Shown: positions 1-64,000 of the stretch, piece after piece | Layout of the letters: every line of letters starts with the position of its first letter | Numbering within the stretch: the first letter of the stretch is position 1 | NCBI GenBank assembly: GCA_031367195.1 | Contig: JANLPL010000250.1 | Coordinates: 12,569-76,568 of the forward strand | Direction of reading: 5' to 3' | Source of the DNA: Bradyrhizobium sp. | GTDB lineage: Bacteria; Pseudomonadota; Alphaproteobacteria; Rhizobiales; Beijerinckiaceae | Length of the DNA: 64,000 bases | Notes under the pieces: model-generated | Told to the model about the DNA's origin: nothing | What the model saw: only the letters and a program-made list of their open reading frames with translations | Database searches by the model: none | Made by a program: the position numbers and the translations under genes

Positions 1-986
1 TGTGTCTCGCGATCCCGGAGGCCTACGGCGGCGCGGGCGGCGATTACCGGCACGAAGTCGTGCTGATGGAGACGATGGCGCGCAAGGGCGTCGACGGCTT
101 CGGCGCCTCGCTGCATAATTCCATCGTCGCGCCCTACATCTATCATTACGGCTCGGAGGAGCAGAAGCGGCGCTGGCTGCCGCGCATGGCGTCAGGCGAA
201 CTCGTCGGCGCCATCGCGATGAGCGAACCCGGCGCCGGCTCCGACCTGCAAGGCATTCGCACCAGCGCCAGGCGCGGCGGCAACCAATATGTGATCAACG
301 GCCAAAAGACTTTCATCACCAACGGCCAGACCGCCAATCTCGTCATCGTCGTCGCCAAGACCGACCCCGCCGCCGGCGCCAGGGGCACCTCGCTGATCGT
401 GGTCGAGACCGACGAGACAGAGGGTTTCGCGCGCGGGCGAAAGCTCGACAAGGTGGGTCTCGACGCGCAGGACACGTCCGAACTGTTTTTCAACGAAGCC
501 CGCGTGCCGACCTCCAACCTGATCGGCGCCGACGAGGGTCAGGGTTTTGTGCAACTGATGCAGCAATTGCCGCAGGAGCGGCTCAACATCGCGGTCGGGG
601 GCATGGCGGTGATCGAGCGCGCCGTGCAACTGACCATCGACTACGTGAAGGAACGACAGGCGTTCGGCCGCCGCATCCTCGATTTCCAGAATACGCAATT
701 CGTGCTGGCGGAGTGCAAGACGGAGGCGAATGTCGGCCGCGTCTTCGTTGATCGGTTGATTGGCCTGCATCTCGAAGGCAAGCTCGACGCGGCGACGGCC
801 TCGATGGCGAAATACTGGGTCACCGACCTTGAATGCAAAATCGTCGACCGCTGCCTGCAATTGTTCGGCGGCTACGGCTTCATGAACGAATACCCGATCG
901 GGCGCATGTTCCGGGACACCCGCGTGCAGCGGATTTACGGCGGCACGAACGAGATCATGAAGCTGTTGATCGCGAGGACGCTGTAG
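1..986 (+). CDS. Acyl-CoA dehydrogenase (5' end truncated by window edge)
   Basis: Open frame from base 3 (CLAIPEAYGGAGGD...); motifs GAIAMSEPGAGSDL, INGQKTFITNG, RQAFGR, QLFGGYG, RIYGGTNEIMK. Confidence 0.95.
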   Translation, partial: CLAIPEAYGGAGGDYRHEVVLMETMARKGVDGFGASLHNSIVAPYIYHYGSEEQKRRWLPRMASGELVGAIAMSEPGAGSDLQGIRTSARRGGNQYVINGQKTFITNGQTANLVIVVAKTDPAAGARGTSLIVVETDETEGFARGRKLDKVGLDAQDTSELFFNEARVPTSNLIGADEGQGFVQLMQQLPQERLNIAVGGMAVIERAVQLTIDYVKERQAFGRRILDFQNTQFVLAECKTEANVGRVFVDRLIGLHLEGKLDAATASMAKYWVTDLECKIVDRCLQLFGGYGFMNEYPIGRMFRDTRVQRIYGGTNEIMKLLIARTL

Positions 987-992
987 CTCCGC

Positions 993-1778
993 TCACATCC
1001 CCTCGCCCCCGTCCACCGTCAGAATCGTCCCCGTGATGTGTCGCGCGCGGGGGCTGAGCAGGAACAGCACCGCCTCGGCGACATCCTCCGGCGTAGCGAT
1101 CCGCCGCGCCGGAATGCCCGCCACCATCGCCTCGCGGTCGAGCCGGCCGGCGGCGAAATCGGCCGCCACGCCCGGCGTCTCGATATGGCCGGGCGCGACG
1201 GCGTTGACCCTGACGCCGCGCGGCGTCCATTCCAGCGCCATCACCTTGGTCAGCATCTCCAGCGCCGCCTTCGAGGCGCCGTAGAGCCCGCATCCCAGCG
1301 CCGCCCGCGAGCCGGCGATGCTGGAGATGTTGACGATCCCCCCCTGCGCCCCGCGCGCGAACACGGATCGGGCAAAGGCCTGCGCGAGGAACAGCGGCCC
1401 CATGGCGTTGGCGCCAAAAATCGCCGCTGCTGCTTCCGGCGAGACCTCGACCAGCGGGGCAAGCGCGAACTGGGCGGCGTTATTGACGAGCCCGTCGAGC
1501 GCCCCGAACCGCGCGCTCGCCTCCTCGACGATGCGCCGACAGTCCCCGGGAGAACTGACGTCGGCGCATATCGCCAGCCCCCCCGCCTCGCGCGCGGCGG
1601 CCTCGGCCGCTGCCGCATTGCGCCCCACGACCGCCACCCGCGCTCCTTCGGCCGCAAGCGCGCGCAAGATTCCGCGCCCGAGCCCTTGCGAGCCGCCGGT
1701 GACGATAAAGCTCTTGCCGGAAAATTCGGGCCAGCGGGCCAAGCGCGGCTCCTTCACGCAAACGGGATTGCCGCGCAT
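993..1778 (-). CDS. Short-chain dehydrogenase/reductase (SDR)
   Basis: TGGSQGLG Rossmann motif, LVNNAA, NISS, YGASK catalytic motif, VNAVAPG; exact start uncertain. Confidence 0.93.
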   Translation of the reverse strand: MRGNPVCVKEPRLARWPEFSGKSFIVTGGSQGLGRGILRALAAEGARVAVVGRNAAAAEAAAREAGGLAICADVSSPGDCRRIVEEASARFGALDGLVNNAAQFALAPLVEVSPEAAAAIFGANAMGPLFLAQAFARSVFARGAQGGIVNISSIAGSRAALGCGLYGASKAALEMLTKVMALEWTPRGVRVNAVAPGHIETPGVAADFAAGRLDREAMVAGIPARRIATPEDVAEAVLFLLSPRARHITGTILTVDGGEGM

Positions 1779-1822
1779 TAAAGCGCCGCGCGGACGACTT
1801 GGAAAGCGCTCCTCGCGCGCCT

Positions 1823-3523
1823 ATGTCCGCAGCCATGAGCGACGGGGCGGTGAACACGGGGACGGCGACAGCGGGGCCAGCCGATTGCCCGCGCTCGGCA
1901 TGGGCGGTGTTCGAAAGCCGGCCCTTCACGCGGATCTGGGGCGCGACCCAACTTGGCCTCGCCGGCATCGCCATGTCGGACGCCGCCTCCGTCTGGCTGA
2001 TGACGAGCCTGGACGCCGACCCGCGCTCGGTGTCGCTGGTGCAGGTCGCCGCCTTCCTGCCGATGTTCCTCCTCACGCTGCCGGCCGGCGCGCTGGTCGA
2101 TATCGTCGAGCCGCGCCGCTTCCTGCTGGCGCTGGAGAGCTTTATCACCGCGCTGGTCGTCGTGTTCGCGCTGATGGTGACATTCAATCTGGCGACGGTC
2201 GGCTCGCTGCTTACGCTCACCTTTCTGCTCAGCGCGGCTTGGTCGGTCGCCGCGCCCGCCTGGGCGGCGTTGACGCCCCTGCTGGTGCCGCGCGACGACC
2301 TCGAAGGCGCGGCGGCCGCCAACACCATCGGATACAGCGCCAGCCGCGCCATCGGCCCCGCGCTCAGCGGCCGGCTGATCGCCTCGCTCGGCGTCGCCGC
2401 GCCGTTCTGGGGCTTTGCCCTAGCCAACGCCGTCAGCTTGGTCGCGCTGCTGATGTGGAAACCCGCGCCGCATCGCCCGCGCGATCTGCCGGCCGAGCGG
2501 CTCATCAGCGCGGTGCGCGCCGGCCTGCGCCATTCCCTCTACAATCCGCATTTGCGCGCGACTTTGGTGCGCACGCTCGCGGTCTTTCCCTTCGCGGCGG
2601 CCTTCCTGGCGCTGCTGCCGCTGGTCGCGCGCAGCCAGATGACCTCGGGGCCGCAAATCTATGGCCTCCTGCTTGCGACGGCGAGCGTGGGCGCGGCGGC
2701 GGGTTCCGTCGTGCGGCCCTATATCAAGATCCGACTTGGGCCGGACCGCTACGTCGCCGTCGGCACGATCGCGCTGGCGACCGCCTTGACGCTGTTCGGC
2801 CTGTGCCACTCGTGGCCGTTCGCCTTCCTGGCCGCTTTTCTTGCCGGCGCGGGCTGGACCATGGTGCTGGCCAGCCTCAGCCTGTCGGCGCAGATCGCGC
2901 TGCCGGATTGGGTGCGCGGGCGCGGACTGGCGGTGTTCCTCACCACGGTGTTCGGCGCGATTGTGGTCGGAAGCTTCGTCTGGGGCTGGACTGCGGCGCA
3001 TCTGGGCCTGCCGGCGGCGCATTTCCTCGCCGCCGCTGGAGCTATCGCCTTCATTCCGCTGACCTGGCGGTGGCGCCTGCAAACCGCCGAGGGCGTCGAT
3101 CTGTCGCCGTCGATGCACTGGCAGGCGCCGATTCTGGCGCACGAGGTGCGGGACGACAGCGGCCCGGTGCTCGTCACCCTGAGCTACAAGCTGGCCGGCG
3201 ACGACCCCGATCGCTTCCTCGACGCGATCGAGGAGATCGGCAGGCAGCGGCGGCGCGACGGCGCCTATGCCTGGGGCGTTTTCGCCGATGTCGCGGAGAA
3301 TAACGTCTATCTCGAAACCTTCCTGATCGGCTCCTGGCTGGAGGCGCGCTACCTGCGCCAACGCGTCACCAAATCGGACCGCGAGCGGGAGGACCTCGTC
3401 AAGTCAATGCTCACCGAGCCGGCGACCCTGACGCTGATGCTCGCCTCCGACTCGCCCAAAACAGGGGAAGAGACGCAGCCCGACATCAATTTCTACTTCA
3501 CCACGTCTGAAACGACCGCCTGA
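1823..3523 (+). CDS. MFS transporter (transmembrane secretion effector-like) with C-terminal soluble domain
   Basis: About 12 hydrophobic helices, PAGALVDIVEPRR loop motif, C-terminal RRRDGAYAWG...YLETFLIGSW domain; start chosen at ATG 1823 (1835 possible). Confidence 0.88.
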   Translation: MSAAMSDGAVNTGTATAGPADCPRSAWAVFESRPFTRIWGATQLGLAGIAMSDAASVWLMTSLDADPRSVSLVQVAAFLPMFLLTLPAGALVDIVEPRRFLLALESFITALVVVFALMVTFNLATVGSLLTLTFLLSAAWSVAAPAWAALTPLLVPRDDLEGAAAANTIGYSASRAIGPALSGRLIASLGVAAPFWGFALANAVSLVALLMWKPAPHRPRDLPAERLISAVRAGLRHSLYNPHLRATLVRTLAVFPFAAAFLALLPLVARSQMTSGPQIYGLLLATASVGAAAGSVVRPYIKIRLGPDRYVAVGTIALATALTLFGLCHSWPFAFLAAFLAGAGWTMVLASLSLSAQIALPDWVRGRGLAVFLTTVFGAIVVGSFVWGWTAAHLGLPAAHFLAAAGAIAFIPLTWRWRLQTAEGVDLSPSMHWQAPILAHEVRDDSGPVLVTLSYKLAGDDPDRFLDAIEEIGRQRRRDGAYAWGVFADVAENNVYLETFLIGSWLEARYLRQRVTKSDREREDLVKSMLTEPATLTLMLASDSPKTGEETQPDINFYFTTSETTA

Positions 3524-4079
3524 CCTTGTCGCGGAATTCCTCGCGCGTCGCGGCGTCGGCTTTGTCCATGCCATAGGCCGCGAGATAGTCGAGCGGGGCG
3601 TCGGGGGCGACTAGCGGATGCAGATTGTGCCGCACGAACCGGCGCGGCAGGTCGCCGACCCGTTTCGTGCGCTCGCGATCCGCGCCATAGAGCACGACCG
3701 CGGCGAGCCGGCGCACATTATGCAGGCGCGGATAGAACACGCCTTCCTCGACCTCGAACACGACGCCGCGCAGAAAAACCCGGTCGAAATAGCCTTTGAG
3801 AATGGCGGGCGGCCCATCGTGCCAGACCGGAAACACGAAGGCCAGCGCCTCCGCCGCCATCAGACTGCGGGCATAATGTTCGACGCCAATGCGGTTGGCC
3901 GGAGCCTCGAGATATTTGCGATAAGTCGCGCGCGGCAAAACCGGGTCGAAGTCTTCCGCGTATAGATCGCAGGCGTCGACGAAATAGCCCCGCCCGACCA
4001 GGGTGGCGCAAACCTCGCGATACAGCGCCGAGGCGAAGCTGTCAGGAGAGGGGTGGGCGTGGACGACGAGCGCGCGCAA
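3498..4079 (-). CDS. Flavodoxin-like NAD(P)H dehydrogenase (quinone), Flavodoxin_2 family
   Basis: ALVVHAHPSPDSF start, FPVWHDGPPAILKGYFDRVF motif; TTG start. Confidence 0.9.
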   Translation of the reverse strand: MRALVVHAHPSPDSFASALYREVCATLVGRGYFVDACDLYAEDFDPVLPRATYRKYLEAPANRIGVEHYARSLMAAEALAFVFPVWHDGPPAILKGYFDRVFLRGVVFEVEEGVFYPRLHNVRRLAAVVLYGADRERTKRVGDLPRRFVRHNLHPLVAPDAPLDYLAAYGMDKADAATREEFRDKVRRSFQTW

Positions 4080-4121
4080 TTTTCCCGCGGGGATGGTTTA
4101 GGGGCTGGAAGGATTTATGGC

Positions 4122-4154
4122 GCCAATTCCTTTAAGCCAATTCCTTTAAGCAAT
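4122..4154. repeat. 14-bp perfect tandem repeat GCCAATTCCTTTAA x2 plus partial third copy in a divergent intergenic region
   Basis: Read directly: 4122-4135, 4136-4149, then GCAAT. Confidence 0.9.
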
Positions 4155-4261
4155 CTCATCGGGCGGCGAGGCCGCCGGCCGTTCAAAATCGGCCCGGGAT
4201 TGCATAACCCTGCGAGAGCCTCCATATCTTTGCAACGGATGTCAGCCGCGAACGAGCCCCC

Positions 4262-4993
4262 ATGTTCATGAACGTTGCCGAGGCCGCGCGGCGGCGGGTG
4301 CTGTCCAAGCTCGGTCTCGACCGGCTCGTGACGGCGGAATATCTCGACATCGCCGCCGGCCATCGCGCCCATGCCGAGCTGCAACGCACGCCGGCGACGT
4401 TCCACATCGACGGCCTGACCATCGAGGCGCCGGGCGGCGTATATCATCCCACGCCCGAATCCAGCTCGATGCTGTTCATCCGCAACATTCAGGCGCTTGC
4501 CGCGCCGTCCTTTCCGCGCATGTTGGAAATCGGCACGGGTTGCGGCGCTATCGCGCTGTTTGTAGCCCATCGCTGGGGCGGCTATGTCGTGGCGACCGAC
4601 ATTTCCGCGACGACGTTGGCCTCCGCTGAGGCCAACGCCCGCCGCAACGGCCTGTCGCCGCGCCTCGTCCAGTCCGATCTGTTCAAGTCGGTGGGGGAGG
4701 GCGATTTCGACCTCGTCGTATTCAACACGCCGCTGATCGACAAGGCGCCCGAGGACGATCTGGAGCGCCAGAGCCTGTGCGATCCCGGCGGCCGACTGCT
4801 GCGCGCTTATCTCGACGGGCTCGCCGGCGCGCTGGCGCCGGGCGGCGTCGCGCTGTTTGGAATCTGCTGCAACACGGCCTATCAACGGATCGAGGAGGTC
4901 GATCTCGATTTCGAGATCGTCGGGCTGGAGCTGATCGGCAAGGGGTTTTGGCGCGCGATTGTGGCCGCGCGACGCGTCACGCCGCCGGGCTGA
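4262..4993 (+). CDS. HemK/PrmC-like class I SAM-dependent methyltransferase
   Basis: LEIGTGCGAIA motif I, VATDIS, SDLF, DLVVFNTPL (variant of NPPY). Confidence 0.85.
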   Translation: MFMNVAEAARRRVLSKLGLDRLVTAEYLDIAAGHRAHAELQRTPATFHIDGLTIEAPGGVYHPTPESSSMLFIRNIQALAAPSFPRMLEIGTGCGAIALFVAHRWGGYVVATDISATTLASAEANARRNGLSPRLVQSDLFKSVGEGDFDLVVFNTPLIDKAPEDDLERQSLCDPGGRLLRAYLDGLAGALAPGGVALFGICCNTAYQRIEEVDLDFEIVGLELIGKGFWRAIVAARRVTPPG

Positions 4994-6617
4994 AATGCTT
5001 TCGCCCGCGCTGCGGCGCGATGAGATGCGTGACGACGGGCGTTTCGACCAATAGCTGGCGTACGCGCTCCTCGATGCGCCGGTCGGCGTTGGTCACGCGC
5101 TCGTAGAGATGCATCAGCTCCAACCAGCTCTCGATCAGGAAGGTTTCGGTATAGCGACCTTCCGTCGCGAGTTCTTCGAATATGCCCCAGGCATAGGCCC
5201 CGTCACGCCGGCGCTCGTGGCCGATCTCGCGCATGGCGCTTAAGAATTCATCGCGATGACCGGGGTCGATGCAATAGCGGATTGTCACCAGCGCCGGTCC
5301 CTGACTCCAGCCGACATCGAATGCGACGCGCGGCGAGCGCCAGTGCAGCGAGGGGGCGAGGTCGGCGCCGAGGCCGGATTGCAGCCGCGAGCCCCAGCTC
5401 ATCGGAATCGCGAGCAGCGCGCCGGCCGCCGCCACATAAAGCGCGAGATCGACGCCGCGCAGCGCCGCGATCTGGCCCCAAAGCGCGCTGGCGAAGGTCG
5501 AGGCGCCGAAAATCGCGGTGAGAAAGATCGCCAGCCCCCGGCCGCGCACCCAGTTCGGCAGCGAAAGCTGAGCCGAGACATAAAGTGTCGAGATAATGAG
5601 CGTCCACATCGCGCCCGCGATCACGCAAGCCGCCAGCGCGCTGACCGGATCGCGCGCCAGCGCGAACATTGCCAGCGCGACCGCCGTGCCGACGCTCGCG
5701 AAAGCCACCAGCGCATCCGGCCCAAGCCAGGCCTTCAGCCGCGACAGCGTGGCCGAGCCGACGATGGCGCCGACGCCGATGGCGGCGAGCAGCAAGCCGT
5801 AAAACGCCGCGCCCTGCGCCGGTTGCGCGCGCGCGATCAGCGGTAGCAGCGCCCAATAGGCGCTGGCGAAGGGAAAGAAGGCGAGCGTTCGCACCAGCGT
5901 CGCGTGGAGATGGTGATTATGCCGCGCGTGGCGCACGCCGGTGCGGATCGCGCTCATGAAGCGCTCGGCCGGCAAACCGCTGGCGATGCGTCGGGGCGGT
6001 CGCCACCAGATCAGCGCGCCCAGGATCAACACATCGCTGATCGCGTTGATCCAGAACGGCGCCGACACCCCGACCCAGGCGATGACAAGGCCGCCGACCG
6101 CCGGACCGACCGCGCGGCTGACGTTATAGCCCGCCGTATTGGCCGCTACCGCCGCGTCGAGATCGCGCGGCGGCACAAGCAGAGGCGCGATGGAAACCCA
6201 CGCCGGCGCCGCCAGAGCGCCGCCGACGCCGAGCAGAAAAGTCGCGCCCAGCAACAGTTCGGGCGTCGCGAACCCCATCGACACCGCCGCCGCGAAAGTC
6301 GCGGAAACGACGAGAATCGCAATATTGACGCCGATCAGCAGGCGCCGCGCATCGACCAGATCGGTCAACGTCCCCGCGGGAATGGTGAACAGAAACAACG
6401 GCAGGCTGGTCGCGGTCTGGATCAGCGCGACCGTCATCGGTTCCCGGCTCATATTGGCCATGTACCAGCCGGTGGCGGTGTCGAACATGGCGATGCCGAC
6501 GTTCGAGAGCGTGCTCGCCGCCCAGATCACCGCGAAGGCGAGGCTGGCGAACGCCCCCCAGCGTGACTCCGGCTCCCCCTCACGGGGCTGCGGCGGTTTT
6601 GTCTCCCGGCTCAACAC
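4977..6617 (-). CDS. MFS transporter, paralog of 1823-3523
   Basis: PAGTLTDLVDARR, LPAERFMSAIRTG, LPNWVRGRGLA, RRRDGAYAWG shared with first MFS. Confidence 0.88.
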   Translation of the reverse strand: MLSRETKPPQPREGEPESRWGAFASLAFAVIWAASTLSNVGIAMFDTATGWYMANMSREPMTVALIQTATSLPLFLFTIPAGTLTDLVDARRLLIGVNIAILVVSATFAAAVSMGFATPELLLGATFLLGVGGALAAPAWVSIAPLLVPPRDLDAAVAANTAGYNVSRAVGPAVGGLVIAWVGVSAPFWINAISDVLILGALIWWRPPRRIASGLPAERFMSAIRTGVRHARHNHHLHATLVRTLAFFPFASAYWALLPLIARAQPAQGAAFYGLLLAAIGVGAIVGSATLSRLKAWLGPDALVAFASVGTAVALAMFALARDPVSALAACVIAGAMWTLIISTLYVSAQLSLPNWVRGRGLAIFLTAIFGASTFASALWGQIAALRGVDLALYVAAAGALLAIPMSWGSRLQSGLGADLAPSLHWRSPRVAFDVGWSQGPALVTIRYCIDPGHRDEFLSAMREIGHERRRDGAYAWGIFEELATEGRYTETFLIESWLELMHLYERVTNADRRIEERVRQLLVETPVVTHLIAPQRGRKHFSPAA

Positions 6618-6668
6618 CCTCTCCGCGACATGACCCCTCCCTCTGATATAGGGCGCTGATGTCGCGTT

Positions 6669-7307
6669 TCACCCCCGCGCCGCCAAAGCCGCCGCCACCT
6701 GCGCGCGCGACCAGACGCAGAGTTCGCGCTGCGGATAGGGGAAAACATAGTCGGGAATGCGGTAGAGCACCTCGCGCGGCAGCCGATAGGGCGGCTTGTA
6801 GAGGTCGATCAGCCGGAAGCCGCCGGGCGCGATGTCGGAATTGTCGAAATCGCTGACATTGAGATGCGTCGTCGTCATCAAGAAGCCGATGCGCGAGCGG
6901 CAAAAGCCTTCGAGCGCCGACCGGATCGCCGCCTCCGGCAGATGGAACAGGCAGTCGCGGCAGAACCAGAGATCGGCGTCGGGCAGCGGGTCGCTGGCGA
7001 TGTCGCACCGGACAAAGCGCCGTGTTTCGTCGCCATAGCGGGTCCGGTTCGCCTCGACCAACGGCGCCACGATGTCGCCGCCGATATAGCTGAAACCTTC
7101 AGGGAATTCGACCGCGCGCATCCAGTTGAAATCGCCGCAGGGCGCGTCGAACATCGACGCGACGCGGAACGCGCGCAGAAATTTCGCCAGTTCGTGGCGC
7201 AGGTTGTAGGTATAGTCCAGGGTCGAGCCGTCGCCGCTGAGGCTCTCGTCGTTGCCCCAGTAGTTCGACGCGGCGTGGCCGGCGAACACGGATTGCAAGT
7301 CTTTCAC
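6669..7307 (-). CDS. Class I SAM-dependent methyltransferase
   Basis: ESLSGDGS, MFDAPCGDFNWM, YIGGDIV, CRDCLFHL; GTG start 7307 overlaps upstream stop. Confidence 0.82.
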   Translation of the reverse strand: MKDLQSVFAGHAASNYWGNDESLSGDGSTLDYTYNLRHELAKFLRAFRVASMFDAPCGDFNWMRAVEFPEGFSYIGGDIVAPLVEANRTRYGDETRRFVRCDIASDPLPDADLWFCRDCLFHLPEAAIRSALEGFCRSRIGFLMTTTHLNVSDFDNSDIAPGGFRLIDLYKPPYRLPREVLYRIPDYVFPYPQRELCVWSRAQVAAALAARG

Positions 7308-8116
7308 GGGGCCTCCGGCGCGCCGGCGTTCCAGCGCGCGGTCAGTGCCGCGATCTCGTCCTGCGCGCATGTGCGCGCGAACCCGCCAAGCGCGCCGATT
7401 TCGTTAAACTGTTCGTGGAGAAACGAGCCCACCGGCGGCGCGACGTCGAAATCATAGGCCGTGCGGCGCAGCAACTCGCTCCATAGATGCACCATGTCCG
7501 AGCGCGCCGCCGCCTCGGCGACAGCCTCGCGTTCGCGCGGGTCGAACAGGCGCCAGAACTCGTCGGGCGCGATTGGGTAAAAGCGCTCCGGCGCCGCCGC
7601 GCTGGCATAGACGCCCTGCGCCTCGGCGATTTCGGTCAACAGATACGGCCCGATCGCGCCCCAGCCGATCTCGCGCCCTTCGGCCGCCCGCGCGTGGGCG
7701 AGCATTTCGGCGAGCACGGGGCTCTCCTGGGGCAGCCGCAACACCGCATTGTTGATCAGCGCCTTGCCCTTCGCCTCTGCCTGACAGCCCCAGATCAAGG
7801 GCGCGTCGAGCCCGCCGGGTCGCAGCGCCAGCATGTCCGCATCGACCCAGCACAGGTTTTCGCGCGCCATCATCTCATAGCGGAAACGGTCGGAGAAGGT
7901 CGCCAGCGACGCCCGCCCGCCGACGCGGTAGCGCTGCATCAGCCCGGAATCGGGGCAGATTTCGCGCGCATCGCGCCACGCCACGCCCTCGGGCAGGTCG
8001 AGGCGAGCGTCGTAGCTGAACAGCGCGAGATCCGCGCCGCGCTTAGGGAACGAGGCGAGGCAGGCGCGAATCAGCCCCGGCAGCGGCCCGTGCCAGAAGG
8101 TGGCGAAGCCGCTCAA
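7304..8116 (-). CDS. DXD-motif glycosyltransferase (GT32/Gly_transf_sug-like)
   Basis: ATFWHGPL N-terminus, FSDRFRY, WVDADML DXD motif, INNAVL, WGAIGP; TTG start 8116 overlaps upstream stop. Confidence 0.8.
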   Translation of the reverse strand: MSGFATFWHGPLPGLIRACLASFPKRGADLALFSYDARLDLPEGVAWRDAREICPDSGLMQRYRVGGRASLATFSDRFRYEMMARENLCWVDADMLALRPGGLDAPLIWGCQAEAKGKALINNAVLRLPQESPVLAEMLAHARAAEGREIGWGAIGPYLLTEIAEAQGVYASAAAPERFYPIAPDEFWRLFDPREREAVAEAAARSDMVHLWSELLRRTAYDFDVAPPVGSFLHEQFNEIGALGGFARTCAQDEIAALTARWNAGAPEAP

Positions 8117-8835
8117 AGAATCCGCGCCAGCACGTTGCGGCTCACGTCCTCCCAATCGGAGAACAAAGTCTCCGTCGCCAGATGCCCCAGCGCGACATAT
8201 TCGCAATAGACGTCGAAGATCCAACTCGCATTGATGTCGTCGAGCACTAGATGCTTGCCGCGCCCGCCCCGCGCCAGCCGCAGGCAGTTGGATATGTCGG
8301 CGCGACACAATTCGTCGGTGTGGCCGCCGTCGACGTGGAACAGGTCGAACTCCAGCCCCGGCACATGTGTCGCCAGCCGCGGCAGCGCCTCGCGCGAATC
8401 GCCGCGCCAGAACCGCACTCGGCCGGGGAATTCCTGCGCGAGAAAGGCGACGCAGGGCTCGACATAGCCGTGAACGCAGATATCTACGCCATGCCAGACG
8501 AGATCGGGATTGGCCGACAGACACAGCAAGGCGCCATGGCCGGCGTTGACGCCGACCTCCAGCATCGACCGTTTGAAGCGGGCGGCCCGCCACAGATTTC
8601 GACGCGCGGGGGCGAGGCTGGGGTCGGGCGCGTCGGGGACTTCCGCCGCGCGGTCCCAATAGAACAACCCGCCCTCGATCGTCTCGCCGCTTTCGCGCAC
8701 CAGCGCGTTGAGCCGGGCGAGACGGCCGAGGAAACTCGCCGAAAATTGCTCGACCGCCGTGCCGCGGTCGAGCTGGTAATCGCGGATTTCGGACGGTTTT
8801 AGCGGCCGGCCGGGGAGGAGGGTGCGGCCTGTCAC
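8113..8835 (-). CDS. Class I SAM-dependent methyltransferase (Methyltransf_24-like)
   Basis: MLEVGVNAGHGA, WHGVDI, GDSREAL, FHVDGGH, LVLDD; GTG start 8835 overlaps upstream stop. Confidence 0.8.
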   Translation of the reverse strand: MTGRTLLPGRPLKPSEIRDYQLDRGTAVEQFSASFLGRLARLNALVRESGETIEGGLFYWDRAAEVPDAPDPSLAPARRNLWRAARFKRSMLEVGVNAGHGALLCLSANPDLVWHGVDICVHGYVEPCVAFLAQEFPGRVRFWRGDSREALPRLATHVPGLEFDLFHVDGGHTDELCRADISNCLRLARGGRGKHLVLDDINASWIFDVYCEYVALGHLATETLFSDWEDVSRNVLARIL

Positions 8836-9353
8836 GGGCGTCCTGTCTGGAGATAGCGGAAGGCGGCGAGCAATTTCGCCCGCGTCGCGTCGTCCTGCAC
8901 CGAAATGTCGGTCTTGTCGGCGTGCGAGGATTGGTCGCCCCAAATCGCGGCCACGCAGCCCGGCGTCTTGCAGGCGAACATCAGCCCGCGCGCGGCTTCC
9001 CCTTTCGGCGTCACGTCGCCGGGTTCGGCGAACTCGGAGATTTCGACCTCGCCCAGCGAGAACGTCGCCTCATGCCGGCCCGGCGTCACCTTGCCCGCCT
9101 GCTCCTGCGTATAGCTCTCGCGCATGGCGACCTGCACCACGCCTTGCGCGGTCGTGAAGCGGATATCCTGCGTTAACCATTGGGAAACCAGGCCGTCGGC
9201 TTTCGTCAGATATTTCGGATTGTCGGCGGTCGCCTTGGGCAAGGCGCGGACAATATATTCCATCGCCTGCGCTTGCGAAGCGAACGGCGGTTGCGCCATG
9301 GCCGAACTCCCCCACAACCCCAGCGCGACAACAAGCGTCAGGCCCCTTTTCAT
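8832..9353 (-). CDS. Hypothetical secreted protein
   Basis: Signal peptide MKRGLTLVVALGLWGSSAMA|Q; ATGA overlap with upstream gene; no family recognised. Confidence 0.75.
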   Translation of the reverse strand: MKRGLTLVVALGLWGSSAMAQPPFASQAQAMEYIVRALPKATADNPKYLTKADGLVSQWLTQDIRFTTAQGVVQVAMRESYTQEQAGKVTPGRHEATFSLGEVEISEFAEPGDVTPKGEAARGLMFACKTPGCVAAIWGDQSSHADKTDISVQDDATRAKLLAAFRYLQTGRP

Positions 9354-10105
9354 TGCCCGACATCCAGGATCACCTGCTCGATCAGGGTCGGCGACAGTTG
9401 AATGGAGCTGGTATAGGGCTGGCTCATTTCCAGTATCAGGAACATCGCGCTCGCCACCGCCGCACCGCCGAGCCCGAGCGTCGCAATGGTCGTCGCGTTC
9501 GGTCGCGACAGCACGCCGTAGCCGCAGAATAACAGACAGGACCAGCCGATCACGGTCAGGATCAGCGGCCAGGACACGGGGTCGACGAGTTGCAGCGACA
9601 TCAACAGCCGCGTCTCACCGATCGCGGCATAGTGCTGCGCGGCGGCGCCCAGCAGCCTTTTCTGCATTTCGGTTTCCGGGGTGAGACCCGTCAGAAATGC
9701 GTCCATCGTCGCCATATTGGTCGAGGTGACATTGACGGCGTCGGCCTTGGCGCGCTCCTCGCCCCAGAACTGCTCGTGCGCCCAGACCATTTCGGTGCGC
9801 AGCAGATCCCGCGCCTTCTGCGCCTGCGGGCCGTATTGCTTCATCTCCAGGTTGAATTCGAGCGCGCGCGCGGTCAGCAGTTGCAATTCGGACTTCTGCG
9901 TCTGCGTGACGCCATAGGAGGTCCAGATCAACAGGCCCAGCACCAGCGCCAGCAGGAGGGTCAGGAGGCCTGCGACCCCGCCGATAATATCGCGCGAGCG
10001 ATCGGACGTATGCGCCTCGGGCAGCACGCGGGTGAGCACCAGGCCCGCCAGCCCGCTGGCGAGCATCGCAATCCAGGCTAGGGCGGCGACGGCTAAAGAC
10101 GACAT
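9350..10105 (-). CDS. DUF4239/bestrophin-like membrane protein
   Basis: LPEAHTSDRSRDII..GLLTLLLALVLGLLI N-terminal pattern, 4 hydrophobic segments, LILEMSQPY C-terminal pattern. Confidence 0.72.
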   Translation of the reverse strand: MSSLAVAALAWIAMLASGLAGLVLTRVLPEAHTSDRSRDIIGGVAGLLTLLLALVLGLLIWTSYGVTQTQKSELQLLTARALEFNLEMKQYGPQAQKARDLLRTEMVWAHEQFWGEERAKADAVNVTSTNMATMDAFLTGLTPETEMQKRLLGAAAQHYAAIGETRLLMSLQLVDPVSWPLILTVIGWSCLLFCGYGVLSRPNATTIATLGLGGAAVASAMFLILEMSQPYTSSIQLSPTLIEQVILDVGQ

Positions 10106-10305
10106 GTGATCCCTTGCGAACCGTTGTCCCGGAGCGCGCAGTCCGAGAGTTTCGCTTTAGGAGAGACTAACCCTTCGCACAAGCGACCGCACGCGCCCCG
10201 TATTCGCGACAAAACGCGGCTCCCGATTAGCATTTCATCAAAGGCTTGGCGCCATAACGGGAAGGGCGACGGCGGACCCGTCCCTTAGTCATTTGGAGCA
10301 AAATC

Positions 10306-10467
10306 ATGAAGTTCGTCAAGCTTTTCGCGTCCGACGAGTCCGGCGCGACCGCCATCGAGTACGCGCTGATCGCCTCGTTGATCGCGATCGCCCTCGTCAC
10401 GATCCTGACCAACCTCGGCACCAAGCTTTCGGCCGAGTTCTCGGAAGTTTCGTCCGCCCTCAAGTAA
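10306..10467 (+). CDS. pilA: Flp/Fap (Tad) pilin, 53 aa, absent from supplied ORF track
   Basis: Hand translation MKFVKLFASDESG|ATAIEYALIASLIAIALVTILTNLGTKLSAEFSEVSSALK; G|ATAIEY Flp motif; GGAG upstream. Confidence 0.96.
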   Translation: MKFVKLFASDESGATAIEYALIASLIAIALVTILTNLGTKLSAEFSEVSSALK

Positions 10468-10490
10468 GACTCTCCCGCCTGAGCGAAGCG

Positions 10491-10522
10491 AAAGCGCCGG
10501 CGGCGTCCCCGCCGGCGCTTTT
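10491..10522 (+). terminator. Intrinsic terminator after pilin
   Basis: 13-bp perfect stem AAAGCGCCGGCGG / CCGCCGGCGCTTT with 5-nt loop, short T run. Confidence 0.75.
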
Positions 10523-10604
10523 GCGTTTCCCCGCGGGCGGCGCGCTAACGCCGCCGCAACGTTTGCGCCCTAAGGTCAACGGACTTCTCTCGCGACGGTG
10601 AGCC

Positions 10605-11123
10605 ATGTCGACGGTTTTACCCCATCAGCTGATGTTTCTGTTTTTCCCCGCCGCCATGGCCTGGGCGGCCGCGATGGACCTTCTGACCATGAAGATCCCC
10701 AACCGGCTGTCGGCTGCGCTGGCGATCGGCTATTTCGCGGCGGCCGTCGTGGCGGGCGTTTCGCTGCACGACTTCGCGCTGCATCTGAGCTGCGGCGCGG
10801 TCGTGTTGGTGGTCACCTTCGCCATGTTCAATCTGGGCTGGATCGGCGGCGGCGACGCCAAACTCGCCGCCGCCACCGCGCTATGGCTCGGCTGGACGCC
10901 GCTGGCCGACTACGGCGTCGCTTCGGCGCTGGCGGGCGGCGCGCTGACGATCGTCATTCTCGCGGCGCGACGCCTCACGCTGCCGCAGTTCCTGGCGACG
11001 CAATCGTGGATCGCCCGGCTGCACAACGCCAAGTCAGGCATACCCTACGGCATTGCCCTAGCGTTCGGGGGGCTGTTCGTTTATCCCGAGACACAACTCT
11101 GGGCGCAACTCGCCCTTCGCTGA
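10605..11123 (+). CDS. cpaA: Prepilin peptidase, A24 family
   Basis: MDLLTMKIPN, GGGDAKL catalytic Asp motifs, IPYGIAL; follows Flp pilin. Confidence 0.94.
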   Translation: MSTVLPHQLMFLFFPAAMAWAAAMDLLTMKIPNRLSAALAIGYFAAAVVAGVSLHDFALHLSCGAVVLVVTFAMFNLGWIGGGDAKLAAATALWLGWTPLADYGVASALAGGALTIVILAARRLTLPQFLATQSWIARLHNAKSGIPYGIALAFGGLFVYPETQLWAQLALR

Positions 11124-11139
11124 CACGATTGAATCTTGC

Positions 11140-11181
11140 ACTCCGCGGGCGGCCATGCGGCTTCCCGCGGAGTTCTTTTTT
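11140..11181 (+). terminator. Intrinsic terminator after cpaA
   Basis: Stem ACTCCGCGGG / CCCGCGGAGT followed by TCTTTTTT. Confidence 0.75.
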
Positions 11182-11228
11182 GTTGACCCTGCATATTTAG
11201 GAAATCGAAATCGTTTGGATACGGCTGA

Positions 11229-11244
11229 TTAACCGTAATTTGAC
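11229..11244 (+). promoter_or_regulatory. Putative CtrA box upstream of cpaB
   Basis: TTAA-ccgtaat-TTGAC, one mismatch to TTAA-N7-TTAAC; pilus genes are known CtrA targets in Caulobacter. Confidence 0.6.
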
Positions 11245-11304
11245 GATTTCGTACCATTCTGGACCCAAGGCGACGCAGCGCGCGCCATCCAGGGTCTGAA
11301 GTCC

Positions 11305-12117
11305 ATGAACAGGTTGCAGATCATCGTATTGGGCGTCTCGGTCGTCGCGTTCGGCGGCGCCTATTTCGTCTTCAATAATTATCTCGGGACGCCGCATAAG
11401 GCGCAAGTCGTGCTTGAGGCGCCAAAGTTGCAGACCGAGAAGGTGCTGGTCGCCGCGCAAGACATTCCCAAGGGAAGCGTCGTCAACGAGCAGCAAGTGA
11501 CCTGGCTCGAATGGCCCAAGGACTCGATCTCCGAGTTGATGATCATGAAATCCGGCACGCCCGACACAATTGCGGAGCTGAAAGACACGATGACGCGCGA
11601 TTCGTTCCTTCGCGGTGAGCCGTTGCGGCGCGACAAGCTCGTGAAGGCCGGCATCGGCAGCTACATGGCGGCGGTGCTGCCGAGCGGGATGCGCGCGGTG
11701 GCGATCCGAATCGAAAACACCGGCGATTCGTCCGCCGGCGGCTTCATCCTTCCCAACGATCGCGTCGATGTCGTGCGCGTGTTCCAGGATGAGGAGGCCA
11801 CGCGCGCGAAGGGCTCTTCTGTGCTTGGCCATCAGGTGATCCTCTCCAACGTGCGGGTGCTGGCGATCGGCCAGAACGTGCAGGAGGAGAACGGCAAGAA
11901 GGTCGTCGTCGGCGGCAACGCCACGCTCGAACTCGATCCCAAACAATCGGAAATGATCGTTTACGCCCAGAACGCGTCCGGTTCGCATCTGACCCTCGTG
12001 CTGCGCAGCTTGGTCGATAGCGCCGGCGAAACGGTGACGGTCAATGATCCCTCGGACTCGCAGGGCAAGGGTCTGACCATCGTGCGCTACGGCGCCGCGC
12101 AGCAAGCAGCCCGCTGA
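11305..12117 (+). CDS. cpaB: Flp pilus assembly protein CpaB/RcpC
   Basis: N-terminal TM, SAF-like VLVAAQDIPKG, GFILPNDRVDV, NVRVLAIGQ, LTLVLRS. Confidence 0.94.
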   Translation: MNRLQIIVLGVSVVAFGGAYFVFNNYLGTPHKAQVVLEAPKLQTEKVLVAAQDIPKGSVVNEQQVTWLEWPKDSISELMIMKSGTPDTIAELKDTMTRDSFLRGEPLRRDKLVKAGIGSYMAAVLPSGMRAVAIRIENTGDSSAGGFILPNDRVDVVRVFQDEEATRAKGSSVLGHQVILSNVRVLAIGQNVQEENGKKVVVGGNATLELDPKQSEMIVYAQNASGSHLTLVLRSLVDSAGETVTVNDPSDSQGKGLTIVRYGAAQQAAR

Positions 12118-12127
12118 GGAGGCTCCC

Positions 12128-13663
12128 ATGAACAGCAAATTCCCTCGCGCGCTTGCGATGAACAACACGGTGTCAACCATGGCGGCGATCAGCAAATCGA
12201 CCTGGACCGCGCTGGCGGCCGCAGCATTCGCGACCGCGATCGGCGTCGCCGCTCCGGCCCGCGCGTCCGAGCCGCTTCCCTCGTCGTCGATTGCGATCGG
12301 ACATGGCGAGATGAAGACCCTCCAGCTCGGCGTCGGTCGCTCGGTGATCGTCGATCTGCCCGAAGACGCGCAGGAAATCTTCGTCGGCGATCCCAAGATC
12401 GCCAATGCGATCGTGCGCTCCGCGCGCCGTCTCTATGTCTCCACGCTTGAGCCTGGCCAGACGACGATCTTCGCGCTCGCCGCCGACGGGCGCAAGATCG
12501 CGGTGCTGGAAGTCACGGTCGGCCGCGACGTCGGCGAATTGACGCGGCTGTTGAAGGCCTCCATTCCCAACAACGACATTCATGTCCGCACCGTCGGCGG
12601 CTCGATCATCCTCACCGGGTCGGTGGCCTCCGCCGGCGACGCACAGCAGGCGCTCGATATCGCGCAAGGGTTCGTCGCCGACGGCGGCCTCGCGGCGGCC
12701 GGGGCGCCCGGCGGCGGCGCGTCGGCGGCGGCGACTGGCGGCGGCAAGGTCGTCAACTCGCTGATGATCCGCGGCCTCGATCAGGTCAGCCTGCGCGTGA
12801 CGATCTCGGAAATCCGCCGCGACGTGGTCAAGCAGCTCGGCGTCAACTATGCGGGCCTTGGCTCCAACGCCACGGGAGCCGGCTTCGGTGCCGGCGTGCC
12901 CAGCCTTTCGATCGCCAACCCGCTCGCGGTCAACGGCGCGCTCGGCAACGCCGCCGCGATCGGCTGGAGCATGGCGGGCGAGCAGCTGAAAGCCACCATC
13001 AACGCCTTCGAGCAGGAAGGCGTCGCGCGCACCCTTGCCGAGCCGACCGTGACCGCCGTCTCCGGCGAACGCGCCAAATTCCTCGCCGGCGGCACGATCC
13101 CCATTCCGGCCAGCGAAAACTGCCAGGCCGGCGTCTGTACGCTGGGCTACATTCAGCAACCCTACGGCGTGACGCTGAACTTCACGCCCGTAGTGCTGAG
13201 CCAGGGCCGCATCCAGCTCAGGGTCGCCACTGAAGTGACCGACATCGACTATTCCAAGAACATCAAGATCCTGGACACCGTGATCCCCGGCTTCCGCACG
13301 CGCAAGAACGAAACCACGGTCGAGCTGCCGTCGGGCGGGTCGATCGTCTCGGCGGGCCTGATTTCGACGCAGTCGAGCGCGGCCATCAGCGGCCTGCCGG
13401 GCCTGATGAATCTGCCGGTGCTCGGCGCGCTGTTCCGCTCGCGCGACTATCAGCGCCAGGAGACGGAGCTGCTGATCGTCGTCACGCCCTACATCGTTCA
13501 TGCCGTGGATCCCAAGGACGTCGCCCGCGCCGACCAGAACTTCGGCGACGCCAGCGATCCGCAAGGCTGGTTCCTCGGTCGCGTCAACCGCATCTATTCG
13601 AGCTCCGGCGGATTGCGTCCGATGCCCAGCTATTCCGGCAAGGTCGGATTCATCACCGACTGA
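12128..13663 (+). CDS. cpaC: Tad secretin CpaC/RcpA
   Basis: LAEPTVTAVSGERAKFLAGG, YGVTLNFTP, PVLGALFRSRDYQRQETELLIVVTPYIV. Confidence 0.95.
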   Translation: MNSKFPRALAMNNTVSTMAAISKSTWTALAAAAFATAIGVAAPARASEPLPSSSIAIGHGEMKTLQLGVGRSVIVDLPEDAQEIFVGDPKIANAIVRSARRLYVSTLEPGQTTIFALAADGRKIAVLEVTVGRDVGELTRLLKASIPNNDIHVRTVGGSIILTGSVASAGDAQQALDIAQGFVADGGLAAAGAPGGGASAAATGGGKVVNSLMIRGLDQVSLRVTISEIRRDVVKQLGVNYAGLGSNATGAGFGAGVPSLSIANPLAVNGALGNAAAIGWSMAGEQLKATINAFEQEGVARTLAEPTVTAVSGERAKFLAGGTIPIPASENCQAGVCTLGYIQQPYGVTLNFTPVVLSQGRIQLRVATEVTDIDYSKNIKILDTVIPGFRTRKNETTVELPSGGSIVSAGLISTQSSAAISGLPGLMNLPVLGALFRSRDYQRQETELLIVVTPYIVHAVDPKDVARADQNFGDASDPQGWFLGRVNRIYSSSGGLRPMPSYSGKVGFITD

Positions 13664-13695
13664 AACGAACGCGAAACCCGGTTCTGCTCTTCTAT

Positions 13696-14442
13696 TTGCG
13701 AGTCGATGACATGCTTCAGTGGATCACCAAAAGCGAGCGAACGGGCCGCCGCCTCTTGTCCGGCCTATGCCTCAGCGCGACCGCGCTGGCGCTGTCGGGC
13801 TGTCTGACCGGCGTGCAATACGCCTCGGACAACCAGATCTCCGCCAGCGACTACCACGAGCGCCACCCGATCGTGCTCGGCAAAGCGGCCACCACGCTCG
13901 ACCTCTTCCCGGTCGGCGGCAAGCTCGACGTCCTCTCCTCCGACAAGGTCAAGGCCTTCGCCGAGCGCTATCGCGACTTCGGTTCGGGCGAGGTGACGAT
14001 CCTGACCCCCGCGGGCGATCGCTACAGCGGCCAGATCGTGCCCGATATCCGGCGCGAGCTTTACGCCAACGGCCTGCGCGGCTATGTCCAGGTTGGTTCC
14101 TATCCGGTTGAGGACGCAACGCTGGCGAGCCCGGTGCGGCTGGTGTTCCAGGGCCTGAAAGCCCATGTCGCGGACCGCTGCGGCCAATGGCCGACCGACC
14201 TCGCCTCCGGCACGTCAATCGAAAGCTGGAAGAACCAGTCCTACCCCAATTACGGCTGCGCCACGCAATCGGCCCTTGCCGCCCAGATCGACGATCCGCG
14301 TGATCTCGTGCAAGCGCGCGCCAGTGGCCCGCCCGACGAAGCGATGCGCCTGCGCGCGATCCAAAACGTCCGGAAGGGCGCCGATCCAGGCACGGATTGG
14401 AAGACGCAAACGACCACCATCGGTACGGTCGGGGGGGGCTGA
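13696..14442 (+). CDS. cpaD: Pilus biogenesis lipoprotein CpaD
   Basis: Lipobox LSGC, YHERHPIV, NYGCATQSALAAQIDDPRDL; start may be ATG 13711. Confidence 0.92.
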   Translation: MRVDDMLQWITKSERTGRRLLSGLCLSATALALSGCLTGVQYASDNQISASDYHERHPIVLGKAATTLDLFPVGGKLDVLSSDKVKAFAERYRDFGSGEVTILTPAGDRYSGQIVPDIRRELYANGLRGYVQVGSYPVEDATLASPVRLVFQGLKAHVADRCGQWPTDLASGTSIESWKNQSYPNYGCATQSALAAQIDDPRDLVQARASGPPDEAMRLRAIQNVRKGADPGTDWKTQTTTIGTVGGG

Positions 14443-14445
14443 TCC

Positions 14446-15717
14446 ATGCGCTCGCAGATGCTCGAAGACGCAACAAGCGTCAATTCGCAATCGACGACGC
14501 CGATCGCCCAGATCGATCCGGTGCCGCGCATATCGATCCAGGCTTTTTGCGAATCGCCCGAAGCCGCCGCCGTCATCCAGGCGGCGATCGGCGACCGCCG
14601 TATGAGCAAGGCCCATGTCAAACAAAACATGGGCGGCGCGGCCGGCGCGGTCGAGGCTTACCGCAATGCGCCGACGCCCAACGTGATCGTCATCGAGGCG
14701 ACCGCCGACCGCGAATTCCTCGTGTCCCAACTCGACGAACTGTCCGAATATTGTGACGCCGGCACCAAGGTCATCATCATCGGCAAGGTCAACGACATCA
14801 TTCTCTATCGTCAGTTGATCGCGCGCGGGGTGAGCGAATATCTGGTGCTGCCGTTCGGCGTGGTCGATTTCGTCAGCGCCGTGTCGCAATTGTTCAGGAC
14901 TCCAGGCGCCAAGCCGCTCGGCCGCGTCATCGCCGTGGTCGGCGCCAAGGGCGGCGTCGGCTCCTCGACCATCGCGCACAACGTCGCCTGGCACTTCGCC
15001 ACCGGAATCGGCATGGACACGATCATCGCCGATCTCGATCTCGGCTTCGGCACCGCCGGTCTCGACTTCAACCAGGATCCGCCGCAGGGCGTCGCTGAGG
15101 CGGTGTTCGCGCCCGATCGCGTCGACACCACCCTGGTTGACCGCCTGTTGTCGAAATGCGGCGACAACCTGCATCTGCTGGCCGCGCCCGCGATGCTCGA
15201 CCGGCTTTACGATTTCGGCGAAACCGCGTTCGACTCGCTGATGGACTCGATGCGCGCCTCCACGCCCTGGGTCGTGCTCGACGTGCCGCATGGCTGGAAC
15301 GGGTGGACGCGGCGCACGCTGGTCGCCGCCGACGAGGTGATCGTCGTCGCGCAGCCCGATCTCGCCAATCTGCGCAACGCCAAGAACATCATCGACAACA
15401 TCCGCAGCGCCCGCCCGCACGACCGCCCGCCACGCCTGATCCTCAACAATGTCGGCATCCCCAAGCGGCCCGAGATTCCGGTCGCCGACTTCTCCAAGAC
15501 CATCGAGATGGAGCCGACCGCGATCATCGCCCATGACGCGAAATTGTTCGGCTCGGCGGCCAATAACGGGCAGATGATCGCGGAGATCGAGCCTAAGGGC
15601 AAGGTCGCCGAAACCTTCGCCGCGCTCGCCGGCATGATCGCCGGACGCACCGAAGTGAAGAAGCAGAAGCGGGGTCTGTTCGACCCGTTCCTGGCGAAAT
15701 TGACCAAGAAGGCGTGA
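14446..15717 (+). CDS. cpaE: CpaE/TadZ pseudo-receiver plus MinD-like ATPase
   Basis: PVPRISIQAFC, GAKGGVGSSTIAHN, DLDLGFGTAGLDFNQDP. Confidence 0.95.
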   Translation: MRSQMLEDATSVNSQSTTPIAQIDPVPRISIQAFCESPEAAAVIQAAIGDRRMSKAHVKQNMGGAAGAVEAYRNAPTPNVIVIEATADREFLVSQLDELSEYCDAGTKVIIIGKVNDIILYRQLIARGVSEYLVLPFGVVDFVSAVSQLFRTPGAKPLGRVIAVVGAKGGVGSSTIAHNVAWHFATGIGMDTIIADLDLGFGTAGLDFNQDPPQGVAEAVFAPDRVDTTLVDRLLSKCGDNLHLLAAPAMLDRLYDFGETAFDSLMDSMRASTPWVVLDVPHGWNGWTRRTLVAADEVIVVAQPDLANLRNAKNIIDNIRSARPHDRPPRLILNNVGIPKRPEIPVADFSKTIEMEPTAIIAHDAKLFGSAANNGQMIAEIEPKGKVAETFAALAGMIAGRTEVKKQKRGLFDPFLAKLTKKA

Positions 15718-15778
15718 GCGGCCAAGGCCGCTCGCATTTCCCTGGAGGCTAGCCCTTCGGCAATCGGGAAGATGGAAC

Positions 15779-17212
15779 ATGTTCGGTAAGCGTGCCCATC
15801 AAGGAGTCGCCGTAGCGCCCGTCGCCGCGCCGGCTCCTGCGTCATCGAATTCTGAACCGCAGCGCGGCGCGGCGCCGTCGCCGCCGCCCCCCGCCATCGC
15901 CCGCGAAGGCGAGCAGCGGCCGGAAAGCTATTTTCAGACCAAAGCCATGATTTTCAGCGCGCTGATCGAGGCGATCGACCTCTCCGCGCTGTCGAAGCTC
16001 GATCAGGAAAGCGCGCGCGAAGAAATTCGCGACATCGTGCACGAAATCGTCACGATCAAGAATCTCGTGCTCTCCATCGCCGAGCAGGAGGATCTGCTCG
16101 ACGACATCTGCAACGACGTGCTCGGCTTCGGTCCGCTCGAACCGCTGCTGGCGCGCGACGACATCGCCGACATCATGGTCAACGGGCCGACCCGCACCTT
16201 CATCGAAGTCGGCGGCAAGATCCAGCTCACCAACGTGCGCTTTCGCGACAATGCGCAGCTGATGAACATCTGCCAGCGCATTGTCAGCCAGGTCGGCCGG
16301 CGCGTCGACGAAGCCTCGCCGATCTGCGACGCGCGCCTGCTCGACGGCTCCCGCGTCAACGTCATCGCCCCCCCGCTCGCCATCGACGGCGCCGTGCTGA
16401 CCATCCGCAAATTCAAGAAGGACAAGCTGACGCTCGACCAGCTCGTCCGCTTCGGCGCGATCTCCAACGCCGGCGCCGAGATCCTGAAAATCATCGGCCG
16501 CGTTCGCTGCAACGTCGTTATTTCCGGCGGCACCGGCTCCGGCAAGACGACGCTGCTCAACTGTCTGACCAACTATATCGACGTCGGCGAACGCGTCATC
16601 ACCTGCGAGGACGCCGCTGAGCTGCAACTGCAACAGCCGCACGTGGTGCGGCTGGAGACGCGGCCGCCCAATCTAGAGGGCGTCGGCCAGATCACCATGC
16701 GCGATCTCGTCAAGAACTGTCTGCGTATGCGCCCCGAACGGATCATCGTGGGCGAAGTGCGCGGACCCGAGGCGTTCGATCTGTTGCAGGCGATGAACAC
16801 CGGCCACGACGGCTCGATGGGCACGCTGCACGCCAATAGCCCCCGCGAGGCGCTCAGCCGTATGGAATCCATGATCACCATGGGCGGCTTCTCCCTGCCG
16901 ATGAAGACGATCCGCGAGATGATTGTGTCCTCGGTCGATGTCATCGTCCAGGCCGCGCGCCTGCGCGACGGCTCGCGTCGCATCACCCACATCACCGAGG
17001 TGATGGGGATGGAAGGCGACACCGTCATCACCCAGGATCTGTTCGTTTACGAGCTTATCGGCGAGGACGCGCAAGGCAAGCTCAAAGGGCGCCATCGTTC
17101 GACCGGCGTCGGCCGACCGCGCTTCTGGGACCGCGCACGCTACTACGGCGAGGAGAAGCGGCTTGCCGCCGCGCTCGACTCGGCGGAGATCAAGGACGTC
17201 GAGACGTTCTGA
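15779..17212 (+). CDS. cpaF: Tad ATPase CpaF/TadA
   Basis: Walker A GGTGSGKTT, EDAAELQL, LRMRPERIIVGEVRG, MNTGHDGSMGTLHAN. Confidence 0.97.
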   Translation: MFGKRAHQGVAVAPVAAPAPASSNSEPQRGAAPSPPPPAIAREGEQRPESYFQTKAMIFSALIEAIDLSALSKLDQESAREEIRDIVHEIVTIKNLVLSIAEQEDLLDDICNDVLGFGPLEPLLARDDIADIMVNGPTRTFIEVGGKIQLTNVRFRDNAQLMNICQRIVSQVGRRVDEASPICDARLLDGSRVNVIAPPLAIDGAVLTIRKFKKDKLTLDQLVRFGAISNAGAEILKIIGRVRCNVVISGGTGSGKTTLLNCLTNYIDVGERVITCEDAAELQLQQPHVVRLETRPPNLEGVGQITMRDLVKNCLRMRPERIIVGEVRGPEAFDLLQAMNTGHDGSMGTLHANSPREALSRMESMITMGGFSLPMKTIREMIVSSVDVIVQAARLRDGSRRITHITEVMGMEGDTVITQDLFVYELIGEDAQGKLKGRHRSTGVGRPRFWDRARYYGEEKRLAAALDSAEIKDVETF

Positions 17213-17230
17213 CGCAAAGGCGAATAGGTC

Positions 17231-18187
17231 ATGAATTTCGCGCTCGTTTTCGCATTGCTGTTCGCATTGGCCATTGGCGGCCTGGCGATGGTTTTTGTCA
17301 GTGGCGACGATACCGCCACCAGGCGCCGCGCCGCGCTGACAAAACCCAGCCGCAAGGCGTTTGACGCGGTCAACGACCGCGCCGCCAAGAAGAAACAGAT
17401 CGCCGAAAGCCTGGCCCATATCGACAGAAAGGCCAAAAACCGTCGCGTCGATTTGCAGACGCGGATCGAGCAGGCTGGCTGGACGATTCGCAAGGGGCCG
17501 TTCATCCTCATTTTCGTCGCCCTCGCCATCGTCGTCTCCGGGCTCACCCTTTTCAAGTCAGGCAACCCGATCGTCGCCGGCCTGATGGCGATCTCGATTG
17601 GCTTCGGTCTGCCCAATCTCGTGCTGTCGCGCATGAAAACGCGGCGCATCAAGAAATTCATCGACCATCTGCCATCCGCGCTCGACATCATCGTGCGCGG
17701 CGTGCGCGCCGGTCTTCCCGTCAACGATACGCTACGCATCATCGCCAACGAGGCGCAGGAGCCGGTGAAGTCCGAGTTCCGCCGCGTCGTCGAGCAGCAG
17801 TCGCTCGGCATCTCTGTTCCCGAGGCGTTGCAGAAAATGGCGCGCCGCGTGCCGGCCACGGAGACCAATTTCTTCGCCATCGTGATCGAGATTCAGTCCA
17901 AGGCGGGCGGCAATCTGTCGGAGGCGGTCGGCAACCTCTCCAAGACGGTGCGCGACCGCAAGAAGATGCGCTCCAAGATCGGCGCCATGTCGATGGAGGC
18001 GTTGGCTTCCGCCGCCATCATCGGCGCGGTGCCGTTCCTGGTCACCGGCGCGCTCTATATGACAGCGCCGGTCTATATGAGCCTGCTGTTCACCACGAGC
18101 CACGGGCGCATCATCACCATCATCGGGCTGTGCTGGATGGCGATCGGCGGCGCGATGATGAAAAAAATGATCAACTTCGACTTCTAG
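17231..18187 (+). CDS. tadB: TadB platform protein
   Basis: LPSALDIIVRGVRAGLP, QSKAGGNLSEAVGNL; T2SS-F-like topology. Confidence 0.93.
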   Translation: MNFALVFALLFALAIGGLAMVFVSGDDTATRRRAALTKPSRKAFDAVNDRAAKKKQIAESLAHIDRKAKNRRVDLQTRIEQAGWTIRKGPFILIFVALAIVVSGLTLFKSGNPIVAGLMAISIGFGLPNLVLSRMKTRRIKKFIDHLPSALDIIVRGVRAGLPVNDTLRIIANEAQEPVKSEFRRVVEQQSLGISVPEALQKMARRVPATETNFFAIVIEIQSKAGGNLSEAVGNLSKTVRDRKKMRSKIGAMSMEALASAAIIGAVPFLVTGALYMTAPVYMSLLFTTSHGRIITIIGLCWMAIGGAMMKKMINFDF

Positions 18188-18199
18188 GATTGCCCGGCC

Positions 18200-19180
18200 A
18201 TGATGGACCAGATTCTCGCGAAGCTCGGCGACCCCGGTTTCCTCGTCTCGTTACTGGTGTCGCTGGGCTGCGCCACCACCGTGCTGCTCGCCTTCATGCC
18301 GCTCCTGCAAAAGGACGACATGTCCCGCCGCATCAAATCGGTCTCCACCGAGCGCGAGCGCATTCGTATGCGCGAGCGCGAGCGGCTCGCCGCCGTCAAT
18401 CAGCCCAGGTTCGCCCTGCGCCACAAGACCGGCGGTCTGTCGAAGCAACTCGTCGAAGCGCTTAACCTCGACACCTGGCTCAACACCGACACGGCGAAGA
18501 TGAAGCTGGCGATGGCTGGCTTTCGCGGTCAGGGCGCGGAGAACGCGTTTCTGGCTTACCGGCTGGCGGCGCCGATCCTGTTTTTCATTTTCGGCGTGGT
18601 CTATTTCTTCTTCCTCGCCCACTTGCAATGGTCCTTCCTGATGCGGGGCGGCGCATCGCTCGCCTGCGCCTATCTCGGCATCAAGGCGCCTGAATTGTTC
18701 CTCAGCAACAAGATTGCAAAACGCCAGAAACGGATGTCGCGCGCCTATCCCAACATGGTGGATTTGCTGATCATCTGCGCCGAATCCGGTATGTCGATCG
18801 AGCACGCCGTGCGCAAGGTGGGCCAGGAGATCGGCGCTGAAAGTATCGAGATGGCCGAGGAAATGTCATTGCTCGCGGCGGAGATGTCCTATCTCGAACA
18901 CCGGCGGATCGCGCTCGAAAACTTGACTTTGCGCACCGGCATCGATGCGATCAAGCAACTGACGACCGTGTTGATCCAGTCGGAAAAATACGGCACGCCG
19001 CTCGGCGCCGCCTTGCGCGTATTGGCGCAGGAAAGCCGCGACGCCCGGCTGACGGCGGCGGAGAAGAAAGCGGCCGCGCTGCCGCCCTCGCTGACGGTGC
19101 CGATGATCGTGTTCTTCCTGCCCGGTCTGTTCTGCGCGATTCTCACCCCCGCCATCGTCCAGATCAACCACTGGAACTGA
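18200..19180 (+). CDS. tadC: TadC platform protein
   Basis: PNMVDLLIICAESGMSIE, QSEKYGTPLGAALR, LTVPMIVFFLP. Confidence 0.93.
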   Translation: MMDQILAKLGDPGFLVSLLVSLGCATTVLLAFMPLLQKDDMSRRIKSVSTERERIRMRERERLAAVNQPRFALRHKTGGLSKQLVEALNLDTWLNTDTAKMKLAMAGFRGQGAENAFLAYRLAAPILFFIFGVVYFFFLAHLQWSFLMRGGASLACAYLGIKAPELFLSNKIAKRQKRMSRAYPNMVDLLIICAESGMSIEHAVRKVGQEIGAESIEMAEEMSLLAAEMSYLEHRRIALENLTLRTGIDAIKQLTTVLIQSEKYGTPLGAALRVLAQESRDARLTAAEKKAAALPPSLTVPMIVFFLPGLFCAILTPAIVQINHWN

Positions 19181-19235
19181 CAGGGAATTTTCCGCCCCGG
19201 TTGCGTCTGGGGCGGGATAAGCGCATCCTGCGCGG

Positions 19236-21530
19236 ATGTCCGCCGAAAACTCCGCCCGCCTGTCGATCTCGGAGCGCGCGCGCCCCCGTGCGCCCGTGTC
19301 CTATCTCGATTCGCTGAACCCCGAGCAGCGCCGCGCTGTCGAGGCGCTCGACGGACCGGTGCTGGTGCTGGCCGGCGCCGGCGTCGGCAAAACCCGGGTT
19401 CTGACCACGCGCATCGCGCATATGCTGAGACTGGGCCGCGCGCGCGGCCAGGAGATTCTGGCCGTCACCTTCACCAACAAGGCCGCGCGCGAAATGCGCG
19501 AGCGCATCGAGGCGCTGACGGGCGTGCCCGACGGAATGCCGTGGATGGGCACGTTCCACTCCATCGGCGCCAAGATCCTGCGCCGCCATGCCGAGCTGGT
19601 CGGCCTGAAACCCAATTTCACCATTCTCGACACCGACGACCAGTTGCGCCTGCTCAAGCAACTCCTCAAGGCCGAGAACATCGACGAGAAACGCTGGCCG
19701 GCGCGTGCGCTTGCGGGTTGCATCGACGATTGGAAGAACCGGGGCCTAAGTCCCGCCGACATCGGGGCGCGCGAAGCGGCGGCGTTCGCCAACGGCCTCG
19801 GGGCCAAACTCTATAAGGCCTATCAGGCGCGGCTGAAGACGCTCAACGCCGTCGATTTCGGCGATCTGTTGCTGGAGGCGCTGCGGCTGTTTCGCGACAA
19901 TTCCGACGTGTTGGCGACCTATCAGGAGCGCTTCCGCTACATTCTGGTTGACGAATATCAGGACACCAACGTCGTCCAATATCTGTGGCTGCGTCTGCTC
20001 GCGCAGAAGCGGCGCAATCTTTGCTGCGTCGGCGACGACGACCAGTCGATCTATGGCTGGCGCGGCGCCGAGGTCGAGAACATCCTCGGCTTCGAGCGCG
20101 ATTTTCCCGACGCGACGGTGATCCGACTGGAGCGCAACTATCGCTCCACCGGCCACATTCTCGGCCTCGCTTCCGGCCTGATCGCGCACAACCGCAAGCG
20201 CCTCGGCAAGACCCTGTTCACCGGCGCCGAGCCTGGGCCCAAGCCGACCGTGCGCGGCGTGCAGGATTCGCGCGGGGAAGCGCGCGAGATCGGCGACGAG
20301 ATCGAGGCTGAGCAGTCAAAGGGCGCCTCGCTCGCCGACATGGCGATCCTGGTGCGCGCCTCGTTCCAGATGCGCGAATTCGAGGAGCGCTTCATCGAGA
20401 TCGGCGTGCCCTATCGCGTGATCGGCGGCCCGCGTTTCTACGAACGCGCCGAAATCCGCGACGCGCTCGCCTATCTCCGCATCGTCGCCCAGCCCGACGA
20501 CGATCTCGCCTTCGAGCGCATCTACAACACCCCGCGCCGGGGTCTTGGCGAGGCGACGCTGGCGATCCTGCATGGCGCCGGCCGCGCCGTGTCCGTCTCG
20601 CTGACGATGGCTGCCCGCCGCATGATCGAGACCGACGAGTTGAAGGCCAGGCCGCGCCAGATCTTACGCGATCTCCTGGCCGATTTTGAGCGCTGGCGCG
20701 CGCGCGCCGCCGTTGTCTCGGTCGAGGAGCTCGCCCGGCTCGTCGTCGAGGAGAGCGGCCTGATCCAGATGTGGAAGGCGGAGAAGACGCCGGATGCCGA
20801 GGGGAGGCTGGAAAACCTCAAGGAACTCGTGCGCTCGATGGCGGACTTTCCGACCCTCGACGCCTTCCTCGAACATGTCGCGCTGGTCACCGACGCCGAG
20901 CGCGACGATGCCGGCCCGCGCGTGTCGATCATGACCCTGCACGCCGCCAAGGGTCTCGAATTCGATGTCGTGTTCCTGCCCGGCTGGGAGGAGGGACTGT
21001 TTCCGCACCAGCGCGCGGTCGATGAAAGCGGGCTGGCCGGGCTCGAAGAGGAGCGTCGCCTCGCCTATGTCGGCATCACGCGCGCGCGACGCCGCATCGC
21101 GATCTATTTCGCCTCCAACCGGCGCGTGCGCGGCCTGTGGCAATCCTCGCCGCCGTCGCGCTTTCTCGACGAACTGCCGGAGGCGCATGTCGCGGTGGTG
21201 GAGCGCGCCGATCCGCCGACCTACGGCTATGCCTCGCGCTTCGACGAAGGCGTGTTTTCGGGGCGCCGCTACGACACGCCCGGCTGGAAACGCGCGCAGG
21301 AGCGCGCGCAGTCGCCGGGCTATCAGCGGCCCGCGCCGCCGCGCGTGATCGAGGGGCGCGCGCTCGCGCTGGCCACGGAGACATCCGCCTATCGCCCCGG
21401 CGAGCGCGTGTTTCACCAGAAATTCGGCCCCGGCTTGGTCTGCGGCGTCGACGGCGCCAAATTGACGGTGGAATTCGATCACGCAGGTCGCAAAATGGTG
21501 CTCGACAGCTTTTTGTCCCGCGAGGGCTGA
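19236..21530 (+). CDS. uvrD: UvrD/PcrA superfamily 1 DNA helicase
   Basis: AGAGVGKT, VTFTNKAA, VDEYQDTN, VGDDDQSIYGWRGA, NYRS, TLHAAKGLEF, EERRLAYVGITRA. Confidence 0.97.
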   Translation: MSAENSARLSISERARPRAPVSYLDSLNPEQRRAVEALDGPVLVLAGAGVGKTRVLTTRIAHMLRLGRARGQEILAVTFTNKAAREMRERIEALTGVPDGMPWMGTFHSIGAKILRRHAELVGLKPNFTILDTDDQLRLLKQLLKAENIDEKRWPARALAGCIDDWKNRGLSPADIGAREAAAFANGLGAKLYKAYQARLKTLNAVDFGDLLLEALRLFRDNSDVLATYQERFRYILVDEYQDTNVVQYLWLRLLAQKRRNLCCVGDDDQSIYGWRGAEVENILGFERDFPDATVIRLERNYRSTGHILGLASGLIAHNRKRLGKTLFTGAEPGPKPTVRGVQDSRGEAREIGDEIEAEQSKGASLADMAILVRASFQMREFEERFIEIGVPYRVIGGPRFYERAEIRDALAYLRIVAQPDDDLAFERIYNTPRRGLGEATLAILHGAGRAVSVSLTMAARRMIETDELKARPRQILRDLLADFERWRARAAVVSVEELARLVVEESGLIQMWKAEKTPDAEGRLENLKELVRSMADFPTLDAFLEHVALVTDAERDDAGPRVSIMTLHAAKGLEFDVVFLPGWEEGLFPHQRAVDESGLAGLEEERRLAYVGITRARRRIAIYFASNRRVRGLWQSSPPSRFLDELPEAHVAVVERADPPTYGYASRFDEGVFSGRRYDTPGWKRAQERAQSPGYQRPAPPRVIEGRALALATETSAYRPGERVFHQKFGPGLVCGVDGAKLTVEFDHAGRKMVLDSFLSREG

Positions 21531-21560
21531 GCGGCGCGCAGCGTAAAACAAGGGGAAAAC

Positions 21561-22220
21561 ATGGCTGTCGCGATTCACAAGCCGCCGCCTTCGGGCCTGA
21601 GCGCCAAGGCGCTGGCGCCGTGGCGAAATATCCCGGTGTCGATCGCCGTCGATCTTGCGCGCGACATCGGCCAGATCGACCCCGCGATCCGCCCGCTGCG
21701 CCCGGCGGGCCAGCAGCCGCCGCTATTCGGCCGCGCCGTCACCGCTTTGTGCGAGCCGCCCGATTTCGGCGCCGTGCTGCACGCGCTCGACTTCGTCGGC
21801 AAGGGCGACGTTTTGGTGATCGCCGCCTATGGAATGCGCGAATTCGCGATGATTGGCGAAATCCTGTGCGGCCATCTCCACGCCAAGGGCGCGGCGGGCG
21901 TCGTCTGCGACGGCGCCATCCGCGACGTGGCTGTAGTGGCCGGCCTGCCTGATTTCTCCGTATTCACCCGCTGGATCACGCCGCGCGGCCCGACGGCGGC
22001 CGAGCGCGGGGCGGTGAATATTCCGGTGATCGTAGGCGGAACGCTGGTGACGCCGGGCGACCTGATTCTGGGCGACGACGACGGCCTCATCGCGCTGTCG
22101 CCGGAGAATGCGCGCGCGAGGCTAGCAGCAGCGCAGGCCAAAGTCGGCAAGGAGGCGGAGTGGATCGCCGCGCTTGCCTCGGGCAAGAGCGTCAAGGAGG
22201 TGTTTGGGCTGAAGAGCTAA
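21561..22220 (+). CDS. RraA family / HMG aldolase-like protein
   Basis: GRAVTA, GDVLVI, AMIGEI, VVCDGAIRDV, VTPGDLILGDDDG. Confidence 0.88.
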   Translation: MAVAIHKPPPSGLSAKALAPWRNIPVSIAVDLARDIGQIDPAIRPLRPAGQQPPLFGRAVTALCEPPDFGAVLHALDFVGKGDVLVIAAYGMREFAMIGEILCGHLHAKGAAGVVCDGAIRDVAVVAGLPDFSVFTRWITPRGPTAAERGAVNIPVIVGGTLVTPGDLILGDDDGLIALSPENARARLAAAQAKVGKEAEWIAALASGKSVKEVFGLKS

Positions 22221-22382
22221 GGGACACGCCTCGATCTCGGCTGGGCCCGCCGCCGATCAATCTATAACAACTCGGCCGAACAGATTTTCGACATGCCTGC
22301 TATTTGTGTTCTCGACTCCTAAAATCGCTTCTGCTAGCACTCAATAAGTTCTTGCATCATCTCAGCGAATTTGGGGGGGTAG

Positions 22383-22940
22383 ATGGGGAGCACCGGCACA
22401 GCTGTTGCGCGCTTGGCCTTCATGACGGAGTTGCTGCGTCCGTTGAGGGGCATCGTAGGTCCGCCGGTGCCCATCGTTCCGTTTCACAACTGGGATTACT
22501 ACTACATCACGCAGAACCTGACTTGGGACCCCGACACCGCTGACAAGGAAAACTACGAATCTGTGACGGCACCCAGATATTTCGTCACCGATCTCGCCAG
22601 CATTCCCGAGCCGTTCTGGTCGGCCTTGCCGCCGACCGGGCCCTACAGCTATCCCGCGATCATCCACGATTGGATGTATTGGACCCAGCCGCATGCGAGA
22701 TCGGGCGACGACGACCGCGCCTATGCCGACGGCGTTCTGAAACTGGCGATGGCGGAGTTGAAGGTTCCGGCTCTGAAGGCGGTCGCGATCTACGAAGCCG
22801 TTCGCGCGTTCGGCGCCGGCGCCTGGGCGGGCAATGCGGATGCGCGCGGGGGGGGCGAGAAGCGGGTGTTGAAGAGAGTGCCGACCGACGCCCGGACGAC
22901 CTGGGCGGAATGGAAGCAGAACCTCGATAATTTTGCCTGA
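22383..22940 (+). CDS. DUF1353-like protein
   Basis: VTAPRYFVTDLASIPEPFW and PAIIHDWMY match the DUF1353 pattern (F.TD.ASIP...HD.LY); ADGVL..AM downstream. Confidence 0.78.
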   Translation: MGSTGTAVARLAFMTELLRPLRGIVGPPVPIVPFHNWDYYYITQNLTWDPDTADKENYESVTAPRYFVTDLASIPEPFWSALPPTGPYSYPAIIHDWMYWTQPHARSGDDDRAYADGVLKLAMAELKVPALKAVAIYEAVRAFGAGAWAGNADARGGGEKRVLKRVPTDARTTWAEWKQNLDNFA

Positions 22941-22966
22941 ATTCGTTTTCGCGGGGAGGGCCAGGG

Positions 22967-24751
22967 ATGGTCGGCTGGTTCGGGAAATCGCTGGGATCGC
23001 GGCGCAAGTTCGCATTGGTGATCGGCAACAGCGCCTATGCCGGCGACGAACGGCTGCAAAGCCCCGCACGTGACATTGAGGGGGTAAAGAAGGCGCTGGA
23101 AGCGCTGGGTTTTGGCGTCACCCATCATCCCGATCTCGATGTTGCGGGGCTGAACGATGTCATCCGCAAGGCGGTCGATAACCTCAAGAGCGAGCGTGCG
23201 GACGTCGGTCTGTTCTATTATTCCGGCCACGGGATGCAGATCGCTGGTCGCAATTTTCTTGTGCCCGTGGGTTTCGAAACCTTGAAAGACCCGCACGAAG
23301 ACGCGCTGATCGATCTTCAGAAGGTGACATACGAATTCGCGGAACATTCGGCGACGACGCTTGTCTTCCTTGACGCCTGCCGCACGAGCCCGAATTTTAC
23401 GGCCAAAAGCCAAGCGATGACAACGAAGGCGATGGCGCTTCCCAATTTCGACGCCAAGGGTTTCAGCGTCGATGGCAAGCCGGTGGGGCTGGCGGGAATG
23501 CGCTCGAACAACAATTCCTACATCGCATTCGCCGCCGCGCCGGGGCAGGCCGCGCGCGAGGGCGAGCCCGGTCGGATGAGCCCTTTTACAAACGCTCTCG
23601 TCGCGCATATCCGCGCCGTCGATCTGCCGCTCGACATGATCATGAACCGCGTCAATCACGACGTGTTCGAAACAACCAGGGGCGCGCAGTCGCCTTGGAT
23701 GAATTCGTCACTTGGTCGGCCGTTCTTCTTCACACCGGGATCGTTGCTGATGCTGATGGGCAACCTCATGGCGCTGGCCTCGCTCGGCGCAACGACGGTG
23801 ATCTACACTCTCGTGCTCGTCGGCGGCGCGCAATATGCGACCGGCCTCATCGCCTTTACGCTGGCGCTGATTTCCTTGACCACGCTCCTGCTCGGCGCGC
23901 AGCGCGCCTATGGGCGGCTGCGCGGCGTGCGTCCGGACGCCGTCGTCGACATCCTTTCTCACTTTCTCAGCAGCGCACGCCGTGGCGTGTTCGGCGGTTT
24001 CATCGGCGCCATCGGCGCGGCGTTCGCGATTGGCTGGCCATACATGCGGGCTTGGGAGGAGTCGTGCCGCAGCAAGGTCGTTTGCACGTCGCTCCCCGAA
24101 GAGTGGGAGAAGCCCAAGGACTTCGGCGCGTTGCTGGTCGAATTCGCTGTCGCCTGCTCCCTCGTAGCTATCGTGCTCGGCTTCTGCGCGCTATTCGCCG
24201 CCAAGCTCGGTTTCGCCAAAGGACGCTGGCGTTTCGACCCTCCGCAGTCGTGGACGACCTCACTCCGTCGCGGCGCGCTCGGCGGCGCGGTCGCCGGCGT
24301 CCTAGCGGCGCCGCCGCTGACGCTCTATTTCGGCCGCTTCCTAAGGCCGATCCTATCGCCCGATCTGCTGGCGCCGGGCGGCGTCATTGGGGCTGCGATT
24401 CTCGCTTTCGCGATCGTCAACTACGATTTCGAACAACTGACCCTGCGACGCGTCATCGCAGGCGTGCTCGGCGCTTTCGGCGGCGTGCTCGGCGGGGCGG
24501 TGCTCGGCGGCGCGGTGTTCGGCGTTCTCTACAAGCTCGGCGTCGTCGCTTACGTGACCGACGCGATTCAATATGAGTTCTATCATTCGAAGCTGCGCAT
24601 GATCCCGTGGACGTGGATCTACGGCTTTACCGCTGGAATCGTGCTCGGCTCCGTTATCGCGCTCGCCGAGGTTCTCACCGAACGGTGGTCGAGCGCAGCC
24701 GCGCGCAATGACGACGACGCAGCGCCCGCGTCAACTCCCTCGCCTGGCTAA
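22967..24751 (+). CDS. Caspase-like (peptidase C14) protease fused to C-terminal multi-pass membrane domain
   Basis: FALVIGNSAY, catalytic His in FYYSGHG, catalytic Cys in VFLDACR, AFAAAPG, SPFT..L, QSPW; about 8 hydrophobic segments after residue ~260; no signal peptide. Confidence 0.9.
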   Translation: MVGWFGKSLGSRRKFALVIGNSAYAGDERLQSPARDIEGVKKALEALGFGVTHHPDLDVAGLNDVIRKAVDNLKSERADVGLFYYSGHGMQIAGRNFLVPVGFETLKDPHEDALIDLQKVTYEFAEHSATTLVFLDACRTSPNFTAKSQAMTTKAMALPNFDAKGFSVDGKPVGLAGMRSNNNSYIAFAAAPGQAAREGEPGRMSPFTNALVAHIRAVDLPLDMIMNRVNHDVFETTRGAQSPWMNSSLGRPFFFTPGSLLMLMGNLMALASLGATTVIYTLVLVGGAQYATGLIAFTLALISLTTLLLGAQRAYGRLRGVRPDAVVDILSHFLSSARRGVFGGFIGAIGAAFAIGWPYMRAWEESCRSKVVCTSLPEEWEKPKDFGALLVEFAVACSLVAIVLGFCALFAAKLGFAKGRWRFDPPQSWTTSLRRGALGGAVAGVLAAPPLTLYFGRFLRPILSPDLLAPGGVIGAAILAFAIVNYDFEQLTLRRVIAGVLGAFGGVLGGAVLGGAVFGVLYKLGVVAYVTDAIQYEFYHSKLRMIPWTWIYGFTAGIVLGSVIALAEVLTERWSSAAARNDDDAAPASTPSPG

Positions 24752-24765
24752 CCAAGAGCCGCCCC

Positions 24766-26368
<1,603 letters not shown>

Positions 26369-26371
26369 GGC

Positions 26372-27256
26372 TCAAGCCTTCTTGTCGTGCTGCGCCGCGA
26401 TGGCGCCGGCGATGGCGAGCGTGCGTTTGGCCATTTGCGCGTGCAACAGTTCGACCATGCGCCCATCGATCTGTAGCACGCCTTTGGCCGCGTTCTCCGG
26501 CAGATCGAACGCCGCGATTACGGCCTTTGCGTGAGCGATCTCGGCCGCCGTAGGGGCAAAAGTCTCGTTGCAAATGTCGATCTGGCTGGGATGGATCAGC
26601 GTCTTGCCGTCGAAGCCGAATTCAAGTCCTTGCAGGCACTCGGCGCGGAACCCGTCGAGATCCTTGATGTCGTTATAGACGCCGTCGATCACGTCGCAAC
26701 CGTGCGCCCGCGCGGCGGCGACGCAAGTCGCGAGCCAGGTCGTGAACGCCGCGCGGCCGGGCGTGAGCCGGGCGCGCGTCTCCTTGGCGAGGTCGTTAAG
26801 GCCCAGCACCAGCGCCTCCAGCCGCGAGGCGGGGTCGGCGGCGATCGAGGCGATCGAGGCCGCGTTCAGCATCGCGTTGGGCGTCTCCATCATCGCCCAC
26901 AGCCGGGTCTTCTCCGGCGCCGAGCGCAACAGGCGGGCGGCGTGCATCACCGTGCCGGGGCTGTCCACCTTGGGCAGCAGCACCCCGTCCGGCGCCGCTG
27001 CGGCGGCGGCCTCAAGATCGGCCTCGCCCCAGGGCGTGTGCACGCCGTTGACGCGAATCAACAGTTCCCGCCCGCCAAACCCACCTTCCTTCAGCGCGGC
27101 GACGATGCGCTCGCGCGCTTCCGGCTTGGCGTCGGGGGCGACGGAATCCTCGAGATCGAAGATGATCGCGTCGGCCGGCAATTCGCGCGCTTTCGCCAAC
27201 GCCTTCGGGTTCGATCCGGGCAGATACAGCGCGCTGCGGCGGGGGCGAGCGACCAT
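26372..27256 (-). CDS. CoA ester lyase/thioesterase (CitE / malyl-CoA thioesterase Mcl2-like)
   Basis: RRSALYLPGS, DAIIFDLEDSVAP, AMMETP, GLNDL, GFDGKTLIHPSQI, DGRMVELLH. Confidence 0.9.
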   Translation of the reverse strand: MVARPRRSALYLPGSNPKALAKARELPADAIIFDLEDSVAPDAKPEARERIVAALKEGGFGGRELLIRVNGVHTPWGEADLEAAAAAAPDGVLLPKVDSPGTVMHAARLLRSAPEKTRLWAMMETPNAMLNAASIASIAADPASRLEALVLGLNDLAKETRARLTPGRAAFTTWLATCVAAARAHGCDVIDGVYNDIKDLDGFRAECLQGLEFGFDGKTLIHPSQIDICNETFAPTAAEIAHAKAVIAAFDLPENAAKGVLQIDGRMVELLHAQMAKRTLAIAGAIAAQHDKKA

Positions 27257-27453
27257 GACATTCTCCTGACAATGCCACAGCATAAATTTTGCGGCGCAAT
27301 ATCGCTAGGGGGCGCCGCGAGGGCGTCCGTGCGACTTTCGCAAGGGCGGCGTCGCACTTTCGCAAGGACGACGTCGCGCCTTGCGCCTCCCATTCCCATT
27401 TTCGCTGCGAACAGCTAGGCCATCGGCCTGAACCGACCTGCAACGGAGTCCCA

Positions 27454-28959
27454 ATGTCCCTCGCCGCCGAAGCCGCCGACCTGCTCGCCTCGCTCGGGGT
27501 GGCGCGCGGCAAATTCGCGGATGGCGCACTCGCCGTTCGCTCTCCCATCGACGGTTCGCGGATCGGCGCGGTTCACGAAACCGCCGATCCCGCCGCGACC
27601 ATCGCCCAAGCCGCTGCCGCCTTTCACGTCTGGCGCAATGTTCCCGCCCCGCGTCGCGGCGAACTCGTGCGGCTGCTGGGGCAGGAGCTGCGCGCGCACA
27701 AACACGCGCTCGGGCGGCTGGTCACGCTGGAGGTCGGCAAAATCGAATCCGAGGGCCTGGGCGAAGTGCAGGAAATGATCGACATCTGCGATTTCGCGGT
27801 CGGCCTCTCGCGCCAGCTTTATGGCCTGACCATCGCCTCGGAGCGGCCGGACCACAAGCTGAGCGAGCAATGGCATCCCCTCGGCCCGGTCGGCGTGATC
27901 TCGGCGTTCAACTTTCCCGTCGCGGTATGGTCGTGGAACGCGGCGTTGGCCTTGGTCTGCGGCGACAGCGTGATCTGGAAGCCGTCGGAAAAGGCGCCGC
28001 TGACCGCGCTGGCGACGCAAGCCATTTTCGAGTGCGCGGCGCAAAAATTTGGCGACGCGCCGGACGGACTGTCCACGCTGCTGATCGGCGGCGGCGAGGT
28101 CGGCGAGGCGTTGGTGGGCGATTCCCGCGTGCCCCTCGTCTCCGCGACCGGCTCGACGCGGATGGGCCGCGCGGTCGGCGAACGGCTGGCGCGCCGATTC
28201 GGGCGCGCTATCCTGGAACTGGGCGGCAACAACGCCTCCATCGTCACGCCCTCGGCCGATCTCGATCTCACGCTTCGCGCGGTGGCGTTCGCGGCAATGG
28301 GGACAGCGGGCCAGCGCTGCACGAGCCTGCGTCGCCTGATCGTGCACGAGAGCGTTTATGACGCGCTGATTCCGAAACTGAAAGCGGTTTACGCCCGCAT
28401 CGCTGTCGGCGATCCCGCCCGCGGCGACGCATTGGTTGGACCGCTGATCGACGGCGCCGCGTTCGAGGCGATGCAGCGCGCGCTCGCCGGCGCGCGCGCG
28501 GGCGGGGCTGTGGTCCACGGCGGCGAGCGCGTCGACGTCAACGGTCCCGCCTCGTTTTATGTCCGCCCCGCTCTGGTCGAGGCGCCGTCGCAAATCGGCC
28601 CGGTGGTCGAGGAGACGTTTGCGCCGATCCTCTACGTGCTCAAATACCAAGAACTCGACGAGGCCATTGCGTTGCAGAACGACGTGCCGCAGGGGCTTTC
28701 CTCCTCGATCTTCGCCACCGACCTGCGCGACGTCGAACGTTTCCTGAGTGCGCGCGGCTCGGATTGCGGCATCGCCAATGTCAATATGGGCCCCTCGGGC
28801 GCGGAGATCGGCGGCGCGTTCGGCGGCGAGAAAGAGACGGGCGGCGGGCGCGAAAGCGGCTCGGACGCCTGGAAAGCCTATATGCGCCGCCAGACCAGCG
28901 CGGTGAACTACGGCCGCACGCTGCCGCTGGCGCAGGGGGTCAAGTTCGACGTGGGCTGA
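27454..28959 (+). CDS. Aldehyde dehydrogenase, ALDH7/antiquitin-like
   Basis: EVQEMIDICDFAVGLSRQL, ISAFNFPVAVW, LELGGNN, GQRCT, ETFAPI, GRESGSDAWK; ATG 27454. Confidence 0.93.
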   Translation: MSLAAEAADLLASLGVARGKFADGALAVRSPIDGSRIGAVHETADPAATIAQAAAAFHVWRNVPAPRRGELVRLLGQELRAHKHALGRLVTLEVGKIESEGLGEVQEMIDICDFAVGLSRQLYGLTIASERPDHKLSEQWHPLGPVGVISAFNFPVAVWSWNAALALVCGDSVIWKPSEKAPLTALATQAIFECAAQKFGDAPDGLSTLLIGGGEVGEALVGDSRVPLVSATGSTRMGRAVGERLARRFGRAILELGGNNASIVTPSADLDLTLRAVAFAAMGTAGQRCTSLRRLIVHESVYDALIPKLKAVYARIAVGDPARGDALVGPLIDGAAFEAMQRALAGARAGGAVVHGGERVDVNGPASFYVRPALVEAPSQIGPVVEETFAPILYVLKYQELDEAIALQNDVPQGLSSSIFATDLRDVERFLSARGSDCGIANVNMGPSGAEIGGAFGGEKETGGGRESGSDAWKAYMRRQTSAVNYGRTLPLAQGVKFDVG

Positions 28960-28977
28960 TTAGGCCGGAGAGATGCG

Positions 28978-30135
28978 ATGAAGTCCTTCACCTTCAACAC
29001 CAGCGCCAACATCCAGTTCGGCCCGGGTTGTCTCGCCCGGCTCGGCGCGCTCGCGCGCGAGCGGCTGGGCGGGCGCGTGCTGCTCGTCACCGACCCCGGC
29101 ATGATGGCGACCGGCATCGTCGAGCGAGCGCTCGGGTTTTTGCACGAGGCCGGCGTCGAGACGAGCGTGTTCGCCGATGTCGTCGCCGACCCGCCTACAG
29201 CCATGATCCTGAGCGCGGTGGAGGCGGCCGCGACCATGGGCGCGACCGGGATTGTCGGACTCGGCGGCGGCTCGTCGCTGGATACGGCCAAGCTGGTCGC
29301 GCTGCTCGCGCCCGGACGCGAGACGCTGGCGCAAGTGTTCGGCGTCGGTAACGCCAAGGGGCCGCGCCTGCCGCTGATCCTGGCGCCGACGACGGCCGGC
29401 ACGGGATCGGAAGTGACGCCGATCTCGATCGTGACCACGGGCGAAAACGAGAAAATGGGCGTCGTCTCGCCCGTCATCCTGCCCGACGTGGCGCTGCTCG
29501 ATCCCGAACTGACGCTCGGCCTGCCGCCGCACGTGACGGCGGCGACCGGGATCGACGCCATGGTCCACGCCATCGAGGCCTATGCCTCGATGAGCGCCAA
29601 CAACAATCCGATCTCGCGCCTCCTCGCCACGCAGGCGCTGACCCTGCTCGGCGGCGCGATCGAAACGGCGGTTCAAAGGGGCGCCGACATCGAGGCGCGC
29701 TCGGCGATGCTGCTGGGTTCGATGCTGGCGGGACAGGCGTTCGCCAATTCCCCGGTCGCGGCGGTGCATGCGCTGGCCTATCCGCTCGGCGGCCATTTCC
29801 ACATCCCGCACGGCCTGTCGAACGCGCTCGTATTGCCGCATGTGCTGCGCTTCAACTGCAAGACGGCGCCGCAGCCTTATGTCGAGATGGCGCCGTTCGC
29901 TTTCCCCGCTCTCGCCGCGCTCGAAGGCCAGGCGCGCGCGGAAGGTTTCTGCGACGCGTTGCAGGAGCTTTCGCGCAAATGCGGTCTGCCGCAGCGCCTG
30001 CGCGACGTCGAGGTGCCGGAGACGGTTCTGCCGCGACTCGCGCGCGACGCGATGAACCAGACGCGGCTGCTGCCCAACAACCCGCGCCCGGTGAGCGAGG
30101 CCGACGCGCTGGCCATCTACCAAAGGGCGTGGTGA
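28978..30135 (+). CDS. Iron-containing alcohol dehydrogenase
   Basis: GGGSSLD, PTTAGTGSE, DAMVHAIE, HALAYPL...HGLSN metal ligands. Confidence 0.93.
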   Translation: MKSFTFNTSANIQFGPGCLARLGALARERLGGRVLLVTDPGMMATGIVERALGFLHEAGVETSVFADVVADPPTAMILSAVEAAATMGATGIVGLGGGSSLDTAKLVALLAPGRETLAQVFGVGNAKGPRLPLILAPTTAGTGSEVTPISIVTTGENEKMGVVSPVILPDVALLDPELTLGLPPHVTAATGIDAMVHAIEAYASMSANNNPISRLLATQALTLLGGAIETAVQRGADIEARSAMLLGSMLAGQAFANSPVAAVHALAYPLGGHFHIPHGLSNALVLPHVLRFNCKTAPQPYVEMAPFAFPALAALEGQARAEGFCDALQELSRKCGLPQRLRDVEVPETVLPRLARDAMNQTRLLPNNPRPVSEADALAIYQRAW

Positions 30136-30142
30136 GGTCTGC

Positions 30143-30898
30143 TTAGCCCACAGCCCGGCGCGGCGCGGTCGATCCGTCCGCCTGCGTCGCGGACATGAAC
30201 TGGACGATCATGTCGGCGGCCGGGCAGCTCATCGGCAAAGCGTTGAGGCGGGGCGTGTCGGCGCCCAGGTTTTGGCTGAGCGCTGCGGGATAGCCCTGGC
30301 TCCAGCTTAGCCCCGCCTCGCTCGGGTCGACATGGCGCGACATCCAGCCAGGCATCGCTTGCTGAACGGCGGCCAGCGCGGCGTTTACGCCGCGCATGAT
30401 GTCGGTCAGCATTTCCGCGCGCTGCTCTTTCGCCCGCAACGCCTCGCCGGTCGGAACAATAGACCCAATCCAAGCCCTCATCATATGCGCGTGCAGGAGC
30501 GCGCGCGGAATCTGTCGCAACACCCGTTCGGCGGCGGGCCGCGATCCGGCGGTCTCCAGCAGATATGCGGCGCCGAGGATCATGAACAACTGAAACTGTG
30601 GCGAATAGCGATAGGTCCGGAAATCCTGGGTCAGACCCAGGGTCACGAACTTGCGGGAGCCTTCGGCGCCATAGACGACGCTGTCGGCCAAAGTCGAACT
30701 GACATCGGCGGGCGGGGCGCCGGGCAGGGCGAGCTTGCCGCCGTTTTTGCCGGCCTGCTCCAGAGCGCGCGAGAAAAGCAGTATGGCCGCGTTGAGCGCG
30801 GCGTCGATTTTGTCCACCGGCTCCCAGGAGGGAGCCCTCGGCGGTGCGGGGGCTGCGGGCGGCTTCCCCGGGAACAAACGCTTGAATACGCCAAACAC
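30143..30898 (-). CDS. Hypothetical protein
   Basis: Fills gap between ADH and next gene; plausible GTG start; Pro/Ala-rich N-terminus; no family recognised. Confidence 0.65.
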   Translation of the reverse strand: MFGVFKRLFPGKPPAAPAPPRAPSWEPVDKIDAALNAAILLFSRALEQAGKNGGKLALPGAPPADVSSTLADSVVYGAEGSRKFVTLGLTQDFRTYRYSPQFQLFMILGAAYLLETAGSRPAAERVLRQIPRALLHAHMMRAWIGSIVPTGEALRAKEQRAEMLTDIMRGVNAALAAVQQAMPGWMSRHVDPSEAGLSWSQGYPAALSQNLGADTPRLNALPMSCPAADMIVQFMSATQADGSTAPRRAVG

Positions 30899-30975
30899 GC
30901 GAGACCCCCGCAACCGGTCGATGGCGGCAATGTTACGCGCTCTCGGCTAACCCTAAGTAAATCCGGCTTCCCCTC

Positions 30976-32730
30976 TCAGGGGCGCCCGAACCACGCGAGC
31001 TTTTCACGCAGCGTCACCACCGACCCCACGATAATGATCGTCGGCCCGCGCAACCCGGCGTCGCGGGCCAGCCCCGCCAGCGTCGTCAGCGTCCCCGCGA
31101 CCACGCGCTGCCCCGCGCGCGCGCCATTTTCGACCACCGCCGCCGGCGTCGCCGGATCGACCCCTCTCGCGACAGCGTCCTCCATCAGCGCCTCGATCTG
31201 GTTGAGCCCCATATAGATCGCCACGGTCTGGCCCGGCTGCATCAGCGCGCGCCAGTCGTGATCGAGCCGCCCGGCGCGTCCCTGCGCGGTGACGAACACG
31301 CAGGTCTGCGCGTGGTCGCGGTGCGTCAGCGGAATCCCGGCGTAAGCCGAGCAGCCGATCGCGGCGGTTACGCCAGGGCAGACCTCGAACGGCACGTGCT
31401 GTTCCGCCAGCGCCTCGATCTCCTCGCCCCCGCGCCCGAACAGGAATGGATCGCCGCCCTTCAGCCGCAGCACCCTTTTGCCGCGCTGGGCGTGGGCGAT
31501 CAGCAGGCGGCCGATCTCCTCCTGCGGCACGGCGTGATGGTCGGCCTGCTTGCCGACATAGACCCGTTCAGCGTCGGCGGGAAGCAAAGCCAGGATCGAG
31601 CGATCAACCAAGCGGTCGTACAACACGACTTCCGCGCGCTCGATCAGCGCTTTGGCGCGCAAGGTCAGCAAATCGACCTCGCCGGGGCCGGCGCCGACGA
31701 GATAGACTTCGCCCATGACCGGCGGCGCCGGGCGCAATTCGGCCGCCACGCCGGGCAGAAAATGCGCGCGGTCGCGCGCGGCCCATAACTCACGCGCCTC
31801 AGCCAGCGCGTCGTCAGGCGAGAAGCCCATCACGCCGAGCGCCAGCGCCATTGTGCCGACGATGGCGCCTTCCGCCCGCGCATCCTCGCGCCCGCGCCAG
31901 ACTTCGACCAGCGCCTCGATCTTCGGCGGGCCTTCCTTCTCCGGCGCGGCCTCGATCAGCGATGGGAACGTGAAATCACCGGCGATTCCATCCTCCGCGG
32001 CGGCGATCTCGACCGGTTTCTCCGGCCGCCGCTCGTTCTCGCCGCCGTCGCCGCGAAAACTCCACACACGGGAATCGCCCAGCGCCAGCGCCGCGTCGCG
32101 ATGCAAGGGCACGTAGCCGGGATGGAACGCGGCTTGCAACGACGCTTTCGCGCCGAAGGGATTGAGGCTCCGCGCCAGCGTGTTGACCGCCGAGCGCAGG
32201 CCAAGCACCGGCTTCAGCGCCAGCAGCCGCGCGAGTTTCGGCTCGATGCGGTCGAGCGAGAGATAGGCGAAGCCGCGCTTTGCCAGTTGCGCCTGCGCCT
32301 CCGCCCAATCGCGCGCCGGCGGCAGGCCGAGGCGGGCCAGGGTCTCGCCCGCGTAGAGCCGGCCCGCCGTCGTGCCGTCGAGCCCATGCAGCGCAATGCG
32401 GTATCCTGCCCCCGCGAGCCGCAGCGCGGCCAACAGGTGCCAGGGCGCACGACGCGCCTTGCCGGCGTAGCAGGGCCAGTCGAGGGCGGGGCGCGGCTCG
32501 CTCGGCGCCGGCAATCGCGCCCGCACCGCGCGCACGAAGCCGGCGATTTCGTGCGCGCTCTCCTCCTTCATCCGCAGCAGCATCAGGAAGGCGCCGATCT
32601 GCTCCGGCAGCGCCTCGCCATCGAGGATCATCGTCATCGCGCGCTGGGCTTCCTCGGCGCTGAGGCCGCGCGAAAGCGTCTTGCCGCGCCCGAGCAGGCG
32701 GATGAATTGGGCGAAGGGGTGAGGCGTCAT
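30976..32730 (-). CDS. Fusion: TrpD/YbiB-like (glycosyl transferase family 3) domain plus uroporphyrinogen-III C-methyltransferase (CysG/CobA SUMT)
   Basis: N-part GRGKTLSR..QIGAFLMLLRMKEES, LDWPCYAGK, GDGGENE; C-part VYLVGAGPG..LLTL, RLKGGDPFLFGRGGEE, PGVTAA, THRD, IYMG. Confidence 0.88.
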   Translation of the reverse strand: MTPHPFAQFIRLLGRGKTLSRGLSAEEAQRAMTMILDGEALPEQIGAFLMLLRMKEESAHEIAGFVRAVRARLPAPSEPRPALDWPCYAGKARRAPWHLLAALRLAGAGYRIALHGLDGTTAGRLYAGETLARLGLPPARDWAEAQAQLAKRGFAYLSLDRIEPKLARLLALKPVLGLRSAVNTLARSLNPFGAKASLQAAFHPGYVPLHRDAALALGDSRVWSFRGDGGENERRPEKPVEIAAAEDGIAGDFTFPSLIEAAPEKEGPPKIEALVEVWRGREDARAEGAIVGTMALALGVMGFSPDDALAEARELWAARDRAHFLPGVAAELRPAPPVMGEVYLVGAGPGEVDLLTLRAKALIERAEVVLYDRLVDRSILALLPADAERVYVGKQADHHAVPQEEIGRLLIAHAQRGKRVLRLKGGDPFLFGRGGEEIEALAEQHVPFEVCPGVTAAIGCSAYAGIPLTHRDHAQTCVFVTAQGRAGRLDHDWRALMQPGQTVAIYMGLNQIEALMEDAVARGVDPATPAAVVENGARAGQRVVAGTLTTLAGLARDAGLRGPTIIIVGSVVTLREKLAWFGRP

Positions 32731-32752
32731 GGCGGTCTCCGAACCGCTCCTA

Positions 32753-33448
32753 TCACGCGGATTGAAACACCGTCAGCCGATCCGCGGCGCCGCGCAGCAC
32801 GGCGCGGATCGGCATGTCCTCGATCGGACCGTCGCCGAGCGCCCGCGCGTATGTCGCCGCCTTCGCCGGCCCCTCGATCTGCAGGGCGAGCGCGCGAGCG
32901 CGCAGCAGCGCCCGGCCGGTCAGCGTGAGGCGCGGCTCCAGCCCGTCGGGCGCGCCAATCGCGGCCACCAGCGCCCGGGCGGTCGGACTGACCGTCTCGC
33001 TCAAGCCCGCCGCATGGGGAAACCAAGAGGCGGTGTGGCCGTCGTCGCCCATGCCGAGCACGACGAGATCGGCAGGCGTTGGCAGGCGCGCCACGCGCGC
33101 CGCCGCTGACGCCAGCTCCTGCTCCGGCGCGAGACGGGAATCGGCGAGCGGGCAGAACTGAGCTTGCAGCGCCTTGCCTTGAAGGAGCGTCTCGCGCACC
33201 AGTCGCGCGTTCGAGCGCGGATGATCGTCGGCCACGCGGCGCTCGTCGGCCAGCGTTACGGCGACGCGGGCCCAATCGAGATCCTGGGCCGACAGCGCGG
33301 CGAAATAACGCTTTGGCGTCGAGCCGCCGGAGACGATCAGCAGCGCCATGCCGCGCGCGGCGATCGCCTCGCGCAACAGCGCGGCGGTCCATTCGGCGAA
33401 GGCCTGCGCGAGCGCTTGTCCGTCCGCGAATTGGCGAAGCTCGGTCAT
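32753..33448 (-). CDS. pgl: 6-phosphogluconolactonase
   Basis: VSGGSTP, DERRV, SNARLV, LGMGDDGHTASWFP, PRLTLT; adjacent to zwf. Confidence 0.95.
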   Translation of the reverse strand: MTELRQFADGQALAQAFAEWTAALLREAIAARGMALLIVSGGSTPKRYFAALSAQDLDWARVAVTLADERRVADDHPRSNARLVRETLLQGKALQAQFCPLADSRLAPEQELASAAARVARLPTPADLVVLGMGDDGHTASWFPHAAGLSETVSPTARALVAAIGAPDGLEPRLTLTGRALLRARALALQIEGPAKAATYARALGDGPIEDMPIRAVLRGAADRLTVFQSA

Positions 33449-34914
33449 TCGTACTCCTCGTTCCAGGTGCGGCCGTCGCGCTCGATCAGCGCGATCGAGG
33501 CGGCGGGGCCCCAGGTTCCAGCGGCGTAAGGGCGCGGCGGCTCGCCGCTGTGCGCCCAGGCGGCGCGGATCGGATCGACGAAGGCCCAGGCCGCCTCGAC
33601 CTCGTCGCGGCGCATGAACAGCGACGCGTTGCCGCGCACCGCATCCATCAGCAGCCGCTCATAGGCTTCCGGCGACTTGGCGCCGAACGCCTCGGCGAAG
33701 CTCATGTCGAGCGGCACGTGTTGCAACCTCATGCCGCCGGGGCCGGGCTCCTTGATCATCAACCAAAGCTTGATGCCCTCGTCCGGCTGGACGCGGATCA
33801 CCAGCCGGTTGGCGGGAATGCCGTCGGAGCCGTGATCGAAGATTGCGTGCGGCACGCGGCGGAAGCCGACCACGATCTCGGAGAATCGTTGCGGTAGCCG
33901 CTTGCCGGTGCGCAGATAGAACGGCACGCCCGCCCAACGCCAGTTGGCGACGGCGAGCTTCAGCGCAACGAAGGTCTCCGTTTCGCTGGTCTCCTTGTCG
34001 ACGTCCTTCTGATAGCTTTCGGCCTGCGCGCCTTCCGCGAAGCCTGCGCGATACTGGCCGCGCACCGTGAGCTGCGAGATATTGCTTTCGTTGATCGGCG
34101 ACAGCGCCTTCAGCACTTTCAGCTTCTCGTCGCGCAGCGCATCGGCTTCAAGCGAAGCGGGCGGCTCCATCGCCACCAGACAGAGAAGCTGCAACATATG
34201 GTTCTGCACCATGTCGCGCAGCGCGCCGGATTCGTCGTAATAAGCGCCGCGGCCGCCGACGCCGAGCGTCTCGGCGACGGTGATCTGCACGTGGTCGATA
34301 TGCGCGCTGTTCCACACCGGCTCGAACAAGGCGTTGGCGAAGCGCAGCGCCATCAGGTTCTGCACCGTCTCCTTGCCGAGATAATGGTCGATGCGGAAGA
34401 TGTTCTTCTCCAGGAACACCGAGCCGAGCGCATCGTTGATCGCCGCCGCGCTGGCGGCGTCATGGCCGATCGGCTTCTCGACGATGATGCGCGAAGTCGG
34501 GCTCGCAAGACCCTCCGCGCCGATCCGCTTGCCGATCGGGGCGAACAGATCTGGTCCGGTGGCGAGATAGAAGGCGAGGACGCGCGCGTCCTCGCCGAGC
34601 AGCGTCTTGAACTCCTTCCAGCCCTTCTTTCCGGTGACATCGAGCGTCTGATAGTCGATCCGCTCGATGAATTTTTCCAGCGCCGCGCCGTTCTTGGCCT
34701 CGCCGTATTTGGCCAAGGCTTCGCGCACGCTGATCTGAAACGCCTCGCGCGACATTTCGCGGCGCGAGACGCCGATGATGCGGGTCGGATCGGTGAACTG
34801 GCCGCCCTTCTCGCGATGATAGAGCGCGGGAAACAGTTTGCGATAGGCGAGATCGCCCGTGCCGCCGAATACGACGAGATCGAACGGATCGACCTTGATG
34901 ATCTTGGAAGCCAT
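33445..34914 (-). CDS. zwf: Glucose-6-phosphate 1-dehydrogenase
   Basis: GGTGDLA, IVEKPIG, RIDHYLGKETVQN, DMVQNH, PFYLRTGKR. Confidence 0.97.
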   Translation of the reverse strand: MASKIIKVDPFDLVVFGGTGDLAYRKLFPALYHREKGGQFTDPTRIIGVSRREMSREAFQISVREALAKYGEAKNGAALEKFIERIDYQTLDVTGKKGWKEFKTLLGEDARVLAFYLATGPDLFAPIGKRIGAEGLASPTSRIIVEKPIGHDAASAAAINDALGSVFLEKNIFRIDHYLGKETVQNLMALRFANALFEPVWNSAHIDHVQITVAETLGVGGRGAYYDESGALRDMVQNHMLQLLCLVAMEPPASLEADALRDEKLKVLKALSPINESNISQLTVRGQYRAGFAEGAQAESYQKDVDKETSETETFVALKLAVANWRWAGVPFYLRTGKRLPQRFSEIVVGFRRVPHAIFDHGSDGIPANRLVIRVQPDEGIKLWLMIKEPGPGGMRLQHVPLDMSFAEAFGAKSPEAYERLLMDAVRGNASLFMRRDEVEAAWAFVDPIRAAWAHSGEPPRPYAAGTWGPAASIALIERDGRTWNEEYE

Positions 34915-34975
34915 ATTCACCTCTCTGAATTGAGCCGGCTCACGGCGGGCTCCCTGCGGCCATCGCGCCTCGGGA

Positions 34976-36262
34976 TCAACCCTCGACGGCGGCTTCCTTG
35001 AACAAAACGTCGCGATCCCTGGCGAAACTCTTGATCAGCGGCAGCGCCGCCGCGCCGATCGCGCGCGCGTTCGGGCCGATCACGCCGGGAAGGATGCGCA
35101 CGTCCGACAGACCGCGTCGGTCGAGCTTTTCCAATTCCGCCGCCGTCAACAGACACAAGGTCTGACGCACCGAAGGCGGCGTCGCCCCGTCGATCACTAT
35201 GGCGCCGACGTCGATCACCGAGATCGCCGATACTATGGCGTAGGCGAGCGCGCGCGCGGCCTCCTCGAGCCATAGTTTCAGCGGCTCGCCGAATTCCTCC
35301 CAGGCGTCCGGCGTCAGCCAGATCGAGGACGGGTCGAGCCCGGCTTCCGCAACACGGCGTTCGAGCTGATAGATCGAGGCGAAATGGATGAGCTGGGCCA
35401 GCCCCCCCCGCTCGCCGGGAACCGGCATCGAGCCGACAGCCGCCGCATTGCCGGTGCGGCCGAGATAAAGCGAACTGTTGAGAACGAGCCCGCCGCCGAG
35501 AAAATCGCCGACGAAGAGATAGAGGTAGTCGCGCTCCTGCCAGGCTTCGCCGAAGTAGTATTCCGCCGCGCAGGCCGAGGTGGCGTCGTTGCAGATCGTG
35601 ATCGGAAGCCCGCAATGGCGGCCGAGTTCGGCCGCGAGGTCGAGCGAGCGCCAGCCGTCGAGCGCGCCGGCGGGGGCGCCGATCTCGTCCGACCAACCCC
35701 ACAGCTGAAACGGCAGCGCGACGCCCAGCCCGGCGAGCCGCGCCTTTTGGCGTTGGGAAAGCCGCGCCGTAAGTCGCGGCAGCGCGCTTTCCGCGAAGGC
35801 CAGCACCGCCTCCGGAGTCGGGTAGGAATAGTCGAGGCTTTCGCCATCGCGGATTTTTCCCGCGAAATCGACCAGCACTAGATCGCTCGAACGCCGTCCG
35901 ATCTTCAGCCCGAAGGCGAACGCGCCCTCCGGATCGATGGAGACGGGAACCGTGGGCTGACCGACCCGGCCGCGCAGCGGCGCCTCGCGCTTCAGGAGCC
36001 CTTCGCCGCTGAGCCGGTTCATGATGGTTGATGTGGATTGCACCGAAAGGCCTGTCATTCTGGCCACTTCGATCTTGGAAAGCTGACCAAAGCGGCGCAC
36101 CAGCGATAGCGCCAGGCGCTCGTTGTAAACGCGCACGCCCGCCTGATCGGCCCCGCTTACAGGCAGGTCCGAGGCTTGGCTGAAGTCCGCCGGTTCCGGC
36201 ATATGCGTCCCCGAGCCTTCCGTCCCCATAGCGGGAGCGTTCGCGGAGCTGCTCCCGTCCAT
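34976..36262 (-). CDS. ROK family transcriptional regulator (FrcR-like)
   Basis: N-terminal wHTH (LSKIEVARMTGLSVQSTSTI, GRVGQP), ICNDATSACAAE, GDFLGGGLVLN; start could be 36203. Confidence 0.9.
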   Translation of the reverse strand: MDGSSSANAPAMGTEGSGTHMPEPADFSQASDLPVSGADQAGVRVYNERLALSLVRRFGQLSKIEVARMTGLSVQSTSTIMNRLSGEGLLKREAPLRGRVGQPTVPVSIDPEGAFAFGLKIGRRSSDLVLVDFAGKIRDGESLDYSYPTPEAVLAFAESALPRLTARLSQRQKARLAGLGVALPFQLWGWSDEIGAPAGALDGWRSLDLAAELGRHCGLPITICNDATSACAAEYYFGEAWQERDYLYLFVGDFLGGGLVLNSSLYLGRTGNAAAVGSMPVPGERGGLAQLIHFASIYQLERRVAEAGLDPSSIWLTPDAWEEFGEPLKLWLEEAARALAYAIVSAISVIDVGAIVIDGATPPSVRQTLCLLTAAELEKLDRRGLSDVRILPGVIGPNARAIGAAALPLIKSFARDRDVLFKEAAVEG

Positions 36263-36303
36263 TCGTTGTCATCGCGGCGCAGTCTGACCGCGAGACAGCG
36301 CGG

Positions 36304-36342
36304 TGTCAATAATAAATCAAACGTATTGAATTATCCTTGACA
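36304..36342. promoter_or_regulatory. Divergent -35 hexamers flanking an AT-rich palindrome (putative ROK operator)
   Basis: TGTCAA 36304-36309 and TTGACA 36337-36342 flank ATAAATCAA-acgta-TTGAATTAT (36312-36334, one mismatch). Confidence 0.65.
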
Positions 36343-36463
36343 AGCGTGTCCGGTTTGCGTCTATAGGCTGGCGACGAGCCGGCGGGCTGGGCGCCGCCCT
36401 TGCGGTTCTCCTGGCGATAGCTGTTCTCTTCCGCAAAGCCTGAACCGTTTCTGGGAGGAATAC

Positions 36464-37489
36464 ATGTCCAAGTTCAATCGCAGCCTCGCCGTCGTGGCGG
36501 GCGCGGCACTTTCGCTCGGCCTTATGGCCTCGGGCGCGCAGGCCGAAGTCGGCGCCTGCCTGATCACCAAGAACAACACCAATCCCTTCTTCGTGAAGAT
36601 GAAGGAAGGCGCTGGAATCGGCGCCAAGAACGCGGGCATCTCGCTCAAGGCTTTCGCCGGCGTCAAGGACGGCGACGCCGCTCCCCAGATCAACGCGATC
36701 GAAAACTGCATCGCCGCCGGCGTGAAGGGCATTCTCATCACCGCCTCGAACGATTCGGTCGTCCCCGCGCTCAAGAAGGCGCGTGCGGCCGGCGTCCTGG
36801 TGATCGCGCTCGACACCGAAATCAGCGACAAGGACGCCCAGGACATCACCTTCGCGACCGATAACTTCCAGGCCGGCATCCTGATCGGTCAATGGGCCAA
36901 GGCGACCTTGGGCGACAAAGCGAAAGACGCGCATATCGCGATGCTCGACATCAACAAAGACAACATTTCCGTCGATGTGCAGCGCGACACCGGGTTCCTG
37001 AAAGGCTTTGGCATCGACGTGCCGAACCTGAAAGTGCTCGCCTCTGAAAAGGACTCGCGCGTCGTGGGTCACGAGACCTCGGAAGCCAGTCCGGCGGGCG
37101 GCGTCAAGGCGATGGAGACGCTCCTCGCCAAGGATCCGAACATCAATGTCGTTTACACAATCAACGAGCCTGCCGCCGAAGGCGCGTTCCAGGCCCTCAA
37201 GAAGGCCGGCAAGGAGAAGGGCGTGCTGGTCGTCTCGGTCGACGGCGGTTGCCCCGGCGTCAAGAGCGTTGGTTCGGGCGTCATCGGCGCCACTTCGCAG
37301 CAGTATCCGCTGTTGATGGCGTCGAAGGGCATCGAAGCGATCGCCGCCTACGCCAAGGACGGCACGAAGCCGAAGCCCACCGAAGGCCTGAACTTCTATA
37401 ACACCGGCGTGAACCTCATCACGGATCATCCGGCGGCGGGCGTTCCCTCGCTCGACGTGAAAGAAGGTACGGCCAAGTGCTGGGGCTGA
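36464..37489 (+). CDS. Sugar ABC transporter substrate-binding protein (FrcB-like)
   Basis: Signal peptide, [43 protein letters not shown]. Confidence 0.9.
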
Positions 37490-37524
37490 TCGCCTCGCAC
37501 TGAGTTGGATATGGCTTGAACGAG

Positions 37525-37555
37525 GCGAAGGGCGGCTGCTATGGTCGCCCTTCGT
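37525..37555 (+). other. Intercistronic stem-loop after the binding-protein gene (mRNA stabiliser or attenuator)
   Basis: GCGAAGGGCGGC / GTCGCCCTTCGT stem with 7-nt loop, no T tract. Confidence 0.5.
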
Positions 37556-37601
37556 CATATGATCGCGATAACGCGTCTTGCTTGCGCATGGGGGGGATCG
37601 A

Positions 37602-38681
37602 GTGAGCGATCAAGCCGGACCGACCAAGGTCATTTCCGACTACGAGGCGAAACTCGAAAAGGCCGACACCTCGGTCGCCACCTTCGAGCGGGACGACAAG
37701 ACGTTCGTCCATATCCTGCGTGGGTTTCTACGCTCCAATCCGACCGCTATTCCCGCGCTCGTGCTGCTGGTCAGCGTGCTGTTTTTCGGCGTCGTCGCCA
37801 ACAATTTCCTCAAGGCCAGCACGCTGTCGCTGATCTTGCAGCAGGTCACCGTCACCGGCGTCATCGCCATCGCGCAGACCGCGATCATCCTCACCGCCGG
37901 CATTGATCTCAGCGTCGGCGCGATTCTCGTGCTGTCGTCGATCGTCATGGGCAAGCTCGCGGTCGGATCGGGTGTTCCCGCGCCGCTCGCCGTCGCGATC
38001 GGCATGGGGGCCGGGGCGTTGATGGGCTATCTCAACGGGGCGCTGGTCACCTATGTCCGCCTGCCGCCGTTCATCGTTACGCTGGGCACGCTCAGCATCT
38101 TCAACGCGCTCAAACTCTGGTATTCGCAATCCGAATCGGTGCGCGCCGACGATATCGAGAGCAAGGCGCCGTTCCTCATTTGGTTCGGCAAGACTTTCAA
38201 CATTCTTGGCGCCCAGGTGACCTATGGCGGCGTCGCCATGATCCTGCTCGCCATCCTCGCCTGGTACATGCTGAACCGAACGCCCTGGGGACGGCACGTG
38301 CATGCCGTGGGCGACGATCCCGACTCGGCGCTGCTGGCCGGTATCCAGGTCAGCCGAGTGCTGGTGACGGTTTATGTCTTCGCCGGTCTCGTCTGCGGCT
38401 TCTGCGCCTGGATCGCCATCGGCCGCGTCGGCTCGGTGTCGCCGATCGGTTTTGAAACGACGAACCTCGATTCAATAACGGCGACCGTGATCGGCGGCAC
38501 GTCGCTGTTCGGCGGCCGCGGCTCGATCGGCGGCTCGGTGCTCGGCGCGCTGATCGTCGGTGTGTTCAACACCGGCCTGTCCTTGGCGGGCGTCGATGAT
38601 TATTGGCAGGTTTTCACCACCGGCGTGCTCGTCATTGTCGCCGTGGCGATCGATCAATGGCTGCGGAGGGCCACCCAGTGA
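37602..38681 (+). CDS. Sugar ABC transporter permease (FrcC-like)
   Basis: LTAGIDLSVG, RLPPFIVTLG, GRHVHAVGDD, VIGGTSLFGGRG. Confidence 0.92.
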   Translation: MSDQAGPTKVISDYEAKLEKADTSVATFERDDKTFVHILRGFLRSNPTAIPALVLLVSVLFFGVVANNFLKASTLSLILQQVTVTGVIAIAQTAIILTAGIDLSVGAILVLSSIVMGKLAVGSGVPAPLAVAIGMGAGALMGYLNGALVTYVRLPPFIVTLGTLSIFNALKLWYSQSESVRADDIESKAPFLIWFGKTFNILGAQVTYGGVAMILLAILAWYMLNRTPWGRHVHAVGDDPDSALLAGIQVSRVLVTVYVFAGLVCGFCAWIAIGRVGSVSPIGFETTNLDSITATVIGGTSLFGGRGSIGGSVLGALIVGVFNTGLSLAGVDDYWQVFTTGVLVIVAVAIDQWLRRATQ

Positions 38682-39460
38682 GCGAACGTCAACCCATCCT
38701 CATGGCGCGCGGCCTGTCGAAGCGCTATGGCCACGTCGTCGCTCTCAACAACGCCGATTTCGACCTCTATCCCGGCGAAATCCTCGCCGTGATCGGCGAC
38801 AACGGCGCCGGCAAGACGAGCCTGATCAAGGCGATTACGGGCGCGGTATCGCCTGATCACGGCGAAATCCGCCTCAACGGTCAGGTGGTCCATTTCCGCT
38901 CGCCGCAGGACGCCCGCGCGGCCGGCATCGAGACGGTTTACCAGAACCTCGCCTTGTCCCCGGCCTTGTCGATTGCGGACAACATGTTCCTGGGGCGCGA
39001 GCGCATCAAGCCCGGCCTGATGGGTAAATTGTTCAGGACCCTGGATCGCGCCGGAATGCAGAAATTCGCGCGCGACAAGCTCACAGAACTTGGCCTGATG
39101 ACGATCCAGAATATCGATCAGCCGGTGGAATCGCTTTCGGGCGGCCAGCGACAAGGCGTGGCGGTGGCGCGGGCGGCGGCGTTCGGCTCCAATGTCGTCA
39201 TCATGGACGAGCCGACGGCGGCGCTTGGCGTCAAGGAATCGCGCCGCGTGCTGGAGCTGATTTTGGACGTGAAGAAGCGCGGTCTGCCGATCATCCTCAT
39301 CTCGCACAATATGCCGCATGTGTTCGAGGTGGCCGACCGCATCCATATTCACCGACTCGGCCGCAGGCTCACCGTCGTCGACCCGAAGAAAGTGACGATG
39401 TCGGACGCCGTCGCCATGATGACCGGCGCGATGGCGCCGCCGCCGGACGCCCTGAATTAG
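38678..39460 (+). CDS. Sugar ABC transporter ATPase (FrcA-like)
   Basis: GDNGAGKT, LSGGQRQ, IMDEPT, ISHN; GTG start overlaps permease stop. Confidence 0.93.
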   Translation: MSERQPILMARGLSKRYGHVVALNNADFDLYPGEILAVIGDNGAGKTSLIKAITGAVSPDHGEIRLNGQVVHFRSPQDARAAGIETVYQNLALSPALSIADNMFLGRERIKPGLMGKLFRTLDRAGMQKFARDKLTELGLMTIQNIDQPVESLSGGQRQGVAVARAAAFGSNVVIMDEPTAALGVKESRRVLELILDVKKRGLPIILISHNMPHVFEVADRIHIHRLGRRLTVVDPKKVTMSDAVAMMTGAMAPPPDALN

Positions 39461-39559
39461 GTTGCGCTGCGGCGCCTCGGTGGCTGCCGTAAGGGAAATC
39501 TAAAGCCTAACGACCTATTCTGCCCCCGAGAGTTTTGGGTCATCGTGGGCGCCAGGCGT

Positions 39560-41806
39560 ATGGAGCGGTCAGTCAAAAAGGCCCTGTGGCTTAGCACCGG
39601 GTTCGTTTTTCTGGTTCTGGCGACCGAGCCCGTCGGCATTCGCTCGCAATTCGCCATCGGCGTCGCCGCGCTGATCGGCATGTCGGTCATTCGCGCCCTT
39701 GGACTGACGGGCGCCTGGCGCCAGATTTTTCTGGCCCTCGGCACGGCGGTCGTGATCCGTTATTTCTTCTGGCGCACGGTCAACACCATCCCGCCGATCA
39801 GCGACCTGTGGAATTTCATTCCCGGCGTGCTGCTTTACATGGCCGAACTGTACTCGACAGTCATGCTGGCGATCAGCCTGTTCGTGGTCGCCGACCCGCT
39901 CGACCGCAAGCCGCCCCGAACGCTGGCCCCGGAGGAGATGCCCACCGTCGACATCTTTATCCCTACCTATAACGAAGACCCTGAGTTGCTGGCGATGACG
40001 GTGATTGCCGCTGTCGACATGGACTATCCCAAGGACAAGATCACGGTCTGGCTGCTCGACGACGGCGGGTCGGACCAGAAATGCAACCAGGACAATCTCA
40101 AGAAGGCCAAGGAGGCGCAGGAGCGCCGCGTCGAATTGACCGCGCTCGCGGAGGAACTCGGCGCCAAATACCTGACCCGCGCCAAGAACGAACACGCCAA
40201 AGCCGGCAATATGAACAATTGCTTCAAGCAATCCGAGGGCGAACTGATCGCCGTGTTCGACGCCGACCACGTCCCGGTGCGCGAATTTCTACAGCAGACC
40301 GTGGGTTATTTTCGCGACGACCCGCGCCTGTTCTTGTGCCAAACGCCGCATTTCTTCACCAATCCCGACCCGCTCGAACGCAATCTGGAAACCTTCCAAC
40401 GCATGCCGTCGGAGAACGAGATGTTCTACGGCATCATCCAGAAGGGTCTCGACAAGTGGAACGGCGCCTTCTTCTGCGGCTCGGCGGCGGTGATCCGTCG
40501 TGAGGCGCTGCAACTCGTCGGCGGCTTTTCCGGCATCACCATCACCGAGGATTGCGAGACCGCGCTCGATCTGCATTCACGCGGCTGGCGCTCGATGTAT
40601 GTCGATAAGCCGATGATCTCCGGCCTGCAACCGGAGACGTTCTCGTCCTTCATTGGCCAGAGATCGCGCTGGGCGCGCGGCATGTTCCAGATTTTCCTCT
40701 TGAAGAACCCCGTGCTTAAGCGCGGCCTGACTTTGGCGCAGAAGATTTGTTATCTCTCCAATATCACTTATTGGTTTTTCTCGATCTTCCGCCTGCCTTT
40801 TCTCATTTCACCGCTGTTGTTCATTTACTTTAATATGCAAATCTACATCGCTAACGCCCAGGAATTTATATCTTATACTGTGTTATACATGGTGGCGAAC
40901 ATGATGATGCAGAACTATCTCTACGGCAAAGTACGCTGGGCATTGGTTTCGGAAGTCTATGAATTCATGCAGACGCTTTATCTCGCGCAAGGGTTGTTCA
41001 GCGTCGTCCTCAATCCCTACAAGCCCACATTCAACGTCACCGACAAGGGCAACAGTCTCGACAAGGATCATCTCTCGGAATTGTCCACGCCGTTCTTCGT
41101 CCTGTTCGGCGTTTACGCCGTCTCGATGATCGTGTGCACGTGGCGCTGGTTCACCGAGCGCGACGCCAACGAATTGCTGGGCGTCGTCGCGATGTGGAAC
41201 CTGTTCAATCTCCTGATGTCGTCGGCCGCGCTCGGCGTCATCGCCGAGCGCCGCGCCTTCCGCGCGCCGCTCGACCGGCCGGTCGATCTCGCCATCGGCA
41301 GCTCCCTCATCTCCGCCAAGGCGCTCGACGTTTCCTATGGCGGCTGCCGCGTCTGTGTACCGGCCGACCGGTTGCAACAACCGGTCGTGATCGGGGCGCC
41401 GGCGGTGGTGGACGTCAAGTTGCGGGTGGGCCACGGCGCGCAGAGTTTCCCGGTCGTCGTCAGCAACACGCTTTCGCGCGGCGATACGGTTGAGATCGGC
41501 TTCAGTTTCGGCAAGCTGAAGCGCCGCCACTATCAGGCGATTGGCGATTTGATGTTCGGCGACGCCAGGGAAATCGCGACGTTTCGTGAAAATCGCCGGC
41601 GACCCCGCGGCATCCTGCATGGCATGGGCACATTTTTCGCGTGGAGCTTCACCGGTCCGCCGCGGGCCTTTCGCCTCCTGTGGTGGGAATGGAAAGACCG
41701 CCGCGCCGCCCTCAAGGCGAGCGCGAGCGACTCGGGCGGGGGAACTGCGATCGCGACGCCTGTCGCCACGCTGGAACCAGCGCCGGCGCGCGCCGCCAGC
41801 GCCTGA
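39560..41806 (+). CDS. bcsA: Cellulose synthase catalytic subunit
   Basis: DDG, HAKAGN, FDADH, QTPH, TED, QRSRW; PilZ motifs RRAFR and DVSYGG. Confidence 0.96.
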   Translation: MERSVKKALWLSTGFVFLVLATEPVGIRSQFAIGVAALIGMSVIRALGLTGAWRQIFLALGTAVVIRYFFWRTVNTIPPISDLWNFIPGVLLYMAELYSTVMLAISLFVVADPLDRKPPRTLAPEEMPTVDIFIPTYNEDPELLAMTVIAAVDMDYPKDKITVWLLDDGGSDQKCNQDNLKKAKEAQERRVELTALAEELGAKYLTRAKNEHAKAGNMNNCFKQSEGELIAVFDADHVPVREFLQQTVGYFRDDPRLFLCQTPHFFTNPDPLERNLETFQRMPSENEMFYGIIQKGLDKWNGAFFCGSAAVIRREALQLVGGFSGITITEDCETALDLHSRGWRSMYVDKPMISGLQPETFSSFIGQRSRWARGMFQIFLLKNPVLKRGLTLAQKICYLSNITYWFFSIFRLPFLISPLLFIYFNMQIYIANAQEFISYTVLYMVANMMMQNYLYGKVRWALVSEVYEFMQTLYLAQGLFSVVLNPYKPTFNVTDKGNSLDKDHLSELSTPFFVLFGVYAVSMIVCTWRWFTERDANELLGVVAMWNLFNLLMSSAALGVIAERRAFRAPLDRPVDLAIGSSLISAKALDVSYGGCRVCVPADRLQQPVVIGAPAVVDVKLRVGHGAQSFPVVVSNTLSRGDTVEIGFSFGKLKRRHYQAIGDLMFGDAREIATFRENRRRPRGILHGMGTFFAWSFTGPPRAFRLLWWEWKDRRAALKASASDSGGGTAIATPVATLEPAPARAASA

Positions 41807-41817
41807 GGAGGTTCGCC

Positions 41818-44076
41818 ATGCGATTGCAATTCGTTGTCGCAACGCTTTTCGTTGTCCTTGCGCTGACGGGCCCGGCCGGCGCGAACGGCGCCGCCAATCC
41901 CGGCGGCGAAGCGTTGCATCGGTTTGGCCCCGACCCGCTGCAACTGCGTTTCGAGGGAGAGACCAGCTCAAAAAGCTGGCCGATCTACGTCACGTCAACC
42001 GAAGCCGGTACGCGCGCGCGCATCCATGTCGGTTTCACCAACGCCATCTCCGTCATGCCCGAGTCGTCGACGCTTTCGATCACTGTCAACGATGTCGCCG
42101 TGGCGCAGACGCCGATCGCGGCGGCGACCGATCCCGGAGCACTCGACGTCGAATTGCCGCGCGGTCTGCTGACGCAGGGGTTTAACAATATCCGGATCGC
42201 CGTCTCGCAACGCCATCGCGTCGATTGCTCGATGGAGGCGACCTACGAGCTCTGGACCCAGGTCGATCCCGCTTCCTCCGGCGTCGCTTTTCCGGGCGTG
42301 GCCGACCCGCGCATCGACAGGCTCGACGATCTCGCGGCGATCTCGCCCGACGCTTCCGGCGCGGTGACAATCCGCGTCGTGCTGCCCGAAGACCCCGATG
42401 CGGTCGCGGTCGATAGCGCGATGCGCGCCGTCGAAGCCGTGGCGATCCGCGCCAACATCCAGCGCCCCAGGGTAGAGGTGGTGAACGAAATCCAGGCGGG
42501 CGCGGGGCTCTACGTGCTGGCTGGACAGCGCGGTTACCTCACCTTGCATGGCTTAAGCGAATTCATCGGGCCGGGGCAGGGGCGCGCGCTCTCGGTGGAG
42601 GGGCAGGACGTGTCGGGCCGCGTGGTGGTGGTCGCGGTCGGCGACAGCCCGAAAGAGACGGCGGAGGCGATCGACGGCATTCTTCCCGTGCGCCATGCCG
42701 AGGAGCGCACCGAATCACCGGCGGCGGCGCGCGCGCTGGCCAACCAATTCGGCTATTCCGTAAGCGACCAACTGCATGTGCCGCTGCGCGACCTTGGCGC
42801 GCACACGGAGGAATTCAGCGGCAGGTTGTTTCGCGCCGCTTTCGACATCACTTTGCCGGGCGATTTCTACCCCGCCGACTATGACAAACTGACGCTTTCG
42901 CTCACCGCCGGTTACGCCAGCGGGCTTTCGTCGAATGCGCAAATTCTGGTGCGGGTCAACGACCGCGAAGCGGGCTCGATGCCGATGAAGAACCCGCGCG
43001 GCGATCTGTTCCGCGACCGGCCCGTGTCGGTGTCGCTGAGCGCAATGCGTCCTGGCGTCAATCATGTCGTAGTCGAGGCGCAGACGCCTGACGCCGGCGA
43101 TGCGACTTGCGAAGTCAAGCACCTGATGGATATGCGTAAGCGCTTCGTGTTCTTCGAACGCTCCGAGTTGATCGTTCCCGCCTTCGCCCACATCGGCCGC
43201 CTTCCCAATCTGGCGGCGACCTTTTCGAGCGGCTTTCCCTATGAGTCCGACGCGAGCCTGATCTTCGCGCCGAGCCGCGACCGGAGCACGCTATCGGCGG
43301 TCGCCAGCTATCTCGCGCGCACCGCGTCCGTTTCGGGCCGACTGATCGGCGCCCGCGTCACCTTCGATCGCGAGGCGGCAAAAAAGGGCTCGGTGTTGTT
43401 CATCGGTGCGCTCGACAACTTTCCACAGAGCCTGATCGAGCAGTTCGGCGTCGATTATGTCTCGCTGAAGAAATCCTGGTCGCGCGTCAACGGCGGCGAT
43501 TTCGGCGGCGCCGAGCCGGGCGGGACGGCCGCGCCGCAGAGCGTCGATTCGGGTCAGGTGTTCGATCAATGGGCGCAGGGCGGTCATGCCGCGCCCGAGG
43601 ATTTCTCGCCCCGGCTCACGCTGCGCGCCCTCTACGACCGTTACATCAACATCCATCGCGGCGATTTCGCGCTGCTGCGCGACCCTGAGAAGCTGATCGT
43701 GGCCCCGGAGCGGGCGACCATATTGCTCGCGCAGGCGCACGGTCCGCAGGGTTTCGACACCTGGACGCTGGTGGTCGGCGCAAGTCCGGGCTCGCTCGCC
43801 CGCGACATGACGAGCCTTGTAGCGCCGTCCAATTGGAACGAGGTCGAGGGTCGCGCTTCGGTCTTCACCCCGCGCAGCGGCGCCAAGACCATCGACCACG
43901 CGGTGCACACCTATTTCATCCCAACAGAGTCGTTGACTCCGGGCAATCTGCGATTGATCGCCGCCGGCTTCATGTCGGCCAATCTCGACTATTACGTGGC
44001 TATGGTGCTGGTCGCCGCCATATTGCTAGGTCTCGCCACGCGCGCCGTCGTAAAAGTGCATGGCAACCGGTCGTGA
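41818..44076 (+). CDS. bcsB: Cellulose synthase regulatory/periplasmic subunit
   Basis: Signal peptide, QRHRVDCSMEATYELWTQVD, LPNLAA...GFPY, C-terminal TM anchor; follows bcsA with GAGGAGG SD. Confidence 0.9.
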   Translation: MRLQFVVATLFVVLALTGPAGANGAANPGGEALHRFGPDPLQLRFEGETSSKSWPIYVTSTEAGTRARIHVGFTNAISVMPESSTLSITVNDVAVAQTPIAAATDPGALDVELPRGLLTQGFNNIRIAVSQRHRVDCSMEATYELWTQVDPASSGVAFPGVADPRIDRLDDLAAISPDASGAVTIRVVLPEDPDAVAVDSAMRAVEAVAIRANIQRPRVEVVNEIQAGAGLYVLAGQRGYLTLHGLSEFIGPGQGRALSVEGQDVSGRVVVVAVGDSPKETAEAIDGILPVRHAEERTESPAAARALANQFGYSVSDQLHVPLRDLGAHTEEFSGRLFRAAFDITLPGDFYPADYDKLTLSLTAGYASGLSSNAQILVRVNDREAGSMPMKNPRGDLFRDRPVSVSLSAMRPGVNHVVVEAQTPDAGDATCEVKHLMDMRKRFVFFERSELIVPAFAHIGRLPNLAATFSSGFPYESDASLIFAPSRDRSTLSAVASYLARTASVSGRLIGARVTFDREAAKKGSVLFIGALDNFPQSLIEQFGVDYVSLKKSWSRVNGGDFGGAEPGGTAAPQSVDSGQVFDQWAQGGHAAPEDFSPRLTLRALYDRYINIHRGDFALLRDPEKLIVAPERATILLAQAHGPQGFDTWTLVVGASPGSLARDMTSLVAPSNWNEVEGRASVFTPRSGAKTIDHAVHTYFIPTESLTPGNLRLIAAGFMSANLDYYVAMVLVAAILLGLATRAVVKVHGNRS

Positions 44077-45110
44077 GCGCGCGGCGCTGGTTGGTTGCGG
44101 CGATAGCCGCGCTGGCGCTTGGCGTGTCCATTGCGCCCGCGCGGGCCGAAGATTCGAACTGGGCGCTCTACAAGTCTCGTTTCATCGACGCCGACGGGCG
44201 TCTGTTCGACGATTCCGCCGACAATGTGAGCCATAGCGAGGGGCAGGGCTATGCGCTCGTGCTCGCCGCCTTCAACGACGACCACGACACCTTCGCCCGG
44301 CTGTGGAGTTGGACGCTGGCCAACCTTGAGATCCGCGGCGACCATCTCGCCGCCTGGCGCTGGCGGCCCGATGATCAACCGCACGCGCTCGACAAGAACA
44401 ACGCCACGGACGGCGACCTGCTGATCGCCTGGGGGCTGGCGGAGGCGGGGCGACGCTGGCGCATGCCCGGATATGGGGCGCAGGCCCGCCAGATCGCGTT
44501 GGCGCTCGGTCGAAAGGCTGTGTTTCCCTCGTCGTTCGGGCCAACCTTGCGTCCCGGCGCCGTCGGCTTCGGTTCTGACGACACAATTGACGGGCCGCTG
44601 GTCAATCTCTCCTACTGGGTTTTCCCGGCGATCGACGTGCTGGCCGAGATCGCGCCCGAGGTCGATTGGGCGGGGGTACGCGCCGGCGGCCTGGCGCTGT
44701 TCGACGCCGCGAAATTCGGGCCCGCGCATCTGCCGACAGACTGGCTTTCGCTGCGCGAGGGCGTGGCGCCGGCGAAGGACCGGACGCACGTGTTTGGCTA
44801 TGAGCTGGTGCGGGCGCCACTCTATCTCGCGTGGGGGCCGCCGGAGGCGAAGCCGCGCCTGGCGGCGCTGATGCGGAGTTGGCTCGATGCTTCCGCAGGT
44901 GAGCCGTCGCTGATTGACGTCAACACCGGCAAGCCGACGCAGAGTTTTTCGGATGAGGGCTATCTCGCAATAGCGGCGCTGGCCCGGTGCGCCGTTGAGG
45001 AAAAAAAATTTCCGGAGGAGTTACGGAAGATTCAGTTGAAGCGTTACTACCCTGCCACGCTTCATATGCTTTCATTAACCGTGCTGCGGCTACGGTATCC
45101 GCGATGTTAA
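44073..45110 (+). CDS. bcsZ: GH8 endoglucanase
   Basis: SHSEGQGYA, NNATDGDLLIAW, NLSYW, YELVRAPLYL; signal peptide; GTG start overlaps bcsB stop. Confidence 0.93.
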   Translation: MSARRWLVAAIAALALGVSIAPARAEDSNWALYKSRFIDADGRLFDDSADNVSHSEGQGYALVLAAFNDDHDTFARLWSWTLANLEIRGDHLAAWRWRPDDQPHALDKNNATDGDLLIAWGLAEAGRRWRMPGYGAQARQIALALGRKAVFPSSFGPTLRPGAVGFGSDDTIDGPLVNLSYWVFPAIDVLAEIAPEVDWAGVRAGGLALFDAAKFGPAHLPTDWLSLREGVAPAKDRTHVFGYELVRAPLYLAWGPPEAKPRLAALMRSWLDASAGEPSLIDVNTGKPTQSFSDEGYLAIAALARCAVEEKKFPEELRKIQLKRYYPATLHMLSLTVLRLRYPRC

Positions 45111-48100
45111 AGTGGCGTCTCGTATTTGCGTGCATGTTGGCGGCGTCGCTTGGCGCGGCCCCCGCGCGTGCGCAAAAACCAAGCGCTGCGGCCGAACCCG
45201 CGGTCGTCGAATTCGTCGCCAAGGGGGACGCGGGACTGTTGCCGACGCCGGGCCCCAATGGTGGGCCGCCGGTCGATGCTCCCTATCCGCATATCTATCA
45301 GGCCCCGCTGTTCGGCACGCTGTTCGCGGTCTCCTCCAGCGAAGCGGCGGTGGACGAGAGCGCTCTGCGCTACTACGCCTCGCTGCACAATTTCGTCCGC
45401 GCCAACGCCGAGATCAAACGGTTGAAGTCGCTGCATCCGAACTGGACGCCGCCGACCAACATCTATTCGACTGCCGGCGCCGGCGCGGATGAGCAGCCGT
45501 TCTGGGATTTGCTCGCCGCCGACCGGTTCGAGGAATTGCGCGCCGGCATCGCGCTGAAGGAGCGCTCGAAGCCCGGCTGGAAACCCTCGCGCGATCTCCT
45601 CACCAAGATCGCCCGCAAGTCGGACATCGAGACGCTGGTCAGGAACTCCAACGAGAAGAAGCCGGCCGAGGCGCTCGCCGTCGCCGACGGCGACCCGTCC
45701 ATTCTGCATTGTGCTTATATGGACGCCAACTGGCGCGTCGCCGACGCCTTCCTTGACGTCGGCCTGCCCAAGCGCGCCTTCGAGATCTACCACGCCATCA
45801 TCGCCACCTGTCCCGATCACGATGAGCGGCTGACGACGGTTCGCAAGGCCATCTCGCGTTTCAGCTTCGCCCAAACCGCCTCGCTGATCGCGATGGGCGC
45901 CAAATCCGCCGATGGGGCGACCGAATTCGACGCCGCCAAAATCGATCTTACGCGCGCGCGGATCGCCGCCGTCAACCAGGGCGAGAGCAAGGAGGCCATC
46001 GGCCCGGAGGCGCTCGCCGATTTCTTCGCCGAAGCGTCGCGCACCAAGGTGCGCGCCGATCTCGGACTGGCCGGATGGTTCGAATATAACCGCGACCAAT
46101 TCGACAAAGCCGAGCATTGGTTTTCGCTTGTCTCGCTGGGCAGACCGGCGGGCGCGGATGCGACTGCCGTCAATCTGGCGGAAGGGCGCGCATTGTCGCT
46201 CCTGAAGCTCGGCCGTGTCGAAGACGCGCTCAATCTGTCCTATATTTGGCGCAACGTTTCCAAGACGATGCGCGAAACCTACATCGGGGCCAGCGCCTCC
46301 TTGCTGACGCGCGCCTCGCCGCCGCCCGACGTGTCGGAAAAAGCGCTGGCGGACTTTGTCGCCATTGTCGAGACCGATCGCAGCACTGTCGGCGCGCAGG
46401 CGATCGGCTGGTATCGCTACAACAGCGGCGAGTGGGACGACGCCGCATTGTGGTTCAAGTCCACACTTGTTTGGACGGGCGTGGACGACGCCGCCGGCCC
46501 CAGGGACCGCCAAGTCGATGCGGAAGTCGCAAGCCTGATCGAGGGTTACGGCCGCGCGCTCGCGCACGCCCATCGGATGGACGAGGCGACCCGGCTCGCC
46601 GACCGCTGGCGCGTCGGCGGCGCGGCGCTGGAGACGGTATTCGTCAATCTGATGAGCGGCGCCATCGAGGCCGCGCCCTCCGTCGGCGTGCTGTCGCCCG
46701 ATCAACTCGCCGATTTCGCCGACATCGCGCGCGCTCGACAGTTGGTCGCCGGGGCCGCTTCGCTCGGCTGGCTCCACTATCGTTCGAGCGATTACGCCAA
46801 CGCGATCGTCTGGTTCCGCGATGCGATCGGCTGGAGCCAGCAGGGACGCGGCGATCTAGGGTCCAATCAGGGGCTCGCGCTTTCGCTCAAACAGACCGGC
46901 CAATTCGCCGAAGCCGAAGAGGTCGCCTGGACCTTCGCCAAAGACTCCGCCGATATGCGGGCGATCTACGTCTCCGCCGTCGTCGCTCAACTCTCCCCCG
47001 ACAAGGCGGCCTTGTCGGGCGGACGGCTCAATCGCTTCATAGGTCTTGTCGGCGCGGACCGCTCCTCCGTCGGCGCGCAGGCGCTCGGTTGGTATCGGCT
47101 TAAAGCGGGCAATTGCGCCTATGCCGCGCCATGGTTCCGCAAGGCTACCGCCTGGAGCGCCGCCGGTGCCGAGGACGCCGACACCGCACGCGGTCTCGCT
47201 TTGTCCTTGAAGTCGGTCGGCGACTTCGCGCTGGCCGAAGACCTCGCATACGCCTGGCGCGACCGCGATCCCGAATTGCGTAAGCTCTACGTCGCCATCG
47301 GCGTGGAAGAACTGACGAGCGAGGCGCCAGTAATTGCGGTTAGCGAAGCGCGCGTGCGCAGGCTGTCCGAGCAGGTATTGTCCGATCACAATCTGGCCGG
47401 CGCACGGGCGATTGGTTGGTGGCGCTACCGGCAGGCCGCCTGCGGCTTTGGCGGGCAATGGTTGCGGCTGGCGATCGATTGGAACGACGCGGACAAGCGC
47501 GACGCCAAGACCGACGAGGGCTTTGGCCTGACGCTTCGCGCGACAGGTCGACTGACCCAGGCGGCGCGCCTCGCGCGACCTTGGGCCGACAGCGTCCCCC
47601 TGATGAAGAAGCTCTATATCGACGTGATGGTCGAAGAGCTTTCGCGCGACAACCCGCCGGAGCCGATCGACGAAGCCCGATTGAAGGATTTCGTCGGCGT
47701 GATCGAGCCGATCAAGTCGCCGCTCGGCGCGCAGGCGCTTGGCTGGTACCGCCTTGAGCGCAACGAACTCGATGAGGCCGCGCGCTGGTTCAAAAACGCC
47801 ATCGACTGGTGGCCGCCGCAGCGGCTCGATCTGTCGAAGCGCCTGTCGGCGCCGGTTGACGACTACCAGCCGATCCTCGCCAAGCTCGCGCTCGACATCG
47901 AGGACTATCGCCGCACGCCGCGCGCCTATCCCAATTCCTCGTCGTTGATCGGCAAGAGCACGGAATCCTACGTCAACACAGAGGAGGGCTTCGCCAAGAC
48001 CCAGGAAGGCTATGCGCAGACGCTTCGCGCGCTCGGCCGCGTCGAGGAGGCCGAGGCCATCGCCTGGGCCTGGCGCGACCGCTGGCCGTCGCTGCGCCAG

Positions 48101-51100
48101 CTCTATGTCTATATCGCCGCCGATGAACTCGCGCGCGCGGACGGGCCGGAGATTTCGCCCGAGCGGCTGCGCCGCTACGCCGCCGCGATCGAGGACGCGC
48201 GCTCGGCGCCCGCAGCCGCGGCGATGGCGTGGCGTCTGCTCCGCGCGAAATCGGCCGAGCCGGCGGCGCAATGGTTCGAAAAGGCGCTGGCCTGGGCGCC
48301 GTCGGAACCGCCCGACGCGGGGTTGGTCGAGGGCTATGTCGCCGCCCTGCAAGGCGCCAGGAAATTCGCGGAAGCCGACAAGTTCGCTGCGCGCTGGCGC
48401 GGCGTTTCGCCGCGTTTCGACCTGATCTATCTCAAGAGCGAGTTGGCGAGCCTTCGCGCTTCCGGCGGCGCCGACGCCGCGAGCGCGGCCAAATACGCCG
48501 ATATCGAAAGCGAGATCGACAAATCCCGCTCGGGCGAGGGCGCGTTGTCGCTCGGCTGGCTCGCCTATGAAACGAAGGATTACGAGCGCGCGCTGACCTG
48601 GTTTCGCCATGCGGTGGAATGGGGCGGCGACGCTTCCAAATCAAGGGAAGGCGTCGCGTTGTCGCTGCGCGCGCTCGAACGTTTCGCTGATCTCGCCGAA
48701 TTCGGCTATGCCGAGCGCGGCGTCTCGACCGCGATCCGCGACGTCTATTACGGCGGCATGATCGCCTGGCTGACCGCCGACAAGCCGCTGCGCGACGTCG
48801 CGCCGGAGGCTCGGGCGCATTTCGAACAGGCCGTGCTCGCCGATAAGAGCGTGGCTGCCGCCCAAGCGCTCGGCTGGGGCGCGGCGATGCGCGGCGAATG
48901 GCCGGCGTCGCGCCGCTGGTTCGACAACGCCGTCGCCTGGAGCGGGTTCGATCCGCTGGCCGTTCCCGTGAAGCCCGACGCGGACCGCGTCAAGCTGGTC
49001 GAGGGTTTGGTTCAGGCGTTGCGCGGGGCGGGAGACGCGGCCCGCGCCGAAAACGTCGCCTTTGTCTGGCGTGACGAAAGCCCGGCGCTCGCGGGCCTCT
49101 ACTTGCAAATCTTCACGCAAGCCCTCGCCGAGGACGCAACCCCGCTGGCGCCGCAACGGCTCGCCCGCTTCGCCGCCTACGCGCAAAGCCAGCGTTCGTC
49201 CGAGGCGGCGGGCGCGCTGGGATGGCGGTTCTATCGCGCCAAGGCGCCGCACGACGCGATTGGTTGGTTTGAGCGCGCGCTCGTCTGGGCGCCCGAGGGG
49301 CCGCCGCCGGCCAAACTCGCCGAAGGCTATGCGCTGTCGCTGCGCGCCGCGGGGCGGCTTCTCGACACCGAGAATTTCGCTTACGGGCTCGTCGCCGACC
49401 CCGACATGCGCGCGGCCTATATCTCCGTCGTGGTCGCCGAACTCGCCGAAGACAAGGCCGATCTGGCGCCCGCGCGGCTCGACCGCTTCGTCGCCGTGGT
49501 CGCCGACGCCCGCTCCGCGATCGGCGCGCAGGCGCTGGGCTGGCGCCGGCTCAACCAGGACAATTGCGTCTATGCCGCGCCCTGGTTCCGCAAGGCGCGC
49601 GCCTGGAGCAGCGACGCCACGGAGGAGGCGCAGACCACGCGCGGTCTCGCGCTCGCGTTGCGCAAGGTCGGCGCCTTCGCCCAGGCCGAGGATCTTGCCT
49701 ATGGCTGGGGTGACCGCAATCCCGAGATGCGGAGCCTGTTCGTCGACATCGGTATCGAGGAACTGACCAGCGAAGCGCCGGTGATCGCGATGAGCGAGCC
49801 GCGTGTGCGCCGCCTGTCGGAACGGGTGTTGTCGGAGCGCCATGTCAAGGGCGCGCGGGCGCTGGCCTGGTGGCGCTACCGGCAGGCGGGCTGCGGCTAT
49901 GGCGGCGATTGGTTCCGGCTCGCCACCGGCTGGAACGAGGATGACAAGCGCGACGCCAAGACCGACGAGGGTTTTGGCCTGACCCTGCGCGCGTCCGGCC
50001 GGCTCGCGCGCGCGGAGGCGCTCGCCTATCCCTGGATCGACGCCGTTCCGCTGATGAAGAAGCTCTATATCGACGTGTTGGTCGAGGAGCTTTCGCGCGA
50101 CAATCCGCCGGAGCCGGTCGATGAGGCGCGGCTGAAAGCCTTCGTCGCCACGATCGAGCCGATCAAGTCGCCGCTCGGCGCGCAGGCTTTGGGCTGGTAC
50201 CGCCTTGAGCGCGGCGAACTCGACGAAGCCGCGCGCTGGTTCAAAAACGCTATCGACTGGTGGCCGCCGCAAAAACCCGATCACTCCAGGCGACTGTCGG
50301 CGCCGGTCGACGATTACAAGCCGATCCTGGCCCGGCTCGCGCTGGAGCATAACGACTACCGCCGCACGCCGCGCGCCTATCCGAATTCCTCCTCGCTGAT
50401 CGGCAAGAGCACGGAAGACTACGTCAACACCGAGCAAGGCTTCGCCAAGACTCAGGAAGGCTACGTGCAGACGCTTCGCGCGCTCGGGCGCGTCGAAGAG
50501 GCCGAGGCGATCGCCTTCGCCTGGCGCGACCGCTCGCCGTCGTTGCGCGCGCTCTATCTCGATATGGCCGCCACCGAACTGGATCGACGCGACGGGCCGG
50601 CGCTCGCGCCCGAGCGTTTGCAGCGCTTCCTTGAGGCGATCGAGGCCGATCAATCCCCCGCCGGCGCCGCCGCGATGGCGTGGCGGCAATTTCGGCTCAA
50701 CGCGTTTGAGAACGCCAGCGATTGGTTCCAGAAGGCGCTCGCGTGGTCGAAGGGCGCGGCGCCGCCGCCCAGTCTCGTCGCGGGATATGTGATGGCGTTG
50801 CAGGGCGCGAAGAAGTTCGAGGCGGCCAAATCGGTAGCGGAGAAATGGCGCGGCGCCTCTGTCGAGCTTAATCTCGTCTATGTCCAGAGCGAACTGCAAT
50901 GGCTGCGCGCCACCGGCAAGGCGGACAATGTCACCGCCGCCCAATTCGCCGAGATCGAAAAGACCATGAACGGCGCGAAGTCGGCGGACGGCGCGTTGTC
51001 GCTCGCCTGGATCGCCTATGACGTGCACGACTACGCACACGCGCTGCTTTGGTTCCGCAACGCCGCGCTTTGGGGCGCCGACACGGTCGAGCCCAAGGCG

Positions 51101-54100
51101 AAGGAGGGCATAGCGCTCTCTCTGCGCGGGCTCGAAAAGTTCGAGGAATTGGCGGCTTTCGGCTATGCCGAGCGCGCCGTTTCGCCCGCCTTGCACGACG
51201 CCTATTTCGGCGGAATGGTCGTTTGGCTCACCTCCGACAAGCCTTTGCGCGAGGTGAAGCCCGAGGCGCGCGCGCAGTTCGAGCAGGCGGTCGGCGGAGA
51301 AAGCAGCGTCGTCGGCGCGCAGGCGCTCGCCTGGGGCTCGCTGATGCGCAACGACTGGGGTCAGGCGCGCAAATGGTTCGAGACCGCCATCGACTGGAGC
51401 GGCTTCGACGCGCTGGCGCCGCAGGGACCGCAGGACGCCGACCATTCCAAGCTGGTTGAGGGCTATGTACAGGCCTTGCGCGCCAGCGGCGAACTCGGCC
51501 GCGCCGAGGACGTCGCCTATATCTGGCGCGACGAGAGTCTGACGCTCGGCGGCCTTTACCTCGAAATTTTCACGCAGGAACTCTCGGCTGACAAAGCCGA
51601 TCTCACCGACGAGCGGATCGCGCGCTTCGCCGCCGTCGCGGAAGCGCGCCGCTCGCCGCCGGCCGCCGGCGCGCTGGGCTGGCGCGCCTATCGCGGCAAG
51701 ACGTTCGCGGACGCGATAAGCTGGTTCGAGAAGGCGATTCACTGGTCGCCGAGCGGCAAAGGCGACGCCAAACTCGACGAGGGTTACGCGCTGTCGCTGC
51801 GCGCGAGCGGCCGGTTGGTCGAGGCGGAGGATTTCGCCTGGGATCACCGGGCCGAATCGCGCGAAATTCGCACCGCCTATGTCGCCGCCTTCTCCGATCA
51901 ATTGCTCGATCCAAAACTGTCGCCGAAATTGTCGGCGCTGCGGCTCGCCCGTTTCGGGCAGATCGTGACGTCGGACAAAATTTCCACCGGCGCCTCCGCA
52001 CTCGGCTGGCGGCGCATCCAGGACGGCAATTGCGGCTATTCGCTCGGCTGGTTCCGTAAGGCGATCGCGTGGTCGGAGGGCGGGCGCGGCGACGACAAGC
52101 TCTATTCCGGTTTCGCGCAAGGGTTGCGCGCGGTCGGCATGTTCAACGAAGCCGAGGACGCCGCCTTCACCTGGGCCGATCGTTCGGCCGAGGCGCACGA
52201 ACTCTACATCAACATCGTCATCGAGGAATTGACCCGGCAATGGCCGCGCGTGCCGATGAATGAGACGCGCACCGCCCGTTTCGCCGGCCTCGTGCAGGCC
52301 GATCGTTCGACGCCCGGTGCGCAGGCGCTCGGCTGGCGGCGTTACATGCAGGCCGGCTGCGGCTATGGCGGGCGCTGGTTCGAACTCGCGGCGAACTGGG
52401 CTCCCGACCGGCGCGGCGACGCCCATCTCAACGAAGGCTATGCGCTGACCCTGCGCGCGACCGGACGCCTCACGCGCGCCGAATCCATCGCCTATCCCTG
52501 GATCGAGCGCGCCCCGGCGATGAAGAAGCTTTATATCGACGTCGCCGTCGAGGAATTGTCGCGCGACAATCCGCCCGAGCCGATCCCGGAGACGCGCGTG
52601 GCCGCGTTCGAGACCGTCTTCGCCTCTATCCATTCCGCGCTCGGTGCGCAGGCGCTGGGCTGGTACCGTTTCGCGCGCCACGAGAACGAGGGCGCGGCGC
52701 ACTGGTTCCAGCTTGCGCTCGACTGGTGGCCCTCGCTGCCGCCCGACGCCAACCAGAAGCTCGCGACGCCGGTCGACGACTACAAGCCGATCCTGGCCCA
52801 GCTCGCGCTGCGCCCCGAGGATTACCGCCGCACGCCGCGAGCCTATCCCAATTCCTCGCTGCTGATCGGTCACAGCCTGGAATCCTACGTCAACACCGAG
52901 GCCGGCCTCGCCAAGACGGTCGAGGGCTACGTGCGGGCGCTGTTCGCGCTGTCGCGTTACGATCAGGCCGAGGCGCTCGCACTTCGCTGGGCGGACCGCT
53001 GGCCGCCTCTGCGCGGCCTGCTGATCGACATGGCGGCCGCCCAACTCGGCGCGCCCGACGCCGACCGGATCCAGCCCGATCGCCTGGCCCGCTTCGCCAA
53101 GCTGATCGAAGACGGCCACTCGCCGACCGGCGCCGAGGCGCTCGGTTGGCGCGCCTACAAGGCGAAAGACTATGTCGCCTCCGCGCGCTGGTTCCGCTCC
53201 GCCGTCGATTGGCGGCCGGCGGACGGCAAGATGAGCTTCGAAGTCGTGCGTGGCCTTGCCGATTCGCTTGGCAATCTGAAGCAATATGACGAGGCGCTGA
53301 ACGTGGTTTCGACCTGGCGCGCGCGGATGCCGGAACTCGACGACGTCGGTGTCGAAATCGGGCTCGACAGCGTGAAGGCGCTCGATCCAACTTCCCCGAC
53401 CGCGATTGCGCGGATTCAGGAGATCGCCGCCAACGTCAGCAAGACCCATTCCACCAGCGGCGCGCTGTCGCTGGGATGGCTCGCCTATGGCCGCAAGGAA
53501 CATCCCGGCGCCGAAGCCTGGTTCCGCAAAGCGATCGAATGGACGCCCACCGGCGGCGATCCCGATCCCAAGGCGCTTGAAGGCTACGCCCGCGCCTTGC
53601 AGGGCGAGCAGCGGTTTGACGATTTCATGCGCTTCACCGGCGAATGGAGCGAGCGCAGCGCCACGCTCAAACCGCTGTATCTCGAAGCGGCGGCGCAGAC
53701 GCTCGCGGTCGCCGCCGCCAATGGCGAAGACGTTCCCACCGATACGCTGGCGCGCGCCGGCAAGGCTTTCGCCGAGGCGCGCTCCTTCGCGGGCGCGCAG
53801 GCGCTCGCCTGGCAGCGCATTTCCCGCAAGGACTGGATCGCCGCCGCCGCCTGGTTCCAGGCGGCGCGCAATTGGTCGAAGGCTTCCGAGGAAGACCCCA
53901 AGACGACGGAAGGCCTAATCATCGCGCTGCGCAGCCTAAAGCGCGACGACGAGGCCGAGGCGCTCGCTTATCGCGGGGCAAGCCACGACGAAGTCCTGCG
54001 CGGGCTTTATCTCGAAATCGTCGCCGACCGGCTGACCCGCAGCCCTCCCTCGCCGCCCGATGAGAATGGCATGCGTCGCTATGCCGAGACCGCCATCGCG

Positions 54101-54871
54101 GCAAAGTCCGGCAATGGCGCGCAGGCGCTTGGTTGGTACTCCTACAACGCCCGGCAATATTCCGCCGCTGTAGCGTGGTTCGAGAAGGCGATTTCGTTCG
54201 AGCCGACCGAGAACGCCGCGCTCGGCCTCGCCTTCGCCTATCGCAAGATCGGCGACCGAGCGAATTACGCACGCGTCATACAAGCCTATCGCGAAACCTA
54301 CGCCAAGATCGCCGAACTCGGCGGCCGGCGCGGTTCGACGCGCGAACGCCGCGCGGCGTTCGAGAGCGACGTGGCGCCGATCAAGCGTTTCCGCGCCACG
54401 CTGTCCGAATATCCCGCTCGGCGCGTGACGTCGCAGGGCGCGGGCGCCGGCGGGGGGAGCGCGCTCGGCTGGCGGCTCCTCAACCAAAGCCGGCCGATCG
54501 AGGCAGCGCAAGCGTTCGAGTCGGCGCTCCAGACGACGACCGGGCGGGCGCGCCAGGACGCGGCTTACGGGCGCTCGCTGGCGTTGCTGGCGGCCGGCGA
54601 CACCGGCGCGGCGGGGCGCTCGGCCGCCTCCATCGACCTCAATAAGCAACAACGCAACGAGGTCGGCGTGCAACTGCTCGCCCGCCGCGCCTGGGACGCC
54701 TACAACGCCGACCGCTACGCCGAGGCGCTGCATTGGCTCGACCGCCGCGCCGCTTTCGCGCCAGAGACCCGCGATCTCATTCAGATGCGCGCGTGGTGCC
54801 TGCAACGGCTCGGACGGACCGAACAGTCGAGCGCAATTCAGTCGCAGCTCGACCAACAATTGTCGCCGTAA
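45104..54871 (+). CDS. Giant secreted TPR-like protein of cellulose operon (BcsC/CelG-like, 3255 aa)
   Basis: Signal peptide; about 25 ALGW..WF..A..W helical modules; located between bcsZ and bcsN; no beta-barrel-like C-terminus seen. Confidence 0.88.
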   Translation: MLKWRLVFACMLAASLGAAPARAQKPSAAAEPAVVEFVAKGDAGLLPTPGPNGGPPVDAPYPHIYQAPLFGTLFAVSSSEAAVDESALRYYASLHNFVRANAEIKRLKSLHPNWTPPTNIYSTAGAGADEQPFWDLLAADRFEELRAGIALKERSKPGWKPSRDLLTKIARKSDIETLVRNSNEKKPAEALAVADGDPSILHCAYMDANWRVADAFLDVGLPKRAFEIYHAIIATCPDHDERLTTVRKAISRFSFAQTASLIAMGAKSADGATEFDAAKIDLTRARIAAVNQGESKEAIGPEALADFFAEASRTKVRADLGLAGWFEYNRDQFDKAEHWFSLVSLGRPAGADATAVNLAEGRALSLLKLGRVEDALNLSYIWRNVSKTMRETYIGASASLLTRASPPPDVSEKALADFVAIVETDRSTVGAQAIGWYRYNSGEWDDAALWFKSTLVWTGVDDAAGPRDRQVDAEVASLIEGYGRALAHAHRMDEATRLADRWRVGGAALETVFVNLMSGAIEAAPSVGVLSPDQLADFADIARARQLVAGAASLGWLHYRSSDYANAIVWFRDAIGWSQQGRGDLGSNQGLALSLKQTGQFAEAEEVAWTFAKDSADMRAIYVSAVVAQLSPDKAALSGGRLNRFIGLVGADRSSVGAQALGWYRLKAGNCAYAAPWFRKATAWSAAGAEDADTARGLALSLKSVGDFALAEDLAYAWRDRDPELRKLYVAIGVEELTSEAPVIAVSEARVRRLSEQVLSDHNLAGARAIGWWRYRQAACGFGGQWLRLAIDWNDADKRDAKTDEGFGLTLRATGRLTQAARLARPWADSVPLMKKLYIDVMVEELSRDNPPEPIDEARLKDFVGVIEPIKSPLGAQALGWYRLERNELDEAARWFKNAIDWWPPQRLDLSKRLSAPVDDYQPILAKLALDIEDYRRTPRAYPNSSSLIGKSTESYVNTEEGFAKTQEGYAQTLRALGRVEEAEAIAWAWRDRWPSLRQLYVYIAADELARADGPEISPERLRRYAAAIEDARSAPAAAAMAWRLLRAKSAEPAAQWFEKALAWAPSEPPDAGLVEGYVAALQGARKFAEADKFAARWRGVSPRFDLIYLKSELASLRASGGADAASAAKYADIESEIDKSRSGEGALSLGWLAYETKDYERALTWFRHAVEWGGDASKSREGVALSLRALERFADLAEFGYAERGVSTAIRDVYYGGMIAWLTADKPLRDVAPEARAHFEQAVLADKSVAAAQALGWGAAMRGEWPASRRWFDNAVAWSGFDPLAVPVKPDADRVKLVEGLVQALRGAGDAARAENVAFVWRDESPALAGLYLQIFTQALAEDATPLAPQRLARFAAYAQSQRSSEAAGALGWRFYRAKAPHDAIGWFERALVWAPEGPPPAKLAEGYALSLRAAGRLLDTENFAYGLVADPDMRAAYISVVVAELAEDKADLAPARLDRFVAVVADARSAIGAQALGWRRLNQDNCVYAAPWFRKARAWSSDATEEAQTTRGLALALRKVGAFAQAEDLAYGWGDRNPEMRSLFVDIGIEELTSEAPVIAMSEPRVRRLSERVLSERHVKGARALAWWRYRQAGCGYGGDWFRLATGWNEDDKRDAKTDEGFGLTLRASGRLARAEALAYPWIDAVPLMKKLYIDVLVEELSRDNPPEPVDEARLKAFVATIEPIKSPLGAQALGWYRLERGELDEAARWFKNAIDWWPPQKPDHSRRLSAPVDDYKPILARLALEHNDYRRTPRAYPNSSSLIGKSTEDYVNTEQGFAKTQEGYVQTLRALGRVEEAEAIAFAWRDRSPSLRALYLDMAATELDRRDGPALAPERLQRFLEAIEADQSPAGAAAMAWRQFRLNAFENASDWFQKALAWSKGAAPPPSLVAGYVMALQGAKKFEAAKSVAEKWRGASVELNLVYVQSELQWLRATGKADNVTAAQFAEIEKTMNGAKSADGALSLAWIAYDVHDYAHALLWFRNAALWGADTVEPKAKEGIALSLRGLEKFEELAAFGYAERAVSPALHDAYFGGMVVWLTSDKPLREVKPEARAQFEQAVGGESSVVGAQALAWGSLMRNDWGQARKWFETAIDWSGFDALAPQGPQDADHSKLVEGYVQALRASGELGRAEDVAYIWRDESLTLGGLYLEIFTQELSADKADLTDERIARFAAVAEARRSPPAAGALGWRAYRGKTFADAISWFEKAIHWSPSGKGDAKLDEGYALSLRASGRLVEAEDFAWDHRAESREIRTAYVAAFSDQLLDPKLSPKLSALRLARFGQIVTSDKISTGASALGWRRIQDGNCGYSLGWFRKAIAWSEGGRGDDKLYSGFAQGLRAVGMFNEAEDAAFTWADRSAEAHELYINIVIEELTRQWPRVPMNETRTARFAGLVQADRSTPGAQALGWRRYMQAGCGYGGRWFELAANWAPDRRGDAHLNEGYALTLRATGRLTRAESIAYPWIERAPAMKKLYIDVAVEELSRDNPPEPIPETRVAAFETVFASIHSALGAQALGWYRFARHENEGAAHWFQLALDWWPSLPPDANQKLATPVDDYKPILAQLALRPEDYRRTPRAYPNSSLLIGHSLESYVNTEAGLAKTVEGYVRALFALSRYDQAEALALRWADRWPPLRGLLIDMAAAQLGAPDADRIQPDRLARFAKLIEDGHSPTGAEALGWRAYKAKDYVASARWFRSAVDWRPADGKMSFEVVRGLADSLGNLKQYDEALNVVSTWRARMPELDDVGVEIGLDSVKALDPTSPTAIARIQEIAANVSKTHSTSGALSLGWLAYGRKEHPGAEAWFRKAIEWTPTGGDPDPKALEGYARALQGEQRFDDFMRFTGEWSERSATLKPLYLEAAAQTLAVAAANGEDVPTDTLARAGKAFAEARSFAGAQALAWQRISRKDWIAAAAWFQAARNWSKASEEDPKTTEGLIIALRSLKRDDEAEALAYRGASHDEVLRGLYLEIVADRLTRSPPSPPDENGMRRYAETAIAAKSGNGAQALGWYSYNARQYSAAVAWFEKAISFEPTENAALGLAFAYRKIGDRANYARVIQAYRETYAKIAELGGRRGSTRERRAAFESDVAPIKRFRATLSEYPARRVTSQGAGAGGGSALGWRLLNQSRPIEAAQAFESALQTTTGRARQDAAYGRSLALLAAGDTGAAGRSAASIDLNKQQRNEVGVQLLARRAWDAYNADRYAEALHWLDRRAAFAPETRDLIQMRAWCLQRLGRTEQSSAIQSQLDQQLSP
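46300..53660 (+). repeat. Three tandem intragenic repeats of ~2.45 kb (817 and 822 aa spacing), boundaries approximate
   Basis: RRTPRAYPNSS starts at 47909, 50360, 52826; C..Y..WF and CG[FY]GG motifs recur with the same period. Confidence 0.92.
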
Positions 54872-54978
54872 GGGAATCGTCAACCAAAACGCAAGCATTG
54901 TTTGCTAACCATAGGGAAGCTTGGCGGCGGGTTCGGCCTGACGACAAGGCAATGTTCGGCGTTTGTCGGGTGCGTGAA

Positions 54979-56082
54979 ATGCGGATGGAAGTTTCTGCCT
55001 GTTGGCGGGGGCGCAACGGCGCGTCGCGGCGCGCCCTGGCCTTTCTGTTCATCGCCGGACTCGCCGGTTGTTCGGCCGCCCCGAACGAAACGCGCGCGGG
55101 CTACGAAGCTGTCTCGGAAATCACTCCGGCGACTGATGGCCGAACTCCGATGGCGGAACTGCCGGTCGCTGCCGGCGCGGTGGTCGCCCTCCTGCAAAGT
55201 CAGGTGCGCGGAATCCTCACCCAACGCATCGTGTTGCGCGGCGACCCCGGCACGCTGGGCGAAAACGCCATCGTCGTCAAAGTCGATCAATCGCGAGGGC
55301 CCTCGGATCTCGGCCGAGTCGGCACGCCGACCAAGGCGATGATCGCAAAGGAGCTCGACGAGAATTTCGCCGGCGTCGATATGCAGCTTTCGCAGACTTT
55401 CGCGCGCAACGGTTTTGGGCCGTTCGGCTATGCGATCGGTCATCCGCGCGAGAGCGTGACCTGCATCTACGCTTGGCAATGGAGCCTGTGGAAGACGCCG
55501 CGCATCGGCGAGGCGCCGACCGGGGCGCCTTCATTGCCGGTGCAGCCGACCTCGGTGCGCGTCCGGCTCTGCCGCTCTTCCCTTGGCGAGGCCGAAATTC
55601 TGCCGCTGCTGCGCGACATGCAGGTTTACCCGCAGGATTCGCGCGTCGCCTATCTCGATCCGAACTCAACGGGCGCGGAGACAGGCGGCGACGCGCTCGC
55701 GGCGGCGGGCGTCGGCTATTTCGTCGTGCCGGGGGCCACCCCCCGGTTCGCCACGACGCGCGAGCGATTGGCCGCGCCGCACCGACACGCCCACCGCAAA
55801 GTCGTCAGGCGCGTTCGCCATCGCGTGCGCGAAGCGGCGCGCGAGGAGCGCGCGGTCGCGTTCGATCCGCCGTCGCGCGACTCGGTCGCGGTGCCGATGC
55901 CAGCGGGCGGCGCCGCGCCGACGACAGCCTCTATGGCCGCCAATCCGCTGCTGGCGCCGCTCGCGGCCGCTTCGGCGCCGCGCGCGCGCAGCGACGATAT
56001 GCCGTTGCCGCGCCGCGCCGCCGCAACGGACCAGCCTTCCTCGCCCGCGCCGCGCTCCGCTTCGATCCCGCTGCCCAATTGA
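54979..56082 (+). CDS. bcsN: Cellulose biosynthesis lipoprotein BcsN
   Basis: Lipobox LAGC; QRIVLRG..GENAI, NGFGPFGYA, CIYAWQ, SVRVRLC; Pro/Ala-rich tail. Confidence 0.82.
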   Translation: MRMEVSACWRGRNGASRRALAFLFIAGLAGCSAAPNETRAGYEAVSEITPATDGRTPMAELPVAAGAVVALLQSQVRGILTQRIVLRGDPGTLGENAIVVKVDQSRGPSDLGRVGTPTKAMIAKELDENFAGVDMQLSQTFARNGFGPFGYAIGHPRESVTCIYAWQWSLWKTPRIGEAPTGAPSLPVQPTSVRVRLCRSSLGEAEILPLLRDMQVYPQDSRVAYLDPNSTGAETGGDALAAAGVGYFVVPGATPRFATTRERLAAPHRHAHRKVVRRVRHRVREAAREERAVAFDPPSRDSVAVPMPAGGAAPTTASMAANPLLAPLAAASAPRARSDDMPLPRRAAATDQPSSPAPRSASIPLPN

Positions 56083-56312
56083 ACCGCGCCGGCCAACCGG
56101 CTTCGCCGCGCCGGGAGCGACGGCCCGGCCCGGTCATTGTCCCTTCGTTCAGCCTAATTCGCGTTTCCCATTGTCTCGACGCTGCAAGGCTCGTGCAAGA
56201 CCGGGGCGCGCTGTGACTTGTTAACGCGACTTCGGCTTTGATGGGGACTGGCGCCCACTGCAAAAGTTCTTCCTTCCGGCGGGGAGCGCTCCTTATAAGC
56301 GGACAGGGTTGC

Positions 56313-57677
56313 ATGCCGAAGCTCAACGATGCTCTGTTGCTGCCGTGCGGAGCGCGGTTGGCCAACCGCCTCGCCAAGGCGGCGATAACCGAAGGCCTCG
56401 CCGACGAGCGCGGCTGGCCTTCGGCCGAGCTCGAGCGCCTCTACGAGGGCTGGTCGGACGCGGGCTTCGGCCTGATGATCTCGGGCAACATCATCGTCGA
56501 CGCAAATCATCTGGAGCGGCCCGGCAACGTCATCATTGAGCGCGACAATCCCGCGCAGGCGAAGTCGCTGCGAAGCTGGACCGCCTGCGCGACGCGCGGC
56601 GGCGCGCATTTCTGGGCGCAGCTCTCCCATTCCGGCCGGCAGACGCCCAAGACCGTGAACCGCTATCCGCTTTCCGTCTCAAACGTGCAGATGGGTTTGC
56701 CGAGCGTCCTGTTCGGCAAACCGCTGGCGATGACGGTGGGCGAGATTCATCTCGTGATCGAAAAATTCGCCGCCGCCGCCGCCGTCTGCAAGGCGACCGG
56801 CTTCACTGGCGTGCAGATTCACGCCGCGCACGGCTATCTCCTCGGCTCGTTCCTGGCGCCCAACGTCAACAACCGTACCGACCCCTGGGGCGGGCCGCTC
56901 GAAAATCGCGCCCGTTTGTTGCTCGAAGTGGTCGCGGCGACGCGCAAGCGCGTCGGGCGAAACTTCCCCATTTCGGTCAAGCTCAACTCCGCCGATTTCC
57001 AACGCGGCGGCTTCAATAGGCAGGACAGTCTGATGGTCGGACGCTGGCTCGAGGCGGCCGGCGTCGATCTGCTGGAGATTTCCGGCGGCTCCTACGAAAG
57101 CCCTGTGATGATCGGCGCCACCGGCGTCGGCGCCGACTGCGAGCCGCCGCTCAAACCGTCCACGGCGGCGCGCGAGGCCTATTTCTTCGAGTTCGCGCGC
57201 GCCCTGCGCCAGGAACTGAAAATCCCGGTGATGTTGACCGGGGGCCTGCGAAGCCGCTCAGGCATGCAGGCCGCGCTCGACGAAGGCGTCGATATGTTGG
57301 GCGTAGCGCGCCCGGTCTGCGTCGATCAGCGCTGCGTCCGCGGCCTGCTTTCGGGCGAGATCGACCGGCTCGAGTCCTGGGAAGTGAACCTCAGGCGCGC
57401 GAAAGGGTTGTTCAGCTCGAATTCGCCGCTGCCGCTGCTCGGCGTACTCGCTAATTTCGCCGGCATTTACTGGTTCTACGCGCAATTGAATCGGCTCGGG
57501 AAGGGCAAGGCGCCCGACATCAGGCTGTGGCCGCCGCGCGCGATGGTGGAAGTCACCATGGCCGAAAACGCCAATCTGGCGCGGCGTCGGCGGTTCCAGC
57601 AATCAGAAGCGGCGTTGGTCGCCGACAAGCCGACACTCGAGAGGATCGCTAGGGCGATGAGCAAAAAGGCCGCGTGA
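56313..57677 (+). CDS. NADH:flavin oxidoreductase (old yellow enzyme family)
   Basis: NRLAKAA, AQLSHSGRQ, QIHAAHGYLL, NNRTDPWGG.LENRAR, VKLNSADF, LEISGG. Confidence 0.92.
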   Translation: MPKLNDALLLPCGARLANRLAKAAITEGLADERGWPSAELERLYEGWSDAGFGLMISGNIIVDANHLERPGNVIIERDNPAQAKSLRSWTACATRGGAHFWAQLSHSGRQTPKTVNRYPLSVSNVQMGLPSVLFGKPLAMTVGEIHLVIEKFAAAAAVCKATGFTGVQIHAAHGYLLGSFLAPNVNNRTDPWGGPLENRARLLLEVVAATRKRVGRNFPISVKLNSADFQRGGFNRQDSLMVGRWLEAAGVDLLEISGGSYESPVMIGATGVGADCEPPLKPSTAAREAYFFEFARALRQELKIPVMLTGGLRSRSGMQAALDEGVDMLGVARPVCVDQRCVRGLLSGEIDRLESWEVNLRRAKGLFSSNSPLPLLGVLANFAGIYWFYAQLNRLGKGKAPDIRLWPPRAMVEVTMAENANLARRRRFQQSEAALVADKPTLERIARAMSKKAA

Positions 57678-57692
57678 GCGCGCTAGCGCTGT

Positions 57693-58121
57693 TCACCTCG
57701 GCGCGAGGTAACCTACGGGGTCGAGCAACGTCTCGCCCTTGCGTAGTTCGAAATGCAGACCCGGCCGCTTGGCGTCGCCGGACTGGCCGGACTTGCCGAT
57801 GATCTGTCCGCGCTTGACCGCGACGCCCCTGGACACTGTCATGTCGGCGAGATGCGCGTAGGTCGTCACATATTCGTCGGCGTGGCGGATTACGACCATA
57901 CGCCCGAACGTGGCCAGTTCATCGCCGGCATAGATCACGTCGCCATCAGCGGCGGCGTGGACGGCTTCGCCGAGCGGCGTTGTGATGTCGATGCCGCGCC
58001 CGTCGTGAGCTTTTGCGGTACTGCCGATCAGCGGCCAGCGGAATTTCGGTAGCGGCGCATCCCTGACGAAAGCGCCGCCGCCCACAATCAATGCGAGCGC
58101 GAACAGCCCGCCCCGCCTCAA
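57693..58121 (-). CDS. Stand-alone M23/LytM domain protein, apparently catalytically degenerate
   Basis: FRWP, GIDI, AAADGDVIYAG, YAHL, GLHFELR; N-terminal hydrophobic stretch; TTG start overlaps pntB stop. Confidence 0.82.
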   Translation of the reverse strand: MRRGGLFALALIVGGGAFVRDAPLPKFRWPLIGSTAKAHDGRGIDITTPLGEAVHAAADGDVIYAGDELATFGRMVVIRHADEYVTTYAHLADMTVSRGVAVKRGQIIGKSGQSGDAKRPGLHFELRKGETLLDPVGYLAPR

Positions 58122-59518
58122 TGCTGGAGCGCCTTGACGATGGAATCGGTGACTTTCTTGGCGTCGCCGAACAGCATCAGCGTGTTGTCGCGGAAGAACA
58201 GTTCGTTCTCGACCCCGGCGTAGCCCGAGCCCATGCCGCGTTTGACGAACAACACCGTCTTGGCCTTCTCGACGTCGAGAATTGGCATGCCGTAGATCGC
58301 CGATTTCGGATCGGTCTTGGCGGCGGGGTTGGTGACGTCATTGGCGCCGATGACATAGGCGATGTCGGCTTGCGCGAACTCGTTGTTGATGTCTTCCAGC
58401 TCGAACACTTCGTCGTAGGGCACGTTGGCCTCGGCCAGCAGCACGTTCATATGGCCGGGCATGCGGCCGGCGACGGGATGGATCGCGTATTTGATCTCGA
58501 CGCCCTCTTTCTTGAGGACATCGCACATCTCGCGCAAGGAGTGCTGCGCCTGCGCCACCGCCATGCCGTAGCCTGGCACGATGATGATCTTCGAGGCGTT
58601 CTTCATCATGAAGGCGGCGTCGTCGGCCGAGCCCTGCTTGACCGGCCGCGTCTCCTTGGCGCCCGCCGGCCCTGCCGTCTCGCCGCCAAAACCGCCGAGG
58701 ATGACGGAGAAGAACGAGCGGTTCATCCCCTTGCACATGATGTAGGACAGGATCGCGCCCGAGGAGCCGACCAGCGCGCCGGTGATGATGAGCGCCATAT
58801 TGCCGAGCGTGAAGCCGATGCCGGCCGCCGCCCAGCCGGAATAAGAGTTCAGCATCGAGATGACGACAGGCATATCGGCGCCGCCGATCGGGATGATGAG
58901 CAGCACGCCAAGCGCGAGCGCGTCGAGGGCGACGAGCCAGAACCAGAACGTCGACTGAGTCGCATAGAACATGACGATCAGCAGCAACAGCAGCAAGCCC
59001 AAGCCGCTATTGATCAGATGCCGGCTTGGCAGCATGATCGGCGCGCCCGACATGCGGCCGTCCAGCTTCAGGAAGGCGATGATGGAGCCGGTGAAGGTGA
59101 CGGCGCCGATCGCCAGACCGAGCGACATCTCGATCGTGCTGGCGGGGTGGATATGCACGCCGTCGCTGATGCCGAAGGCGACTGGCGCATAGAGCGCCCC
59201 CGCCGCCACCAGCACCGCGGCGAGGCCGACCAGCGAATGGAACATCGCGACCAGTTGCGGCATCGCCGTCATCTGTACGGTGCGGGCGCGCCAGGCGCCG
59301 ATGCCGCCGCCGATGCCAAAGCCCAAGAGCACCAGCACCCAGGAGAAGAACCCGTGCGGCGGGCTCAGCGCGAGTGTGGTGAGCACCGCCAGCCCCATGC
59401 CGGCGATGCCGTAGCGGTTACCCTGCCGCGACGTAGCGGGCGAGGAGAGGCCGCGCAGCGCCATGATGAACAGGATGCCGGCGACGAGATAGAGCAGGGC
59501 GGCGAAATTGGCGTTCAC
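58118..59518 (-). CDS. pntB: NAD(P) transhydrogenase beta subunit
   Basis: MPQLVAMFHSLVGLAA, NSYSGWAAAG, VPGYGMAVAQAQH, HPVAGRMPGHMNVLLAEA, GANDVTNPAA. Confidence 0.97.
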   Translation of the reverse strand: MNANFAALLYLVAGILFIMALRGLSSPATSRQGNRYGIAGMGLAVLTTLALSPPHGFFSWVLVLLGFGIGGGIGAWRARTVQMTAMPQLVAMFHSLVGLAAVLVAAGALYAPVAFGISDGVHIHPASTIEMSLGLAIGAVTFTGSIIAFLKLDGRMSGAPIMLPSRHLINSGLGLLLLLLIVMFYATQSTFWFWLVALDALALGVLLIIPIGGADMPVVISMLNSYSGWAAAGIGFTLGNMALIITGALVGSSGAILSYIMCKGMNRSFFSVILGGFGGETAGPAGAKETRPVKQGSADDAAFMMKNASKIIIVPGYGMAVAQAQHSLREMCDVLKKEGVEIKYAIHPVAGRMPGHMNVLLAEANVPYDEVFELEDINNEFAQADIAYVIGANDVTNPAAKTDPKSAIYGMPILDVEKAKTVLFVKRGMGSGYAGVENELFFRDNTLMLFGDAKKVTDSIVKALQH

Positions 59519-59523
59519 GGCGC

Positions 59524-59946
59524 TCAGCCCTTTTTCTTGTACATTGCGAGCATCCGCTCGGTGACCATGAAGCCGCCGAAGATGTTCACGCTCGCCAGGA
59601 TCAGCGCGAGGAAGCCAAGCAGCTTGGCGAAGTTCGAACCAGCGTTGACGCCGGCGACGCCGACCGACAGCAACGCTCCGACGACGATGACGGAGGAGAT
59701 CGCGTTGGTGACGCTCATCAGCGGCGTGTGCAGCGCGGGCGTCACCGACCAGACCACGTAATAGCCGACGCACACCGCCAGCGCGAAAATCGCGAGCCGA
59801 AATACGAACGGGTCGATCGCGCCGCCGGTCGCGGCATGGGCGGTCGCGGCGAGCTGGTCGGCATAGGCTTCGGCCTGCGCGGCGGCGTCGCGCGCGGCGG
59901 CGGCGGCCGCCCTTGCGCGATCAATGCTGGCGTCGAGGTTGTCCAT
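59524..59946 (-). CDS. pntA: NAD(P) transhydrogenase alpha subunit part 2 (membrane)
   Basis: [31 protein letters not shown]; Ala-rich N-terminal extension. Confidence 0.95.
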
Positions 59947-59961
59947 CCGTGCCCCCTGGCT

Positions 59962-61089
59962 CTAGGCCGGTTTGAAATTGGGATGCGTCACCGCGCCGTC
60001 CCGGGTGAGCAAGGTCGCCTTGACCAGCTCGTCGTCCCAATTCACGGCGAGCTTCTTTTCCGCTTTGTCGATCAAGGTCTCGACGAAGGCGAACAAGTTG
60101 CGCGCGTAAAGCGAGGACGCGGTCGAGGCGAGCTTGCGCACATCGGAATAGCCGACAATCTTCACCCCGTTGTCGGAGACGACGAGTTCGTTCGGCTTCG
60201 AAAGCTCGCAATTTCCGCCGCGCTCGACCGCGAGATCGATGATCACCGAGCCCGCCCGCATCGAGGCGACCATCGCGGCGCTGACGAGTTTGGGCGCCGG
60301 TCGGCCCGGGATCAGCGCCGTGGTGATGACCACGTCCTGCTTGGCGATATGGGTTGCGACCAGCGCGGCCTGCTTGGTCTTGTAGGCGTCCGACATTTCC
60401 TTGGCGTAGCCGCCCTTTGTCTCCGCCTGCTTGAACTCCTCGTCTTCGACCGCGACGAATTTGGCGCCGAGCGATTCGACCTGTTCCTTGGTGGCGGGGC
60501 GAACGTCGGTCGCGGTGACGATCGCGCCGAGGCGGCGCGCCGTGGCGATCGCTTGCAGGCCGGCGACGCCGACGCCCATGATGAAGGTCTTTGCGGCCGG
60601 CACGGTGCCGGCCGGCGTCATCATCATCGGGAAGCCGCGCCCATATTCGGCCGCCGCGTCGATCACCGCGCGATAGCCGGCGAGATTGGCCTGGCTGGAC
60701 AGCACGTCCATCACCTGCGCGCGTGTGATGCGCGGCATCAACTCCATTGCGAACGCGGCGACGCCCGCCCTGGCGAGCGCCTCGATCTCCGCGACATGGC
60801 CGTAAGGGTCTTGGATGGCGACGACGAGCGCGCCCGGTTTCAGCGCCTTGGTCTCATCCGCATTGGGACGGCGCACCTTCAGCACCACATCCGCGCCGAG
60901 CGCCTCCGCCTGCTCAACCAGCGTCGCGCTGACGGCCGCGAAATCCGCGTCCGTAAAGCCCGCGGCGAGACCGGCGCCTCTAGCGACGACCACCTCGGCG
61001 CCAAGGGTGATGAATTTCTTGACCGTTTCCGGCGAGAGCGCGACGCGCGTCTCACCCGCTTCGGTCTCTTTCGGCGCCCCGATGCGCAT
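59962..61089 (-). CDS. pntA: NAD(P) transhydrogenase alpha subunit part 1 (dI)
   Basis: PKETEAGETRVA, PRITRAQVMDVLSSQANLAGYRA, GVGVAGLQA, TALIPGRPAP, DLAVERGGNC. Confidence 0.96.
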   Translation of the reverse strand: MRIGAPKETEAGETRVALSPETVKKFITLGAEVVVARGAGLAAGFTDADFAAVSATLVEQAEALGADVVLKVRRPNADETKALKPGALVVAIQDPYGHVAEIEALARAGVAAFAMELMPRITRAQVMDVLSSQANLAGYRAVIDAAAEYGRGFPMMMTPAGTVPAAKTFIMGVGVAGLQAIATARRLGAIVTATDVRPATKEQVESLGAKFVAVEDEEFKQAETKGGYAKEMSDAYKTKQAALVATHIAKQDVVITTALIPGRPAPKLVSAAMVASMRAGSVIIDLAVERGGNCELSKPNELVVSDNGVKIVGYSDVRKLASTASSLYARNLFAFVETLIDKAEKKLAVNWDDELVKATLLTRDGAVTHPNFKPA

Positions 61090-61152
61090 GGCGTCTCCTC
61101 GATAGACGGGAAAGGCGGGGCGCCTCTGCGGGCGCCCACGCCGTGGCCTAAC

Positions 61153-61437
61153 TTACAGAACGATGCAGGCGAGGCCGAGAGCCACGAACACGCCCGCCGG
61201 CAAACGCCAGCCAAGGCCGGTTATGCCCGCCAGCGCGGAAGCGGCGATGTTGAGAATAAAGCCGATCAGCGCGACGAAGGGATGCCCCTCAAGGCCCCAC
61301 AGAACCAACAAAAGCATGATGTTGATGATATGGATCGTCAGATTCTCGGTCAGGCTCACGAAACCGGCGTAGGTCTCCTCGTGCGCCGATAAATCAAGCC
61401 CGAGATCCGCCTTCGCGACGCCCGCGTGATCCGACAT
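61153..61437 (-). CDS. aa3-type cytochrome c oxidase subunit IV-like small membrane protein
   Basis: MSDH...DLSAHEETYAGFVSL pattern then 3 short TM helices. Confidence 0.7.
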   Translation of the reverse strand: MSDHAGVAKADLGLDLSAHEETYAGFVSLTENLTIHIINIMLLLVLWGLEGHPFVALIGFILNIAASALAGITGLGWRLPAGVFVALGLACIVL

Positions 61438-61539
61438 TCCGACCGCCCCTCGATTTCCAAATGCTTCCGCCCCCCGCTTAGCTCATCAAACGGTGGGCCG
61501 CAACCGGCGGAAAGACTTTGATCGTAAGGGGCGCCCGGC

Positions 61540-61905
61540 CTATACGCGGGCCGCTTCGCCCGCCCGTTCGCCAGCCTTTTCACGACCGTCGAGCGATTCG
61601 AGCTTTTGCAGCTCGGCCAGCGCCTCTTCAAGCGCGGCCTTCGCGTCGTCGATCTGCGCGCCCAGTTCGACGATCGAACTCTTCAGATTGTCGCGCCGCC
61701 CCGCCGCCGCGCGAGCGTAGGTGGGATAGGCGAAGTGGGAGGGGTCGCTGATGCCGGCCCGCTTTTCCTCATTGCCGATCTCGCGGTCGAGATCGGCGAT
61801 CATGCGATTGAACTCGGCGCTCATCATCTCGATCTGACGGACGCGCCGGCGCTTCTCCTCGACCTGAAACCGTTTCAAACGGATTAGCGTGTCCCGCGAC
61901 TTCAT
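61540..61905 (-). CDS. fliJ: FliJ-like flagellar export protein
   Basis: MKSRDTLIRLKRFQVEEKRRRV...HFAYPTYA coiled-coil typical of Rhizobiales FliJ near ctrA. Confidence 0.8.
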   Translation of the reverse strand: MKSRDTLIRLKRFQVEEKRRRVRQIEMMSAEFNRMIADLDREIGNEEKRAGISDPSHFAYPTYARAAAGRRDNLKSSIVELGAQIDDAKAALEEALAELQKLESLDGREKAGERAGEAARV

Positions 61906-62084
61906 ACCAACGCACTCCCCACGAACTCGAAAACGCTTTATGCAAGCGCGCCGGACAGGCGCGCTTTCCCCACGAGACGGGTCGATGATGAATGAGGAAG
62001 GTTGCGCGTTGGTTACGCCGCGAAGAGCTCTCCTGAGGATTGTGTGGGGATGGAGCGAAAATTTCGCGAGGCTGACCGCATGCG

Positions 62085-62342
62085 TTAGGGCTTCGTTTAC
62101 CCGCGTCATTAACACTAACACCAATGCGTAAATTTGCGTCGCGATGCGGAAGGGAAAACCGCAAAAGGGTGAGTCCGATGAGTCGGCTAACGGACGAGGC
62201 TGAGGAATAGGTTTAAGTAGCTTCATCCTGAAAAACCTAGTGTTTCTTTATGTTTATAGGAATCCAGATCGACCGTGACAAAGGGCTTGCAGGCGTGATT
62301 CAAGGTTTGTTAACCAATGTGGCGCAAACGTTGCGTCGATTC
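62085..62342. promoter_or_regulatory. ctrA/fliJ divergent control region with CtrA-like boxes and clustered GANTC (CcrM) sites
   Basis: TTAG-N7-TTTAC 62085-62100; TTCA-N7-TTAAC 62299-62314; GANTC at 62171, 62180, 62260, 62297, 62338. Confidence 0.68.
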
Positions 62343-62444
62343 GGAATGGCGGTCGGCTTCGGCGTCGCGGGACGGCGAGGCAAGAATAAGTCGGCGACGG
62401 ACGTTGCTGTCGGGCGGCGGCGATCCATGGCGGGGATCTAGAAC

Positions 62445-63143
62445 ATGCGGGTTCTTCTCATCGAGGACGACAGCGCCACGGCGCAGAGTATCGAACTGAT
62501 GCTCAAGTCGGAAAATTTTAACGTTTACGTCACGGATCTCGGCGAGGAAGGCATCGACCTCGGCAAGCTCTATGACTACGACATCATCCTGCTCGACCTC
62601 AACCTGCCCGACATGTCCGGCTATGAGGTTTTGCGCTCGCTCCGGGTCACCAAGATCAAGACGCCGATCCTGATCCTTTCCGGCATGGCCGGGATCGAGG
62701 ACAAGGTGAAGGGCCTGGGGCACGGCGCCGACGACTATCTGACGAAACCGTTCCACAAGGACGAACTCGTCGCGCGCATCCACGCCATCGTCCGTCGCTC
62801 GAAGGGCCACGCCCAGTCCGTCATCGTCACGGCCGACCTCGTCGTCAATCTCGACCAGAAGACCGTCGAAGTCGACAGCGCCCGCGTGCATCTGACCGGC
62901 AAGGAATATCAGATGCTGGAGTTGCTCTCCCTGCGAAAGGGGACGACGCTCACCAAGGAGATGTTTCTTAATCATCTCTACGGGGGAATGGACGAGCCCG
63001 AACTGAAAATCATCGACGTCTTCATCTGCAAGCTGCGCAAGAAGCTGGCCTCCGCCAGCGGCGGCCGCAACTACATCGAGACCGTGTGGGGCCGCGGCTA
63101 CGTGCTGCGCGAACCGCCCCCGGGCGACGAGCGCGCCGCCTGA
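62445..63143 (+). CDS. ctrA: Cell cycle master regulator CtrA
   Basis: [67 protein letters not shown]. Confidence 0.99.
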
Positions 63144-63168
63144 AGCTTTCTTCCCGCCGCCCTTGCAT

Positions 63169-63207
63169 CGCCCTGCCGGGTCCCCCCGGCGGGGCGTTTT
63201 CTCTTTT
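63169..63207 (+). terminator. Intrinsic terminator after ctrA
   Basis: CGCCCTGCCGG / CCGGCGGGGCG stem then TTTTCTCTTTT. Confidence 0.72.
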
Positions 63208-64000
63208 CACGCCCGGATGCGGGCCAGCATCTGCTCGACATGGGCGATCGGCGTCTCCGGCAGGATGCCGTGGCCGAGGTTGAAGATATGCGCGCGCGGG
63301 GCGAACGCCTCCAGCGCCGCCTCGACGCCCGCGTCGAGCGCCGCGCCGCCCGCGATCAGCGCCAGCGGGTCGAGATTGCCCTGAAGCGCGAGCCGGGCGG
63401 GCAGCAACGCGGCGGCGACGCGGGGATCAGCCGCCGTGTCGAGCCCGATCGCCGCCAGCCCCTCCACTTGCGCGAAGCGTCCGAGATGCGTCGCCGCGCC
63501 GCGCGGGAAGGCGATGATCGGCACCTCGGGCTTTTGCGCCCTGAGCCGGTTCACGAGGCGCTTCAGCGGCGCGACGCACCAGCGCTCGAATTCAGCCGAG
63601 GGCAGCACGCCCGACCAGGAATCGAAGATTTGCACCGCTTCCGCTCCGGCCTCGATTTGGCGGGCGAGGTAATCGGCGGAGCCATCGGCGAGCCGGTCGA
63701 TCAGCGTCGCGAACAGATCCGGATGGCGATAGGCGAACAGCCGCGCCGGCGCCTGATCCGGCGTGCCGCGCCCGGCGATCATGTAGCTCGCCACCGTCCA
63801 GGGCGCGCCGCAGAAGCCGATCAGCGCCGTCTCAGCCGGCAGCTTGGCGCGGACGCCCGCCACCGCCTCGAATACCGGCGCGAGCCGGGTCCAGTCCGGC
63901 GTCTCGCGCAAAAGGGCGAAATCTTCCGCCGTCTCGATCGGCGCGAGCCGCGGCCCCTCGCCGGTCTCGAAACTGACGCTTTGGCCCAGCGCGTCGGGCA
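63207..64000 (-). CDS. hemE: Uroporphyrinogen decarboxylase (5' end outside window)
   Basis: GFCGAPWTVASYMI, AVQIFDSW, LQGNLDP, HIFNLGHGI; frame open to window end. Confidence 0.96.
   Translation of the reverse strand, partial: PDALGQSVSFETGEGPRLAPIETAEDFALLRETPDWTRLAPVFEAVAGVRAKLPAETALIGFCGAPWTVASYMIAGRGTPDQAPARLFAYRHPDLFATLIDRLADGSADYLARQIEAGAEAVQIFDSWSGVLPSAEFERWCVAPLKRLVNRLRAQKPEVPIIAFPRGAATHLGRFAQVEGLAAIGLDTAADPRVAAALLPARLALQGNLDPLALIAGGAALDAGVEAALEAFAPRAHIFNLGHGILPETPIAHVEQMLARIRA

Follow-up and report, generated by a model that had tools for sequence, protein, structure and literature searches.

A conserved pair of a DUF1353 gene and a membrane-anchored caspase-like protease gene in Bradyrhizobium, and its possible function as a protease-gated phospholipase A2 system

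Proteolytic licensing of death effectors such as gasdermins, pore formers and nucleases is an immune logic shared by bacteria and eukaryotes. The protease-effector modules described in bacteria include gasdermin with caspase-like or CHAT proteases, as well as Pepco, EACC1, MBL-fold and alpha/beta-hydrolase effectors, and the terms 'phospholipase', 'PLA2' and 'DUF' do not occur in the text that describes them (Evans et al. 2025 preprint, PMC12642450). TtaP, a protein of the typhoid-toxin islet, belongs to the DUF1353 family of >6000 proteins and has assayed phospholipase A2 (PLA2) activity; its catalytic residues are H70, D71 and D85, with a spacing of 15 between H70 and D85, and HHpred on a core of three helices linked it to group XIV PLA2 (PMC11525133). 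The secreted group XIV PLA2s of S. violaceoruber and T. borchii have removable N-terminal sequences. Pancreatic pro-PLA2 is cut by trypsin.

Here, we have analysed a stretch of 64,000 nucleotides from Bradyrhizobium sp. (the window), in which a gene for a DUF1353 protein is followed by a gene for a caspase-like protease fused to a membrane domain. A preliminary description had proposed that the two form an undescribed two-gene system. We show that the pair is conserved, co-inherited and accessory, and the proposal can be sharpened by the PLA2 identity of TtaP. Since TtaP is an assayed PLA2 (PMC11525133), DUF1353 is not simply a family of unknown function, and the pair gains a concrete candidate effector.

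The locus and its two genes

Gene calls and Pfam bore out the arrangement given in the preliminary description, in which two co-oriented genes, 26 nt apart, lie between an RraA-like and a fumarase gene. The former occupies 21561-22220, and the latter is of class I and on the minus strand. The upstream region that it had called AT-rich is lower in GC than the window, and the features of the locus are as follows.

22221-22382, plus strand: upstream intergenic region of 162 nt with 52% GC (65.8% in the window), presumed promoter/leader of the two-gene unit
22383-22940, plus strand: gene for the DUF1353 (PF07087) phospholipase-A2-like protein, 185 aa, without signal peptide (Pfam, phrog_1158, AF2 model, subfamily alignment)
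22392-22448, plus strand: predicted N-terminal amphipathic helix (residues 4-18) and linker ending at Arg22, candidate pro-peptide and putative cleavage site
22665-22730, plus strand: predicted catalytic residues His95-Asp96 (22665-22670) and Asp116 (22728-22730), from invariance in homologues
22830-22937, plus strand: subfamily-specific C-terminal tail of the DUF1353 protein (residues 150-185), conserved in the subfamily alignment and outside the Pfam domain
22967-24751, plus strand: gene for a 594-aa fusion of the caspase-like protease with a polytopic membrane domain (Pfam, conservation, AF2)
23003-23728, plus strand: Peptidase_C14 domain (residues 13-254; Pfam), predicted cytoplasmic
23228-23230, 23372-23374 and 23378-23380, plus strand: His88, Asp136 and Cys138, invariant residues of the protease
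23393-23485, plus strand: disordered inter-subunit linker of the protease (residues 143-173; pLDDT <50)
23738-24691, plus strand: 9-helix glycine-zipper membrane domain (residues 258-575; AF2 helices, hydropathy, positive-inside analysis, conservation)

The preference for A/T-ending codons claimed for the two genes is real but modest, because their GC3 values are 0.79 and 0.77 and those of the neighbouring genes 0.83-0.89. No sigma-70 consensus promoter was found on the plus strand upstream of the pair, an Rfam search of 21500-25500 gave no match, and no direct or inverted repeats marking an insertion were found flanking the pair.

The 185-residue protein matches Pfam DUF1353 with an E-value of 1.2e-19 (70.2 bits; cut-off 22.5) and phrog_1158 with 1.5e-27, and its AF2 model has a mean pLDDT of 90.5. 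Residues H95, D96 and D116 are invariant in the subfamily alignment (A2) and in 47 further sequences, and the Asp on which the PLA2 activity of TtaP depends is equivalent to one in this motif (PMC11525133); the equivalence of catalytic residues was judged from published residue numbers, motif and spacing. Between the catalytic His and Asp, the spacing is 15 in every other member; the window copy alone carries a 6-residue insertion (ARSGDD) there, which raises it to 21. Foldseek of the model against the PDB gave no match with E <1 and recovered no PLA2 fold (group XIV 1LWB, 4AUP), and a PDB profile search with the protein likewise found nothing significant, PLA2 included. As PLA2 folds were not recovered by these searches, it is on family membership, motifs and one paper on a distant member that we base the prediction of a PLA2-type enzyme.

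The N-terminal helix of the DUF1353 protein carries F13-M14 and is followed by the linker that ends at Arg22. A [W/F]-M helix with a K/R after it is present in 31 of 32 protease-linked DUF1353 homologues and missing from the unlinked Sec-signal clade. The pattern is consistent with Arg22 as a candidate P1 residue of a cleavage site, and with the helix as a candidate pro-peptide. The C-terminal tail, with the conserved motif N-A..R..G-E-K-R-V-L-K-R-x-P..D...T-W..W-K in A2, includes the invariant Arg161 and is modelled at pLDDT >94. Conservation of the tail is the same in protease-linked and unlinked DUF1353 proteins, with no linkage-specific signal, and we therefore set it aside as a candidate cleavage site and took the N-terminal K/R instead. 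An EACC1 fusion in two relatives with long N-termini (P0139 and P0141) was also considered and is unsupported, because no NCBIfam model of any kind matched these N-termini.

That the second gene encodes a membrane-anchored caspase-like protease with an intact His/Cys dyad, as the preliminary description had stated, was confirmed by a Pfam Peptidase_C14 match (PF00656; E-value 1.9e-33, 116.5 bits against a cut-off of 21.4, residues 13-254), by nine predicted C-terminal helices and by the invariance of His88 (YSGHG) and Cys138 (LDACR) in 21 full-length homologues. The solved structure nearest to the AF2 model of the caspase domain is that of the MALT1 paracaspase (Foldseek E-value 1.9e-11, 24% identity), with further matches to caspases-3, -7, -9 and -11, and MALT1 is also the best solved-structure match by sequence (phmmer, 3.5e-8). 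Asp136, two residues before Cys138 (D-x-C), is conserved as in Arg-specific members. Judging by its similarity to MALT1 and the conservation of Asp136, the protease is probably specific for Arg/Lys, and by the positive-inside rule its caspase domain is predicted to lie on the cytoplasmic side of the membrane.

The C-terminal part of the protease (residues 258-594) contains the nine helices predicted by AF2 and hydropathy. This membrane domain of ~330 residues is glycine-rich, with GxxxG glycine zippers, and has two conserved motifs, Y-x-R-L-R-G (315-320) and N-x-D-x-E (485-489). It matches no Pfam family and no known structure, and only 80 matches were found among 1.84 billion representative proteins, nearly all of them with the same caspase-fused architecture. 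The domain may serve as a sensor or a scaffold.

Conservation, spread and genomic context of the pair

The preliminary description had allowed that the two genes might rarely co-occur. In 11 of the 13 loci found via the protease, a DUF1353 gene lies ~20-45 nt upstream of it, and three more pairs were found via a DUF1353 search. Co-occurrence counts place the pairing far beyond chance, the genes flanking the pair differ among loci, and the two proteins co-diverge (r=0.92, Mantel p=2e-4, 11 pairs). At one pair-less locus (L020), the gene upstream encodes a protein of 305 aa with no Pfam match.

The partnership proposed earlier between these two genes held, and it extends wider than the window family. 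Relatives in metagenomes number >435. Among 138 metagenome neighbours of the DUF1353 subfamily, the only recurrent families are Peptidase_C14 (15), CHAT (7), Patatin (4) and TPR/WD40. A clan-CD protease is directly adjacent to the DUF1353 gene in 15 of 31 informative metagenome loci, or in 16 if one counts locus L141, whose neighbour has a CHAT match just below the Pfam cut-off (22.8 against 24 bits). With L141 counted, protease linkage is seen at 16 of 23 informative loci in the clade that has the N-terminal helix and at none of eight in the clade without it; in ~30% of the helix clade, the DUF1353 gene has no neighbour recognisable as a protease. The partners include caspase-WD40, caspase-FGE and TPR-CHAT architectures, and Y_Y_Y domains are also found. 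Two further neighbours (at L127 and L130) were considered as hidden caspases and excluded by hhalign against the caspase family.

The compartments of the two partners match. In the window family neither protein has a signal, and both are predicted to be on the cytoplasmic side. Most metagenomic pairs combine a Tat-signal DUF1353 protein with a Sec-signal caspase or CHAT protease. A periplasmic location, as in most relatives, is unusual for a suicide effector.

The pair is an accessory, mobile two-gene unit of soil bacteria with a patchy distribution. It occurs in Bradyrhizobium, in two Mesorhizobium, on Rhizobium plasmids and in several MAGs, and some copies are found on IS elements and conjugative plasmids. 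Since neither gene occurs in any of the 36 same-genus genomes, a housekeeping role is rejected, and the locus is not core and syntenic in all relatives, an outcome that the preliminary description had also left room for. The rraA/fumarase site is a variable hot spot: in the nearest relative, the same site carries other cargo, namely a YoeB toxin of the toxin-antitoxin type, a calpain-like protease and a glyoxalase.

That the pairing is not a named system agrees with searches of PADLOC and NCBIfam, which recognise none. In PADLOC-DB v2, the DUF1353 protein has no match and the protease only a generic, partial 'caspase' match (PDLC02987, 1.4e-10), and with the NCBIfam model of EACC1-associated caspases (NF047832) the protease scores 48.1 bits, far below the cut-off of 140. 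The link to defence islands, whose enrichment had been suggested as a check, is weak. The neighbourhoods of the pair consist mostly of metabolic, mobile-element or cell-wall-hydrolase genes rather than defence islands, and defence-type neighbours are singletons only; a type I R-M system borders on just one locus (L104).

A candidate mechanism and its alternatives

We argue, tentatively and with somewhat less than even confidence, that the pair is a protease-gated PLA2 zymogen, a new variant of the protease-effector cell-death or defence modules. The PLA2 activity of DUF1353, by way of TtaP, and the protease-effector logic are both taken from the literature. The DUF1353 protein would be a latent PLA2-type enzyme held in the cytoplasm, and the 9-helix glycine-zipper domain would hold the paracaspase/metacaspase-like protease at the cytoplasmic face of the inner membrane. 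Upon a membrane-associated trigger, the protease would cut the DUF1353 protein, most likely after Arg22, so that the N-terminal helix is removed as a pro-peptide. The freed enzyme could then hydrolyse the membrane phospholipids of its own cell and cause death or lysis, with an outcome of the abortive-infection or conflict type. How control runs between the partners, where the cut falls, what triggers it and which purpose the pair serves are what we infer. It is conceivable, if doubtful, that clan-CD proteases and N-helix DUF1353 proteins together constitute a widespread and undescribed death or immune class, in which an Arg/Lys-specific protease licenses a PLA2 zymogen by removal of the helix; the window family would then be a cytoplasmic re-invention, whose 9-TM domain senses membrane perturbation (phage entry, holin action) and fires the protease.

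The main rival, which we regard as unlikely, keeps the biochemistry of the protease-gated PLA2 and differs in purpose and trigger: the pair would be an envelope-demolition (lysis-type) module of phage or plasmid origin, by which particles, toxins or DNA are let out or the cell lyses itself in a regulated way. It would fit with the frequency of DUF1353 in phages (phrog_1158; 78 phage records), with the copies carried by IS elements and conjugative plasmids, and with the TtaP gene, which adjoins a muramidase in a toxin-release islet (PMC11525133). Cell-wall hydrolase or binding genes are found near the pair in only three relatives: peptidoglycan-binding/hydrolase genes are located just upstream of it in L187 and L190, as well as in the pair-less L020, and an M15 peptidase near the pair of L101, which are likewise in line with a lysis function. 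However, the copies in the window, in Bradyrhizobium and in Mesorhizobium stand alone as inserts of two genes, around which neither phage genes nor genes for a holin, an endolysin or particles were found, and the partner proteases bear sensor-type repeat domains. Moreover, the phage homologues are distant (30-39% identity), cover the core only and have no N-terminal helix; the occurrence of DUF1353 in phages, stated in the preliminary description, holds for such distant core homologues and not beyond them. Slightly less probable still is a non-lethal function in envelope or lipid metabolism, in which a lipid-modifying enzyme (remodelling, signalling lipids, microbial antagonism) depends on the protease for its maturation or localisation, or in which the DUF1353 protein, rather than being a substrate, serves the protease as a cofactor or adaptor. 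Export of most relatives by Tat or Sec signals, as for extracytoplasmic enzymes, would agree with such a function, as would the Patatin-type lipases that recur nearby, pro-peptide removal as an ordinary step in the maturation of secreted PLA2s and the lack of a clear defence context. Yet both window-family proteins are cytoplasmic, where an active PLA2 reaches only the cell's own inner membrane, the patchy and mobile distribution is typical of conflict genes, and the variable site carries a toxin gene in a relative.

Control could also be inverted, as in toxin-antitoxin systems, so that the phospholipase is constantly broken down or kept in check by the protease and becomes free as a toxin once the protease is lost or inhibited, for instance through a phage. 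The pairing and co-divergence data would suit this arrangement too, and a toxin-like gene in first position with a short gap fits the stoichiometry of co-translation. We consider it highly improbable, as the characterised protease-effector pairs act by activation (PMC12642450) and the single conserved K/R in the linker suggests one defined cut, not wholesale degradation. Least credible of all, with very little in its favour in our judgement, is that the membrane domain is itself the effector, a glycine-zipper pore former that the caspase-TM protein would release by cutting itself, and that DUF1353 has an accessory part. The GxxxG zippers and conserved polar motifs of the nine helices, the disorder of linker 143-173 and the existence of a few proteins of ~320-355 aa that consist of the membrane domain alone are compatible with it, but the short membrane-only matches may be gene fragments. 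Because DUF1353 pairs equally with soluble or periplasmic proteases that have no membrane domain, it is the protease and DUF1353 that make up the conserved core.

Comparison with known systems

If confirmed, the protease-gated PLA2 would add a lipid-hydrolysing effector to the described protease-licensed effector classes, among which the PLA2 type is not represented. It would provide the first physiological context and regulatory mechanism for the DUF1353 family and establish the polytopic membrane domain, joined here to a caspase, as a new one. The compact two-gene system, with its clear catalytic-mutant controls, would also be suited to the study of how bacterial caspase-like proteases are switched on.

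The DUF1353 protein of the window shares with TtaP the Pfam family, the H-D...D motif (spacing 15 in TtaP and in the relatives, 21 in the window copy) and the lack of a signal peptide (PMC11525133). Unlike TtaP, which has 125 aa and no protease partner, it has 185 aa, an N-terminal helix, a C-terminal tail and the 6-residue insertion. The protease resembles MALT1, metacaspases and orthocaspases (Peptidase C14, clan CD) in its His/Cys dyad and in the Asp two residues before the Cys; it differs from these in having no death, Ig or prodomain and in its unique C-terminal polytopic membrane domain.

The proposed logic is also that of secreted PLA2 zymogens, in that an Arg/Lys-specific protease would remove a pro-peptide with a basic end and thereby activate a His/Asp PLA2. 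In contrast to these zymogens, the protease of the window family is dedicated, genetically linked and cytoplasmic, and the DUF1353 protein has no disulfides and gave no fold match with Foldseek. A parallel for an abortive-infection system that kills by hydrolysis of membrane phospholipids is CapV of CBASS, although CapV has a patatin fold and is activated by a cyclic nucleotide, not by a protease (PMC12480259).

The closest comparison is with the protease-effector modules of PMC12642450. The ten effector families covered there include no DUF1353/PLA2-like effector, and the window protease is fused to a novel 9-TM domain; most relatives are periplasmic. As in those modules, the gene of a clan-CD protease is immediately adjacent to that of a small potential death effector with which it is co-inherited, the proteases of the relatives carry variable sensor-type domains (WD40, TPR, FGE-sulfatase), and control is proposed to be exerted by site-specific cleavage.

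A co-oriented gene pair at a variable site

The ORF listing and Pfam bear out the preliminary description of two co-oriented genes separated by a 26-nt gap.

Gene pair in the window
22383-22940, + strand: DUF1353 protein, 185 aa (ORF listing; Pfam PF07087, E 1.2e-19)
22967-24751, + strand: caspase-membrane protease, 594 aa (ORF listing; Pfam Peptidase_C14, E 1.9e-33 over residues 13-254)

The pair is flanked upstream by an RraA-like gene and downstream by a class-I fumarase gene on the opposite strand (Pfam); 14 nt separate its stop codon from that of the protease gene. The 162-nt spacer upstream of the pair has 52% GC compared with 65.8% for the whole window, and third-position GC is 0.79 in the DUF1353 gene and 0.77 in the protease gene versus 0.83-0.89 in six neighbouring genes. 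The AT-rich spacer and the A/T-ending codons noticed earlier are therefore real, but the bias is modest.

Neither a full-length protease homologue nor the DUF1353 gene was found in any of 36 same-genus genomes, which answers the question of presence in relatives: the pair is accessory. In G011, the nearest relative genome with conserved flanks (uvrD 89%, rraA 79% and fumarase 85-91% identity), another insert of 3.7 kb lies between rraA and fumarase.

Content of the G011 insert (L185, 3800-7900)
YoeB-family toxin
691-aa ALTTAQ-repeat, calpain-family (C2) protease
Glyoxalase-like gene

Such different cargo between conserved flanks in the nearest relative marks the rraA/fumarase site as a variable hot spot. 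The cysteine protease gathered there in G011 is of a different family (calpain, C2).

Two observations concern reading frames. The window fumarase is split between overlapping minus-strand ORFs in different frames (24766-26368; Fumerase N-terminal part 25340-26368, Fumerase_C 24766-25455), whereas both matches share one frame in G011 (tblastn), so that the window has a frameshift, due either to an assembly error or to a pseudogene. A 2-kb contig (L027) of a second MAG, Methylocapsa sp. GFS_7720, matches the window at 99.95% identity, which hints at the organism. Its DUF1353 gene (1146-1699, against window 22383-22940) differs around codon 30, where a CCC run has a 1-nt indel; as relatives conserve the N-terminal helix, the window is judged to have the correct frame.

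Full-length protease homologues occur in only about seven species, all Alphaproteobacteria (one genome each, 185,579 species). When co-occurrence was checked, the pairing proved to be kept: a DUF1353 gene lies directly upstream of the protease gene in 11 of the 13 loci reached through the protease, with different flanking genes each time, and is absent there from L020 and the divergent L026. Across 11 loci, the pairwise identities of one protein correlate with those of the other (r=0.92; Mantel p=2e-4).

Loci with the pair
1-4: window; Bradyrhizobium LjRoot220; Mesorhizobium B263B2A; M. comanense
5-11: three MAGs; transposon-rich contig; two metagenome contigs; conjugative Rhizobium ruizarguesonis plasmid

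In L020 (2174-7743), a 305-aa unknown protein takes the place of DUF1353, among amidase and M74 genes. On Rhizobium plasmids and contigs related to them (L190 2872-7671, L187 2050-6680), peptidoglycan-binding or VanY-glucosaminidase genes precede the pair, and L190 has a CHAT protease gene close by.

The protease and its DUF1353 partner

Among 5.8 billion proteins, 20 full-length homologues of the protease were found (34-41% identity, 94-95% coverage). The His/Cys dyad read from the window is intact: His88 (SGHG) and Cys138 (LDAC), together with Asp136, are invariant in their alignment, and conservation extends across the entire C-terminal half. The AF2 model (mean pLDDT 78) has a caspase fold (14-250) with a disordered inter-subunit linker (143-173), followed by nine long helices (262-575). 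No signal peptide was found, and hydropathy and the positive-inside rule predict that the N-terminal caspase domain is cytoplasmic. MALT1, an Arg-specific paracaspase, is the closest relative of known structure (phmmer 3.5e-8; Foldseek 1.9e-11).

No PDB entry aligns to the membrane half, which bears GxxxG zippers, Y-x-R-L-R-G and N-x-D-x-E. Searched alone, it matched only 80 clusters (exhaustive HMMER, 1.84 billion representative proteins), nearly all of 560-600 aa with the same caspase-membrane architecture, or fragments thereof. It is a rare, undescribed domain. In an alphaproteobacterial MAG (L024 2171-6794), two caspase-membrane genes, at 2797-4671 and 4992-6794, stand in tandem behind the DUF1353 gene.

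TtaP, a DUF1353 protein of the typhoid-toxin islet, is a phospholipase A2 whose His/Asp dyad involves H70, D71 and D85; among its distant relatives are the group XIV secreted PLA2s, with removable N-terminal sequences (PMC11525133). H95, D96, D116 and an F-V-T-D-L-A-S-I-P motif are invariant among 25 relatives of the window protein. The His-to-Asp spacing in aligned relatives equals that of TtaP, 15 residues; the window copy is the exception, with a 6-residue insertion between the two. Outside the Pfam domain, the subfamily is characterized by a helix at the N terminus and a conserved tail at the C terminus. AF2 models the window protein with confidence (mean pLDDT 90.5). Neither Foldseek nor a profile search of the PDB turned up a PLA2, so that it is family membership and motifs that suggest a PLA2-type enzyme.

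DUF1353 and clan-CD proteases in metagenomes

A metagenome scan of the DUF1353 subfamily returned 80 loci of >435 relatives. The only recurrent Pfam families among the 138 neighbours were Peptidase_C14 (15), CHAT (7), Patatin (4) and TPR/WD40. A clan-CD protease immediately adjoins DUF1353 in 15 of the 31 informative loci (≥700 nt on both sides); in L141 the neighbour falls just short of the CHAT cut-off (22.8 bits, cut-off 24). Counting L141, protease linkage is found in 16/23 loci of the clade with the N-terminal helix but in 0/8 of the helix-less clade with a plain Sec signal. In 31 of 32 protease-linked members, K/R comes after a [W/F]-M-x-x-[W/A] helix; in the window this residue is Arg22.

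Among the partner architectures are caspase alone, caspase-WD40, caspase-FGE and Y_Y_Y-caspase; more distant DUF1353 relatives stand with a TPR-CHAT protease (L102) or, adjoining a type I R-M system, with a caspase-FGE-sulfatase (L104). Most metagenomic pairs join a Tat-signal DUF1353 to a protease whose Sec signal directly abuts the caspase domain, the commoner, periplasmic form of the pairing, seen in L107, L114, L128, L132, L137, L142, L147 and L157. In the window family both proteins lack signals. The two partners share one compartment in all arrangements.

L104 (699-7581) encodes a 308-aa DUF1353 with a long N-terminal extension, between an HSP70-like gene, preceded by two unknown genes, and the caspase-FGE-sulfatase gene; type I R-M genes adjoin, and the locus may be a larger conflict system. 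Patatin-like phospholipase genes beside the subfamily (L100 3447-4400; L187 1-1680; L181 4636-5535; L182 1516-2415) recur in 4 of the 138 neighbours, so that two unrelated lipase types cluster.

Proposed activation and relation to known systems

The most economical reading takes DUF1353 for a PLA2-type zymogen that its linked protease activates. The protease would cleave DUF1353 after the conserved basic residue behind the N-terminal helix, a candidate P1 site, in parallel with pro-peptide removal in secreted PLA2s. As a cytoplasmic PLA2 could reach only the inner membrane of its own cell, a suicide (abortive-infection or conflict) module is favoured. The preliminary proposal of a defence or programmed-death module is borne out in part: the pair is a conserved accessory unit, but defence-type neighbours are sparse.

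The main rival is a lysis-type demolition of the envelope, for mobile-element genes and genes of cell-wall binding or hydrolysis are repeatedly found close to the pair. The occurrence of DUF1353 in phages that had been stated also speaks for this rival: the family is common there, although only as distant core homologues. Inverted control within the pair, non-lethal lipid remodelling and a membrane domain that is itself the true effector are less likely possibilities alongside the zymogen reading.

No named system was matched, in line with the preliminary description: PADLOC yields just a generic partial 'caspase' match, and with the NCBIfam model for EACC1-type caspases the score is 48 bits, far below the cut-off of 140. 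No description of a DUF1353-protease pairing was found in the literature searched. Proteolysis-gated effectors are a widespread defence logic, covering gasdermin, Pepco, EACC1, MBL and alpha/beta-hydrolase, and the partner proteases bear a variety of fused sensors, among them FGE, WD-type repeats and peptidoglycan-binding domains; DnaK-like fusions are also mentioned (PMC12642450, 2025 preprint). Its text names neither phospholipase A2 nor DUF1353. We class the pair described here with these protease-effector modules, to which it would add an effector class and a membrane domain that are both new.

Follow-up and report, generated by a model that had tools for sequence, protein, structure and literature searches.

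The giant 3255-residue protein encoded in the 64,000-nucleotide window (the whole stretch of DNA analysed here) is, as judged from sequence and gene order, a variant of BcsK, the barrel-less TPR-like subunit of the type III (bcsABZ-K-N) cellulose secretion systems of Hyphomicrobiales. It is a new and extreme variant of a known family, and the three-unit BcsK is the largest BcsK form known. The explanation as a whole, which combines BcsK identity, a history of nested duplications and a periplasmic scaffold mechanism, is considered very probable. According to PMC8892547, type III bcs operons and BcsK go back to a definition by Romling & Galperin 2015; the same source calls the role of the TPR subunit in type III cellulose secretion "largely speculative" and describes these systems as having no known outer-membrane exit. 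A BcsK gene is expected in a bcs operon with bcsA, bcsB, bcsZ and often bcsN but with no bcsD, bcsE or bcsG. Of the core parts of this type of secretion, BcsK is the one least understood.

The gene is flanked by bcsA, bcsB, bcsZ and bcsN in the order bcsA-bcsB-bcsZ-giant bcsK-bcsN, with no other bcs gene in between (Table 1). The bcsA product matched TIGR03030 with 862 bits (cut-off 699) and also PF13632, PF03552 and the PilZ family PF07238. The true start of bcsB probably lies 3' of the bcsA stop, and the bcsZ stop codon overlaps the bcsK start in ATGTTAA. The GC content at the third codon position of the giant bcsK ORF is 83%, which fits a coding frame; an antisense ORF at 48641-53503 (1620 aa) was rejected as a gene, being a GC-rich shadow frame with 84% GC at its position 1. 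For bcsN, the ATG at 54952 is proposed as the start, which places an LAGC lipobox at residues 37-40. The order bcsA-B-Z-K(-N) recurs in the loci that reach far enough to show neighbours, as do most of the 80 loci fetched with the N-terminal domain. BcsN length did not covary with BcsK length and is about 330-395 aa in canonical and giant operons.

Table 1. Features of the cellulose operon and of the giant BcsK (window coordinates; aa, residues of the giant protein)
Feature	Position	Strand	Remark
bcsA, cellulose synthase catalytic subunit with PilZ domain	39545..41806	+	ORF limits, start unrefined
bcsB	41641..44076	+	PF03170 BcsB, 159 bits; ORF limits
bcsZ, GH8 periplasmic endoglucanase	43833..45110	+	PF01270, 161 bits; NF008305 BcsZ
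giant bcsK-type gene, 3255 aa	45104..54871	+	open for 3255 codons
Sec-type signal peptide, aa 1-23, MLKWRLVFACMLAASLGAAPARA/QK	45104..45172	+	read from translation
BcsK-specific N-terminal domain, aa 55-320	45266..46063	+	invariant Cys203/Cys236
array of 25 modules, ~109 aa each, aa 324-3191	46073..54676	+	module alignment and HMM
super-repeat unit 1, aa 653-1469, 7 modules	47060..49510	+	unit phase arbitrary
super-repeat unit 2, aa 1470-2291	49511..51976	+	sister copy of unit 1
super-repeat unit 3, aa 2292-3113	51977..54442	+	orthologous to unit 2 of two-unit relatives
non-TPR insert of the 162-aa long module, unit 1, aa 905-965	47816..47998	+	
non-TPR insert of the long module, unit 2, aa 1722-1782	50267..50449	+	
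non-TPR insert of the long module, unit 3, aa 2544-2604	52733..52915	+	
C-terminal tail, aa 3123-3238	54470..54817	+	homologous to canonical BcsK C terminus
bcsN, probable lipoprotein	54952..56082	+	PF17038, 102.6 bits

Homologues of the giant BcsK begin with an equivalent signal peptide of the AxA type, and since no cysteine is conserved there, they are not lipoproteins. The N-terminal domain is present in a single copy, shows 35-95% conservation over the whole family, and matched 0 families in Pfam, 0 in NCBIfam and 0 relatives in the PDB by sequence. Each module of about 109 residues consists of six helices that form three TPR-like hairpins, as seen in the module alignment and in the AF2 secondary structure. 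The only Pfam hits above cut-off were TPR_8 and TPR_2, and those below threshold (TPR_1, TPR_11 and TPR_P4H) were all TPR-related. Tryptophan makes up 3.5% of the residues, with several conserved per module. Eight of the nine cysteine residues after the signal peptide form four spaced pairs, one of which is the invariant pair of the N-terminal domain. It is from these pairs and the signal peptide that we infer a periplasmic location.

An earlier sequence-only reading had described a 3255-aa ORF with about 25 modules, 21 of them in three 7-module units, and this description was borne out by the ORF itself, by self-BLAST and by a module HMM, which counted 25 modules between residues 324 and 3191, 21 of them making the three units. 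A self-BLAST with the whole protein yielded nothing beyond the identity hit, and a run with 400-aa pieces against a masked copy gave a strong diagonal at an offset of 817-822 aa from about residue 400 to residue 2860, along which unit 2 shares 48-74% identity with unit 1 and 49-55% with unit 3. The unit period of 817/822 aa corresponds to 2451/2466 nt. A nucleotide repeat search returned blocks of 283-300 nt whose starts lie exactly 2451 and 2466 nt apart, and the block family at 47847/50298/52764 contains the anchors at 47909/50360/52826 that had been pointed out earlier with the same spacing; the outer copies are 84-86% and 72-76% identical to the middle one. Tandem Repeats Finder, whose limit of 500 nt lies below this period, did not report any repeat in the gene. 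The xLGW anchors fall at residues 433, 553, 660, 769, 878, 1040, 1149, 1255, 1371, 1477 and so on to 3120, and their spacings of 109, 109, 162, 109, 106, 116 and 106 recur in each unit. The unit alignment that had been proposed as a check gave 64.5% amino acid and 72% nucleotide identity between units 1 and 2, and 43% and 55-57%, respectively, between either of these and unit 3. The best-conserved part of a unit is the insert of the long module, with 86% amino acid identity between units 1 and 2 and the pattern ..APVDDYxPILAxLAL..DYRRTPRAYPNSS..YVNT...

Modelling of a unit, likewise suggested beforehand, was performed with AF2 for unit 2 (m7ffe87f6eeed) and predicted an entirely helical structure (pLDDT 83.5), with a pTM of 0.49 that makes the inter-module geometry unreliable. 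The conserved insert, residues 1725-1774, was modelled at a pLDDT of about 30 despite its conserved sequence. The N-terminal domain was also predicted to be all-helical (pLDDT 84, pTM 0.70). Foldseek matched the unit to generic long TPR scaffolds with TM values of about 0.2-0.3, one of them a bacterial periplasmic scaffold, and a profile search of the unit against solved structures returned only designed or consensus TPRs. For the N-terminal domain, Foldseek gave no match at E <= 0.001; the best, weak fold match was the BcsC TPR fragment 5xw7 (E 0.013, TM 0.33). Neither the unit nor the N-terminal domain yielded a functional clue in these fold searches.

The previous description of the protein as secreted, TPR-like and linked to cellulose agrees with the signal peptide, the TPR Pfam hits and the bcs operon. 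Its assignment to a BcsC/CelG-type TPR protein that is usually shorter was right as to far shorter relatives, which have 580-750 residues, but not as to the BcsC type, because the protein is BcsK-type and lacks the barrel. BcsC from E. coli or Komagataeibacter is, like the giant, the TPR-rich periplasmic part of a BcsAB cellulose system, but it joins its TPR domain to a 16-stranded outer-membrane barrel, and the homology between the two is limited to generic TPR sequence. E. coli BcsC has about 1157 residues, and the giant is about three times longer. The BCSC_C barrel family PF05420 was absent from the giant and, in a six-frame search that detected the E. coli control, from the whole genome, and a BcsC identity was rejected on these grounds. 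The PEP-CTERM protein PrsT (TIGR02917) was rejected as well, since the match, confined to a single TPR, scored 20.4 bits where the cut-off is 312.

The signal peptide, the TPR-only Pfam matches, the helical unit and the tail homology instead describe an exported protein that is rich in TPRs and has no porin domain at its C terminus. Its N-terminal domain and C-terminal tail are homologous to the gene that occupies this place in the genomes of Shinella, Rhizobium and Microvirga and are shared with the BcsK proteins of about 600-750 aa and 2 modules from Rhizobium, Shinella, Methylobacterium and Bosea. The canonical proteins from Rhizobium and Shinella align to residues 75-592 and 2925-3238 of the giant, and the tail is 42-45% identical to the last 110 or so residues of these orthologues. 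In PMC9012009 and PMC6559018 the gene goes by the name bcsK in the genera Shinella, Rhizobium and Microvirga, and the name is also in print for this place in the operon of Starkeya. Pfam and NCBIfam contain no curated BcsK model, so the assignment to the family is based on gene order, the two end domains in common and the gene names used in the literature. Canonical BcsK (Shinella zoogloeoides, Starkeya sp. N1B, Rhizobium, Methylobacterium) likewise follows bcsZ with bcsN nearby, has a signal peptide and no porin, and resembles the giant in the N-terminal domain (35-40% identity), the tail (42-45%) and the type of module. It differs in having 2 modules without the 50-60-aa insert, whereas the giant has 25 modules in three super-repeats with one insert per unit. 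The usual BcsK is made of the N-terminal domain, two modules and the tail, and canonical members range over 2-3 modules and about 580-750 aa. With 25 modules and 3255 aa, the giant is therefore filed as a BcsK variant and not as a typical member, and since canonical BcsK has the same two ends and only 2 modules, the giant represents an internal expansion.

The homologue length comparison that had been called for yielded all three classes, with one-unit relatives of about 1860 aa, two-unit relatives of about 2440-2510 aa and three-unit relatives of about 3220-3310 aa. Module counts by HMM were 2, 9-10, 13, 17-22 and 24-25 in the family, the main series being 2 modules, one unit with 9-10, two units with 17-18 and three units with 24-25; the long module is accordingly present in 0, 1, 2 or 3 copies. 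The expanded proteins of Methylocapsa-, Methylovirgula- and Lichenihabitans-like MAGs share the N-terminal domain, the modules, the insert-bearing long module, the tail and the operon with the giant, but have one or two units fewer. In the Methylovirgula-like proteins the duplicated block is 492 aa, and in other Beijerinckiaceae MAGs blocks of 435 or 334 aa without the insert have been amplified; growth to 13-25 modules occurred in at least four lineages.

In the unit tree, units 1 and 2 of the window clade are sisters (support 100), with all six sampled species within each (100, 99), and unit 3 joins unit 2 of the two-unit proteins (98). The N-terminal domain tree nests the three-unit clade inside the two-unit clade (99). 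These sequence trees show that nested tandem duplications enlarged the array, a 7-module block of about 820 aa being copied in each of the last two steps. The step from one to two units is placed in an ancestor shared with Methylocapsa-like relatives; the step from two to three, in which the first unit was copied, took place in the common ancestor of the Roseiarcus-like clade to which the window belongs. An AU test rejected the hypothesis that the middle unit arose only once for P0017 and the window clade (p = 5e-15), and the third unit was gained twice independently. Each unit is orthologous across the species of the window clade. It had been proposed that unit number varies by recombination; the relatives with one, two and three units, which arose by tandem duplication, bear this out, but the number does not vary fast, as 13 of 13 distinct window-clade proteins (65-95% identity) have exactly three units, with no losses. 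The longest ORF in any fetched locus has 3310 aa and three units, and a four-unit form did not occur among the best 150 matches listed from 1.84 billion representative proteins, the longest of which has 3221 aa.

AlgK, PelB and PgaA are, like the giant BcsK, periplasmic helical-repeat scaffolds, in their case of other synthase-dependent exopolysaccharide systems, and the presumed role of such scaffolds is the docking of partner enzymes and the guidance of the polymer (PMC8892547). A likeness of BcsK to AlgK has been pointed out before (PMC9012009), but AlgK is a lipoprotein with about 10 repeats and a separate porin, whereas the giant has no lipobox and about eight times more repeats; no porin partner for it was identified. 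By analogy, BcsK may act as do other synthase-dependent TPR scaffolds, and the giant would reside in the periplasm beside BcsB, BcsZ and the lipoprotein BcsN, where it could guide or hold the nascent glucan and dock partners. By textbook TPR geometry, a regular superhelix of about 80 hairpins would exceed the width of the periplasm several-fold, so the giant may lie along the envelope and not cross it once. It would form a multi-site platform in which each unit adds one conserved loop of 50-60 aa as a putative binding site, with one, two or three such sites per protein matching the number of units. We infer that the giant BcsK is a multi-site periplasmic docking scaffold. The roles suggested beforehand, namely a molecular ruler, the spanning of an unusually wide envelope or the arraying of synthase complexes, are hypothetical. 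In Agrobacterium, cells make more cellulose when celG, the fourth cel gene, is disrupted (PMC4018554); should celG be BcsK, the view that the protein is simply needed for export would be wrong.

The extra modules could also be the product of neutral runaway amplification, with the N-terminal domain, the last modules and the tail alone doing the work, in which case the giant would be a striking yet ordinary case of TPR repeat amplification. TPR arrays amplify easily, the amplification of different blocks in several lineages (334, 435, 492 and 828 aa) indicates a high propensity for duplication, and a canonical BcsK with 2 modules is evidently enough in most Hyphomicrobiales, among them three species that belong to the same genus. 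Yet dN/dS against the nearest orthologue was 0.147 for the N-terminal domain and 0.147, 0.151 and 0.168 for units 1, 2 and 3, which shows at the level of codons that all three units are kept by purifying selection on a par with that domain (about 0.15). Three units are moreover fixed without any loss in 13 distinct proteins down to 65% identity, ORFs of 9.7 kb are intact in short-read assemblies, and 13-25 modules were reached in at least four lineages; neutral amplification is thus considered unlikely.

Slightly less likely still is that the giant leaves the periplasm to act at the surface or in the matrix as a tryptophan-rich cellulose-binding, fibre-bundling or adhesin protein. Its presumed length far above the periplasm width and the tryptophan content with several conserved residues per module would suit such a role, and BcsK systems have no known way across the outer membrane (PMC8892547). 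Against this, the conserved tryptophans occupy TPR packing positions, both ends are homologous to periplasmic BcsK, and beyond the Sec peptide there is no recognisable secretion signal, neither an autotransporter or BcsC barrel nor a PEP-CTERM-type family above threshold (TIGR02917, 20 bits vs 312).

The view that the three units are an assembly artefact, with a repeat wrongly joined or duplicated when a metagenome bin was put together, is effectively refuted, although the genome, 100% complete, lies in 438 contigs and mis-assembly classically stems from repeats: the units are only 55-72% identical in nucleotides (84-86% in the best 300-nt blocks), so that assemblers would not confuse the copies and duplication or collapse is excluded, as had been argued from their divergence beforehand; 12 other independent assemblies from several projects contain the gene with three orthologous units in the same order, and the reading frame is open and under purifying selection along the entire gene.

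Within the docking-scaffold reading, a bolder and improbable version holds that BcsK length is an adaptive parameter of cellulose secretion without a barrel, tunable step by step. One unit would be one docking station whose flexible loop captures one partner, candidates being the periplasmic crown of BcsB, BcsZ, the lipoprotein BcsN and an outer-membrane exit, and one to three units would gang one to three synthase/exit sites and thereby set the number of glucan chains per fibril. If true, BcsK would be the bacterial protein-ruler counterpart of linear terminal-complex arrays, and growth via different blocks in at least four related lineages would stem from selection that favours thicker or stronger cellulose where biofilms form in peat, on lichens and in cold streams.

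The orthologues, whose module numbers are 2, about 10, about 18 and about 25, form a natural set of length variants for probing the role of the scaffold, one that arose by datable duplications and in which every copy is under purifying selection. The repeated independent elongation in acid-soil, lichen and glacier-stream relatives suggests that length itself has been selected. The parts worth mutating are the N-terminal domain with its invariant cysteine pair and the conserved insert that occurs once per unit.

The giant bcsK frame is uninterrupted over its 3255 codons, and its GC content at codon positions 1/2/3 (68/52/83%) is a coding-frame signature in a genome of 65% GC. In a chunked self-BLAST of the protein, an offset of 817-822 aa formed the dominant diagonal from about aa 400 to about aa 2860, and a repeat search of the gene found blocks of 283-300 nt spaced exactly 2451 and 2466 nt. 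The spacing pattern 109-109-162-109-106-116-106 between xLGW anchors occurs three times in the protein, and a module HMM placed 25 modules. The open frame, the self-BLAST diagonal, the anchor spacing and the module HMM confirm the three super-repeats of about 820 aa (units u1, u2 and u3) that the sequence-only reading had proposed, and its three anchor motifs were recovered inside a single family of repeat blocks. Units u1 and u2 are 64.5% identical in amino acids and 72% in nucleotides, and both share 43% of amino acids and 55-57% of nucleotides with u3. The three-unit architecture is also present in 12 other independent assemblies. Unit divergence and these assemblies together exclude mis-assembly for practical purposes, and the earlier argument against an assembly duplication stands. 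A long antisense ORF inside the gene was rejected as a shadow frame, since its GC pattern (84% at its own position 1, 69% at position 3) mirrors that of the sense frame.

Features of the giant gene, its protein and the neighbouring operon genes (nucleotide positions in the window, aa positions in the giant protein)
Feature	Position	Description
bcsA		TIGR03030, 862 bits, with PilZ
bcsB		PF03170
bcsZ		GH8; stop overlaps the giant ATG
bcsZ stop/bcsK start	45104-45110	ATGTTAA
bcsK (giant)	45104-54871 (+)	3255 aa
Repeat anchors	47909, 50360, 52826	one per unit
Antisense ORF	48641-53503 (-)	1620 codons; rejected as a gene
bcsN	54952-56082	PF17038
Signal peptide	N-terminus	MLKWRLVFACMLAASLGAAPARA/QK; no conserved lipobox Cys among homologues
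N-domain	aa ~55-320	all-helical AF2 model, pLDDT 84, pTM 0.70; invariant Cys pair 203/236
Modules	aa 324-3191	each of ~109 aa: canonical TPR (GAQALGWyr...WF..A..W), then two further helical hairpins
Long module	one per unit	162 aa; insert of 50-60 aa, APVDDYxPILAxLAL..DYRRTPRAYPNSS..YVNT
Unit Cys pairs	aa 671/780, 1488/1597, 2310/2419	exactly 109 aa apart

The bcs operon of the window has the 'type III' layout, in which a barrel-less TPR protein, BcsK, stands in place of BcsC (PMC8892547, PMC11470070). The overlap of the bcsZ stop with the bcsK start suggests that the endoglucanase BcsZ and the scaffold BcsK are translationally coupled. Pfam matches of the giant protein were to TPR families only, and the sole NCBIfam match was sub-threshold (TIGR02917, 20 bits versus a cut-off of 312). 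The BcsC barrel family PF05420 was found neither in the protein nor anywhere in the 100% complete, 4.84-Mb genome in a search that detected the E. coli control, so that the BcsC-type identity considered earlier was abandoned.

The N-domain is non-repeated and kept in all relatives. Scanning one genome per species with its profile yielded 556 relatives, and operon context was read in 80 fetched loci. In most of these, where the contig was long enough, bcsK directly follows bcsA-bcsB-bcsZ and bcsN is usually nearby; they include Shinella, Rhizobium, Microvirga, Bosea and Methylobacterium. Genes at this position are named bcsK in Shinella and Starkeya (PMC9012009, PMC6559018); the closest listed relative of Starkeya is a Microvirga protein. 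Rhizobium and Shinella proteins match aa 75-592 of the giant and, separately, aa 2925-3238, with 42-45% identity in the C-terminal tail within the latter alignment. Because the two ends align separately, the giant reads as the ends of a canonical BcsK set apart by the insertion of some 23 additional modules. Its operon position, end-domain homology and the absence of a porin make it a member of the BcsK family, although with about 12 times the usual number of modules it departs from the size and architecture typical of that family. The searchable literature yielded no account of these giants, and databases label them only as unnamed 'hypothetical' or 'TPR' proteins.

An AF2 model of unit 2 was helical throughout, with six helices per module and a pLDDT of 83.5. 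The long module owes its length to the insert, and conservation within the unit is highest in the block that bears it (u1 and u2 are 86% identical there in amino acids). The insert itself has a pLDDT of about 30 in the same model. A segment that becomes ordered only when bound to a partner would be expected to combine conservation with low pLDDT in this way, and the insert may be one. Eight of the nine cysteines after the signal peptide lie in four spaced pairs, one of them the invariant pair of the N-domain. The three unit pairs occupy equivalent sites in modules 1 and 2; of 19 aligned units, 18 and 16 respectively conserve the two positions. A fold search with the unit returned only generic long TPR scaffolds (Ctr9, Ski3, IFT-A, SPY/OGT and a Campylobacter periplasmic flagellar scaffold), and the best match of the N-domain, a weak one, was the BcsC TPR fragment 5xw7.

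Comparison of homologue lengths showed that proteins with one, two and three units (1x, 2x and 3x) all exist, the canonical BcsK being far shorter. Expanded forms are restricted to MAGs labelled Roseiarcus-, Methylocapsa-, Methylovirgula-, Lichenihabitans- or Beijerinckiaceae. Among the 150 best matches listed, from 1.84 billion representatives, no BcsK was longer than the 3x class.

Classes of BcsK by number of modules
Class	Modules	Length (aa)	Found in
Canonical	2 (rarely 3)	about 580-750	Rhizobium, Shinella, Methylobacterium, Bosea
Expanded, one long module	9-10	1551-1927	Lichenihabitans-like MAGs
Expanded, 492-aa block duplicated	13	about 2050	Methylovirgula-like MAGs
Expanded, two ~828-aa units	17-18	2443-2514	Methylocapsa-like and other MAGs
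Expanded, 334- or 435-aa blocks, without insert	13-22	1912-2901	other Beijerinckiaceae MAGs
Expanded, three units	24-25	3216-3310	the window's clade

In a maximum likelihood tree of 600-aa unit windows, one-unit proteins fell outside the unit clades. Unit u3 of the 3x proteins grouped with u2 of the 2x proteins (support 98), and u1 and u2 of the 3x proteins grouped with u1 of the 2x proteins (support 99). Within the window's clade u1 and u2 are sisters (100), each containing all six sampled species (100 and 99). This topology indicates that the third unit arose by re-duplication of the first before the six sampled species diverged. The tree of the non-repeated N-domain agrees, with a 2x clade (27 rows, support 99) enclosing the 3x clade (15 rows, 99). 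A second 3x protein, P0017 (55% identical), stands apart among the 2x proteins, its own u1 and u2 being sisters. Constraining P0017 and the window's clade to one shared origin of their middle unit was rejected by the AU test (p = 5e-15) for a group named after the tree had been seen; gene conversion within P0017 may be an alternative.

Other lineages amplified other blocks: one of 435 aa (four modules) in the proteins P0030, P0036, P0039 and P0040 and one of 334 aa (three modules) in P0031, P0041 and locus L017, both without the conserved insert, and one of 492 aa (four modules) in P0032 and loci L010 and L011. Copies of these blocks are up to 78% identical, which makes some of the amplifications more recent than that of the window.

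The extra modules might represent a neutral runaway amplification, but several observations argue against this. Against the nearest orthologue (locus L001), dN/dS of u1, u2 and u3 (0.147, 0.151 and 0.168) is as low as that of the N-domain (0.147), and it is uniform in more distant pairs too (0.24-0.35). All 13 distinct proteins retain every unit despite divergence down to 65% identity. The broken giant genes examined (L002, L008 and L021) all come from MFD-series MAGs; each is split into several ORFs over a complete span of 9.8 kb, and L002 and L008 keep bcsN about 9.8 kb 3' of the gene start. Since L008 is from a long-read assembly (genome G011), the breaks are probably homopolymer or frameshift errors, less so pseudogenes.

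The giant is a Sec-signal-bearing, helical-repeat BcsK orthologue, and by analogy with other synthase-dependent TPR subunits it would act as a periplasmic scaffold (PMC8892547), working like BcsK, AlgK and PelB-type scaffolds. It comprises about 80 hairpins. TPR superhelices take about eight repeats per turn of ~7 nm, and by this textbook geometry the giant would be some 60-80 nm long, against about 15 nm for a canonical BcsK; a Gram-negative periplasm is two to three times narrower than the giant is long. Because the estimated length exceeds the periplasm, a platform along the envelope is the favoured reading, in which the conserved insert, one per unit, is predicted to be a repeated docking site. 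Mutation of Agrobacterium celG, the fourth gene of celABCG, leads to more cellulose (PMC4018554, PMC4646962). If celG, which holds the corresponding gene position, is the counterpart of bcsK, the family would modulate or organise secretion and not simply enable export. Elongation of BcsK, which came in steps, happened repeatedly and was maintained by selection, offers a useful natural experiment but does not establish a new mechanism.

In the window's genus BcsK is present in 6/37 species genomes, and the other 31 carry none. Three encode giants (the genome of the window, G032 with an intact gene and G011 with the frameshifted one) and three a canonical short BcsK about 32% identical to the giant (G020:C6, G022:C6 and G031:C12; loci L083-L085). 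The operon is thus accessory in the genus, where giant and canonical forms belong to separate lineages; it has probably been exchanged horizontally. BcsN is probably a lipoprotein: translated from ATG 54952, its N-terminus (...RRALAFLFIAGLAG/CSAA) carries an LAGC lipobox, followed by the PF17038 domain and a probably disordered tail rich in Pro, Ala and Arg. Its size is about 330-395 aa in both canonical- and giant-BcsK operons.
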